58,924 bases of DNA, filler included, from Sphacelaria rigidula (GCA_964200075.2; 3 parts of 3 records of this genome joined end to end with filler, not necessarily neighbours in it); one strand, 5' to 3'; positions 1 to 58,924 are shown, counted from the first letter of the whole stretch. Numbers and translations are program-made. The notes: generated by a model from the sequence alone, not told the origin.

Positions 1-57
1 AAACCAGATTTTTATAATTAGTGCACAAACCGACACTCCAATCCGGGTTTGTTTCTC

Positions 58-97
<40 letters not shown>

Positions 98-129
98 ACC
101 CACAAACGCGATTGCCGTAAAATAACGAC

Positions 130-3100
130 CTGAGAGGGTTCATGTTCGTCTCGTCCACATCTTCCCGCACTCGCTTCTCCACGATGTCGAACCGTTTTTT
201 CCCCTTGGCCAATCCACCTATGCAGTCGTATTCAGCCACGCGGGTCATACCCAGGAACAGGATGTTCAGCTTGCGCTTTCTCCGGGCCTCAGCAATCTCT
301 TCCTGCCGTGCGCGTGAGAAGAGGCGAGAGAAGGCGAACATGGTTATTTTCAAAACTAGACGAGAAGAGGCGAATAAGGGAGAAAGATTCACAGGTATTT
401 TACAAGTCATCCGAATGACATGGCGAAGAGTATCCCTACTAACAGCCCGTCACGGCTTCAAGGCAGAGACGTGTTTCGATACCGTGGGTTACAGTCGTCA
501 AATAGCGTCTCGGTGCACGCATCCGAGGCTTCTTGAAAGCATCACAGGCTGGTTAAGGCTCATCACCCACAGAACGCTCATCGGCAAAACCTCACGCCGT
601 TTTAAGGAGTTGGACCCTGAAATTTTGCACAGATGATCTATGGGGCATTGCGCAACGTTCGAAGGTTGATTTTTTTTCTTTACTTCTTGACTTATTCACC
701 GTTTTTCGGGGGTCCCAATTCTTCCGGGAGACATTGATCCAATCGGACGCCCGTAAAACGGTGAAAGAAAAAAAACTAAAAAAAAAAACGTTCATACAAG
801 GTTGCGTAATGACCCATGGCACAGTTGTGCGAAATTTCAGGGTCTACCTCCTTGAAACGGCGTGAAGTTTTTCGCTTTTGTGCGACGAACTTCGACGTGC
901 GGCGGTGAAACCGCAAACTACTTGATCTTAGTACAAAATGGCATGAAGAAAAAATCGTAGTGCCGGTTTTCCGGCGTCCAAGAATGGAGACTACTTCAAA
1001 AATTGACTGGATCCCGTCGGATCCCCGAAAAACGTTGAAAAACTCGAGAAGTTTTCAAAAATATCGTTTATAGAAAGTTGCGTGATGATACATGGCATTT
1101 GTGTGCAAAAAAGTTTCAGGATATATCTTCGAATCACGGCGTTAAGGTTTGCGCGGTTGTGGAGGTGGGCTTGAAACGTGCAACTCCCATCTACTTTGTT
1201 TCACTATGGAAACGTCTGTTGGGTGAATTTTACGTCAAGGCAAGAAAAACTGGATGAGGTTTTCGAGTTTCTGCACCGAACTTTGTACAGGTGTCCCTTA
1301 GACTATCCCGGGACGCATCATGGCATCATTTTTATTTGAAGGCATATTGTACCGCCTTCGGGGATCTTCATACCGGGACCCCCGGAAGCCGGTAGAGGAA
1401 GGAGAAACCACGAAATATTATCGAGAATAATTATTTTCCATTTGTAACATAAATACCTACGAAACTACCAAGTTTGAGGGCGATCGGAGCTTTTCTGCAA
1501 TAGATATAGGGGACACCGTCACGAGGCTCCCTGGGTCCTTCGTGCGTAACATTAGTGGAAATTAGACGACGCCAACACCCGACATCACCGAAACATCACG
1601 GTTTAGGGTATAATTCGACCCCAGTAGTAACCGTGTTCAAATATGTTTTCTTCATTGGATTTTCCCAGCCGATGACAGGTACTACGATTTGAAGCATGAA
1701 GAGATTGGATGAAAATTGGGCTTGGAATTCGTAATTTCGATCTCGGAACAATTTGACGGGCGCTGCTTGGTCAATAAAAAAATTTCGCCCTCAGCGCTAC
1801 CACTATGGCCTTGCACAAAAATCCGACTGTGTCACGCTCTTCAGCTGTCCATGGCGGTCAGTATGATATCATGTTTGCGACTATTGGGTGTGTGTGTTTG
1901 TGTGTTGTCATCCCATCTATTCTGGACGCCGGTCTACACCTTTCGATATATGTGGGCGCGCACCAGCTGGGGTCACACAGGAGGAAGGTCAACAGAGGAG
2001 CTTCTTCTGTTTCATTTGTTTTCGGTACACCACCTTCCTTCTGCGCTGCTTGCCTTTATTTTGTATTGGGAGAGGGGTCCAGCAGTCCCTTCCCCTCGTC
2101 GATCGGTAAGTCGAATTTTATATACCCACGACATAGTCGCTCTCCACTGTTAGGCATGGTGTGAGAAAAAATCCCAGATCGCTCCAAGATTTGAGCCCAC
2201 GACCCGACCGTCAGAAGTCTTCGAGGATACCAACTGAGCCACCGGGGCGACCAGCCATTGGGAAAGTATTGCGGAAGCCATTTCCTGATGACACAACTTT
2301 GGATGACAAGCGTGAACCAGCCCGTATGACCAACTCATTCCGAAGAGGATCATCACCTGGCGGCGCGGGAGGTCAATAATCGGGCACCCGCAGTCATACC
2401 CTTGCTGATAACTGTCGGAGGGGGGGGGAGCAAAGAGGGTCGGGAGACGAATGAATCTTACCAAGAAAAATTGTCCGGCAACGCTTTACGAAATAATTTC
2501 CGTAGCATTATAACAACATTAACAACAACAACAACAACAACAACAGCAACAATGATGAGCTTCATAGTTATGATGGTGAAAATAATCATACTTCTTAGTA
2601 GTAGACAACACCGAAGGAACACAAGAATATTCCCGCCAAAAGTCACCTTTTTCCTCAGCTCTTCCAGGATGGCCTGTCGCTTCCTCTCCGCAATCCTCTC
2701 GATCGCGCGCTGCCTCGCCGCGGCCCGGCCCTCCTCTGTCAGCAACGGATCCGGAGGCAGCCAGCCGAATTCGTTGGGGTTCGACTTCCCGGGAGGATTG
2801 TCCCTGGCAAACCCGAGAAACACGCGCTCGCTAGCGTCCTGCCCTCTTCTTCTTCTCCTACCACCACCGCTACTTTCCGCAGCTTCTCCACCCTCACTCG
2901 CTTCCGTCCCGCTACCGACGCCACCACCTTCACCCTTCACGTCACTTTCCACAGCGGTGTCATCCAACAGTACAGTCGGAGGAGGCGGTGTTGGTGGCCG
3001 CGGCGGCGGCGGGGGAGGCGGCGGGAGCGCCGGGAACAACCACCCGTTGAATCCGCGAGCCCGCCGAGATGCCTCTGCGGCGGCCGCATACACGAGAGCC

Positions 3101-6100
3101 CTGTTCGCCGGGCGAGCCGGCCACTTGCGGGGCACCGGCGGTGGCGGCGGCGGTATTTTCGGTGCTTTTCCCATCGCTTTTCGAGATCTGGATTTGTTGC
3201 GTCGAGCCGCGGCGGCGGCGGCGGCCTCCGCCGCAGCGTCAGCCTTTCTTTTCGCCTCCGCAGCCAACCGCGCAGCCTTCCTCCTTGCGGCGGCGTGGTC
3301 GAAGTTTTCCCAGCCGGTGACGTACTTCTTGGGCGCAGCATCGGAGCAAGTCTTGGAGACCAAGTTCACGGTGTTGGCGCTTGAGTTCGAAGCGACTTTT
3401 TCCTTTGCCTCCACGCGCTGGTCGCCGGCGTCGGCACCGGTGTCGTCGTGCTCGTCTTTTTTTTTTCGACTTCGCTTTGCTTCGGATGAAATCGCACTCA
3501 CGGAAAGATCTACGATATCATTATCGAAACCTTCCTCGTTACTATCAGAAGTTTTATCGACCGGTTTGCCTCCTCTTCCTCCAGCTCCAGCTCCAGCTCC
3601 AGCTCCAGCTCTGCCTCCTCCTTGGCGGAGGTTTACGGTTTCGTTCGCAGCGGTCACCACGCTCTCCGACTCCGCCGTGACACCGGCTACGGCGATCATC
3701 CGCATGTGCCGGCCGCCATTAGACACGATTACTGGATGCTCCTGCCGGTGGCGCGACGACAAAGACGACGCCCGACGAAGCTGGACCAACGCCGGTGTAG
3801 TCGAAGCTTGCCCGCCTCGCGAACCACTGCTGTCACCGCCGCCGACGCAAACGCTCTCGACGACGGCATAATCTTCTGAACCACTTTCTGCAGCTGTCGC
3901 TGCAAAAAGCGACGAAGACACAGCGTCATCCACGTCGTCGCTATCCTCTCCGCTCGTGGCCGAGCTTCCCGACGAAGAATGCGTAACGTCATCAGAACCC
4001 GCCAAAGAACCACCATCGGCGCGGTCCGTTCTAACATCACCACCCCGAGCGCTCCCGGCGTCGCCTCCTTCGACTGACCATCTCCGTGATCCCGAGAGCG
4101 GGGATAGAGTCATCCTTGCCACGCCGGCAGCAGCACTCCATGCCTGATGGCTTCCGCCAGCGCCGCCACTACCACCACTACCGAACCCGCAAGCCTTTCG
4201 ATCTCGACGTTGTTCTGGGATGGCGGCGACAAGGTCCAAACGGCCAAGGTAAGCAGCGGCTGTTTTGGAAGGGGAAGTTTGCCCGGAGGACACGGCCACG
4301 GTGGCCTTGCGCCGGCGCAGCTGCAGCGTGGCAGACGGTCGCGGCAAGAGCTGCCGTTGATCGCCGATCCACGCAAGCCTTTCCCCACCCCCACCACGGC
4401 CGGCACCGCCGCTACCTTTCTCGTTGCCGTTGCTGGCTCCTGCCGCTTTAGTCCCTTCTGGACAGGGCCGGGTGGTCGTTGACCTCAAAGGGGAAGAGGA
4501 TGAAATAGAACGACTAGTCGAACCATTTGTCAGGCTCCCGCCGTCGCCATCACCAGGCCCGCCACCATCAACCTTGCCATTTATTGACACATCAAAATCA
4601 TCAGTAGAAGACGATGAAGCCCCGGTCGACGTTGAAGTACCCTGATTACCGCTCCCGCTCCCCGCACCTCTACCGCTAGCACTCTTAATTCGGGACTGGG
4701 GAAGCGACGAAGACGATCCTGCTGCCCGGTCCTGCCCCCAGGCGCCCGCGCCGACGCTATTTGCACCGGCCCACAACGAGGGCCTTGGGACCAGCACTCC
4801 GTTGCTGATGACAGGAGCCTCCCCTCCACCCACCAGGCCGGCTGCTGATTCTGCGGGACTACCACTATCAGCCCTCCCCATCCCTAGTCCTGCCGCCGCT
4901 GCCGCCGTTGCGCCGCTGGCCACCCCTGAAACCAACATCGCTGACTCCGGGGCCGTTGAGCGCGCCGTGGCGGCTTGGACCCTGTCATCAAGCTGCGACG
5001 GGCAGCCGGGAAATGTGTCGCCGTTCAGACTGCGGGTGGACGTGCCAGCGGTACCAGCGGACGCAGCGGCGGGATCGCTGCTGCTACCGCTGCTGCCACC
5101 CGATGGTTGCACATTCTTTTGGCTAGGTTGCATAGATGCATTAGTCGCGGTAGTGGTGGTGGTCACTGTGGAGGTCGATTGAGGCCGGCTTTGAAGGGAC
5201 GGGTGAGGCCAATTTGAAACGGCCGGCTGCAGGAAGGAGGCTGAAGGAAGGAGCCTGTGGGTTTGGAACCGCCGGGCGGCATCTTCGGCCCTGAGTTGGG
5301 TCTCACGGTGCGGTGAACGTGCGGTGCAGCCGCCTTCAACGTGACCCTGGGCGGTGATGGTGATCGAACATCCAGGGGAAATCGAAACAATAGAAACCAA
5401 AGACCGGACGTACAGCGTGGAGAGTGGAAAGCGAGAACGCGGATGGACGAGGAATGTCACAAAAAAAAACGGACATACGATTAGAGAAAGGCAAGGTGCT
5501 CATAAAAAGGTAAACGAAGCTTGAATTGCACGAGTCGTACGGGAGGTGAATGGGAAACATGCCTCACAAACGAGGCACACGCAGATGGATGAGAGTAACA
5601 CGATGGTGCGAATGCAGTGGACGTACGGGTGACTGGCGATGGAACAGGGCAAGGCAATCTGTGGAGCTTAAACGCACCTCCATGTCAGTGGCGTCGAGCA
5701 GCCGGTACTCGTGCGTTTTCCAACACCACCTGCGCTTCAGCCTATCTTTTCTCCTCGACCTCCGCATATATCCATCGCAGACATTGTTGCCTTCTTCCTG
5801 TGACGTCAGAAATACGCACGTTCATCACAGCGTACTTCATCTGAGCTGCTGCAACGCCGACACACATTGACCGCTGCTGCATGCGAATCTTCCACGGATG
5901 CTCACAGCTACTACGCTACTTATACTGCAGCTGCGTGTTGAGATTGACTGCTCATGGGCACTACACCTTCCAATGCGCCAAGTTGACCACAACGGTACTC
6001 CTACTTTATTGACATCGAAAGTGCACAACATCATTACCTCATCCGGAGGAAACACAGACGGCAGCCTTTGCGCTGACTGTACCAAACGAGCCCCGCCGCC

Positions 6101-7729
6101 GCTCCCGCCGCCGCCATCTCCCGTGACATCCGCCGTTGACCCCGAAGCAGACCCTATAGTACCACCGGTCACCCCAGCAGTAGAATCCGCAAGCGTGCAA
6201 GAACAAGCAGAGGAAGTGGAGGAAATATTTGCCCCTTCACCTTCGATGTAACCCACAGCGGAGGAACCACCGATGTCGCCGCCGCAGAAACGACAAACCG
6301 TTATCCTACCATCCTTACTAGCGCCCGTAACAGTACCGTTGCTGCCCTCGTAACTGCCGTTGCTACGTTCCAGCCCCTCCCCCTTTTCCCTCGCACCATT
6401 ACTACCACCATCTTGTGCAGCACCGACCCCAGCAGCACCAATTCCAACAGTAAGTGCCGACGGGATCCCGTAACCGATACTTCCACCAGCGAGGCCGCCA
6501 CAGCTACCTCGGTGGACCCTAACTCCATCCTTTTGAACGTCATTGTAGTTTGAGGGCGCTTGGCTGGAGGCACCGCCACGGTCGTCGCCGATGCCGGGCA
6601 GCGACTGCGGCGGCGGTGGCGGCGACGGGTGGGGGACACCATTTTTTTCCGAGAAATGAGACCTATCATATCCACCTTGGTCGTCTCCGCGCATGAAATC
6701 ATCCGACCGATGCGAATGCTCGCTCAACTGCAGGTGGGGATCGGGTGAGGACAGCTGCTGCTGGTGCGGCTCCTGCTGACTTCCCAATGGCGTCGCCCCT
6801 CTTGGTTCCTTCGCCTCTTGGGCTCGTGTCGGCCCGGCCGTAGAAGAAGGGAGAGTATCACCTTGTACAGCCGAGGTGTTGACGCTTCCGCCGTCGCCAC
6901 CATCAACGGCACTGACGCGTCGTCTCTTGCTGGCGACTCCATCGCCCGCACCAGTGCTGCCCTCTTGCCGATCACTGCCGACGGTTTCCGTACCACGATT
7001 GGTACGGCGTTCATGCCCGTCGCCAGCCATCTCCACCATAGCACGACCACGCGTTTCCCCTCGCCCGACAAACGACATGGTGCCATCTGAGTAACCGTGG
7101 ACACCGACGGCACGGTTAGGTGTATGCCTGGTGGGATAACCCCCGCCACTCCCCCCGCCGCCGCCGCTACCGCGGTTACCGGTGCAACCGGCAGCCGATT
7201 TGGGCGAACCCCACTGCGCTCCATTTTTTAACCCTCTCTCCATCGACACTGCCGACCGCGTTGCGGCTGCAGATGACCCCCCAGCTTCGCATCCTGCCGC
7301 TCCGTTGTTGACAACAGCAGCCCTTCGCCGTACTCTCCTGACCGGCTCGAGTCCGCCCACTGTCCGACCAGCGCTGGCAGCGACGGCGGCGGCGGCGGCG
7401 CCCCTACTCATCGTACCCTCCGAGGAGCTGCGTGCCCCGCGAGAAGAGTGTCGCGATCCCCTAACCCCTATCCCACCGCCACTGCCAGCGCCAGCCCCTC
7501 GCCTGTTCACCGCTGACCGACTTGCGCCACCTACGCCAGTGCTGCCGTTGTTCTTGTCCAATGATTCGCCCATCGGCGAACCGTTGGCGTTGCCGGCTGT
7601 TGCCGCCGCTCCGCCTGAGCCTGTATCCGTACCGTTAATATTACTCCCGACCATGTCTCCTTGTAGACCCAGCAGGTCAGCCATTTTACCTCCCATCCAT
7701 GGAAAAGCGGCGCCAATAAACGAACTCAT
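130..7729 (-). CDS. Large low-complexity (Gly/Ser/Ala/Pro-rich) protein of unknown function; 5' four exons, 3' end runs off the contig
   Basis: Exons 7729-6005, 5797-5678, 5346-2647 and 302-130 have GT-AG boundaries. The three internal junctions are all phase 0: TFDVNK|EEGNNV, ATDME|GHVEGG, LEELRKK|EEIAEA. Total about 1570 aa. The last visible exon ends in a donor (CAG|GT at 129), so the gene continues beyond base 1. No domain recognised. Confidence 0.8.
583..877. mobile_element. Foldback (inverted-repeat) non-autonomous element in an intron
   Basis: Arm ~583-720 (ggcaaaacctcacgccgttttaaggagttggaccctgaaattttgcac...) is an imperfect reverse complement of arm ~740-877 (...gtgcgaaatttcagggtctacctccttgaaacggcgtgaagtttttcgc). 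A related motif recurs near 1100-1160. Confidence 0.7.
1560..1800 (-). repeat. Copy of dispersed repeat family A (reverse orientation)
   Basis: The reverse complement aligns by eye with 17040-17290, 29565-29810 and 53935-54185. Shared motifs include aaattgttc..., ccaatctc.tcatg..tcaaatcgtagt and tttcggtgatgt.gggttttggcgtcgtc. Confidence 0.7.
1885..2252 (-). mobile_element. tRNA-derived SINE (full-length-like copy)
   Basis: Minus-strand head GGTCGCCCCGGTGGCTCAGTTGG contains a Pol III A box, followed by a degenerate B box (GGGCTCAAATCT). A ~300-bp body ends in a CA-rich tail. The head matches the copy at 39183-39259. Confidence 0.8.
2511..2552 (+). repeat. (AAC)n microsatellite in an intron
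   Basis: Visible aacaacaacaac... tract. Confidence 0.8.
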
Positions 7730-9059
7730 GCACTAGCTCTAAAACTTTGCAGCCGTGCACGTGAGACACGGAAGACAAGGATGATCGCACGCCAATGCTC
7801 AGCGTGAGCGCGGTTGCGCACACAGGCCGTCTCAGTTTTGAGCTCGATTTGAAACAAGAGAAACGCGCTCCAAAACAACAAATGTCGTTGTTTCCCTCAA
7901 CTGTTGTCAACGGTCCGCTCCTCCGGTATGCTGGCTGCAGCCAGGCGGGCGCCGAGGCCCGCTCGGTTTCCCGCCGCGAGCAACCAGCCTGTTCCAGCCA
8001 CGCTTGCCCCCCTCCCCGCGAGCGCGCGCCGTCGGCGGCAACGCGCTGCGCCGCACGGCGTTTTTTTGCGAAAAATCGTTGATGAGTTGCAATGATGTCG
8101 AAGGGAGGTGTGGTGGCTGTTGACCAGCAAACTTAGCTTCGATAGCGTAGTCAGGCCGTTCTGAGCAAAAAAAAAAATGGACTGGATCGGACCGTCACGT
8201 GGTGCAACAGGCCACGCGGTAATGAACATACACAAGGCAAAGGAAAGCGTAGAGAAACGGGGGGGAGGGTACGTGGTGTTGAGGAAGAGGAAGAACTGAA
8301 ACAGGGGGTGGGGGGTATGAATGAGTGAGGGTATGAAATAATGAAACGGGAGCGGGGAATTGGATCCTGGCCGTTAAAAAATGAGGCCACCTGTGCATCA
8401 TCGGGCCTTCTTCCGTGCAAATAATATCTCGGGGGCATTCTGTGCGCATAATCGACGGAAAGGATCACGGAAGAGTTTTGCTTCCGCTACAACGCAGAGG
8501 ATTGTATGAGAGCTGATCCTGAGGTTTTTGTGCAACTCCTTGCTACGTTCATCAAACATAATGGACAACTGAAATGCAGGTGATTTCCTCGACACCCTCA
8601 TACATGTCGGTAAGTCTATACAATCCGCCAATGTCGGGTCAACAACGGCTCGATTTGAAGACGTTGGATGCCTGAGGCGGATGTCATTGCACAGCGAAAA
8701 CAAAACAAACGATGTTGAAGTGAGTGGAATGCAATGATCTGTGACGTGAAAAGGCAAAACGTGCGCTCAAACGATACGGCAAGACATATTGCAGACAACT
8801 TCAAGAGCCGCCGCCACAAGCGACTCGAAGTCAAACTCCTTGTCAGGATACCCACGGTTGTTGGAAAACACCACGGAAAACACACACCATCCATGTAGAA
8901 CAGCCGAAAGGGAAGTTCTGAACAAATTATTCAATTAACGGGGGGAAAAGAATATCGGAGCGACCAGCGTGAAACAAAAACACACCCAGGGTGATGTTTT
9001 TTTTTCATCTCATCCCTGATTTAGATTGGGGGAGGAGGGAGGGGGGGAACTGGTGGTAT

Positions 9060-9350
9060 TGTATGCAGTAGTGATAAGACCATTGACCTCGCTCCCTACA
9101 AAGCCGAGACGGAGGACGCCGGGTTTTTGCCGGGCCAGGATCGAAATCAATCGTCAAGGAAGTGCGAAGCGCCGTGATGTGCTCGGCGAGTTACATGAAG
9201 GGTAAGCTGCATCCTGCAAAGATTGTTCGCCCCGCAGCGTACCGTTCACCTTGGATACGGATGTCAGCCTCCAGTGAGTTGCTTCATTTTCTGGTGTCGC
9301 GGCTTCCAGAGACAGCCACGGGTTGCACAATGCTTCATGGATGTCTCACC
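9060..9350. repeat. Copy of dispersed repeat family B
   Basis: Shares gcgaagcgccgtgatgtg.tcggcgagt...aagggtaagctgcatc with 50960-51230. Partial copies at 10385-10475 and 19505-19580. Confidence 0.8.
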
Positions 9351-10176
9351 ATCAAGTGCATTGATCAAGGAGGAACCGGTGTGCGACCGTGTCGAAAACG
9401 ATTTTTTTTCCACGACCCGATCGACGAAGGTGGGGTAAGTAAACCAATCGACGAATATATTTCGGAAGCATTGTCACCAAGGCGACCCTGCGGTCTGTCA
9501 TGTGCTTCGTATAGTTCAGTTTAACTTGCCCTTGTTTTTCTGAGCAAAGGGGGGTAGCAAAGCTTTCAAAGGGCTTCACGAGAGCAAGTTGGCACTGGAG
9601 ACGGTGTCCATCGATCGACAGGCGCGACAATATCAAGACGTCGGGAGAATGGCAAGTATGAGAGAAGACGCCTGCTTAATTCCGGGTGTCTACTGTACAG
9701 CTGCCCGTATCGCGTAGATCCAGGACAGACGCGGGGGGACCTGTCGAGCCCGGCGATATCGTCAATGCCGGTAACTGCATCAAGGTCGGGAGGGGCCCTG
9801 TTAGGGAAATTCTAAATTATCCTTCTCTTCCCATTTTTCAGGGCAAGTGTTCGAATATAATGTTGCCATTGGACCAGTTATTACGGCAACACAAATATCA
9901 ATCTGTACTACGCAGATCGGGGGAATTCAGATCGGGATATCTTGACTTCTGCACGAATTTCCCTCGTTCTGCACACAGATTGGGGGAAGTCGAGGTGTCT
10001 TGACCAGTCGTTAGGAGGGGTGACATACGTATACTTGACGTATGGTGATAGAGCAAGGGACGTTTGATGTTCACCCACAGCAGCTGCAGCGGACAGTCTC
10101 ACGCGAGCGCGGTGTCACGGAGAAATATATCCCGAGGGCCATGAAACGTGTGGAGTTGGGGTACGTGAAAGTAAGC

Positions 10177-10664
10177 AAAAGCCATCGTGGACAGCCGTGG
10201 GGGTCCTTCAGAGCGTTGCGATCTGGTATACTTGGGCAGGCATCCGTCAGGCGAAGACGGCGTCAACGGACGAGAAGAGAAGACAGGAGGCTCGCAGCTG
10301 AAAGGGCTCGGTCGAACCCACCTTCCTCAAGCACAGCACCAGAAGTAAAATCACAACTCCCCCCCCTCGTGGCTGAATGCCGAAGGGTTCGGCCCGAAGC
10401 GTGCTGACTATCTCGCGTTTAGATGACAGCTTCCGATAACATGCTTCATTTTCTGGTATCGCCACTTCGAGAGACATAGAGGGAGCAAGTTCTGACCTTC
10501 CTTCAGGAGGTTGAGGAACGCCGGGACGCCCAAGTCCTTATGGCTGCGGGTCTCCTGTCTCCTCTTCTCGTCGATCGACATCTTCTTCGCCTGACGGATA
10601 CCCGCCCAAGTACAGCAGATCGCAACGCCTGGAAGGATCCTCTCGTCTGTCCACGATGGCTTTT
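10177..10664. repeat. Inverted repeat pair (~150-bp arms) enclosing a family B fragment
   Basis: 10177-10330 (aaaagccatcgtggacag...gcgttgcgatctg...tccgtcaggcgaaga) matches the reverse complement of 10510-10664. Confidence 0.75.
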
Positions 10665-10926
10665 TTGCTATAATCCCATAATCGGGGTCCCTATGGATCT
10701 GACTTTCGTGAATCTGAGTCGCCCCGATTTTGTAAAGATTGGGGTCTCTACAGGTTCAGGGTTGTCTCCATAATAACTGGTCTCGAGGCCCTTCGATCGC
10801 TTCTTTTGTTTACATGCTTGAAATTTGTTCATTTTTCGTACTCAAACATGAAATCAAAGGTCCAAGTGACCAACACCCTGGCGGCCAAGGGGGGGGTGAA
10901 CTCTCATTTAGTCGTGAAGTATTTCA

Positions 10927-11305
10927 AGGGTAGGTCAAGCGAGTATAGTAACCTCAATACTCAGAATTTTTGAAGAGTCATACTTCTAGTACTCGAAGTT
11001 TGAGGAGAGTATTTGAGATCCTACTCGGTCTACTCGAAATTTGAGTACAGTATTGAGGTTATACTCAAGTGATACTCTATACTCGAGTATTACTGGGGGT
11101 GCTTACTCAATATTTGAGTAGGGCATGTGAGGTCGTACTCGATCTGCTCAAAATTTGAGTAGAGTATTTGACGTCGTACTCGACCTACTCAAAATTTGAG
11201 TCAAGTATTTGAGGTTGTACTCGACCTACTCAAACGTCGAGTAGAGTAAATACTTGAGTATTTTACTCGAGTATTTAAAAGTACATACTCTACTCGACCT
11301 ACCCT
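10927..11305. mobile_element. MITE-like element with TIRs and internal 41-bp palindromic tandem repeats
   Basis: Left end is AGGGTAGGTCAAGCGAGTAT; the reverse complement of the right end is AGGGTAGGTCGAGTAGAGTAT. Internal units approximate TACTCAAAATTTGAGTAGAGTATTTGAGGTCGTACTCGACC and start at 10990, 11031, 11104, 11145, 11186 and 11227 (partial). Confidence 0.75.
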
Positions 11306-14300
11306 CGGAAGCATTTTTATTGCTTTCGGTGTCCGATTCACCGGCTCTAGCTGCTGGGGACTGATGGTCCCGCTGCGACCTCATAATTTTAGGGTCCGCC
11401 GCAAACTTGATATGCTCGGGTATTACCGCACTGAAGGGAAAAAAAATAGGTTATCAGGGTTTCCTTTCGGAGTGCCCCACAGGCTTACCAGGCACGTAGG
11501 TCTAGTCCGGGATCCGGTTCGGGAACCCTCCCCTCTCGTACGCCCCCCCGCCTCTCGTCCCAGGGTCCAGACGCCTCACTATTTCAAGCGCTGACAGAGA
11601 AGAAAAGATGGGAAAAGAAAAAAGCAACAATAACCATTTTTACAGCGGAAGGCCACAGAAGGATCCACCGACATACGTCATGCTCTCAACAAATATGTCG
11701 CCCAGGAGTAGCGGGATTAGTTTGATCCGATGGGGGAACGCACCGGGTTAAGTATGTCCAACTTTGTGCACAGAGAAAAAGCAGCACCGCGGCCTCTGAA
11801 TTTCATACAACAAACATCAGCACTACCTGTATATTTTTTACGTATGCAGTCCCATGGCACTGGGGCACACTTTCATACCGGTGACGCAGCGCACCGGAGT
11901 ATTGTTGTGCTGCAGTCCGGAGGTCGTACCCGCTCAACACTTAGCAAGCGTGCTACCCCACATCACAGGAACAAAGCAATATGGCCGAGCACACAGACAT
12001 CCCCTCACCACACGTGGAAGAATTGAGATGCGATACTTACGCGATTCACTGGCAGTTGGAACTCGCGCGGGTCTGAAAAACACGCCTCGGGCTGAATAAA
12101 TAGTGCTGCGTGGAAGGTGCGATCAGTCAACTATATGTCGCTCACAAAACAGCACCTCGAAATCGGCACTTCATCTCCAGTACCAAAAGGGTGAAACCTC
12201 ACACCATCATTTATGGCAAATATAAATCTGATTGCATCAGCCTGGCAATTCTTGCCTCCGGATTAAGTCCCTGGTCCGTTGGGCAAATCTTTCTTTTCAA
12301 AGGTTGTGTGCTGTAGGGTATACGGGCTGAAGTGCGGATATTTACAGAAGCAGGAAGGAAGTATTTTGTCGGGAAATACCCTTCCGACCCACACCGGATT
12401 GTTTGAAACAAGACCCGATACCCTGCCGGACCATACCGTAATGCTTGGTTTACCATTCGGTACGGTTCCAGCATGCCAACAAAAAATCCCCCACTTTCGA
12501 GGACATTCTACACAAGACAACCTTGAAATATTTTGAGGCTAGCTGTGAGACAATCGATTCTCTGGATGTCATTTATATGTACATATATATATATATATTT
12601 CAACGCATGGCTCTAAAATCAAGACAATTTCTACGAGTAGTTATCGTACGTGTATTCGAGGGACAGGGTTGTGCCGTATGTCTCTTTGTTGTAAATATAC
12701 TCAATGCGACTTGTTCCAATTTCATCAGGAACGTGAGATATACGTCCACAGTATCGGACACATTATCTGGTTTTCTCGTGGGGAGCCGAAAAACATAGCT
12801 TGTTAGATGGGCCGAAAAAAAAAATTAAGGCCTGAAATTGCCTTGAAGAAGATCAAATCTTAAATCCCCGAATTTGCACAACACAGATGGGGAGCCACAA
12901 AAAATTAGCTCAACTACGGAAGAACGCGGTACGCAGTCGACGTGATCCTGCTCGTGTTGAGGGTCGGGGTTAAACCCCTATTACAGTAGAGCAAATAACA
13001 AAGACTACACATGGACAAATTGGATCTTGATCCATAGCTGTTGAAATTATTTCACCGACTAGATGGGAGATGATTCGTGCAAACATCCAGTAACAAATCA
13101 ATACGCGGCATTTGCAGCCCCCGTCAACACAAGACAGAACCGGTCGTACCGTTGTTACAGTGTACAATACGACATTGTTGTTGTCCACTACTGTGCCCAC
13201 CCATCGCACATGTGCTACAACAGTACCGTAAAATCGTGCAGCGGACTTCACCCCTGCCTACTGGTGATCGGTTCTTTTTGGAAATCTTGATGCTCCGAAC
13301 AGAGAGGACCCCAGACTGACAAGTGATCTCGTGTGTATGCGACTCTCGTCGATAAATTATGGAGATATCATTTTGGATTCAGCGCCATCCTCGGGTGAAG
13401 AATTGCACCGTGAAATGCCCGGAGGAAATCAGCTGCAAACCATTTTCATTTTACCAGGGGGGGGAGGGGGGGGGGGTTCTCCCCTACGATCTCCGGTACA
13501 GCACTACTATTGTTGCCTGCACAGCCTGTAATCTCCACGACGATGCGGTGGCGCAACAACTACCGCGCCCGACCTGCACGAGGTGCTGTCGTAGCATGCA
13601 CATCTTCTAGAGATGTAAATTTTTTGCCCCCGACTGATCGGCGAGCTCAGTATAGTCAATACAGCGAAGTATGTGAGGCCTTGAAATAGAGAAAGGATAC
13701 GAGTACAGCTCAAGGTATTGCAGATTCGTTTGCTCTACTTTGCGTGACGGCAATGACACCGCCCATCGTACACGATTTGATCTGCGCCGTAGTTCGAAAG
13801 CTGCACCGCACAACACTGTACTGTGCGGGGTCAGTCTCGTGCGTCGACATATGTGTTGAGCTCGGGGTCCGTATTATGCTGATGCCACACCACCTGCACC
13901 TTCATCTTCACATCGAAGAAAATATGTGCATATTTCTTGGTACGCACGAGAAAAGAGCAAACGTGGGTAACCCGCAAGGGTGATCTGATACAAAGGCGGC
14001 CTCAACAGGCAACTTTGGTGCGATCCGCAATCCGCAACACAGCTAACAACAACGACGACGACGACGACTTATCGACACGGGCTTCATCCAGTGACTCGCG
14101 ACTGCGGTCCTCGTAGCTAGAGCATCTGTCCGCGTTGTGTGTTCGTGATCACTTGCACTGACTGCACTCCAAAACTCGTACCATGAGGCCTGTAGTGTTG
14201 ACCAAGTTACCACCATGTCCTGTTCCTCGAACCTTCCATTTTCACCAAGGGGCGATGCAAGGTGAAGGAACCTGATTTACTTCACCTCACAAACACAACG

Positions 14301-15652
14301 ACACAAAGACACGGCTTCGTTGTGCGGGCACACCCCAGCTATCTGTGTTTTGCAGAAACTTCTACGGGTTTAGTCTGAGTGAGGTCACTGAAGCTCGTAT
14401 ACTGCACAAGACCGCCTGTATATTGTCACACAGAGGAAAGTGTGCGACAGAGCAAAAGGCCTGGATCTCTTTCTGAAGGGTGGGAAAACAGCACCCCCAC
14501 GAGAAATTTAGTACTCTCGTTGAGCGTTGGTAGCTCCCGCGGAAACTGCGGGGCTGTAACCATCTGAGTAATGAGGACTTTTTATGTAAAACCGCAACCC
14601 GACAGACGGCCGACCTTCGAATGTACTCTCTCAACAGCTGTACAGTCTGTAGTTTAGTGCTGTACTGGTGAAGGGTGCTGTACTGTACTTCACTGTCTGT
14701 AGATACACCAGTTTCGTATTACAACAGCGACAACAGTACAGACTGGTGCCGTATCAGGATGGACAGATTGACCTGTGCCGTCAGCGGATTTCACCTCAAG
14801 CGATTCAGCCTCGGTTGAGACATACCAGGATACACACTTAGATGATGACGGTCTCACGCGAAATCTTTACTGCATCGTGTGTGGTACCCCGAAAAGCGAA
14901 AGACGTGCACTCCCCGAACAAATCGCAACACCCGCGCAATCCAAAATAGGTACAGTCGTGTTTACGATACTCTAAATAACACCCCCTGCCCAAGCAACCT
15001 CTGACGGAAGTTTTCCGCTCCAAATTTCTCGAAAACCATGATGCTCGTGACGCCAGAACTTTCATCGTTAGAACGTTATCGTTAAGACCTGTCTGCCGCA
15101 CTCAGATGATCTTCGAAGCATATAGAAATCCTCGAGTAAGGAGATGATAATGGCCGAGAGACAGTACCCAGTTGCTGCCAACGCCCGTCAAAAAGCTAAC
15201 GGCAGCTGTGGGGACAGCCCTCATCTCTGAAAACGACAGTTTACTGACAGGTACAGAACAACCGCGCCGAACTTGGAGCCATCACGAGCAATCGATAGAC
15301 ACCCTGGAACGAACCGTAGGACAGTAGACTAGGAGAGAAAAGGAGAGAGAGAACGAGCGCTATCCAGAATAGTAGGGCACCGCCAATCTCTTTGCTGCAG
15401 CACCTACTGAACAGACCATGGTTTTCAAATTGAAAGCAAGTGAGCAGCTAGCTCTACCCTACGAATACACACTTGCCCTCTCACCCGCGCAAATCGCTGG
15501 GAAGCAGGTTCGAAAATCAAAACTGGTTGTGAGGGAACCACGAAGACAACGACGACGACAACATCAATAATACCACCACCAACACCAACAGTAGCACGAG
15601 TAGGGGAGATTATTTGTTTTGGTTCTTCAATAAGCTAATAATAATAGCTCAC

Positions 15653-16673
15653 CTGACTTTCTCGATCTCCCTGGCTGCAACCACCGCTGCCTTCAAGAGG
15701 CTCTGCCTTACGCTTGAACACACAGAGCTAGCTCCTAAATTATGACAAAAATATCGGTGTTGTCCAGAGAGGCGTGTTTTATTCGGGGATAGGGTTCAAA
15801 GAATCCCGAGGTGCGTCTTCCCCCAATTCACCTTGAATTAAAAGCTCGCCAGGTGCAGGGCGCTCGTGTTTAGGTGGGTACAGCGCAGAGGAGGTTTCTG
15901 TGCCGACTGCTGGCCAACCCGCCTGAATGTGTGATTGTGTTGTGTACCTGTAGTGCACTGCTATGCCTCCCGTTGTTCCACGACCATCTGTAACTGTCTG
16001 TGCTTGCGTGCTTTCCTGCACATCTACCGTCGTCAGCTCGTGTACCTGTCAGCTGTGCCATTCCATGTAGCTCGAAAACCCATGAGAGCGGTACGCGCAT
16101 TTTGTGCTTATGGGGTACGCATGGTTAACAAAGCTGCACGATTCATCTCTTGTTGATCAGATCAAGCCAAGCAGGTATCACGGTGGTAGTTGGCAATATG
16201 GGGAACGCTGTCTGCGGCATTCCACTGATGACCAGGCGTGTCGCTTGTAGGGTATGAAGCATGGTATGCTGGCAGGCAAGACAACGCACCATCACCCATC
16301 TCAAGGATGTAGCAACATAGACTGTTCCACCGTACAGTTGTGGCCGTACAAACACTGTATGGTTTAACTTCTGCTGGACAGATATGTTTCTGTGTTGAAG
16401 GTCCCATTCCATGCCTTGCTTTTCCCCCGCAATCTCGACCCTAACGAACGAGTTTCGCCCGCAACCCTCCGTGAGAAAGTGCATTGCTGTCTCTACTGGC
16501 TCTTTTTTGTTGGTTCCAGCATTGCACAAGCCCTGGAGATTGATCACTGTGTCTACTCCTTTTCTATCTGTCAGTGCCTTCGTCGAAGCATCAGTGTCGC
16601 TCATGTTCCCAATTGCTTGTGTTTCATATTTTCGCTCGCCGTGGTACCTCAGGTCACATGCTGACTTGTCCAC
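15653..16673 (-). CDS. Possible exons of an uncharacterised gene
   Basis: A 176-aa ORF (16673-16143) has a candidate donor near 16349. Two smaller AG...GT-bounded segments (~15922-15832, ~15734-15653) join in phase: ...NHTVF|AGWPAV...LIQG|ASSVCSSVRQSLLKAAVVAAREIEKV. No homology recognised. Confidence 0.3.
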
Positions 16674-17039
16674 GCACTGTACTCACCATAAGATGGACTC
16701 AGAGTTTCACAACAGTAGCAAGGAAAGAGGGTCATGGGTGACTGAGGCGGGTCGCATGCGGCGCGGTCCACCTCTTCCTGGAGCCATCGCGTGTCATGAA
16801 CTCTCGGTAACGAGAATCTAGCTAATGCAGGTGTAGCCACCAAGAGCACCTCTATGTCAAGTAAGTGAGATACTGGGGCCCAAGATTTCGTCTTTCTGAC
16901 TCAAAATTCTCTCCAGCAATTAGATGTTTTTCGTAATACCATATCATACTGAACGTCATGGACAGTTGAAGAGATTAGCATGGCCGGATTGTGGTTCAAG
17001 GCCGTTGCGATGGTGTCAAGGTCTGTGAAGATGCCTCGG

Positions 17040-17290
17040 CCAATCAGCGGCCTTGAAATTGTTCTGGAATCCATAGTACGAGTTCCCAACAAAATTTCCA
17101 TCCAATCCCCACTTGCTTCAAATCGCAGTAACCGCCATCAGGTCGGAAATCTGACGGGAAAGACATATTCGAAAATGATTACTCTGGGATCGAACTATAG
17201 CCATCCGTGGTATTTCGGTGATGTGAGGTTTTGGCGTCGTCAGATCTCTACTAATGATGCGCACCGAAGACCCAGTAAGCCTTCTCCGCA
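17040..17290 (+). repeat. Copy of dispersed repeat family A
   Basis: Colinear similarity with 29565-29810, 53935-54185 and the reverse copy at 1560-1800. Confidence 0.7.
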
Positions 17291-19580
17291 AGGTTTCTCT
17301 CGTGTATGTTGTGAAAAAGCTCTGTCCGCCCTCGAATTTGGCAGTTCGGTGGGTAATGGTTCTCCAGACGGAAAGAATCTATCGCTGAACAATGTTTCAA
17401 AGTTTCTCCGCTCTTTACAGGTTTCCAGACTTTTCACGCCGGGACCCTGGAAGCCGGTAAAGAACCCCTCAGAAGTTTTTTTCTCTTGATGCCTTCCGCG
17501 GTAGTTCAAGAAACATGCGTACAAAGTTTCGTTGCTTAACTCGAAAATCTTACGCAGATGGGGCTGTTCGTAACGCTTAACGCATCGAAAAGTCGTTTCG
17601 GTTCCAAAATGAAGTAGTTCGAAGTTTGTACCTCTCAAGCTCACTTCATTGCACCAAGGCGCAAATGCTCTAGCCGATTCCTCGAAATAGACTCTGGAAA
17701 AATGCCCACACATACTACGGGGTATGAAGAAACATTCAAACAACAGTGTTTCTTTTCTATTTCGTCTGCTATCGAGAGTCCCAGAAGGGTAGATGAAGGC
17801 ATGTGGCTCCCCAGTACCCTGGGACCCCCCATAACGGCAAAGTGAGAAATAGCAAACACGTTTTTTTCGATTTTTTTTGTGATTCCCCATAGTATATGTT
17901 TGCAATTTTCTAGGATCAAACTCAATGAATCGGCGGGAACATTAGCATATGAAGCAGTTTGGGACACAAGCGTGAACCAGCCTATAGGAACATTTTCAGA
18001 CAACTATACTCGTCCGGAGCCGAGGTCCGCTGTCGGGGAACAGGGTCATAACGATCTGAGTGTTTTCACCGGGAAAATGAAACCGACGACATGAAAATTG
18101 GAGCTCATTTGTAGGACGGACACAAGCGTCGATATCAAAAACTCATGTAATGCCATGAGAAACGAAACTTGTCATGCGGGTTTGAACTTCGGCCGGAAAA
18201 AGCGCTGTGTCGTGCCAGATCGGGTCGGGTCTGGACTGAGGAAGATGCTGCCCTGAGCGTGAGTTCATCCTGAGGGCAGGCTTTCCCTGGGCTACTCCGC
18301 GAGAGACCGTGTCCGACCCGCAAAATGATCCTCTGCATACACGACATCGGAAAACTACGTTTGCCGCAATGCCCCCGAATAGTGTTAACTTGTAGTGTAA
18401 GCCCGCATGTCCCCCCCCCCCCCCTCCCCCCACACGACAAGGGTTGACTACGACAGTATTGATACGAATCAGGGTTCACATCACCCCCATCCCCCATCCT
18501 AGGGGAGCATACATCTGCCTCGGTTACTCACGGAATCGGCGATTAGTTCCGAGAGGTAGCCTCGCGCCTGTTTACACGCTCAGAAGACTTTCGGAACGGA
18601 AAGTAAATGAAGCGTGCTCCTCCATGAACGGACGTCCGAGTCCACTGCAGTGTCGTTTTGACCTGTGTGCCAAGGACGCTCCTCTTGGGAGAAGGCGTGA
18701 TGGGTGGAAGCCATGGGGTACTGCTATTAGCACATCACTCAATGCACCAGGGGTACTTGCACCTGTGCTGTATACCACAAAGAACAGCCAAGCACCCGCC
18801 CTATCCTTGCCGCATCTATGAATTGTGATGCTGTATGCGAGGACATCACGGAGGATATCACCGGTGTCGAGAATAACTCTGCCTGGCTCCAGAAGCGACC
18901 CCTCCGTATTAGGCAGAACACGTGCAAGACTGGAGCCCGAACTTGTTCCCAATCCACCACCGCGAGAAACTTACTGATTTGGGGGGGTTTCACGGGATAA
19001 CTCGTGTGTGCAGCGCTAGGATTCCAATGTCGAACCCTAGCCCGGATAACCCTACGTGTTCATCCAAAGTTGTTGAAAATAGCATGAAAAAAAACTGTGA
19101 CATTGCCACTTATTCGACGCCAAGATTTTGAGTATGACAAACCTTCACCTCTGTCATATTTCACGGACCAAACGCACCATTAGATCCATAAGTAAAAGAA
19201 GAAGCCATCGTCGCAAAATATTCGGGGGGAGGGGGGGATGTAGTCGAAATACGAATATTCAGAGACGTCAAGGGGCCGTTCCAGCTTCAGACTTCCGGCA
19301 CCCCTACCCCCCTTGCCCACCCCCCCGGTCGCCCTCAGAGGCCTTTGAGAGTGAAAGAAAATCCTGGCCGAAACATGTTTCTTGGTGTTTCGTACCAGAA
19401 TAAGTTATGTTGAAAAGCGCCCTCACCACCAACAGATCGCCTGTGCGTAAGCAGCTAAGAACCTAGGAGTTTTCGTGTCTATCCATCTTGGTTGGGCCAG
19501 CGGTGTACTCATGATCATGCATGCCGTAGTCGTAAGACCATTGACCTCGCATCCCTACAAAGCGGGGACGGAGCACAGAT

Positions 19581-19680
19581 NNNNNNNNNNNNNNNNNNNN
19601 NNNNNNNNNNNNNNNNNNNNNNNNTTAATTAATTAANNNNNNNNNNNNNNNNNNNNNNNNNNNNNNNNNNNNNNNNNNNN
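19581..19680. other. Artificial contig-joining spacer (44 N + TTAATTAATTAA + 44 N)
   Basis: Exactly 100 bp. The central palindromic 12-mer at 19625-19636 gives stop codons in all six frames. Confidence 0.97.
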
Positions 19681-20158
19681 CAACCGTTGCTGCTTTCGAC
19701 CACGATCTGACTCGAAATTTCGAGCAACAAATGGCTCAAAATACCCCCCCCCCCCTATCGTAGGATGACTCAGACGCCAATTCAACAAATTGCCAACGCT
19801 TGCGGTTAAAGAGTGAAGGCGCAAATTTTCGAGTTCAAATACAGGATCGACACATGAGGTCCTTTGGAGAAGACTCTGAATACGATAGTATGTGGAGGAC
19901 AGAAAACAGTCGACGCAATGCGGGAGTGCAGATGCAAAACCCGAATGCGGGGCAGATGCTGTAGAGAAATGGGTTGGTATCTGGAAATTACAGACTGGTC
20001 CGGGAGGAGGGTCGGAGTATGAGGAGAGATCAAGAAAACAAATCCCACCGGAACACGAAAAACACGCGGACGTTCCGAATCGTTAGTCCATCGTGAGTAC
20101 ACGTGTAATTTTTCACCGGGTCTCTCCCTTTCTACTCTCGGGCGTTTTCCTACCTCAG

Positions 20159-21546
20159 AGCCGAGTAATGACTGCTTTGAGCGCCAAAGACCTCACGGAA
20201 AAGACTTTGGCGGCGGGACTCAGCGCTGCGGTCGACCAGCACGACGCAGAGGCGGTCAAGGAGGAGAGCAGCACGGTGGGACGGGGAAATCACGATCGAC
20301 AGGTGACCGTTTCAAGGTGGTCTTTTATTTGTTTTTTGTTGAATATTGCGGTTTATTCGTAAAAAAGCAAAAAAAACGTCAAGACCGGAGTCCGACAGAA
20401 GAGAAGAGAATGTTTCAATGAGGGATATCCTAAGAAGTGAAATGGAATACCATAATGGCGAAAGCGATTATCTGGCAAGAGTCGAAGCTCAGAACCATAA
20501 CGTGGCAGTTCGCCCGTTGGTAAAAATGCTCAAAATAGTCAATGACTCATTATTTTAGTACACATTACGTCGCTGTACCCTGGCTGGCAATACATCCCGC
20601 GTCCTGCTCATGTTTTCCCTACATCCCCTACCCTCCTCTGTTCGTCTGTGCTACTACTACCCTTACCCATATTCCCCCATGTACGAATGTTCCACATGAT
20701 TTCACCCTACTATCCTCGCTCGACTCCCGGGTATGTATGTATTACAAGTACAGAATGAAAAAAAACGACGCACAGAGAACAGACACTAGTGTTGACACTC
20801 GTATATCGCAACGTCTGCGTACCCTGTGCTAAATATGCGTAGGGCGCCTGTGCCCCTCGCGCGCCAAAAACATTTGCTTCACTCGACACGGCCACTAGCA
20901 CGGCCCCGTCCATCATCTAATGCTACACACGTAGCACCTATACCGTAGAATCCAAAATACATTTGCTACTTTGAAGCATACAATTACAACAGATAATGCG
21001 TAAACCGAGAATAACAAAAGCCGAGTCATGTATGCCAGCACAGGTAACGAAGCAAAGGCACCAGCTCGCCGAATGCACTTGCAACTATCTTACGTCGATG
21101 TAATCAACCAACTGGGTCTCCAACCCTCGTATACCTTCCAGACCCCGATTGTGACCACGATATTACTCATATGCCTCACTACACTTCATCGAGACCCCTT
21201 TAAAACAGTTGCTATCGCAACCAGAAAGATGACATGAAACCTCGGGGGAAAAATGCACGGATATGGTCATGACTGAACTGTATTCGATAAGTGTGGGTAT
21301 AACCATCACGCGCCAACTATTATTGCACCTTGGGGCCCACGAGTAATCCTGCAATGAAGAAAGACTACGAAGTCACTGACTGCACTTCGTTCTTTCCCTC
21401 TTCTCTCTTCTTGGCAGGATATCATAATTGCCGCTTTACCCCAGCGGCTACCGGAAGGACAAGGCACTGGGAACCTGTTCGCGCCAACGTTGTTCCATTC
21501 CTGCTCTACATTTTCCTTGCGTCTTCTACGCGCTGCACTACACTAG
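20159..21546 (+). CDS. Probable 3' exons of an uncharacterised gene, 5' part missing at the contig start
   Basis: Exon 20159-20302 has a polypyrimidine tract plus CAG, 48 codons (SRVMTALSAKDLTEKTLAAG...HDRQ) and a GT donor. A candidate terminal exon 21418-21546 has a strong pyrimidine tract and reads DIIIAALPQ...LH*. The junction is phase 0. Confidence 0.4.
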
Positions 21547-22556
21547 TTTCGGAAATACAACAATGGACTTTTCGACAAAAATGAAAGAGATCAGATTCCA
21601 GCAAAGACGAAGCTGGTACCCCCAAACATGCGCCTGGCAACCAAGGAACGGAGAAGGCATCTAACCGAGAAGAAAGGCATTGGCAACCGACAAGATGGAT
21701 GGCTTCGAGAGGTCAACTCATCCGAAAGCTTGCCAAGTATCCGCATCTCACGAAGTACTCGAATCCGTTGCATTATTGGCAATACAACATATCAATCAAG
21801 CGAGTGATGAACCACGGCCACCCCGGTGTTTCAAGATAAAAATATGGACTCTCATGCTTCTCATGACTACACGTAAAACCGGGCGATGATGAATTGGAGT
21901 ATCGCGAGGACCCAAGTTGGTTCGCAGGATCCGGCATCTGAGCTGTCTCGTCCTTGTGTGATAACCCCTCACACAGATGAGTCGCATCCCGACTGCTCCA
22001 ACGGAAACACACAACGCGAGCATCAATACGAGCGTAGCACTTGTTAGTGATGGAGTGATTGCTGTACTCAAACAGATCCGCTGAGGATCGAGCCGTAGTC
22101 ATGATGAGGTGGACGTGGAGAATAGGAGTGATCGGAAACTTCAGAAAATGGGGGCGAGACGGGGGGAGTCAAGAAAGTTTAAAATAAAGTAACCAGGAGA
22201 GATGTCAGCCTCAAGGACTAGTGACAGCTCCACAAAAAGGTCCATACGGTCCCTAGCCACATTTCAGAATAAATACCGTGCAAGAAACCAAGTTACCTTC
22301 ACACTGGACAGCAGCCAAGGGGGGTATTGTATAGAACGTCCTACCCTCCTGCCCGCGACCTTTGGGATGTGAAAGGAGCTTGTGTTCTTCATCCAACACC
22401 AGAAAGTTTTGTGCAGGAGACCGAGCACTCGGCGGGACCCTATCTTGCTTACAAAAGTTTCTTGACACACCAGTCAAGCACAACATGGGTGAGGTTCAAG
22501 GGTAAACATTAGCTTGGCTTGCATAATCCGTAGCCAGGATGCTTCTCTTACTATTT

Positions 22557-25500
22557 TTAATGACAGTACTCATGGGCTGTAGAGAAAAATATCCGTGAGC
22601 ACCCCCGCGGCAGCTGGAAAGATAATGACTAGAGAGAGTACGAAATGAAGCAACAGGGAATAAATGACAAAAAACAAGCGTTACAAGCCAAGGAGACCAG
22701 GCAATTTAGTGCTCGCTGAACATTTCAAAACAATCACACTTGATCTGTTCCAACACAACCGCGGGCAAAAATTCAAGTCGAAATATGCGGCATCACTCTG
22801 CAGCAATTGCGCACACTTAACCCGTAGACCGCGAGGTTAGTCTTCTGTTGAATCGGCATCAATTTTAAGTGAAAAAAGGTATGCCTGATCCAGAAAGACT
22901 AGTCTCGCGGTCTAAGGGTTAGACGACATCAGTCACGAAGGCATGGCATTTTTTTCAAGATCGACCTAATGCACTTTTCTCCGGCGACATCATTTGCAAG
23001 AAAGTAGCAACCAGCAACGCACCAGAGCCACTCCGAACGCTGCCAATGGACTGAAAGGACCCGTGAAGTCCAGCGCGAATACGTTGTCCTCCTTCGAACG
23101 GCCGAACTGCATGATGAATTGCCCCCGGCTGTTGTGCAACATGAAATTTTTTACCGATTGCTTCTTGATCCGGTCTTTGTAAAACTCCAACACGAAGTAA
23201 CCCGCCTGCATGAACCGAAATCAAAATCGCGTAGGAGGGGGGGGGGGGGGGGGGGGGAGGGGGGGAAAAAAGGGGGGGGCCAAACCCAAAAAAAGGGAAA
23301 GCACAAAAAAAAAAACCCGGGGGGGGAAAANNNNNNNNNNGGGGGGGGGGGGGGGGGCGGGGGAAGCGAGGACTACAGATGGGTGGCCAATCCTGACAAA
23401 TGGACAGCATCGAATGAAAATCACCGAGGTGTGAACAAGCATCGACGCTCCGACGAAACGATTCGTCGTCTTCTCCTCGTGTCCTTCAGCGATAAGATAT
23501 AATGGCGACATTTTTAGCATACATCACTCTCCCCACGTCATATCACAAGTATGCCCGCCCCCCTCCAGTCGGCTGACTCTTGCGCTCCGTCATATGGTGT
23601 ACGAAAAAGCAACCGCGGTACTCCCTGTATTGCACGTGTTCCGACCTGCGTACTCGGAACAATTCGCGTGCGCGATGCATGTACATCGTACACACGCATC
23701 TTGCAGCGTTTGTGTTTGTGGCTCTGCAGTGCACGGTGGTGGATGGGAGGCGTTCCCGATCAACCCCGTTTCCAACCAAAGTCAATCTCTCCCATAAAGA
23801 TCCATTTTCATCGAAGAATTCCGGTGAAGAAGCGGTCTGTAGAAAAACGCACATCTTAGAGAACTCATCTCCGAGAGAACAGCGGTCCGAAGGACATGAT
23901 TCACCGAAAACTTACTTGGAATTGAAGACCCAGCACTTTTCACGACAGGTTCTTCTCCGCATCATGAAAAGCAACCTGATTATCCGAAAAATATCGCCTC
24001 TTGCAAACACAGTTTTCTTGCATGCGAAATTCTTTCATCATCTCCGCAAGAATAGCACAAGACCATCACCTGAGCGCCCTCAAGTTTGCATTCTTTTACG
24101 TACTTTTGTGTCGTACAAGTACAAACGCACGAGTATTTTTTACCGTACGTGCAGGTGACTCACGTCCTCGTCCCACTCAGGCTTGATGCTGTGCATGCGA
24201 GGCACTGGAGTGATGATGTTGGTGTTGTCGTTGCCGAAGCTATTCAGCAAAGAGGCGTGGTCAACCACTTCATCGTCGCTATCCGCCACAAGCACCTGCG
24301 GCGCCGAGCGATCACGGCGGACAACGATCGTGCGGAGGTAACTTGGTCATAACGGACTGGTTCCATCATGACAGCGGCGCAAACTCAATGCCACAACATT
24401 ATTAAGCTGCCGTGAGAAACTCGCCCGCACGATTGCCTCCTTTGGAAGCCCTCAGGCGCCATGTAAGCGCTCAACGTACGCGTATAGTGGCTGGACTCAC
24501 CTCAAGCTTTCGTGGGCCCTGGAAGTCGTCATGACGAGTGAGGTCAATGCTCACGGCCGCGATTTCCTTGCGCTCCGGCTTGATGGTGTACTTCTCCGGT
24601 CTGGAGCGACAGCACAAGGGATAAAGTAGCTCAGTATACTGTCGTAACTGGCGCTTCAATATTCGTGCGACTGATCACATCGATTCTACCTCCGACGGGG
24701 TGTTGCTGGCAAGCTCCAGTACCGAGACATCATCCAATGTGACGGTACAATGTACACTTGGAAAAGATATGCGATGTGATACAGAATCGGGCTGGTTATG
24801 GAAGTCTGTGTACTTCTGCGATCACCGAAGCTATCATGTGCTGGGTTTTTGCATGGTACTCCTCACAGTGTCTTGTTGGCCTTGAATCCGTTATCGTACA
24901 CGATGTACTGTCGTCGCTGCGCAACGGCTTTAACCTTCCCCAACGTACTCGGCTCTCCTCGCTTGAGATAGGCAGGGTTCATGGCGATGATGTATCGTCC
25001 CTTGTCTTTTTTGGCTGTCATGAGAAGTTTCATGGACGGCTGCGCAAAAATCAGAACGAAAACAAGCAAGACCATGTGCCAAAAGTTTCTCTCATCATTC
25101 GCTACCAGATGTGCTACGAAAGATTGACCCGGCATCTGCTCAACACGAGAACTAAAACCTTCATGGGTATAGCGGCCCGTACACTGGGTCGAGTCGGAAA
25201 GCACAAGGATGGGGATTGTAATGCGTGAAATCTGACACTACTCTAGGTACTGCACATGCGTGGCATGCCCTCACCACATGACCAACGTAGGAGGATCTAA
25301 CGGGGTTTCGGGGCACCTATGCACATGCCGGAAACTGCACCTTACTGCGTCAAGTTTCCCACATCAAGTGAAGGAACTAAAAAGGAAACGCACACTGTCG
25401 TGCAGAGGAAGGGGGCAACAACAAATGGATTACAGCAGTCGATGCAGCTGCGAATGCTCATCACGATCATGTAATCGCTCCCAATAAGGCGTTGCTCACC

Positions 25501-28500
25501 TCGTAGTAAGCCTGGTATACAGTGCTCATAACCCCCTTCTTGCGGCGAATCATGCACTCGATCACACCAGTGTGCGCCTCTACCGGCTGATTGAGGAAGG
25601 CTCGCATAGTGGCCATGGTGAACGGCTCCGTCCGGGGCGTACTGTCACGATAGGAGCGGAGGTGAAAAAAACAATCAGTTGCAATACCATCGAGAGAATA
25701 GGCTGCCGGAACTACAGAGAAGAAACTTCAATCGATTCATGAAAGGAATGCGATGTACAGGTTTGTACATGTAAGGCCACCTCGTTTTCTCATCAGTCTC
25801 ACGGTCAGACAAAGAAAGACTAAGGTACTCTCCCACTGCTGTCGATATGGGCGCAGGATGCACACAGCCAAAAAACATGCAACGGCGGCAACGATCGAAA
25901 TAGACAGGGTACTTTGAAATTGAGATGAAAAAGGCGGTGGGGGTATCGCACGAAACCTAATGCAATGGTCTCAAGTGCTGGCGAACAACCTGGCATGGAC
26001 CTCCAAGTTTTGAGGTCGCTTACAGATGCTACGGTGATATCATTGATCAATCATGCTCACGGTAGGTTAGCACCCACTCCGGCCACTCCTGTTCCAGGCG
26101 AGGTCTCCTGTTCAGGTTCCTCTTCGTCAGACATATCTGTATCATCGTCCGGCTGGTCGGGTGACGCAGGCGATGACGGTGACACGGGCGACACGGGCGA
26201 CACAGGCGACACGGGAGCTGCGTTCGAGTTCTCGACCTCCTCTTCGACCTCCGCAATCTTCTCCACTTCCAAGGGGTCCAAGGGAACGACGTCTTCGTCG
26301 ACGCTAATGTGCAACGCCTTCTCTTGTCGCGCCTTCTCCTTCGCCAGCGCGCGCAATCGCCGTTGTTCCTCGGCCTGCTGCTTCCGAAGTCTCGCCCGCC
26401 GTATTCTCCAGTGACGGATAATTTTTCGTGAGCACCTCCGCTCATAGAACGCCATGATTTCCTCCAAGTGTTCGTGCTCCGCCCCCCTTGTGGAATCAAG
26501 TCAGTACAGTGCATACAGGACAAAGGTAACGGGCTAAGCCCTGGCATTTCTACCACGTTCAATCCATACCGGTTGCCGAGTTGAACGTATCGGCGTTCAG
26601 CTTCTAATCTGTCGGTCGTACGAGCACGGTACCTTTGGTCGATTGTTGCAAAGTGAGCTGCGAAAATATCAACTTCAAAACAATAATGCCTCCAACACAG
26701 ATACCCAACACTCCCCAAAACAACACCACCACACACATTCCCACCCCATCAGATCCCCCCCCCCCCCCCCCCTCCCAAAAAAAAATATATATATACTCCG
26801 AGCAAAGGCTACTAGAACTCATGCTAAGTGACGAAACGCGGTCAGAGTTACCGATAAATGATTGCACGACATACGAAGAGACACAACAGAAGCACTCACC
26901 TGATGAATATTTGCGTTGTACCCATCTCGTACTTGGAACGCTGATCTAGCGCACGCGATCCGCGCGTATTTCCGCTGCTGTCGTCAACCATCAAGTTGCT
27001 TGCCAAGGCTAAACACGCGGTGGCCTGAACACTTTGGTTGCCGTTGAGCACCTCTCGTGTGACCAAGTGTGGCGGACCCAGTTTCTGGTATCTTTGAAGA
27101 AACTCCGTATGGGAGACATTTACCCCGACGAATTTGTACACCTTGTAGAAACATGATGGAGCGAAAAAAACAGACAGTATGACATCACAAAATTAGCAAC
27201 AACTTTTTTTTCACAGGCTTGACTATTTACGCTTTTGGTATGTGTATGCACATGGAACAGGCGAGTTCACCGGTGCTGATCCCTCAAGCTCCTTCAAGCC
27301 GCCTTTGGCAGTTACAGTAGCGCACCTGAGCCGCCTCGACAATGCTCGCCGACAGCAGCTGCTGCGTCACGTACTCGTCCTCAAAAAGCACTGGATTATT
27401 CTCCATGTTGGGACGAATACAGAGAATGTATTGCACCTGAGCGGAAGAACAGGGAGGAAGTAGAGGTAAGCCGTTGTCCCCGGTTGACACATCCTGGCAA
27501 ACTCTGCTTCACGTTGTGTCAGAATGCAAACGTGTCCCCTTGTTTTGGCGATACCGAAAGCGGGAAGGTGGTCAAAGTAAGGACTACTGTGGAGATGACC
27601 CGCACCTCAGTGGAATGGATCCGCTCAACCAACGCCTTCAGCTCCCCCTTGAAGCGGGAGCCCATGCTTTCCCTTTTTGAAACAACTTGCCCCCCCTCCA
27701 TAACTGAAGTTACACGCTTGCCAGATCGCCTGTTGAAATAGTCAAACATGCATGGAGGGCCGACGACACACGGCGAAACACAAGAAACTGTTGCAGTGAA
27801 CAAGGACGGATCTTCCAACGCGATGAGTCGGCAGTGATAATGACACCTCGGACCCACAGGCAAGGCCGAAGGAATCGACTACAACGTCGCTTAATCCTCC
27901 ATCATGGGTGTTGGACAGGTGTTACCGGGCAGCACTTCAAACGTGGTGGCGGTTACTTACGCTGACCCCCCTCTGGCGGATCCCGTCTCCTTTTGCTTGA
28001 ACATCGCCAGGCGGGCCTTGAAGTCTTGTTGTGCCGGCATAGCTTCACCCCCACCGCCCGTCCCCTCCGCTCCATCGGACGTGTAGGCGTACACCCTGCA
28101 AAAACGGCAATGCGTGACCGAGGTTCACACGGAACGCACATGATGACCGGTGTTTGACAGGTCACATGCCCATAAGAACGTTGTGCACTACATCAACGAC
28201 ATGCGACACGCATGCACGACATCGAATCGCCAATCGAACAACTTTTTTGAGGTGAGGAACGTTCAATCCTCCAGCTGGCCGGGCGTACTACGCCACATCG
28301 CAGTGTCCGACGACTCACGACCAGCCAGCCGCATAATAACGCACATTTTAACCATGTTGTTCACGCTCGTCCCCAGCAACTTGGCAACACTTGTGTGCAG
28401 TCTATCCCTGTTCCGCTCCACGAAGCCATCCGCGTCGTACTTGACGGCATGATTGTAGTGGTGCACGGTGAACTGCTTCTGCCTCGAGTTTGCTCGCAGC

Positions 28501-31500
28501 TGTTGCTCGTACTTCACCTAACTCACGCGTGGGGCAAAACGGCGGGAAGATGGCCTAAATGAAAAGACCAACAGGTTGAGCAAGCCTGGCTATCTGTCGG
28601 TCAACACGAGCTGTGACAGCATGTCGCACAGCCGCCTGCAAACCCGTGTACCTGGTATAGTTCTGTTGTCTTCATCGGGAATGAAACTGTCCTCGCTCGC
28701 AATCGAAACAGGAACCTCGAAAATGCGCTCGTGATGCAGTGTGAAACTCAAAACAACTACTGCTCAGGGGTGGTGCGGGACAATTGCGATGAAAGGGGCT
28801 TAATCTGTGCGTACGTCACTGGTGGCGGTGTACCAACGTTCGGTGTCGTCACCCATGACGCGTGAAGCTAGGTACCTGTGTGTATGATTCCAGCAACGCC
28901 ACGAATCCGCTGTCTGTTCCATGAGGAAGCAGGCACTCTTCATCCAGCATCGAAAGGACTCCCCTTGATGATGTGAACGAAACAACAGCAACGCTCGGTT
29001 GTGTGAAGATCTCGTGCATGACAGGAACTGCGAAAAAGACGGCGAAAATTTCGAAACAGCGCTACCCATTCATCATAGACACGTTTTATGAGTGACAACA
29101 CTAGTACGTGCCGGTGAAAACGAATCAATTATCGCATGGGAAACACAACTTACCGAAGGATCCAAGCGCGATCTCAACTCATGCACGAGGTCACATCACA
29201 TAATGGGGAAGGAAAGAGCACATCAGTGGCGAAATGATTCACAAATACATGGTACCTGTGGCCCTCCAATGTGTCCAGAATTGTCGTGTTGTCGCGGTAC
29301 ATGAACTTCTCGCAGTCGATCCCTTCTTCCGCGCACAACCTTTCCACAGACTTGAACACATCCTGCGAAATTCACACGGCGGCAGTTTTCAGGCGACAGG
29401 CGATACGACACCACTACACTGAAGTGCGAACACTTTCATCACGCCTTAAGACCCGATAGAAACGTGCGTGGTATCACAGTGACCCCCACGAGCCAAGCGA
29501 ACAGTGTGACATGCCCAGATTATTGCTTGCGCCCTTTGCCGTGGCGCTGATGGTGAAAATGCTTCCCGGCTAATCAGCGGCCTTTAAATTGTTCTGAAAT
29601 TTAGGATGCGAGGTCTCGACTCAATTTTAACTCAATCTCATCATGAATAAAATCTTAGTAACACCATCAGCTGGGGAATCTGACGCCAATAAACAGACTT
29701 GCAAACGGTTTGTCTGGGATCTCTAGAACCCGAAATGTGGTATTTCGTTCATGTCGGGTTTTGGCGTCGTCGGGTTATCATTAATAATATGCATCGACGG
29801 CCCGGAAAGTCTCGTGACGTTTTCCCTTGAAAATTTCGTAAAAAGCTTCGATTATCCTCAAATTTAGCAATTTAGAAGAAAAGGGATCTACAAATGGAAA
29901 AAAAATCGTTCGAGAAGCTTCATCCGCTCTTTACCAGCTTCCGGGGGTCTCAGCGTGAAGATCCCCAGAAGCCGGTACAAATTACTTCACAATAGGAAAA
30001 AAATGGATTTGACTCGTCACTAAGTAGTCGTGGGGACGTTCGTACAAAGTTTGGTTGCGTAACTCGTAAAGCTGATCCCAAATGGTCGATCTAAGCTCAA
30101 CCGCACAAGGAGACTGTCGGTGAAATACTATAATCAAGTGATTAAAATGGAGGGGGTTCCGCGCACACCAGTATACTTCAACGTACAAACGTACAAATGC
30201 TGGAATTTTGCACACGGGTGCTCTGGGATACTTGGAAGGGCTGAATAAGTGGGGTCTTTTTTACTTTTGATTTTTTGCGCCAAATATATGGGGTCCCAGG
30301 AGGGGGGGGGGGGGGCGTGAGCAATCGCAGGGGAGCAAATTTCGATCGTTAACCCTTACCCAGTCTGTACACCAATTAGTGGCAAACGAGTCTATGGTCA
30401 AGGCAAGATCAAACAAGCCTACCTAATTAGGGGCACATAGACACAAAGTGAAAGAGGGTTATTCGTGCTTCAGTGAAACGAACCTGGATAAACATTTGCT
30501 GGAGCTTCTCGCTGGCGTAGTTGATGAGGAGCTGCTCAAAGCCGTTACGCCTAAACGACTCGAATCCGAAGATATCGATGAGAGAGATCGTTCCCGCTGC
30601 CTCTTCCGACTCGGTGCAACTGCGGTGCCACACAGCGACAAGCAACCGTTTACATCCGGGTACAGTGAGAGAGCTATCAAGCCGTTTTATCGACATTTTC
30701 CCAACTTGCCCAAGGAGTGCCACGTCTATTCAGCTGTGAACACGAGATCTTAAAAATTGGGTATGGATCTTTTATTGGGGATGAGAAACCGGAGGATTAA
30801 AAACTTCGTATCCACACCAAATCTTCGAAATATGGTTCTATTTCCTCACCTACTGACAGCCTTTGACAACTGCTACACGCCATAGAAATTTGGATTCCGA
30901 TCACCGGAATGTTGGGGTCCTAGGTGAAAAAACAATCTCGGAACCATTTTGGCGCCCGTTCGGACACCCGGAATTCCCCAAAATTGCTTCTTCACCTAGG
31001 GCCCCAACATTTCGGTGATCGAAATCGAAATTTGTATGGGGTGTAGCAGTTGTCAATAGCTATCAGTAGGTGTAGAAATGGAATCATATTTCGAAGATTC
31101 GATGTGGATACGAAGATTGTGATTCTCCGGGTTTCTCATCCCCAATAAATGATCCATCCCCAATTGGTAAGATCCCGTGTTTGTGGCACCAACCCCACTC
31201 CCCCCTCGTTCTTGTGGCCCTATACAGACGTTCAAAATTTATTCCCAAAACCACCATAAGACATGTGAAGGCTTCTGCAAGAAATTCATCAGCTGCAGGA
31301 GTGTCGCGCCACTTTTGACGATAGCCCTCCCCCCGAACCAGCCCAAAACTGTCACGAAAAAAATGGTCATGTAGCACCTCATGTTCATTCTCAGGCTGCA
31401 TGAAGCGCTTATATGGGCGACATTGACGTATACGGACCCATGCGTGGTAATTCCCAGACCTTTTGAATTTCGATTTCACGTGTAGATTTTGCCTACCCAA

Positions 31501-34500
31501 ACCAGCCAAATTTTTTCGGGGGGCTATCGTAGAAACTGCCTTCCAATGCACATGCGTAATCTGGTTTCGTGAGCTGATCTTTTCTGCACCCTCCCAATAA
31601 GGAAAGGGTATGACACAGTATCCAGGAACTCCGAAACTCAGCCGCCTTACTGCTGCTTTCAATCACCATATCAGCTCGACCTTCCTGACTCACGGTCAAA
31701 TCGTACAAAAGTCAAGCAAACAAGGTGAATCCTTGCTCCGACTTCGGGAAAATATTTCCAAGGGGCTGACCACATTCATTTTCATAAATCTGACCGCGTC
31801 TGGTGGCCTAATTGCTTGGATTCCGAGTACTCCCCTCTCTCCTCTCCTCATCAAATTCCGGCTTATCGAAAAGCATTCGGTGCTGTATTGCAACTGAAGT
31901 ATGTGTCAACTCTTGACTTGCCCAACCCCTCCGGGTTCCGTGCGTCGATAGTTCAGTTACGATGGAGTTGGTGTATAGCAATTGCATCGAACGTTCGGCA
32001 AGGGAACTCAGTCTGTCAGCCTTTGCAAAATCCAGCATCAAACCTGGCGCTTTACATCAGCACAACAGAGAGGGATTCATTGTCAGGTCTCAGACCGACT
32101 CGAGAGGGAGTCCTTCGAAATTCCTGTTCAAAACTGCCTTTCTGACCCTTCTCCGTCGTTTTACGCCTGAAAAGTGGGCTAGGTGGACATTGACGCCTTG
32201 GAAGGACTTTTTCTACTCATAGGACCGTTCCAGGGCAAATTTGCATTCGCCGCTGGCTGCACTCTAGTTTTTGGCCAAACATGGGTCATCAATAAAAACG
32301 GTCAAGCGAAAAAAAAACAGGGGAGAATTTTAATCACCTGACCGTTTTTCACTGAAATTCCTTGTTTGACCTGGTTTGGCCAAAAACCAAACTGCGGCCA
32401 GCGGAAAATACAAACTTGCCCTGGAACGGTCTCAACGAGTAGAGCAAGTCATTCCAAGGAGTCAACATCCGCCAAGCCTTTTCTTCGGGCGTAAATCGAC
32501 GGAGAAGGGCTAGGAGGCAGTTTTCAACAGGAATTTGAACAGCTCCTATTAGAGTTGGCCTCAGGGGCAGAATCTGACTTTTTGGTACTAGCGTTGGAAC
32601 ATTGCCTGATTACCCATGCAACAGGGTATAAGAGAACATAACAACGCTCCGAAACACCAAAAACATCTCCACTCGACGTCGGTTATGATTTGACCCTCAC
32701 AGGGAAAACTCTAGTGTGAATAGACTCGCCTCGTGGCCTCATTGATCTTCTTCAACAGGTAGTTGAAGATCCCAAGGTAAACATCCTTTGCGAGGGCATC
32801 CCTGGCGGCTTGAGCCTCCCCCACTTTGTTCGGCTTTACAAACTTTTCGCGAGCCACCTGCAACGGCCGTGTCAATAAAGCGCCTGACAGTTCCTCTGTG
32901 CTAAGGCCCAACAGCTCAGCCGCAATCTCCAGTGACTCCGTCATTCCCCCTTGAAGCTTACTGGAATCGTCAGTACGCCCTGTGTCAGACACGAATTCCA
33001 ACTGGCCCGGCACAAACAACGGCGAAAACAAGCGGTGGCGTTGAGTAAAAGTGCCGCGTGCGCTCAATACAGAACTCTCAGGCGAAACGACTGATGTCAT
33101 TCTTTCCACGCGTCCTCTTTTTTTTTCGGACTCGAGTTGCACTGGCGTGGGCATTTCGTCCTAAACTGTGAAGATCTCGGGGTAATAAAACTAAAGACAG
33201 TATTTTCGAAGCCGTACTTTCAATAGCTGTGTGGAATTGCGATGAAAAAAACGAGTGAAGTCTTGTGATACACGCGAGGAACATACTTTTGTGGTGATTT
33301 CTCGACTATTCTTTTGAGCTACTCAGAATACTGACATTTTACGAACTTCGCGCACGGCGTTTGATCACCTTTATTTGTGGTTTGTAACCTAGGGGGATCA
33401 TGGATACCAGCATTTCACTCGTTTTCCCACAGAAAGCTTCGCTGCCGATCGAACATTAACGGAGTTCAGGGCTAACCGGTGTTTCAGGGTCATGGGATCA
33501 TCATCCGTGGATTTCGGCTTCACCCTCTGCCTTGTATCCATCCCAGCTTATACAGGCTACAATCTAGTGTACCAAGCATCGCGGTGTTCAAGAAAAAAAG
33601 AATATTTCTCAAGACGCGCGCGTCCGGGGGGCGGGGGTCGTATCTAGTTTAGAGTACTGTACTGTATTCGAATGCCGGTTCATCAGCTGTAGTCATGAAG
33701 ATAATCAAACACAAGCTGGAGATTATGCCGAGGTAGGTCCACGTAAACAAAAAAATCAAAGTAATTCGACAAAACTCAAGTCTTATGAACAAAGAATCGA
33801 AAACAACCCTGTTGTGTTCCATCTCGGATCATGCGTCAAATAATGTTCCCCTCGTGTCGAAAAAAAGGCTGAAGAAATAAATAAACCATGACAACACATC
33901 GTGGAGCAACCCATTCAAACGCATAGAATGCTACAGCATGGCAGTGACGAACGCCCCTGTCCCGTACCAGGGCGAGTACATGGTTTCACGGCTTCCAATG
34001 GGAAGTTCTCCTCGGGCGTATCCCTCACCTGACCCAGATGAAGGAGTCCCCCCAGTGCCTTGAAGACGTCTTTCTCATCCTCAATATCAATACCCAGCTC
34101 GCGGATGGCATCCTGCACCTCTGCTAGCCCTGTGAAATCCTGGTCCTCGGCTGGAGCGTGTGTAGTGAGATACTTGAAGTCGTTTGACGTTTTCCCTGCA
34201 GTTGTGCATGTACGATGCGGGACGAAAATAACCCTCGTTGAGGTGTGCAGAAAACGTCGGGTGGTACACCAAACCGTGCGGCGACCTTGTCCCTTGTCCC
34301 TTGCCCTCATAAATGCATTCGCTTGTGTTCGGACAGCGGAGAGAAAAATAAACGCAATCGAGACGTACGCCAACTACTCTGCAACGTTAGGCTACGGCAG
34401 ACATGATGTCAGACTCGTATAAAAACTCCACGCACATGCATAAATTAGGTCTTGACCCAGCACTCACATACAACGTTAGACTACGGAAATGCTGCACACG

Positions 34501-35907
34501 GAGCATGGTTGAAAAAGTGTGGGAAAATACACAGGAAAAACGAGCATGCCCGTCTCAGCGGCTAGCCAGGAAATCACACGTTGCCGCCCCGGGAAAGAGC
34601 GGAGAAGCAGGCATAGCGTTGCACCTGAAAGTTGCATGGAGCTCTTGAACTCTTCATCGTCCGAGCCCACCATCTGATAAAAAACGTGAAAATTACGCTC
34701 TCGCGACGAGCGTGACACGACGCGACTTTTCTCCAAAAGGTAAGTCCGGTTAAGGGAACCGACCATCTTGGGGATGTCACCATCGTCAAACTGCAGCTGG
34801 GTGACCACCCCGTAGCGACTGCTATTGTTGTTACCCATCTGAGAGGTTTAGAAGCGAGAGAGCACAGCAAGTGTGGTTGGTGTCTTCCTGGAGAGGAAAC
34901 ACAAATCGCTCATGTGCATGGCAAGTCCTTCGTGGATACACTGGCACGGTTGGGTACACATGGATCTCAAGTGAGTGCTGACGTAGCACTCATGTCTTGG
35001 AGCCGTGATACCTCAATAATGACGGCACATGATCACGACTGCTCGATGATAAAGGCCCAGGTACAAAACAATCTGTTCAGCAAGAGCGTTGTCCTAAATT
35101 GTCCTAGTACCTAAGCAGCACTCTAAGGCCAGAAGATCGCGAAATAAACACGGCTCTTCATCGTGAGCATTAAACTCTCAGCCTCATGCCTGTACACAAA
35201 AATTTCACGAGGAAGCCGGCATACGTGTGTCAGCGCGCACCCGCGTCACTCGGATATCAATCCAAAACAAATCAATTAAGTTCGTATCATTTGCGCAACC
35301 TGTACAATGATAATGAACAGCATTAGCGAAAAGTTTACTGTGTACAACATTGTTTTTTCTTTGTTTATATACAGTATCGAATCCATGATCTACAACAATA
35401 GACAACATATTCGCTACTATACGCAGTACACTTTTTTTCGCCCATGTCATCCATTATAATTGTCAAGGGTGTGACGTTTTGACATGGGTACGACGCAACG
35501 CTGGCATCCATGGTGTTTCGATACTACCGATTGCATAGTTAAAATAATTTCCTACGCCATGGATGAACACTGAATGCATGCCAAGATCTCTTGCTACCAT
35601 CTGTAGCTACCGTCGGGCCGGCAAGGAATCCCGACGAATTTTGATCAAACTTTCGGGCGTGTTTTCGAATACAAGGCGTTCAAGATATACATCAAACAAA
35701 GTGCATACCATGACAGCATTTCCAAAGCTCTCGAGAACCACGGTGCACTCCACCATGTGCTGAATACGCTCGCTCCCAACTCCTCCCTCCTCCGACCCAG
35801 CAACGGAGGCCAAGTGACCAAGGAGAAGCTTAGCCGTCTCAGTTTTCCCCGCGCCTGAAACGCCGCTGATGAGAATGCTCTGATCTTCCTGACCCTCCAG
35901 CAAAGCA
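22557..35907 (-). CDS. Unconventional myosin with divergent motor domain, one IQ-like motif and a C-terminal Tubby domain (5' end unresolved)
   Basis: Phase-consistent exons: 35907-35709, 34838-34625, 34195-34029, 33001-32730, 30619-30484, 29362-29256, 28963-28876, 28517-28345, 28095-27961, 27729-27606, 27436-27326, 27141-26900, 26632-26570, 26486-26061, 25641-25500, 25039-24867, 24600-24501, 24295-24164, 23205-23023 (1062 codons), plus a tentative last exon 22628-22557. Myosin motifs: [77 protein letters not shown]. Tubby motifs: GKVK...[50 protein letters not shown]. Confidence 0.88.
22821..22918. mobile_element. 98-bp piggyBac-type miniature element
   Basis: Flanked by TTAA and TTAG. Termini are CCC...GGG with TIR CCC(G/T)TAGACCGCGAG. 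A reverse-orientation copy of the same length lies at 55953-56050. Confidence 0.8.
23023..25641 (-). other. Tubby (Tub) domain-encoding exons of the myosin gene
   Basis: Five exons translate to [22 protein letters not shown]...LLMTAKK...YIIAMNP...LGKVK...VYDNG...RKEIAAV...GPRKLEVLV...[27 protein letters not shown]...IMQFGR...[19 protein letters not shown]. This is colinear with the TUB/TULP domain consensus. Confidence 0.9.
29565..29810 (+). repeat. Copy of dispersed repeat family A in a myosin intron
   Basis: Same motifs as 17040-17290 and 53935-54185. Confidence 0.7.
30733..31187. mobile_element. Foldback element (~210-bp arms, ~40-bp loop) in a myosin intron
   Basis: ttattggggatgagaaacc...atcttcgaaatatg...ttgacaactgctacac...gatcaccg.aatgttgggg.cctaggtgaa (30770-30930) is mirrored at 30985-31150. 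Confidence 0.85.
32111..32540. mobile_element. Foldback element (~175-bp arms, ~80-bp loop) in a myosin intron
   Basis: aaattcctgtt.aaaactgcct...cccttctccgtcg...gaccgttccagggcaa...gtttttggccaaac (32118-32280) is mirrored at 32375-32537. A single diverged arm lies at ~37520-37690. Confidence 0.8.
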
Positions 35908-36890
35908 CTTTCAGGAGTGCAAAGCAAACAGATGGATCAAGAACGGACGCCACGACGTTTGCGTTTGGAGGTACGTCACCACGCTGCGATACTCCGTTTG
36001 AGGTCAAAATAAGACTACTTTTGGAGGCAAAAACGTAGAAGGGCAGTACAAATCGAACCAAACGTGGACGGTTTTCACCACGCTTACGCACTAACTTGCC
36101 AAGAGACATGATGGAGATACACGAGGTGTCACGCGGGGACGAGAACGGCTCACGGCGGAGCAACGGAGGGCACAGACGTATCAGTGGTCACATCGACTAT
36201 AAAGGGGCGCTTTACGGAGCTCAGAATACTTGCGGGAAAAGCTAGACTCACCTTTCAAAGTACGTCGCCGTAAGGGCATGCATGCAACAGATTGGTCAAC
36301 TCTTGGACCGACAGATAGTAATAGAACCATGATATCGCACGAGTGTTGTCACGGTAGCGCCGCCGTAATAAACCACTGTGCTCATCCATTCCGGCAGCCA
36401 CATACGAATATGTGGCATAGGCATCACATGACCGGCTTCCGAGAACAATTGGCGAGTGAGGTGTGGTTCATTTGCGTTGGTCGTGATTCCAAACCTTTGG
36501 AAGCACGGTGACTTTGATCTGGGCCGTCCTAGAGGCGAATCTGTAGGTTGCAGGTCCGTTCTCACCTTAATTTTGGGGGTTGGACTTTCGAATTCAGTAT
36601 GGAGAATCAACAGGACAAACTAAAAAAATAACCTTTGGGGTGTTGAGATTTTATTTTCATGACTTCCAGACTTTACCATAAAAAATGGATACTGTTTGCC
36701 TCCAACTCATGAAAAATAACCTTATCGTGCCAAGGTCATTATTTATTTCACATCCTGCTGATTCTTCATGTCAAGCTTGAAAATCAACTCTCACAACTAA
36801 GGTGAGAGTAGGGAATCTGGAACCTGGGCCGGTGGATTCGGCACAGTGTTTTGCAGGCCAAACACAAGCCCAGTTTTGGTACTGGTGCTA

Positions 36891-37418
36891 CTTCCTGTCC
36901 CATAAGTAAAGGTACCTAAATTTATACAGGCCCCTGACGATATCTGTTTTTTTTTTTTTTCAATGAACTCTACGGTGCTTTTTGGGTCAAGAAAATGTAT
37001 ATAAAATTTGAAGTTCTTGCTTGAACCATGCCGCCGAGCGGCTGCAAAAACAGTGTCGTTTTCTTTTATCGCGTGAGACTTCCTGGCCGTTTTTTGCCCC
37101 TTTCCGAGGGGAAAAAAAGTGTCGATTTTTTTGGGGTCGCGTGGGACTTCCTGGCAGCAAGCCCCAGTAAAGGCGTGGGCGATGAATAAAATAAAATAAA
37201 ACGACACTTTTTTTCCCCCTCGGAAAGGGGCAAAAAACGGCCATTTTCGGGCCGACTATTTTTGTTGCAGCCGTTCGGCGGCATGGTTCAAGCACTAGCT
37301 GCAAATTTCGAACACATTTTCTGAACCCAAAAAACACCGTAGGGTTCATGAAGAAAAAATCGGACATCGATAAGGGCCCGTACAAATTTAGGTACCTTTA
37401 CTTATGGGACAGAGGAAG
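36891..37418. mobile_element. Stowaway-like (Tc1/mariner-type) MITE
   Basis: TA on both sides (36889-36890, 37419-37420). Termini are CTTCC(TC)TGTCCCATAAGTAAAGGTACCTAAATTT, and imperfect inverted arms run for about 230 bp. Confidence 0.85.
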
Positions 37419-39182
37419 TATGACATTTTGTGTGAAGAATCACTAGGGCACAAGAACAAAAGCAGAAAAAAAATGTCATTTTTTTAAATGACTTGGCCGT
37501 TCGTCGTGGAAAATACAAGATTGGTCAAAAACAAAACTGTGACCTACGGGAAAAAGACGCAAAGGTGCCTTGGAACGTTCTTTATGGGTAGAGCAAGTCA
37601 TTCCAACGTGTCAACATCCGCCTGGTCCTCTCTTCGGGAAAAAACGACAAAGAGAAGTCAAAGAGGCGCTTGTGAAAAACATTCTTCGAACCCATGAGAA
37701 GTGGCCTTAGCCGGCGACATTATGTCATTTGTTGAATCGATATCAATTTCACTCGAAAAAGTATGCGTGGTCCGGATGAACTACCCTCGCGGTCCAAGGA
37801 TCAAGAGCGATTTATTGGAAGGACCAATTTCCCACGAGAACGTTTTTGACTCACAAAAAAATGATGAAAATTAAGGGCCCACATCATTCTTGTTTTCAGT
37901 ATGCCCTTGCGACCCTACATACAAAATTTCAAAGCACAACAAAAAAATTGAACTGAGAACCCGAGCTAAGGGCCAAAAATCAAACGTCCATTTTTCGCTG
38001 AAACGCCCCCAAGACTTGACAAAACTGAATGAAAATAATTTCCCAATACGCAGTAGCAATTCTCCATACCAAATTTTAAAGCACAACTCTCAAGACAGAC
38101 GCAATATCTAGATGTACTGCATTTACCACCACTACTCGTAATATTTTGAGCTTGGCATGGAATCTTATGTGCGCCATATCTCTAGATAGATGACGGATAA
38201 GGGAAGGTGAGGGTATCGATCGTTTTCTCGTGCTCCAGGGATTCTTCACCCCCCAAATCGTCTTCATCCGCTGTAGATATCGTTCGAGGTTTCACATACA
38301 GTACAGAGATATTTCCGTACGGTATAGGAATATTTCGATATGGCGTTCGAAAAAATCCAACCTTCATTTTCCGACAAAAACGTCCTTGAATCATGAAAAA
38401 TATGTACCTAAACTGCATCGGTGTGATATGGCTGATAGCTTAAACCCGTTCCTAGGCTGGTCCAGGTCGTAGTGTACAACTTACAACTTTGCGAAAACCT
38501 CGTTCTACTTGGCGTAACCGTGTGCATTGCTCCTTCCCATACGAAAGCATCAACAAGCGAAGAGGGGTCCTAAGGCTCCACTACTCCACGACAGTATGGC
38601 AATAAGAAAGCAGTTGGCCAAGATACATAGATGTAAAGAATGAACGGCGATGGATACCATCGGATATTTAATACTGAGCAGACACGAAAAAACATGTGAC
38701 GCCCAGGGTCGCGCTGATTTTACTGCGTGCACACCCACAAACCTCTCACATACACTTCGTAAATGTACGTCGCATTGAAGCGTGGACGAACGAGGCTGCA
38801 AACACAACCCTGTACTATTTGTTATGAGGACGAATCCCGAATCTGCAGAGAACAATCTGTGCAAAATTGGGGTGACACATATACGTGGAAGTCAGATTTG
38901 GAGGGGGGGCATTACGGTTTCACAGGTTTGTTGAAAACGTTCTGCACACGGGCGGTCATTTTTTACAGGGGTGTGGTATCGGATTCACAGTGAAGCCGAA
39001 GAAACAGGCAGGCAGTGAATCGTTCTTCAAGAGCTTCCCTAGAAATACATTTCAGTAAACTCCACCCATCACAGTACAGTGGGGGTCACGCTTCAAAAGA
39101 GGTCAAGAAAGCTTGGCACACCACTCTCTTAAACCGGAGCCATTATCTTGAACCGAACTCTCTTTTCTCTTCACCAGAGCTC

Positions 39183-39259
39183 GATCGCCCCGGTGGCTCA
39201 GTTGGTAACCTCGTAACCTTCTGATCGTTGAGTAGGGGGGTTCGATTCCCGGAGCGATC
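39183..39259 (+). mobile_element. tRNA-like head of a SINE, truncated by the contig end
   Basis: GATCGCCCCGGTGGCTCAGTTGG (A box) ... GGTTCGATTCC (B box) ... GGAGCGATC. Same family as 1885-2252. Confidence 0.75.
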
Positions 39260-39359
39260 NNNNNNNNNNNNNNNNNNNNNNNNNNNNNNNNNNNNNNNNN
39301 NNNTTAATTAATTAANNNNNNNNNNNNNNNNNNNNNNNNNNNNNNNNNNNNNNNNNNNN
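39260..39359. other. Artificial contig-joining spacer (44 N + TTAATTAATTAA + 44 N)
   Basis: Identical design to 19581-19680; the 12-mer is at 39304-39315. Confidence 0.97.
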
Positions 39360-39360
39360 G

Positions 39361-39425
39361 GTGCTCCGTCGCGAAAGGGATGGGTGGTCAATGGTCAAAC
39401 GACTAAGGCAAGCAACAAATGAGTC
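39361..39425 (+). repeat. Short repeat family C (gctccgtc.cgaaagggatg.gtggtcaatggtcaaac.actaaggcaagcaac.aatgagt)
   Basis: Also present twice in tandem at 58722-58848 and inverted at 51648-51712. Confidence 0.85.
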
Positions 39426-39444
39426 CCCCCCCCCCCCCCCCCTT

Positions 39445-39554
39445 GGAGGGGATCCCAGGTGCATGTGTACCAACGAAGACCCCAATCATGATGAGTACAC
39501 CCCCCCCTGGAGGGGATCCCAGGTGCATGTGTACCGACGAAGACACCAATCATG
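39445..39554 (+). repeat. Tandem duplication, period about 64 bp
   Basis: ggaggggatcccaggtgcatgtgtacc.acgaagac.ccaatcatg starts at 39445 and again at 39509. Confidence 0.85.
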
Positions 39555-39663
39555 CGGCCTTGAGGCATGATGAAAAAAAGGTGAAACAAGCCAACCTGTC
39601 ACCTTCTGCTTTTCAGAATGAAAACCAAATATTGAATATTTGTTCGAATACCGCAAACCGCAC

Positions 39664-42600
39664 CTCACAAGTGCTTCCTCCTGCCCTCCCGCAAAGCCTT
39701 CCATTCCTGCAGGAAACCCAGTGACGCCTCCGCCCCCCCCGCCCATGGCCATTCCACCGTGCGCCTCAGCGATGGCGTATACATCGAGAGCGCTGATCTT
39801 CGAGAGGGCCGGAGCCTTGTCTATCACTTCCATCATTAGATCCAGACCTGCTTCACCCAGCAGGTCGAACAGAGTGCCCTGCAACATACATTCCATTTCG
39901 TGGGGGTTGACAAGGCGGTAGTGACAGTGGGGTGGTGATAAGGGGCGCACGCAAGGAAGGTGAGGTACCGCAATACCCACCGATGAGAGGGTTTCAATTT
40001 CTTTTTTAATGAATGTTACAAACTACAGAGACTGAGCCTGACAGATTGCTATCCAACATAAAGATAGATCCCTACCAGCCTTCAACAACCCGGATATTAA
40101 CGCGGCACCGAAAGCAGTCCAGACCCCGAGGCGATATATGCGAGACGAGATTCTATGGGTACGGCACGATGAGACCGTCACCTGAACTGTTCCTGGGTCC
40201 GATCCTTTGCTCGTAATGTCGATAATAGACGTGGCCATGTCTACAGGGGAAAGACCAACGCCTCCCTGCTGGGCATGGAATTGCATACACCTGCGAACAC
40301 ACACACACAACGGTAGCCCAAGTGCAAAAATGTATGAACGAACACATTATACAGAGTCAATGTATGCGGTAAGATTATGATCATCGTTTCGGACCATTTT
40401 CTCCCGCAACTATCATCTCCAAGAGAAGCAACCTCCGCGGGCCAACCCGTGCAGGGAGTGTACGCCGCCGTACCGTCAACGAGTTTGAGCCATACCGGAT
40501 ATGCCGTGGATGGCGACGAGAGCTACCGGAAGACAAAATTCAACATACCAAGGGCAGGTCGGGCAGGGTATACTACCCAATATTCTGGGATTTTGAGGAG
40601 TTGCACATCACCTGCCCAAGTCAGTGACAGTGACTTGCACGGGCTTTAGAGAGGGGAAGAAATGCGCTGGGCTGGCTGCTGCGGCACGGCATGGGTCCGA
40701 TCTCCACTTTTCCAAACACCCTACCCGACCTGCCCTTGCAACACACATAAATCATGGCGAGAAAACGGGGCCAACAGTCACATCGACGTGAAGATTCTGC
40801 TCCCCACCATAGCTGCGCTCGAGCTCCGGTACGCAAAAGTAACCAAAAACAGTAACAAGTACGGAAACTCCACTCCAACCTTCCCCCCGCTCATGCCGCC
40901 TGGACAGCAGGGAGATTCTCTCTCACGACAAAACCTGTCCCGACAAAGCGCTTTGGAACCATCGTCCTACACACAGCGTGTATCTAGCGACCGACGCCGT
41001 GTCACTCAACTCCTACTGGTATATGCAACACGAGGAAGTTCGCCGCAACGCGAACAGTTTCCGTCGCACCTGGAATACAACCACCCGGCGTCCACACCCC
41101 CCGGCGCATCCACATGCTTTTCGCCCCTTGACCCTCCCTTTTCCGGTGCATGCACAACTTCACGTCCACTAGACTTCGTCTCTTCTTCGACTCCCGCACC
41201 TTTCTCCCGTGCCAACACTCCCGCCACAGCCGAATAGTTCCCCTTGCCGACTTCAGCTGTTGATGATGATGGTGCTGACCCTTCGGGTTTCGGTTCTACG
41301 TGAACCTGACTGTTCGCGGCCGCGAGCCGGTCGCGGATGAACGCGAAGCCACCAGGAAACGCGCGATCCAGCTCATCGTCATCGTCGTTTTCACCGTATT
41401 CGCGACCTTGCTCCGCCTTTCCTTTCCCATACAAGTCAAAGTTGAAGGCTATGTGGTCGCCGTAGCTAGGTGCGGCAGCCTGCTGCACGACGACGCGGTC
41501 GGGGAAAAAGGATAGAAGCGGAGTGAAACGAAACATGAGATGCGGCAACCTTTTACCCTCCTGGTGTGAAGAATGCCTCCCTAGCAAATGTTGGTGGTTC
41601 GCCACGCTCAAATTATCGCTGCTGTACCCAGTGCTAGTTATTGATTTTGCAAGCTAAGTCCCTGAACTGCGGACTGCGGCACCCTCTGAATAATAAGCTT
41701 GGATTCTCAGGCATTGCTACAACAATATTTCGAGTCTGCGGAACACAAGAGTGGACTGCAAGCTATTTGACAACATCATTGTGTCGGATTATTGTAATTC
41801 AAAGCTTGCTCCTACCGTTACTGATCCAGGGCGCGCAGCACCGGAATTGGCGCCTGTCGCGGCTGCTGCCCGTACACGCGCCCGCCTCCATGTGTGGAGC
41901 TCCCTAGCGAGGGACTGCGCCTTCTCCCAATCTTTCGTGGGCACCTTACCCACAACTAGCTCCAGGTCCCTGGTAGATGGTGGTATCCCGTGACACAGTT
42001 CGGAGACGAGCAGGTAAGTCATCCCTAGGTGACGGCCGGACAAACGCGAATGGCATCCCTCTGCCACGGTGCCACGATGGCGACGTGGTCAAACGCATCG
42101 TCATATGGTCCGCGTACACACCGCATCAAATCTGGTCGTAATATTGCACATTTTGTTATTGATTGTCGCACTTTAACTGACCCCCCAGGGGTCCAGCCGT
42201 AGTCTCGTGATAGACGTCCCCAAAAAAAACGAAACTAGAACACGCTGTAAGAAGAAGAAAAAAAGGAATAGAAAAAAGGGGGGGTGTCGAACAGAACGAC
42301 ATGGCAGACTAAGTCAACACACATGAATGGACAATTCCCTACAACCGGTAGCCGGATTCTGAGAAAGGTAAGATCAACCACCATGCGCCCTTGACTCCTC
42401 GGCGCGCCCACGGTGGCGCAAACCAAGCGTAGGCGCTGGCTAACAACAGGCTTTCACAGCTCCCTGCTTCCCCGGAGCATTCTCTATTGTAACACGTGGG
42501 TACGAGCGCGCCAGCCACGCGCTCATAAGCGACGGCCTTAACCTTTGCCTGGGGTATGGCAACACAGATTATTTGCCATCATCACAATGCACTATCGTGG

Positions 42601-43677
42601 ACCAGCACACAGCATATTTCCTCGGCGCTCACCTTCGTACTTGCTGCGTCGCATCCCGCCCCTGATTGATGGCTCGAAAAAGCGCGCGATCTGCTTGAGG
42701 AAAAGCTGCCCCATCGTCACCCCCTGCTAGCTTCCCGGCAAGCCTTACAAAGCTGACGCGAATGAAAACGCAAGACGGCTACTATTCAACACGGTTGATT
42801 GATAGGTGGTGGTTGTCAATCCTGTTTCTTCGCCCGGCCACTGCCCAGAAACGAGTAACAGCCGACTCTGGCAGAGCAAGTACAACGCGACCCATCCGTC
42901 CTCTGCAGCAGTGGTTGCTTTCTGCTGAACAAGAAACTCCCGGTATGCACGAAATCATTCGCGTACGAAGGATACCAGGGGCTGATCCTTCGATATCACC
43001 GCATCTCGGACAAAGAAGTTGGTATGTCCCCATATTCCCGAATAAAGCGTGTTGACTCTTGCCCGAGGCTAGGGCAACCGAACATGATGTGCAAAACCAC
43101 GCGAAACCCCCTTTCGGTTGCGTGCTCACCTGCGGAATTTCTCCTGCTCTGCAGTGGCCCTCTGTGCCTCACTGCTGGGCACCCTCTCTGTGAACGTACT
43201 CCAAGTAAACGGGGCAGATGAGCGTTCGTCGGCCTGGCTTTTCCACTCCGACTCCGTTCTGCTCCACGGTTACAGCGAACAGCGGTTGCAGCAATAAGCA
43301 GCAATAGCGACTCTCGTACCGACCGCGGGTACAGGTAGCCAATAGCTCTCACAGAAAGCGGTGATGCGCCGGCCATTCTTTTCAACTTACCCTTCACTAT
43401 CTCCGTCCTTCATTCGATGACGAATGCCGCGCATTGTGGGGGCTGCACGCTACACACGTGACCCAACTCGTCAGAGCAAACTACACCACGCCGTGAGAAT
43501 AACGGGCGCGAGAACGATAGCAGTGTATTTTTCAGGTAAAGGGCAAAGTCTACTCGACATTATACAACAACAAAAAAAGAGGGGATGTGGCACAAGGGAG
43601 TGCGGAGATTGTTGCTGCTTTCGTGTTCGCCACTTCCTCACGAGAACCGGCTTCACGTCTTTGGGGAAGTATTCCAT
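39664..43677 (-). CDS. ASCC3: N-terminal part (~410 aa, 8 exons) of an ASCC3/Slh1-like Ski2-family helicase; helicase cassettes lie beyond the contig end
   Basis: Phase-consistent exons: 43677-43642, 43449-43391, 43258-43130, 42752-42633, 41969-~41816, 41482-41070, 40290-40182, 39878-~39664. The peptides FTWSTF...KFRSFVRLAGKLAGG, DLELVVGKVP...AQSLARELHTW and GWLYSRC...LSPVDMATSIIDI...VQGTLFDLLGEAGLDLMMEVI resemble the ASCC3/DExH14 N-terminal region (recognised from memory). The first two exons are less certain. Confidence 0.65.
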
Positions 43678-43804
43678 GGTTCGAACGCATAAAATCGTGA
43701 TTCGACTCATATTCAACATTTGCACAAATCAATCATACGATTCGTACACAAGTTGTGATTTGTACATTATCTGGGTTCGTGGTTCGTGCGGTACACCGTC
43801 AAAG

Positions 43805-44975
43805 GCACACGTTTCCCATCTTCCATTCGCATGGCGTGAATCGTAGATGCATGTTTCCCAATTCATTCAGCATGAATCATGGGCACACGTTCCCCACCTT
43901 CCATTCATACGCGGTGAATCACGCGTGCATAATTCACACTATCGGTTCATGCATCATCAATCATAGGTACATGCTCCCCACCTTCCTTTCATACGAGACA
44001 AATCAAGCGTACATGCTTCCCATTTTCCATTCATGCGGCATGAATCACACGTACACGTTCCCTACCTTCCATTCATACAAGATGGATCAAGTGTATATGC
44101 TTCCCACTTTTCATTTATGCAGCGCGAATCATGCGTACATGCTCTCCACCTTCTGTTCATATGACATAAATCATGTCAACATGTTGTTCCCCACCTGTCA
44201 TTTCATGGGGCGCGACTCTTCGGTGGCGCGGCCCTTTTGCAGGTGGGGTAGGAAAATAAGATCCGAACCCGCAATAAACTCAATTTCAATTTTTGTACTC
44301 ACACAGAACACATGAATTATGGTAGTACAACACACGCGTCTGCGTGCCTAGAGCGTTTTTTCTAGCCAGTTCTTCCCCCGGACCTATGCTTTTGACAGCC
44401 TTTGTGGTTTTATGTTGTGTTCTGTGTTACAGTTGACCTGAACATACTGTATCCAATACCACGAACACTTGCGAAGAACACAGCACCAGCACGAGTTGTC
44501 CTCGCATGCTCGCGGGAGTTTTCGGTAAAACGCCGGCAGCTTACTCTGCAGTCCGCGGACAGTACGGTACAGTATGGCACAGCAAGCATCTGCGCACCTA
44601 GAGTGATTCTTCCAGCTGTTTATTTTCCTAAGAATATCATTCAGCATGAATCACGTGAACTACGTACATGATTTCTACCTTCGATCCATACGAGGTGAAT
44701 CAAGCGTACATTTATCTCCCCTTTCATCCATGCAGCAAGGTTCATAGGTACGCCTTCTACACCTTCCATTCATACAAAGTGAATCACGCGCACATGTGTC
44801 CCAATTTCCGTTCATGCAGCATGAACCATACGTACATGTTCTCTGCCTCCCATTCATACGGGGTGAACCATACGTATATTCCCAATCTACGTTCATACAG
44901 CAGGAATCGTACGTGTATGTTCCCTACCTTCGATTAGTACGAGATGAATCAAGTGTACATGCTTCCCACCCAAGA
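43805..44975 (+). repeat. 42-bp tandem array (about 18 degenerate units), interrupted by a 430-bp insertion
   Basis: Unit approximates GTGAATCACGCGTACATGTTCCCCACCTTCCATTCATACGAG. Blocks are 43805-44206 and 44641-44975. The insert 44207-44636 is flanked by TCAT on both sides. Confidence 0.85.
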
Positions 44976-46494
44976 TTCACGTAGTAAGTATGATTTATAC
45001 ATATTTTGTACTCTTGCTTCGTCTGATACTACTTCGAGTGTACGAGCTGGGCCACCGGACAGTGATTTTTCAATGTTTCTGGACGCGGCTGTGGGCGATT
45101 CGAGAGGCTGGGCGCTGAGCTTTTGATATGACATTTTCATCATCAATACGCACAACATCACGCGGGATGCTGCGAAAAAAACAGAGAAAGTTAAATCGAT
45201 TTGAAGTTTCTGCAAAAGGTGGGAAAATTCTATCACTCCGTGAAAATAAATAAATACATCGGTATCCCTCGTGTTGGCGCAATTTCGGCCAAAGCTTCCT
45301 AAAATTCGGCCCAGGCGGGCACTTTTTGTGTGACACCGCTACACTCCTTCAATCCAAGTGATACAGGAGACTCCAGTTATGGAGGTCACGAGTTCAAATC
45401 CCGACATACTCCTTTTTTTTTGTTCCGTCGGTAAAGTTATACATTATGCAGTACACTTTCTTTCATTTTTTGGTTTATTCAGCGACGGGGCCGTGCGTTA
45501 CCAGGTTGGTCTGAGGTTCACACCGATACGCTCAAGTCGGGCTGATTTGGTAAGCTTGATGAGTTGTGTTGTGATATGCAAATGCGGGATTTACTGCTGG
45601 CCCAGCTCGTACACATTCCCAGTCTGTGATTCGTGCGATTTGACCTTGAACATACAAGTTTAACATCAGCGATTCATAACGAATGACTCTTTGGTGCATA
45701 ATTCGCATTCAACGTTCATGGAGAATCAACCCGTACGAACTCTGATTCGTCCAAACGGTGAAGTACTCACCGCCCAAGTGTGCACTGTTGTACATAAAAT
45801 CGGCCCAGAAACCTAACAGGGGGTAACTATAGAGGGGGTTTACATTTTTTCTTTCGTACCACAATATTTGTGATTGCATGCTCCATCACGTCCGTTGATC
45901 ACCGTCTTTTGATTTTGGAGGGTGGTAACAAACGTGATAGTACATCAGTCGCTACACTATACCGCATCGTACGCTACGGCAAAAATGGGGTTATGGTGGA
46001 ACAGTAATTCGAGGCAAATAATCCGTTACAGGGACGAGAAAAGGGATAACAATGCCATAAATGACTGCCACAGCAACAATAATTTCCTTCCAGTCACAAC
46101 TGAGTGCGTGAGAAGAGAAAAGGGGAACAGACCGTTGGTGAATGCAGACTGCCATTCACGAGCCCCTAGCGAGGTGCTGTTCATTATATTGCTGCCCGGT
46201 GTTGTACTGTACTGTACTGTTCATACAGAATACGACCAACATCGGGCTGAGACTTGGTATAATGTTCATAGACGCGCAGGGCGTATCTAAAAGGTGTCCA
46301 AGAAATGACTACGGGCTTCTCGCAAATGGTTACGGGGTCTACGAAGTAGCTTCCTTTGCCATTACCGAGCGACGAAGCCCCTCCGTCATGGGCTCATCAG
46401 AGAAGAAAGTGTCCCGATGGAATGAGGAATGGCTAGGGACGTATACGTTGCCCATTGCCTCGGCCATTGGTTCACTGCTTGTCGCATGTTCACT

Positions 46495-47060
46495 GATCCC
46501 CGAGGCCCAGCCGTGGTCATTGTCCACAAGATGGACGTACCCAAATGTAGAGAAATAAGAAACGCTCGCCAAAAAAATAAAACTGAGGGGAAAAAACAGA
46601 CATAACGAAAAAATAAGTAACTGAGACACAAGAACGAAACGATACAAGATAAGACAAAAACAAAAACAGAAACGAGAACGAGAACAAAAACAAGTAGGGA
46701 CAAGAAACGAACGGGGAGGAAGTAGAGACAGCAACGACACAAAATCTCATTAAGTGAACAACGGAATAAGCCCAGGAATAGCCAACCCCTGCAGCACGGC
46801 TTCAGGTGACAAAACGCCGTGCGCAAGGAGCAGATGCACCTATACACAGGACAAAACAAAATCGCCGTTCGAACAAACTGTGGTTCAGCTACTTCGGACC
46901 ATACTACTTGGACATGAGCTCTCACCCATGAGCCTTATGGAAGCGGGGCACCAAAATGCTACTGTGCAGCACTGGGAGAAGAGAAATATCAAGATATAGA
47001 GTGAGAGGGAAATGGGGAAAGCAAGAGAGACCACAGAAGAAGGAAACTGAGAAAGCGATC
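46495..47060 (+). repeat. Purine-rich dispersed repeat family D (possibly LTR-derived)
   Basis: cccagccgtgg...cgccaaaa...aaactgagggg and gagctctcacccatgagcc...agcactg recur at 55660-55770, 56170-56250 and 56322-56402. Confidence 0.6.
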
Positions 47061-47289
47061 AAACCCAAGAACACAGCGGACCATAGTCGTATACAAAAGG
47101 ACTAACTAGGGAACACCGCAGGACCACAAGCCAAGGGAAAAGTCGACGACCGATAAGAGAGGACCGGGGTCGGATCACTTTTCGTTTTAACCCCGCTTCC
47201 CCATTCATCTCTAGCTGTGTACAAAGCGGGACACTTTCTCGAACATTTTCATCCTGAGTTTCCTGCGAGCTGTTGCTATCGTCGCACCA

Positions 47290-47800
47290 GCAGTGGCGCC
47301 CGTCCGGTTAGCGGCTCTCGATGCACAAGCCTCTCGTCTGCGGCGACGATCAGATTGAGTTTGTCCTCGCGTCGCCCCCGCCCATTTCTCGGCTCCAAGA
47401 TGCCCCATTCATCGCTGCTCTCCGCCGCAGTGATCCAATCGTATGCGTCATTGGCCTCCACTCCGTAGAGAAACCATTTCCGTCGTGCTCCTTTGCGTGG
47501 AAGAGCCCCTGGTGCGCAAGGGTTCTCCTGGAGGCGATCCTTCCAGTGCTCGAGAGGTCGGCCGGCCTCTGTGCAGTTTTCTTCAGCTAGCCGTCCGAAC
47601 ATGATGCGCTCTGGAAGATGCGTTTCGTCACGCCGGACAAGAGCCCGCGTGAACCAGAGTTGGCGCTCGCGGATGGTCGTCTCCATTCGTTCTCAATTTT
47701 TCATGTCGAGCATATTTCTGTACGAAGGAGTCTTGTAGCCAGTTCGCTCTTTCCTGCAGAATCCAACCACCCGCATGAAAGCTTGTGGCGGGAAACGCGC
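47290..47800 (-). mobile_element. 3' fragment of an RTE-type LINE (degenerate ORF C-terminus)
   Basis: Translation FCRKERTGYKTPSYRNMLDMKN*ERMETTIRERQLWFTRALVRRDETHLPERIMFGRL...GRPLEHWKDRL fits the post-RT C-terminal pattern of RTE elements (I..R.L.W.G...R....RLP..I.FG......GRP...W.D). It contains a stop codon. Confidence 0.75.
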
Positions 47801-48253
47801 AGACTCGTCACGTTCTCGGAATGCAGCATCCATGTAGTAAATCCGCACAGCACAGTATACACCAATCCCCTTTTAGGCAGCCAGGGTTTCAGGGGTAGAT
47901 GAGTATCGGCCCATTCAAAGAGATGGGGATTTATGATGCGTTCGGAGGCGTGCTCATGCAGCGCTCATGCGGCGCGTGATCACTCTGTGTATTCGTTTTC
48001 GTTTTATGAAACCCATCAGCCGAAGGCCGAGACATTCATAATGATCCGCGTTTATAGCTATTTGTTCGGCCCGTAAAGTGTAACATGTACGATAATACAA
48101 AGTTAACGATATAGCTTGAAATTTGGAAGCGTCCGGCGTCTGAGGTCCTTCATTTTCATCGATATTTCGATACATCCTGTGTCGATTTGGAAGCATGAAC
48201 ACACGCAGCACGATTCACAGAATATATGTACCAGGCGCTGCACTATAGTTCTA

Positions 48254-48555
48254 CGAACTGGTCGACAAATTCCGTGATCGAGTAAATACTTGGTTTCCGT
48301 GGAGGCGATGACATTCGGATCATTGGGGCGTAGGCAGTCCCAGGTGCCCGCCAGCGTGCGCACGACTTGTTTTTGCTTGAAACGGCGCGCTCTGCCAACG
48401 TACGCTATTCCTGGGACAACGTATGCACCCCAATGCTTGAGGGTTCCCCACATGCCTTGGGTTGGAGTTAGGGTTAGGGTTGTTACAGTTACTGTTAGGG
48501 TTATGGATGGTCAAAAACAGGGTACGGTCTACCACGGAATTTGTCAACCAGTTCG
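48254..48555. mobile_element. ~300-bp TIR element containing TTAGGG repeats
   Basis: CGAACTGGTCGACAAATTCCGTG at the left end; CACGGAATTTGTCAACCAGTTCG at the right end. TTAGGG occurs at 48468, 48474 and 48495. Confidence 0.75.
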
Positions 48556-48751
48556 CGTAAACGTGTTTCATCAGCCGTGACACCATCTGCATGGAGACTG
48601 ATGGCGTCGCCATCGCGACACTTGACACCAGCACGCTCGAACCAACGCGCATTACACGTCAAAAGCGAGGCCGAAATAAGTGCGCTGCACTTACATTTTC
48701 GCCTGTGGAGTACCTGGAACAGGAAACGGGGAATCAGCCGCACTACTACGT

Positions 48752-48930
48752 GCTGTAGCTGTAGCAACTACAGCTGAGATAACCGCCGCAGCAACACGTG
48801 CCATAGGACTAGCAGCAACAGGTGCAGCAATAGACGCAGCAGATACAGCAGCTGCTACTGCTCCAGTAGCATCAGCAGTATTTCTATCCATCGGCGAACG
48901 AGAGCAGTAGTAGCAGCAAGAGCTACTGGA
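48752..48930 (+). repeat. Degenerate (GCA/GTA)n low-complexity tract
   Basis: gtagctgtagcaacta...gcagcaaca...gcagtagtagcagca. Confidence 0.5.
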
Positions 48931-50129
48931 AGGCAGCTGGTGTGAACGTTGTCAAGATGGGCGCGCTTGGTGCGCGGTGTGCAATGTGAAGAGAAATAAT
49001 TGGCGTACGGGGGGCTACGGCGCCCGCGACAAGGTTTCATAAGGATCAGGAATGTCAGATTTCGAAACCTTGGGACTTGCACAAAACAAAAAAAAACAAA
49101 AATCACTTTGGAGCGAGGAACGGGGCTACAAGAGGGAAAAAGCGCTGGAAAAGAGCGTGTGTGGTGTGTTTACTGCATGCCCCCTGCCTGGGTGATATTT
49201 TAGTCTCACCAACCGATGGCCTCCAGTCCTTATGACCTCCAGAACGGTCTCAGTGACGCTCTGCGGCGGTGCTGTAACACGCTTAGTCCCTCTGAGACCA
49301 GATCCCCAGGACGACCAATGAGGCCCCTGGAGGGGGATTGGTCGTGCTTGGAATACGGTACATATCGCGAAATTGTCCGCGTTCTGGAACTGTGGCGCTG
49401 TGACGCCCAGACACCACTATGAAACCCCGGGATTGGATATCGTTCGAAATGTCGGTGCTGTACACGAGCCAGAATAGACAGTACAGAGAATAAAAAGGTA
49501 CGTCGGACTGCGGAGGATTGCCACGGTTTCCAGCAGGATAATGTGGTTGCCGCCGGGCCGTCCGCCGTTGCCGGCGTTGGCGCGTGTCCCGGTGCCGCCG
49601 GTGCCGCCCTTGCAGCGACGTGGAGACGGTCGGAAAGTGGTGCATGCCCTCTAGAGAGGTCAAAAGGACGGCCATGTACTCACATCGACGCGTCGAGCGA
49701 TCTTGCGAAAATATTTACACGGTCTAAAGGCCTGTCCACTGTCTTCGTGTGGTAAGTCAACGCCCGAGGAGACGGTGACTGCTACTGGGAGTCCCTTATG
49801 CGAGGAACAGGTGAGTGTCATCCAGCAAATGACGAGGTAAGGCAATTGGAAACAACCGTCAACAAGGACGTGTTCCAATGGGCCACTGGCGAAGAGACGT
49901 CAGAACTTGACAACAGTAGCAACTGCGAAAACGACGATGATGTCGTCTCGGACATCCAAAGGAACAACCTGGAAGACACGGGAGTGGAAGAACACTTCTC
50001 ACGGAAGATGGATTTGACCGTGGGTGACCTCAGGACGTGCTTGACGGGCCATCCGTAAGAGCGCCGTTGAATGCTCGTCCAAATAAGTAGCCATAGTAAC
50101 GCGGTGTACGTAATATGTTTGGATTTGGC

Positions 50130-52070
50130 CATGCTGACGTTTCGAGCCGAGCCATCAACGAGGGGAAACTGGGAGGAAATCATATTGTACTGGAACTCTG
50201 TCCCACCCTCCCAGCACTGCGCTGGGTGGCGCGCGGTGCTGAGCGAGTGCGCTGGTGCCACATTTCTAAGTTTCTGACCGTGGTGCTTTTCACAGCCAAT
50301 CGTCCGTTGTGGAGGGGAGGAGGAGTGTACTCACGATCATGCATGCCATAGTCATCAGACTGGAGGGGAGGGGGGGGGGCGCAGACGAAGTTGCGCTCTC
50401 AGCTTCTCAGCACGGCACCGGAAGTCGCGCAATGTTGTGTGAGTGCCGTCCGCTCCATGTTTTGGGCGTGCTTAGGGCTGCACTGGTTTCCGCAGCAAAT
50501 CGTCCCTATGAAGACGGTCAAGAGACGAAATGATATAGCGCTGCCTCACTGCCTCAGTCCCTGGTCACAGCACCAGGTGTAGAGCGGTGCTGACTGAGCG
50601 TATCGATGAGGTGTATTTTACTTGTTTTCTTCCGGTCGTACTCATGTTCGGAGCCAAGCCATTACCATGGGGGAGCAGAGCCGGCGTCATGCGATGCTGT
50701 GTCACCGTCCCCCCTGCAAAGCACAGCGCCGGCTCTAGCGAGGTACCGAGTGAAGTGTATTCATGCCACGCTCTTCGTTTTGGGTCGAGTGATGTTTGCA
50801 GCCGATGGTGCCCACGGCGGGGGCAGAGAGACAGAAAGGCATATGGTACCTTATCACCCCCTCAGCTTCTGAGCACAACGCCGGACGTTTTTGTGTTTCG
50901 GGTTGCACTGACGTTCGCATTCGATGGTCCCCACGGGGAGGGGGTGGTACTAATGATCTTGTATGCCGTAGTCGTGAGACCATTGATATTGCATCCTTAC
51001 AAAGCTGGGACGGTGCACGCCGGGTTTTCGCCGGACCAAGCTCGTAATCACCAAGCGCGAAGCGCCGTGATGTGTTCGGCGAGTCGCATAAAGGGTAAGC
51101 TGCATCTTGCTAACAATGTTCGGCCCGAAGCGTACTGACCATCTTGCAACTGGATGACAGCCTACAAGGAGCTGCTTCATTGTCGGGTATCGCCAATTCC
51201 AGAGAGCTCCGGGTTGCACACTGCCTCATAGGTGTATCAGCATATAGACACTACGTAATACGATCATCTCCTTTTGCGCGGACTTCGGGTTCTCCATCCC
51301 GCACAACTTGATCTACCTCACGGGGAGGGGGTGCAGAGACAAAACCATACGGGACTGTACCATTGTTTCAGCTGCTGGGCACAGTATGGGGAGTGGCGAT
51401 GTCTATATCCATGCCAAATGTATATTTTTATATTTGTTGTTCTGGCTGTGCGCATTTTCGGAGCCAAACTATTACCACGGGGGAGCGTAGCCCAAGTCAA
51501 GTCGTACTATATATGTCTTATCTGCCGAGCACGGCAACGGTTGTCGCTCGGTGCCGAGTGAATTCATGCCAAGTTAATAGTTTTTGACTGCCGTGATTTT
51601 GCAGCCACCCGTGTCCACTGGGGGGGAGGGGTGGGGGGGGGGGGGGGGTACTCATTTGTTGCTTGCCTTAGTCGTTTGATCATTGACCACACATCCCTTT
51701 CGAGACGGAGCATGGTCGGGAGGAGGGGAGGCAGAGACGAATTTGTGTGGTACTACCATCACTATCGCAGATGCTGAGCACAGCGCCGGATGTCGTGTTA
51801 ATGTCCTTTTAGTGCTTTTACTTCGGCCGTGCTGACTATCGCAGCCAATCGTCCCCAAGGAGGGAGAGCAGGGACAACATGATTTGGACTATTTCGTTAT
51901 CTCAGCCGCCGGGCCGGGCACCGGATTTCGTGCGTTGCCGAGTGAATATAATATGCCCAGATTTCTGTGTTGTTCTGCTTTGGGCGTGGTGGTTGTCGGC
52001 GTCAAACCATCATGGGGGACCACAGCCGAAGTCATGCGGTACTGTATCACCAACACATGCAGCCGAACAT
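50130..52070 (+). repeat. Old degenerate array of ~150-190-bp units with an embedded family B copy (50960-51230) and an inverted family C copy
   Basis: Recurring motif (GA)GCACAGCGCCGG at ~50213, 50409, 50566, 50720, 50871, 51526 and 51776. Recurring motif GCAGCCAATCGTCC at ~50292, 50492, 50798, 51601 and 51841. Confidence 0.6.
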
Positions 52071-52422
52071 AAATAAAACTCAAAGTGGATTATTTCGCGC
52101 GACTGGACGATGCGGTCGAAAACTGACGCAATGACAACAAAGCCTACGCCACCATGCCGTAATAGCTCTGGAATGGACATGTAAGCAATCGCACAAAATT
52201 ACCACAAGGTGAATACGGGAATAATATCAATCAAGCAAGAGATAGGTTGAGGCTAAGCCCCTACCCTGCGCCCTCCCGTTGGGACCACAATCATCTCCGA
52301 CCACCCCGACGTACCCCGCTTCTCTCAACCCGCCAAAACCCTAGACCGCGTTGCGCCCACACCCCTACACAAGCGATGCCTTTGGACAGCAAAGAAAGGA
52401 AATCATCGCTCCCTCCTCCGAT

Positions 52423-55400
52423 ACCTGTGCCCCGCTTGTCGCTTCATTGTCCCGCACCGACGACTGCGGCACGATACACCTCCGCCCACCGGGTAGTGTG
52501 ACACCGAATGGGATTCGGTGTCTACAGGGTACACTGGCGGGAATACTCTACAACGACTGAGTGCATGGGCATCTTCCTAGCGAACAATGCGCGATATGCC
52601 TGCGTGTTACACTCGCCGCGCTTTACTTACGCCTGCCACCCCGGAGCGTTCAGGTCCTTCGCTCCCTGGTAACACGCCTTTATGGATGCCCATGCCACGA
52701 AGCCCGAATCAGATGATTTCGTCTGCAAAGACGATGATGTCGAGGTGAGAGGGTAGACCAGGGGAGGGGGAACATTGGGTACGGGACGAGGGAAGGTTAT
52801 GATCAGCGTGCCATCGATGCTTTGAGACATGTTGGGGGGTGGGTACCCCTCGACGAGTTCGGTGGCGTTGCTCAGTCGCCCGTCACACCGCGGCTGCTTC
52901 TCGTGTTCTATCTCCGGTGTTCTGAGCTTTACGTACATGGACACCATTTACGGGGTTTGGCATGGCGTCATAAGTTTTCGAGCGCCTACAATACTCAGGG
53001 GGGTATTCCATGCGCCGTTGCAACCAGGCGCGGCGCCGAAAGACGGGTTGTCCATCGGCGGCTTGCCTTCGCCGTCAGGTGCGGGGCCCGCCAAATGTTT
53101 GCAGACTCGAGGCTGCGATCTCGGCGGGTTGGTTCGTGTTATAGTGCTGGTGAACATGTTTACGCAATGTCTATCGACGCACCAACCGCATCATCGCGCG
53201 TCTAACCACAAACGATATCCGGAAATCGAGTGGAGTCCGAAGCCGTTGTCGAAAGTATTGCGCATCAGCTCTACCCGACCAACAGATACACACTACAGTA
53301 CAAATAATGTGTGTGCATCCAATAACGGATTCAATCTTCCTTGGATAATACCTACGTACTTCGACGCAGTACACGAACGAGAAATGAAAGCAAGTTGACA
53401 GAAGACGGCGCCTGAAGACTCTCGATTTTCCTCTTGCGAGATGGGGCTTGCAGCCTCCGGCAGTCGCGGACGGGTATAAGGCCGATGCGGCGCTAGACAC
53501 CAAGAGGTATCAACGCTATTTCTGCCGCCTGACATATATGTACACACAACAGTTACGTTTATTACAGCATACCGATAACTTTAATTGACTACAGCCGTGG
53601 GGCACCGACGTTCACGATTGTGTTGGTAACGGCAGTACAGGAGTAGGATCTCGTAGCGGAGGGTATCGTACGCCTTCGACCGCAGACGGTAGTGCACCGC
53701 GGTTTCCGATAACCGCCTGTGTCATTTTCGGAACGAACCGAATTAAACACAGAACAGGCTAGTGTTCAGGGTGAATGCTCGAAGTGTATTGCCCACTAGA
53801 TACAGAACGCAAAGATGACCCGAATGAAACATATTTGGTACAATAACGACCCCTCTACGAGCAATCGAACAGTGTGACATGACCAGATCTTTTCTTGCGT
53901 CCTTCGCTGCGAGCTGGTGGTGAAACGTGCTTCTCCATCGATCAGCGACCTTCAAATCGTTCTAAAATTTGACATGCAAATTCCGGACACAGTATGTACC
54001 CAATCTCATCATGAATCAAACCGTAGTTGTCACCATCAGCTAGGGAATCCAACGCAAAAAACTGATGCGAAAATGGTTTGTATGAGATCCAGCTGTACCC
54101 TACAACGTCGTATTTCGGTGATGTGGGGTTTTGGCGCCGTCGGATTTCCCCTGATAGTATGCATCAAAGATCCAGAAAGCCTCTTGACGGTTTCCCTTAC
54201 ACCGGCCGTAAGAAATCTCCGACCATCCTTAAAGTTGGCAGTTTGGTGGATAAAGGTGCTTCAAATAAAAAATATATCGTTGAAGAGCAGTAAGTAGCTA
54301 TGGTACAGGTCGTGTACTCTCGTGACGCTTGTCTCCTGCTCCAAGGTGCTACTTACTGCCTGCGGGGTATTCCCACACACCCTGTGCTGAATACGATTGT
54401 ACTGTGTGATATTCCACTGACCTACATTGCTCTGGTTTGAGTATTCCTACTGTAGCGTTCCATGCCCACCTGGTTTTCAGAGCGACTGCCCGTGGTACTG
54501 CCCCGCGCGGACACCTGCTCCGTGGTTATCGCTGCAATAGCTCCCGCCACGTCCTCACCACACAGATCGGGATGGTCTGGCAGGCCGCCGACTCTCCTTT
54601 CCACTCGCGGACATATAGTCAAGGAAGGGCTCCACTGTTTTTCGGCAGCTTCATAAGGAGTCGCCAACGGCTGCAACAACTTGGGTTGCATACGCTCGGA
54701 TGCGAGAGGAGCGGTTTTCTGCTACCGTAATTAGCTGCCGTATAGCATGTGCGTCGCCGTTTGCCACGTGCATCGTCACCGACTCCTTCAAGGTCTCGTC
54801 ATTCGGATACGCAGAACTCATGGCGGCCGAGTCCTCTATCAGCCGTGGGGCTATCACAATTTTTTGCCACCAACGAGTGGGATTAAATATAACTTGGGTT
54901 TAGTGTAGACTATTCAGCGTGGATAAGCCGGGAACGGGTGCTGCGCTAAATCCAGGTGATCACATGGTGAATCTACCAAGGTTCGGACGAATCATCGCCG
55001 GTTCGATTCACCTAATCCACGACTTTTTAGGTCTGGTTGCTCGAAAGAGAGAAAAAAGTTGACCGCTGGTCAAACAGGTCTCCACGCGATTTCGGCGCCA
55101 TTCTGCGTGCCCGGGCTGCGTGTACCTGGGTTACAACGCTGAAAACAAAGTATAAGGGCTTATTCGTACGGTACGAATCAATTCCACAAAAATCAAGTAA
55201 CTTCCAGACGAATCAATAATTCGTCCGACCCTTGAAACCTATCCTCTTTCGAGACCGATGTCGAATAACCCGATAGTGCCCCGGGAATACATGTTATGCA
55301 GGCTTTCTTTTGGAGGTGCACAATCCTCTTTCAGTCGCTTCACATTAGTTTGGCAGTTACCTGACGTCCCGCTGGCCGTCGGTACTGATTCTCCCGCTAG

Positions 55401-57124
55401 TTGTTGGGGGGGTCGCCGCTGATCGAAAAAAAGAGGCAACTGAACCCAACGGCACACCCGGTTAGTCCCCTCTCGCCCGGAAGGGGTCAATACATTCCTA
55501 CAACACGCTTAGACGCGGTTGACCTATTCCGACATGCCCGTTGCCATAAAACCTACTTGGAAGACTATTTGGACGCGTCGAAGAAGGTTTTGCCAAGCTG
55601 AAACCAAGCACCACAGCGATTGGAACGGTGGATTGAGCATCGCATGTTAAAAGTGGTCGTCGAGGGACCCAGCCGTGGGCAAACAATAGATACACCCAAG
55701 GTGAACAAAACGTGAACGTTCGCCAAAAGGAAAAGATAAGTGACAAAAAAGACCAAACTGAGGGGCAACCTGAGACAAAACAACAATCTGAACCGAACCG
55801 AACCAAACTGAAACCAAGACCAGAACTAAAACTAAAACTAAAACCAAAGCCAAGCGGGAAGGGAAGTGAAAGGAACAGCGAAGAACTAGAAAAGAGAGAA
55901 AAATAAAAATAAAAAACGCCTAAACATGGCGGGCCCCTCAAGCGCGGTTTAACCCTTGGACCGCGAGATTAGTCTCTCTGGATCATGCATACTTTTTTTC
56001 ACTTGAAATTGATGCCGATTCAAGAGAAGACTAACCTCGCGGTCTAAGGGTTAGGATGAAAAAACACCGTGCGTAAAAAGCACATGCACCCGTGCACAGA
56101 AGAAAACAAAAGGCCGTGAGAGCAAACCGTGCCTCACCTATTCTGGAACACGCTACAGTATTCGGGCGTTAGCTCTCACCCATGACCCCTACGAGAGCAA
56201 AGTACAAAACCGCAACTAATGTAGAGCACTGAGAGGGCAAAGATGGCGAGAACTAGGGGGCTCAGTGGTAGAGTTCTCTCTGGCGAACAGAGAAAAAGAC
56301 GGAGAAACAAGAGATGGGCTTGAGCTCTCACCCGTGAGCCCTACGAGAGCAAAGTACCAAACCGCAACCACTGTAGAGCACTGAGAGGGCAGAAATGGCG
56401 AGAAACAGGAGCGAGAGAAAGATCGAGAAAACAAGAGATAGCAGAGGAGAAGGAAAGTGAGGCAGCGATGAAACCGATCGACACAGCAGGGATGTGCAAG
56501 AGCGTAACCAGGGAGCACAGCGAGATGGCAGGCCAAGTAAAATGCCAACAAAGAATAAGAGAGCAATCAACAGCAGAACACTCACTTCTCTCTGTCGAGG
56601 ATTTCCTTGTCGAGGTCGAACACGGGATCATTGGGCGCCTGAGCGAGTCGCAGCACTGAAGAGAGCCGTGGCTGTTATTTAGCAACAGGAAAGTTCGCAG
56701 CCGATCAAGTTTCACCGCGGCACAGGCAATCAACTCAGTTACTCCGCAGAATCTGCATTTCAGAGCTAAGGTATAGTTGTGCAACATTCAACGCAGACAT
56801 GTAAGAGATGCAAACAGGTTCCAGAAGCTTCCCGCACAAAGTCAATGGAATCACAGCACTACTGTGCTGTACTGGGGGATGGCACTATTGTATTGTAATG
56901 CACAGACGTACCCCAACATGAACCATGAAACCGGCACTTGCCAACACCGGCTGATGTGTCCAGTGTCGTGGGGGGCAGACAGCAAGCAGCAGGCTATTTG
57001 AGTCAGCGCTGTCCGTAAACAGTAGACACGGCTTGCAGTTTCCATTAAGATGAACCGATGCGAATTCTCACCGGCAATCGCTCAATTATCTTCCCATCGC
57101 TGCGTTCTGTCTCGCCCATGTTGC
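52423..57124 (-). CDS. Possible intron-rich gene or gene remnant of unknown function
   Basis: Several AG...GT-bounded segments have plausible translations: NMGETERSDGKIIERLP, LRLAQAPNDPVFDLDKEILDRE, AGESVPTASGTS|APRLIEDSAAMSSAYPNDETLK, and ...NAPGWQA|HRIPFGVTLP. A complete in-phase model could not be built. Confidence 0.25.
53935..54185 (+). repeat. Copy of dispersed repeat family A
   Basis: Same motifs as 17040-17290 and 29565-29810. Confidence 0.7.
55953..56050. mobile_element. 98-bp piggyBac-type miniature element (second copy, opposite orientation)
   Basis: TTAA|CCCTTGGACCGCGAG ... CTCGCGGTCTAAGGG|TTAG. The body is the reverse complement of 22821-22918. Confidence 0.8.
56170..56440 (+). 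repeat. Direct duplication (~152-bp period) within repeat family D
   Basis: agctctcaccc.tga.ccctacgagagcaaagtac.aaaccgcaac...tgtagagcactgagagggca starts at 56171 and again at 56323. Confidence 0.8.
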
Positions 57125-58721
57125 CTGCAAACAATTGTAGAGTGGGCACGAGTATCGCGTTGTTCCGGCTATGACGAGGTATACCACCCCCACGGCAAAA
57201 TGATATCATTCTGAACCGGTTCTCTACTACTAGAACCAATATTCTCCTGGGAAAGGTTGGTGAAACAGGTCACTCACAGCGCAGGGGCGGGAGGAAGGTG
57301 AAAAGCCTCGCGGTGGCCTAACGAGGTGCGTCCGTCTCAACTATGCGTTGCGCACATTAGTCGGAGCCCATGTAGTTGTCTGTAGTATTTTGGACGCTCC
57401 TCAGCAAGCATTGCCAACACTGAGAACAAGTGCAGTGACACACACCTACCTGCCTCGGTCTGTACTGAAGCACCTTATTGTACAGCCAGTACAATACAAC
57501 TGTGCTTTGTGCAACATAAGTGCAACTTCATACGACATAATCGACAGCAGTGAAAGGGAGATGCACTACTGATACTTTGTTGTTTTTCTGTGCTGTGGAT
57601 GGACTACAATGAAATTAGGAGGGAAAACTGCTGCACCCAGGGAAGTGGTGGAGCAGGGAGCTTCATGACGTCAGAGGATGTCATCATGCTTGGTTACAGT
57701 AGTATTATTCCGGGCGTCAGTGTCACGTTTCCCACCACCACGCCCAAATGAAGACGTGACAGTCAAAGAAATGGACAGAGGGTTAGATCGCAACGAAAGT
57801 GACACACAGCTGTAGTATGTATCTGAAGCTATCTTCTCGTCGCAGTCTGGCTCAATTTCGCCCAGTACGGCTCACAAACCAGCGATGGATACCCGTCCAA
57901 AAAGGTGTACGAGTAACTACTTGTACAAGCGAAGAAGCCATTTTCTAACATGCCCCTCCTTCACGCGATAGAGGATTACTCACTACCGACGAACGTCACC
58001 AAGCCGACACTCTACGGGCAGGTACAACTAGGTACTAGCCGTCATTCAAGCCTACCCGGGCTTCATTTGAGAGTCGAAACAGTGCAATATCTGCAGTAGA
58101 TGACCTTCCCTTCGCGCGACAAGAGTGTTTGCCACCAGGGAGTAGAGGATTGGTGCACGCTTTTTTCACATAGAGCAATTTGATTTGTGTCAATAGCTAC
58201 CAGGTGTGTCGAAATATTGCCACCTCGTTGAGGGATGTTACAACATGTGAGGTGCGGCGAAAAAACCCATCGGGTCACAGGTGGTGAGTTTCCAAATCGA
58301 GCAAGTAGTAATTGCGCCGCGCCCACTTGGTTTGTAGTTTGTAGCGCGGGGAAAATCTTCTGCACCATACATGCAACGATCAAGATTTGCCACCAGTAGG
58401 AAAGACGTTTCAAACATGTGCTTGCCATTGTCACTGGGGCGGCGCGTGAAGCGTGCTTCCGGATCGCCGCGCATGGTAAAACGCATACTCACGTTCTTGA
58501 GATTCCTTTCGTCAGCAAGACGGTAAGCTGTCGAAAAAATTTGGGTGATACCGCGGAAACGGCGCCAGTGCTTGCTTCGAAGTTTGGTGGGAAATATTTG
58601 AAGGGTTAGGGATGAAGAACATGATCCGATGTTCCTCCAGCGTTCAGCACTTTGAACAGGTGATCCTCGACGTGGAGGATGGAAGTTGGGTGTTCGGTTT
58701 TGATCACCTGCATCCCCCCCC

Positions 58722-58848
58722 CCCTCCGCTCCGTCAATGGTCAAATGACTAAGGCAAGCAGCAAATGAGTACGCCCCCCCCTCCGCTCCGTCTCGAAAGG
58801 GATGCGTGGTCAATGGTCAAACAACTAAGGCAAGCAACGAATGAGTAC
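58722..58848 (+). repeat. Two tandem copies of short repeat family C at the window end
   Basis: gtcaatggtcaaa..actaaggcaagca.c.aatgagtac occurs twice. Confidence 0.85.
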
Positions 58849-58924
58849 GAACCCAGCCCCCCCCCCCCACAAAACAAAAAAACACCCACAAAGAAAAACA
58901 CATACTTGACAAAACGATAATGCC

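Follow-up and report, generated by a model that had tools for sequence, protein, structure and literature searches.

Tubby (Tub) domains bind PI(4,5)P2, and TUB/TULP proteins serve as membrane and ciliary trafficking adaptors. In brown algae, complex multicellularity evolved independently and, to our knowledge, the actin–membrane machinery is almost unstudied. A conserved and apparently well expressed gene that joins a myosin motor to a Tub domain is, in these organisms, a candidate link between phosphoinositide signals and cortical actin, and its clade-wide active-site changes could inform how myosin kinetics are tuned.

The closest described myosins are those of class XXI, among which are stramenopile myosins with a C-terminal Tub. 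Sebé-Pedrós and colleagues (2014; PMC3942036) place this class, found in stramenopiles and haptophytes, within a "myosin V-like" assembly, with tails that include Tub (PF01167), IQ, WW, and PX; Tub is given one sentence of the main text, where no species list accompanies it. The Tub tail of the gene described here belongs to the same set of tails. The combination of domains is thus already known (in print since 2014 and in public gene models) and is not itself a discovery; an earlier description of this DNA made from the sequence alone (below, the sequence-only reading) had correctly cautioned that surveys of stramenopile myosins may already include such proteins. Some myosins of Ectocarpus and Saccharina are orphans in Kollmar and Mühlhausen (2017), and the Tub-myosin may be one of them. 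Neither Tub nor tubby occurs in the main text of Odronitz and Kollmar (2007) or Kollmar (2017). In literature searches, no paper combined myosin either with both tubby and brown alga or with Tub domain, and the sequence-only reading knew of no functional study; searches by motif strings of the gene gave no myosin paper, and further searches on the topic gave plant TLP or oomycete papers only.

Mouse Tubby, TULP1, and TULP3 (1c8z, 1i7e, 2fim, 8fh3) share with the present protein a full-length Tub, an equivalent of the K330/R332 pair, and the C-terminal helix, but here a myosin precedes the Tub domain, in place of an F-box, WD40/SOCS, or the N-terminal region of the TULPs. With myosin I (TH1/PH), the PH of myosin X, and the PX-tailed myosins of classes XXI and XXX, the likeness lies in a motor followed by a short neck and a phosphoinositide module. 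It is one of working design, from which membrane–actin linking is expected, and not of descent: the lipid-binding fold is unrelated, and the Tub-myosin is not class I by tree.

Gene structure and extent

On the minus strand of the window (the whole stretch of DNA analyzed, 58,924 nucleotides from Sphacelaria rigidula), a single frame encodes a myosin motor with an IQ-like neck helix, followed by an acidic linker that leads into a complete Tub domain (Table 1). Four brown-algal proteins (P0001–P0004), compared with the window by tblastn, give 18 matches in collinear order between 35906 and 23014; GT/GC–AG boundaries are present at every intron on inspection of the sequence, and 1,048 codons are open in the spliced frame of the window. 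These four proteins are the best matches, 82%–85% identical to the window model, which fits the assignment to a brown alga.

The sequence-only reading counted 19 exons between 23023 and 35907. In that range there are 18, and the number 19 is right for the window once a last exon of eight codons is added. Position 23023, taken for the gene end, is an exon end with a GT donor: RNA contigs diverge from the window at 23023, and their 30-nt loose end equals 21963–21992 exactly. The 3′ UTR probably extends to ~20340, to judge solely from RNA-contig size. On the other side, 35907 had been given as the start, and the gene proves to be 5′-truncated in the window, the ~88 codons of the N-terminus that orthologues and RNA contigs have being missing upstream. 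The RNA contigs continue 5′ of exon 1 into sequence absent from the window; tblastn with the first 95 residues of the orthologues gives nothing credible in the window, and the 30-nt loose end of these contigs, upstream of 35908, matches nothing in the window with up to three mismatches allowed. The contig bearing the gene occupies 19681–39259, so that the missing 5′ exons lie past the contig end. Around the gene, none of the 10 neighboring open frames has a Pfam match, and a tRNA search over 19000–40000 found none.

Table 1. Positions of the Tub-myosin gene and associated features, counted from the first letter of the window
Feature	Position	Strand	Evidence and remarks
Artificial contig-joining linker (44 N, TTAATTAATTAA, 44 N)	39260–39359		second copy at 19581–19680
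Exon 1 of window (true first exon elsewhere)	35709–35907	−	tblastn 98.5% to P0001–P0004; Pfam Myosin_head E 1.7e-14; first base is third base of Arg codon; AG acceptor 35909–35908
P-loop GVSGAGKT	35864–35841	−	in exon 1
Exon 2	34625–34838	−	tblastn, splice sites, Pfam Myosin_head E 1e-18; switch motif at 34835–34806
Exon 3, motor	34029–34195	−	tblastn, splice sites; joint to exon 4 (33001/34029) in transcript contigs
Exon 4, motor, DALAK region	32730–33001	−	tblastn, splice sites, Pfam
GC–AG intron after exon 4	joint 30619/32730	−	2,110 nt, ends CT..GC; transcript contigs
Exon 5	30484–30619	−	tblastn, splice sites, transcript joint, Pfam; switch II DIFGFE at 30576–30559
Exon 6, motor	29256–29362	−	tblastn, splice sites; transcript joints 29361/30483 and 28962/29255
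Exon 7, motor	28876–28963	−	tblastn, splice sites, transcript joint
Exon 8, motor	28345–28517	−	tblastn, splice sites, transcript joint, Pfam
Exon 9, motor, part of Gly-rich surface loop	27961–28095	−	tblastn, splice sites, transcript joint
Exon 10, motor	27606–27729	−	tblastn, splice sites, transcript joint
Exon 11, motor, YILCIRPN	27326–27436	−	tblastn, splice sites, transcript joint, motor alignment
Exon 12, converter, motor end	26900–27141	−	tblastn, splice sites, transcript joint; alone without Pfam match
Exon 13, neck helix and linker	26061–26486	−	sequence, P0001 AF2 model; no Pfam match
Neck helix, ~59 residues	26485–26309	−	in exon 13
IQ-like motif	26431–26390	−	in exon 13
Linker	26308–26061	−	in exon 13
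Key intron, linker exon to first Tub exon	25642–26060	−	419 nt, GT–AG, phase 2
Exon 14, Tub domain start	25500–25641	−	tblastn, splice sites, transcript joint; aligns to mouse tubby via P0001
Exon 15, Tub	24867–25039	−	tblastn, splice sites, transcript joint; Pfam Tub 26.1 bits
Exon 16, Tub (PERKEIA..GPRKLE)	24501–24600	−	tblastn, splice sites, transcripts, tubby alignment
Exon 17, Tub	24164–24295	−	tblastn, splice sites, transcript joint
Exon 18, Tub, most conserved part	23023–23205	−	Pfam Tub E 2.1e-13; donor CTG/GTGCGT
Exon 19, last 7 codons SGCDSSV and stop	21969–21992	−	AG acceptor; C-terminus identical to P0002–P0004

Transcripts across the myosin–Tub junction

The key intron has the donor CTACC/GTGAGC (last exon base 26061) and the acceptor GTGACAG/TAC (first exon base 25641), in exact agreement with the phase-compatible junction of ~420 bp proposed from the sequence; its retention would stop the protein at the in-frame TGA at 26059–26057. 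As predicted, the transcripts are spliced here at a depth of ~420–490: the joint 25641/26061 occurs in transcript-like contigs at 419 in X1, 490 in X2, and 466 in X8 (a set in which contig sizes and depths equal those of X1 for small records and which may duplicate the X1 data), and in none of the contigs listed for the DNA run X5. At least 15 of the 17 introns of 35907–23023 are exact joints in X1, X2, and X8, with depths of ~370–490, and the intron joints are again found in 0 contigs of X5 among the matches listed. The sets X1–X4 and X8 carry the label "RNA?" by guess, and it is the splicing pattern that points to their RNA nature. No joint is listed for the DNA run, which rules out a retrocopy as the source of the spliced form.

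If the locus comprised two separate genes, or if the fusion had arisen as an artefact of assembly or annotation, a tail-less myosin would end at 26059–26057 and an independent Tubby gene would start at the ATGs near 25616 and 25607. Contigs of low depth (~6 in X1 and X2) do cover the key intron unspliced, and a Tub-only protein of 293 residues (P0134), which shares 60% identity with the last large Tub exon, means that a stand-alone Tub form may exist somewhere. The spliced joint is, however, ~70 times deeper than the unspliced contigs, and low-level retention is likewise seen at other introns (depths of 6.6 and 13.2). In addition, a single contig of 3,687 nt (X1 record 1) bears exon 13 together with the Tub exons 16–18, and the residues spanning the joint (VGANL-x-x-PRTEPFT) are conserved in four full-length brown-algal orthologues. 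The myosin and Tub parts share one transcript rather than separate mRNAs, and in all full-length orthologues found they are fused rather than encoded as two genes. A split locus is already largely refuted and extremely improbable; myosin–Tub is one real, expressed gene.

Domains and predicted structure

Ten exons of the window (six of the motor, three of the Tub domain, and one of the neck/linker) were scanned with Pfam. Myosin_head is above the cut-off in five of the six motor exons; Tub reaches 51 bits in exon 23023–23205 (cut-off 27) and 26.1 bits, slightly below that cut-off, in exon 24869–25039, and exon 25500–25640 scanned alone has no match. In the orthologues, Myosin_head (PF00063) covers residues 12–735 (profile 1–679, E ~1e-155), and Tub (PF01167) covers 2–252 of the 256 profile positions (E 1e-33 to 1e-35, 117–123 bits for a cut-off of 27). 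Both families are therefore matched in window exons and in orthologues, and the succession described in the sequence-only reading, from myosin motor through converter, neck, and acidic/Pro linker to an essentially complete Tubby domain, is borne out by transcripts, Pfam, and orthologues.

In P0001, the Myosin_head match ends at residue 735. The AF2 model of this protein (mean pLDDT 84) has a single helix at 736–794, a stretch with pLDDT <50 at 794–856, and a Tub region at 860–1108, mostly at pLDDT 84–97, with strands and a terminal helix; its motor compares with solved myosins X, V, and XI at a TM-score (target-normalized) of ~0.8. The linker, acidic, Pro/Ser-rich, and ~60–85 residues long, is predicted to be disordered, as is the Gly-rich loop of exon 9 (pLDDT <50 at residues 549–600 of the orthologue model). 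The IQ-like motif of the sequence-only reading is present to the eye as a degenerate motif and goes undetected by Pfam: the IQ profile (PF00612) has no match at E ≤0.01 in P0001–P0004 or in the neck exon of the window, and P0008 alone shows a weak one (E 0.013). A protein-atlas look-up with the Tub region gave generic Tub clusters only.

Orthologues and class

Besides five brown algae, Chrysoparadoxa and two further records have predicted fused orthologues. Identity is 91%–96% in the Tub region among brown algae and 88%–91% in the motor across brown-algal orders. A word-based search with the Tub region returned five brown-algal proteins only; the more distant fused proteins emerged from a search with the motor and from an exhaustive search with one 61-residue Tub exon, the latter an incomplete listing of Tub proteins. 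Ten long or near matches of that exon search were scanned with Pfam: one has a myosin head (P0135), and the other nine have Tub alone, SAM+Tub, or RING+Tub.

In a tree with myosin Ia as outgroup, the Tub-myosins (11 rows) form a clade with 100/100 support on a stem of 0.98 substitutions per site, with no sign of decay. This clade groups with its sister, 20 stramenopile rows with WW, PX, CH, or IQ tails (100/100), separately from the representatives of classes V, XI, and VIII, and the gene is placed among the V/XI/VIII-like myosins, outside class I. The placement with the stramenopile WW/PX/CH group fits class XXI, an identity that rests on matching tail domains and taxa, the tree containing no sequence labeled as class XXI. 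On the sequences compared, Tub-tailed myosins are a small clade in brown algae and close ochrophyte relatives.

Nucleotide pocket of the motor

In the motor alignment, GKT, NxNSSR, and DIFGFE are retained, and with them the switch-1 Arg and the switch-2 Glu that form the hydrolysis salt bridge. V or M takes the place of the P-loop Glu (GESGAGKT) in all Tub-clade motors examined (nine of nine aligned rows and P0135), and the same motors are without three switch-1 charges, namely the Lys in AKT, the Arg preceding NxNSSR, and the Lys in RFGK. Among 40 other myosins, the P-loop Glu is kept in 40, the AKT Lys in 37, the Arg before NxNSSR in 37, and the RFGK Lys in 40. The WW/PX/CH relatives differ from the long-stemmed Tub clade in being without this de-charged pocket. 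The clade-wide loss of four charged pocket residues is a feature absent from the sequence-only reading.

Class 18 (Myo18A/B) likewise departs from the consensus in switch 1 and at the Glu of the GESGAGKT P-loop, and a Myo18 review states that replacement of the P-loop Glu in class 18 "may" strongly affect ATP binding and hydrolysis. On the other hand, Myo18 loses the switch-2 Glu (DTxGFQ), whereas the Tub clade keeps DIFGFE and the switch-1 Arg, and the two have no phylogenetic relation. With the P-loop Glu and three switch-1 charges lost, the Tub-clade motor might cycle abnormally; the loss suggests weak nucleotide–actin coupling and slow ADP release, the least secure step in the argument. 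Relay, converter, and lever are modeled as in active myosins (AF2 model of P0001).

Lipid pocket of the Tub domain

In mouse tubby, PI(4,5)P2 binding is abolished by mutation of K330 and R332, the canonical pocket residues, and residues 301–305 form a second PI(4,5)P2 site. Via P0001, the Tub domain can be aligned at E 1e-22 with 1c8z and 1i7e, two structures of mouse tubby. In this alignment, K330 is a K and R332 a K (K-V-K at 24937–24929 matches K330-L-R332), so that at 332 the charge is kept and the residue changed; R363 is kept as R and N310 is replaced by R, at two positions that we take to be lipid-site positions in tubby. The (K/R)-x-K pair is present in all four full-length fused proteins checked. 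The second site is only partly matched, mouse RKRKK standing against KKDK after a gap of four residues, with three of the five residues deleted; the KKDKGR stretch of exon 15 aligns with part of it. Besides the changes at 332 and 310 and the shortened 301–305 cluster, the C-terminus SGCDSSV sets the domain apart from Tubby and the TULPs. We infer that the Tub domain is the phosphoinositide-targeting module of a predicted motor or tether. TULP3 binds IFT-A via its N-terminal part, and the analogy with ciliary adaptors is weaker here because the protein is without such a part.

Possible functions

The best explanation as a whole, and one that we consider fairly probable, is that the protein acts as a monomer, anchored through phosphoinositides, that ties the membrane to actin. 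The Tub domain would dock through its basic pocket on a membrane rich in PI(4,5)P2 or similarly anionic, the motor would bind cortical F-actin, and the protein would link or pull the membrane against actin over a short range, with an attachment dependent on the phosphoinositide level. Slow ADP release would make it a tension-holding rather than a fast motor. As there is no long coiled coil, the protein is probably single-headed, a state suggested solely by the short modeled helix and reminiscent of myosin I with its lipid-binding tail.

The loss of the four pocket charges, kept by 37–40 of 40 other myosins, and the effect on ATP binding and hydrolysis that the Myo18 review allows for would also suit a crippled head that binds actin, and perhaps nucleotide, without useful cycling, the protein then being a passive actin–membrane anchor as in class 18. 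But residues known to be required for hydrolysis are unchanged (GKT, SSR, and the DIFGFE Glu, which is missing from Myo18), the motor is highly similar across brown-algal orders, the relay, converter, and lever are folded in the model as in active myosins, and the long stem branch is without sign of decay, so that we regard a pseudo-motor as unlikely. As for the tail, Tub might be mainly a module for protein cargo or DNA, in flagellar or ciliary trafficking of zoids or as a nuclear factor released from the membrane. TUB/TULP proteins have roles beyond lipid binding (a membrane-released nuclear factor was once proposed for Tubby), flagellated cells occur in brown algae, part of the second lipid site is missing, and plant TLPs are called transcription factors in the abstracts of papers on them. 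However, the clade as a whole retains the two basic pocket residues, a myosin stands where TULP3 has its IFT-A-binding part, and a motor fused in cis offers no obvious route of nuclear release; such a main role for the tail is quite unlikely.

Beside the membrane–actin link stands the more doubtful proposal that Tub-tailed myosins are a distinct mechanochemical type, with a very slow, load-holding head, acting as a releasable actin–membrane clamp. The loss of the P-loop Glu and of the switch-1 Arg/Lys would then remove the salt-bridge network of nucleotide–actin coupling, and phosphoinositide hydrolysis would switch off the membrane attachment of Tub. Such a clamp would be specific to brown algae and their relatives, and the acidic linker would possibly mask the basic lipid pocket.

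Gene model and transcripts

Translation of the minus strand gives, from 35907 to 23023, a chain of short open frames with myosin-like and Tubby-like peptides. A protein search with the largest exon (query 26060-26500) recovers four full-length brown-algal gene models of 1,094-1,127 residues, P0001 (Undaria), P0002 (Ectocarpus sp.), P0003, and P0004 (Ascophyllum), all recorded with Myosin_head (PF00063) and Tub (PF01167). With tblastn, each aligns to the window in 18 collinear pieces, from 35906 to ~23014, with 41-100% identity per piece. The boundary search places GT-AG at 16 junctions and GC-AG at one (32730/30619). At the junction between the linker and the Tub domain, read directly from the sequence, the exon ends at 26061 before GTGAGC and the next begins at 25641 after ...GTGACAG, exactly as in the sequence-only reading; this 419-nt intron is in phase 2 and the frame runs on into the start of the Tub domain. 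The 19 exons in the window encode 1,048 residues, with 82-85% identity to the four orthologues.

Eight public sequencing runs were found, none on record as RNA, and X1, X2, X8, and X5 were compared with window positions 22900-36300. X5 behaves as genomic DNA: its depth is ~66-72 over exons and unique intron sequence alike, and no joints occur at any intron of the gene in that interval. X1, X2, and X8 behave as transcriptomes, with depth 0 in two intron bins and hundreds in exon bins. At least 15 joints in these three runs each skip exactly one modelled intron length (958, 205, 266, 460, 419, 413, 184, 169, 231, 249, 358, 292, 1121, 2110, and 1027 nt); introns 34196-34624 and 34839-35708 are not among the joints listed. 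The joint ends are CT..AC on the plus strand (GT..AG on the minus), and the 2,110-nt intron reads CT..GC. The linker–Tub joint (25641/26061) has depths of 419 (X1), 490 (X2), and 466 (X8), and unspliced contigs across that intron have a depth of ~6, similar to retained-intron contigs at other sites (6.6 and 13.2). In record 1 of X1 (3,687 nt), exon 13 (26061-26485) and the Tub exons 16-18 are in one contig. The DNA run has none of these joints, which excludes a genomic retrocopy as the source of the spliced form. The small records of X8 have the lengths and depths of those of X1, and X8 may be the same data; counted in this way, there are two samples from a single study that are clearly distinct, and possibly a second study. 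The myosin–Tub fusion proposed in the sequence-only reading is confirmed by this spliced joint, by Pfam, and by the fused orthologues.

At 23023 and at 35908, the two limits of the interval first assigned to the gene, the RNA contigs depart from the window. Beyond 23023, their 30-nt continuation matches 21963-21992 exactly and, with a donor at the end of exon 18 (CTG/GTGCGT) and an AG acceptor ahead of 21992, this defines the final exon (see table). The size of the transcript contig suggests a 3′ UTR of ~1.6 kb. Upstream of 35908, translation of the RNA continuation yields the orthologue peptide ...HIYKSTAAAY; this continuation has no match anywhere in the window, nor are the first 88 residues of the orthologues found there. 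The gene sits on a 19.6-kb contig, and the 5′ exons are missing from the window because they lie past its end. The ends of the original interval (23023-35907) are thus corrected, the last exon reaching 21969 and the 5′ end being lost to assembly. Each N block consists of 44 N, TTAATTAATTAA, and 44 N. Both are artificial contig-joining linkers with stops in six frames, so that the window is three contigs, maybe not true neighbours, and gene order across the joints is untrustworthy.

Positions of the features in the window
Feature	Position	Strand	Remarks
P-loop site altered in the Tub clade	35864-35841	minus	
Switch-1 site altered in the Tub clade	34835-34806	minus	
Tandem repeat in the linker	26158-26215	minus	9/18/27 nt; encodes a (V/S)SP run
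Exon	24869-25039	minus	Tub, 26.1 bits (cut-off 27)
Exon	23023-23205	minus	Tub, 51 bits (cut-off 27)
Exon 19 (last)	21992-21969	minus	SGCDSSV and stop; same C-terminus as P0002-P0004
Nested inverted repeats	30739-31181		within the 2,110-nt GC-AG intron; 156-nt arms, 85% complementary, 36 nt apart
Inverted pair	36895-37412		
Long open frame	2458-5499	minus	1,013 codons
Long open frame	5837-7732	minus	631 codons
N block	19581-19680		
N block	39260-39359		

Domains and predicted structure

In P0001-P0004, Pfam places Myosin_head at residues ~12-735 (E ~1e-155 to 1e-157), and Tub covers profile positions 2-252 (or 3-255) of 256 (E 1e-33 to 1e-35). Ten window exons were scanned individually: five of the six motor exons scanned exceed the Myosin_head cut-off, and the converter exon, the neck/linker exon, and the first Tub exon give no match alone. 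Both domains are therefore found in the orthologues and in the window's own exons. The IQ profile matches neither P0001-P0004 nor the window exons scanned, so that "IQ-like" is the right wording for the neck motif, the likeness being one seen by eye.

P0001 was modelled with AF2 from a 51-row alignment (mean pLDDT 84). The motor is predicted with confidence, and a surface loop (549-600) is disordered; the neck is one continuous helix (736-794), residues 794-856 are at pLDDT <50, and the Tub domain, again confident, is rich in strands and has a terminal helix (1095-1107). With Foldseek, the motor fold matches myosin X, Va, Vc, and XI structures at a target-normalised TM-score of ~0.8. Four full-length brown-algal proteins were measured, and each has a basic neck with a strongly acidic stretch of 44-65 residues after it. 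The tandem repeat in the linker of the window gene is absent from the orthologues, and the linker length thus differs between species. In Chrysoparadoxa, the neck is enlarged to a long Ala/Glu/Lys-rich repeat, a composition that suggests a single-helix spacer and not a dimerising coiled coil.

Relatives and class

In a motor-domain search, the brown-algal orthologues show 88-91% identity; a fifth fused model from a brown alga is P0005, from Discosporangium. Next, at 39-44%, come a partial Phaeothamnion relative with no tail recorded and two proteins with Myosin_head and Tub each, P0007 (Chrysoparadoxa) and P0008, then oomycete and other stramenopile myosins (32-35%) annotated with CH, WW, PX, or IQ, and then myosins V, XI, and VIII. 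Tribonema P0038 has a Tub match at the extreme C-terminus below threshold (E 0.03). An exhaustive HMMER search with a 61-residue Tub exon gives 123 matches; among the 10 long or near matches scanned, there is one further fused protein, P0135. The same search also gives P0134, which is 293 residues long and has Tub as its sole domain. Its identity to the last large Tub exon is 60%, and the EPF motif that precedes Tub in the fused proteins is found in it as well. P0134 is a free-standing relative or else a piece of some other Tub-myosin model.

A maximum-likelihood tree was built from 51 motor domains, P0044 being left out for its mis-merged envelope. In it, the 11 rows of the Tub clade (the clade of Tub-tailed myosins) form one group with a support of 100/100. 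Together with 20 stramenopile rows with WW, PX, CH, or IQ tails, they form a group, also at 100/100, apart from the V/XI/VIII representatives. In a quick motor tree, the window protein branches after Discosporangium and outside the Ectocarpus/Undaria/Ascophyllum group, with a weak SH-aLRT of 80, a position that hints at a brown alga from other orders than these. According to Sebé-Pedrós et al. (2014; PMC3942036), class XXI is part of the myosin V-like assembly and is found in stramenopiles and haptophytes, with tails "including IQ, WW, PX and Tub (PF01167)". The caution that Tub-tailed myosins might already be listed was therefore correct, and the architecture, being in print and in public gene models, is not novel. 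Membership of class XXI, judged by matching tail domains and taxa, is consistent with the tree and not proven by it. The scheme of Kollmar (2017) may class the gene as an Ectocarpus and Saccharina orphan.

Lipid site, nucleotide pocket, and role

The Tub region of P0001 matches the mouse tubby chains 1c8z and 1i7e (E 1.2e-22). The chain numbering is offset by 240, derived from the chain C-terminus with a length of mouse tubby that we take to be 505 residues. K330 and R332 of mouse tubby both correspond to K in P0001 (GKLRSN vs. GKVKAV). At two further positions listed with the lipid site, where we presume a role, R363 is retained and N310 is replaced by R. The basic cluster 301-305 is shorter in P0001. 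According to two papers (PMC10445746, PMC6366083), the canonical PI(4,5)P2 pocket consists of K330 and R332, whose mutation abolishes membrane binding, and residues 301-305 are a second PI(4,5)P2 site. All four full-length fused proteins examined carry the basic pair [KR]-x-K, which makes lipid binding by the Tub domain plausible.

In the head, motif alignment shows four charged residues lost in every Tub-clade motor (9/9 rows covering the region, and P0135; the handles are P0001-P0008, P0038, and P0135). The P-loop Glu of GESGAGKT becomes V or M and the Lys of SSRFGK becomes V or A (each kept in 40/40 other myosins); the switch-1 Lys of AKT becomes V, A, or G, and the Arg before NxNSSR becomes G, D, or S (each kept in 37/40). 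A literature search found no myosin paper in which these variant nucleotide-motif strings occur. A network made up of the P-loop Glu, switch-1 Arg/Lys, and one residue of the N-terminal subdomain exists in myosin-2, where thermodynamic coupling and actin-activated ADP release correlate with how many salt bridges the network has (PMC5749951). By analogy with myosin-2, weak coupling and slow action would be expected of a head that has none of these charges.

In the role that we regard as probable, at somewhat better than an even bet, the protein is single-headed, anchored by phosphoinositide, and links membrane with actin. The main rival, a catalytically impaired tether, is rather unlikely; the four lost charges speak for it, and the motifs GKT, NxNSSR, and DIFGFE, which are unchanged in the Tub clade, speak against it. 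With NxNSSR and DIFGFE intact, the clade retains the switch-1 Arg and the switch-2 Glu that make the hydrolysis salt bridge, whereas Myo18 is without that bridge. The phosphoinositide-anchored bridge, akin to the phosphoinositide-targeted actin motor or tether of the sequence-only reading, is supported by the single transcript, the fused orthologues, and the conserved basic pocket pair, with lipid binding itself as a prediction. A literature search found no functional study of a Tub-tailed myosin.

Other features of the window

The two very long open frames fall where the window has its highest GC content (58-61%). Their products contain many Gly, Ser, Ala, and Pro and match no Pfam family; the frames could be genes for low-complexity proteins, or could be open simply as an effect of the high GC. 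The nested inverted repeats in the GC-AG intron have a depth of ~250,000 in the DNA run vs. ~69 for unique sequence; the element is of very high copy number and looks like a miniature inverted-repeat transposon. The inverted pair at 36895-37412 is similar to it.
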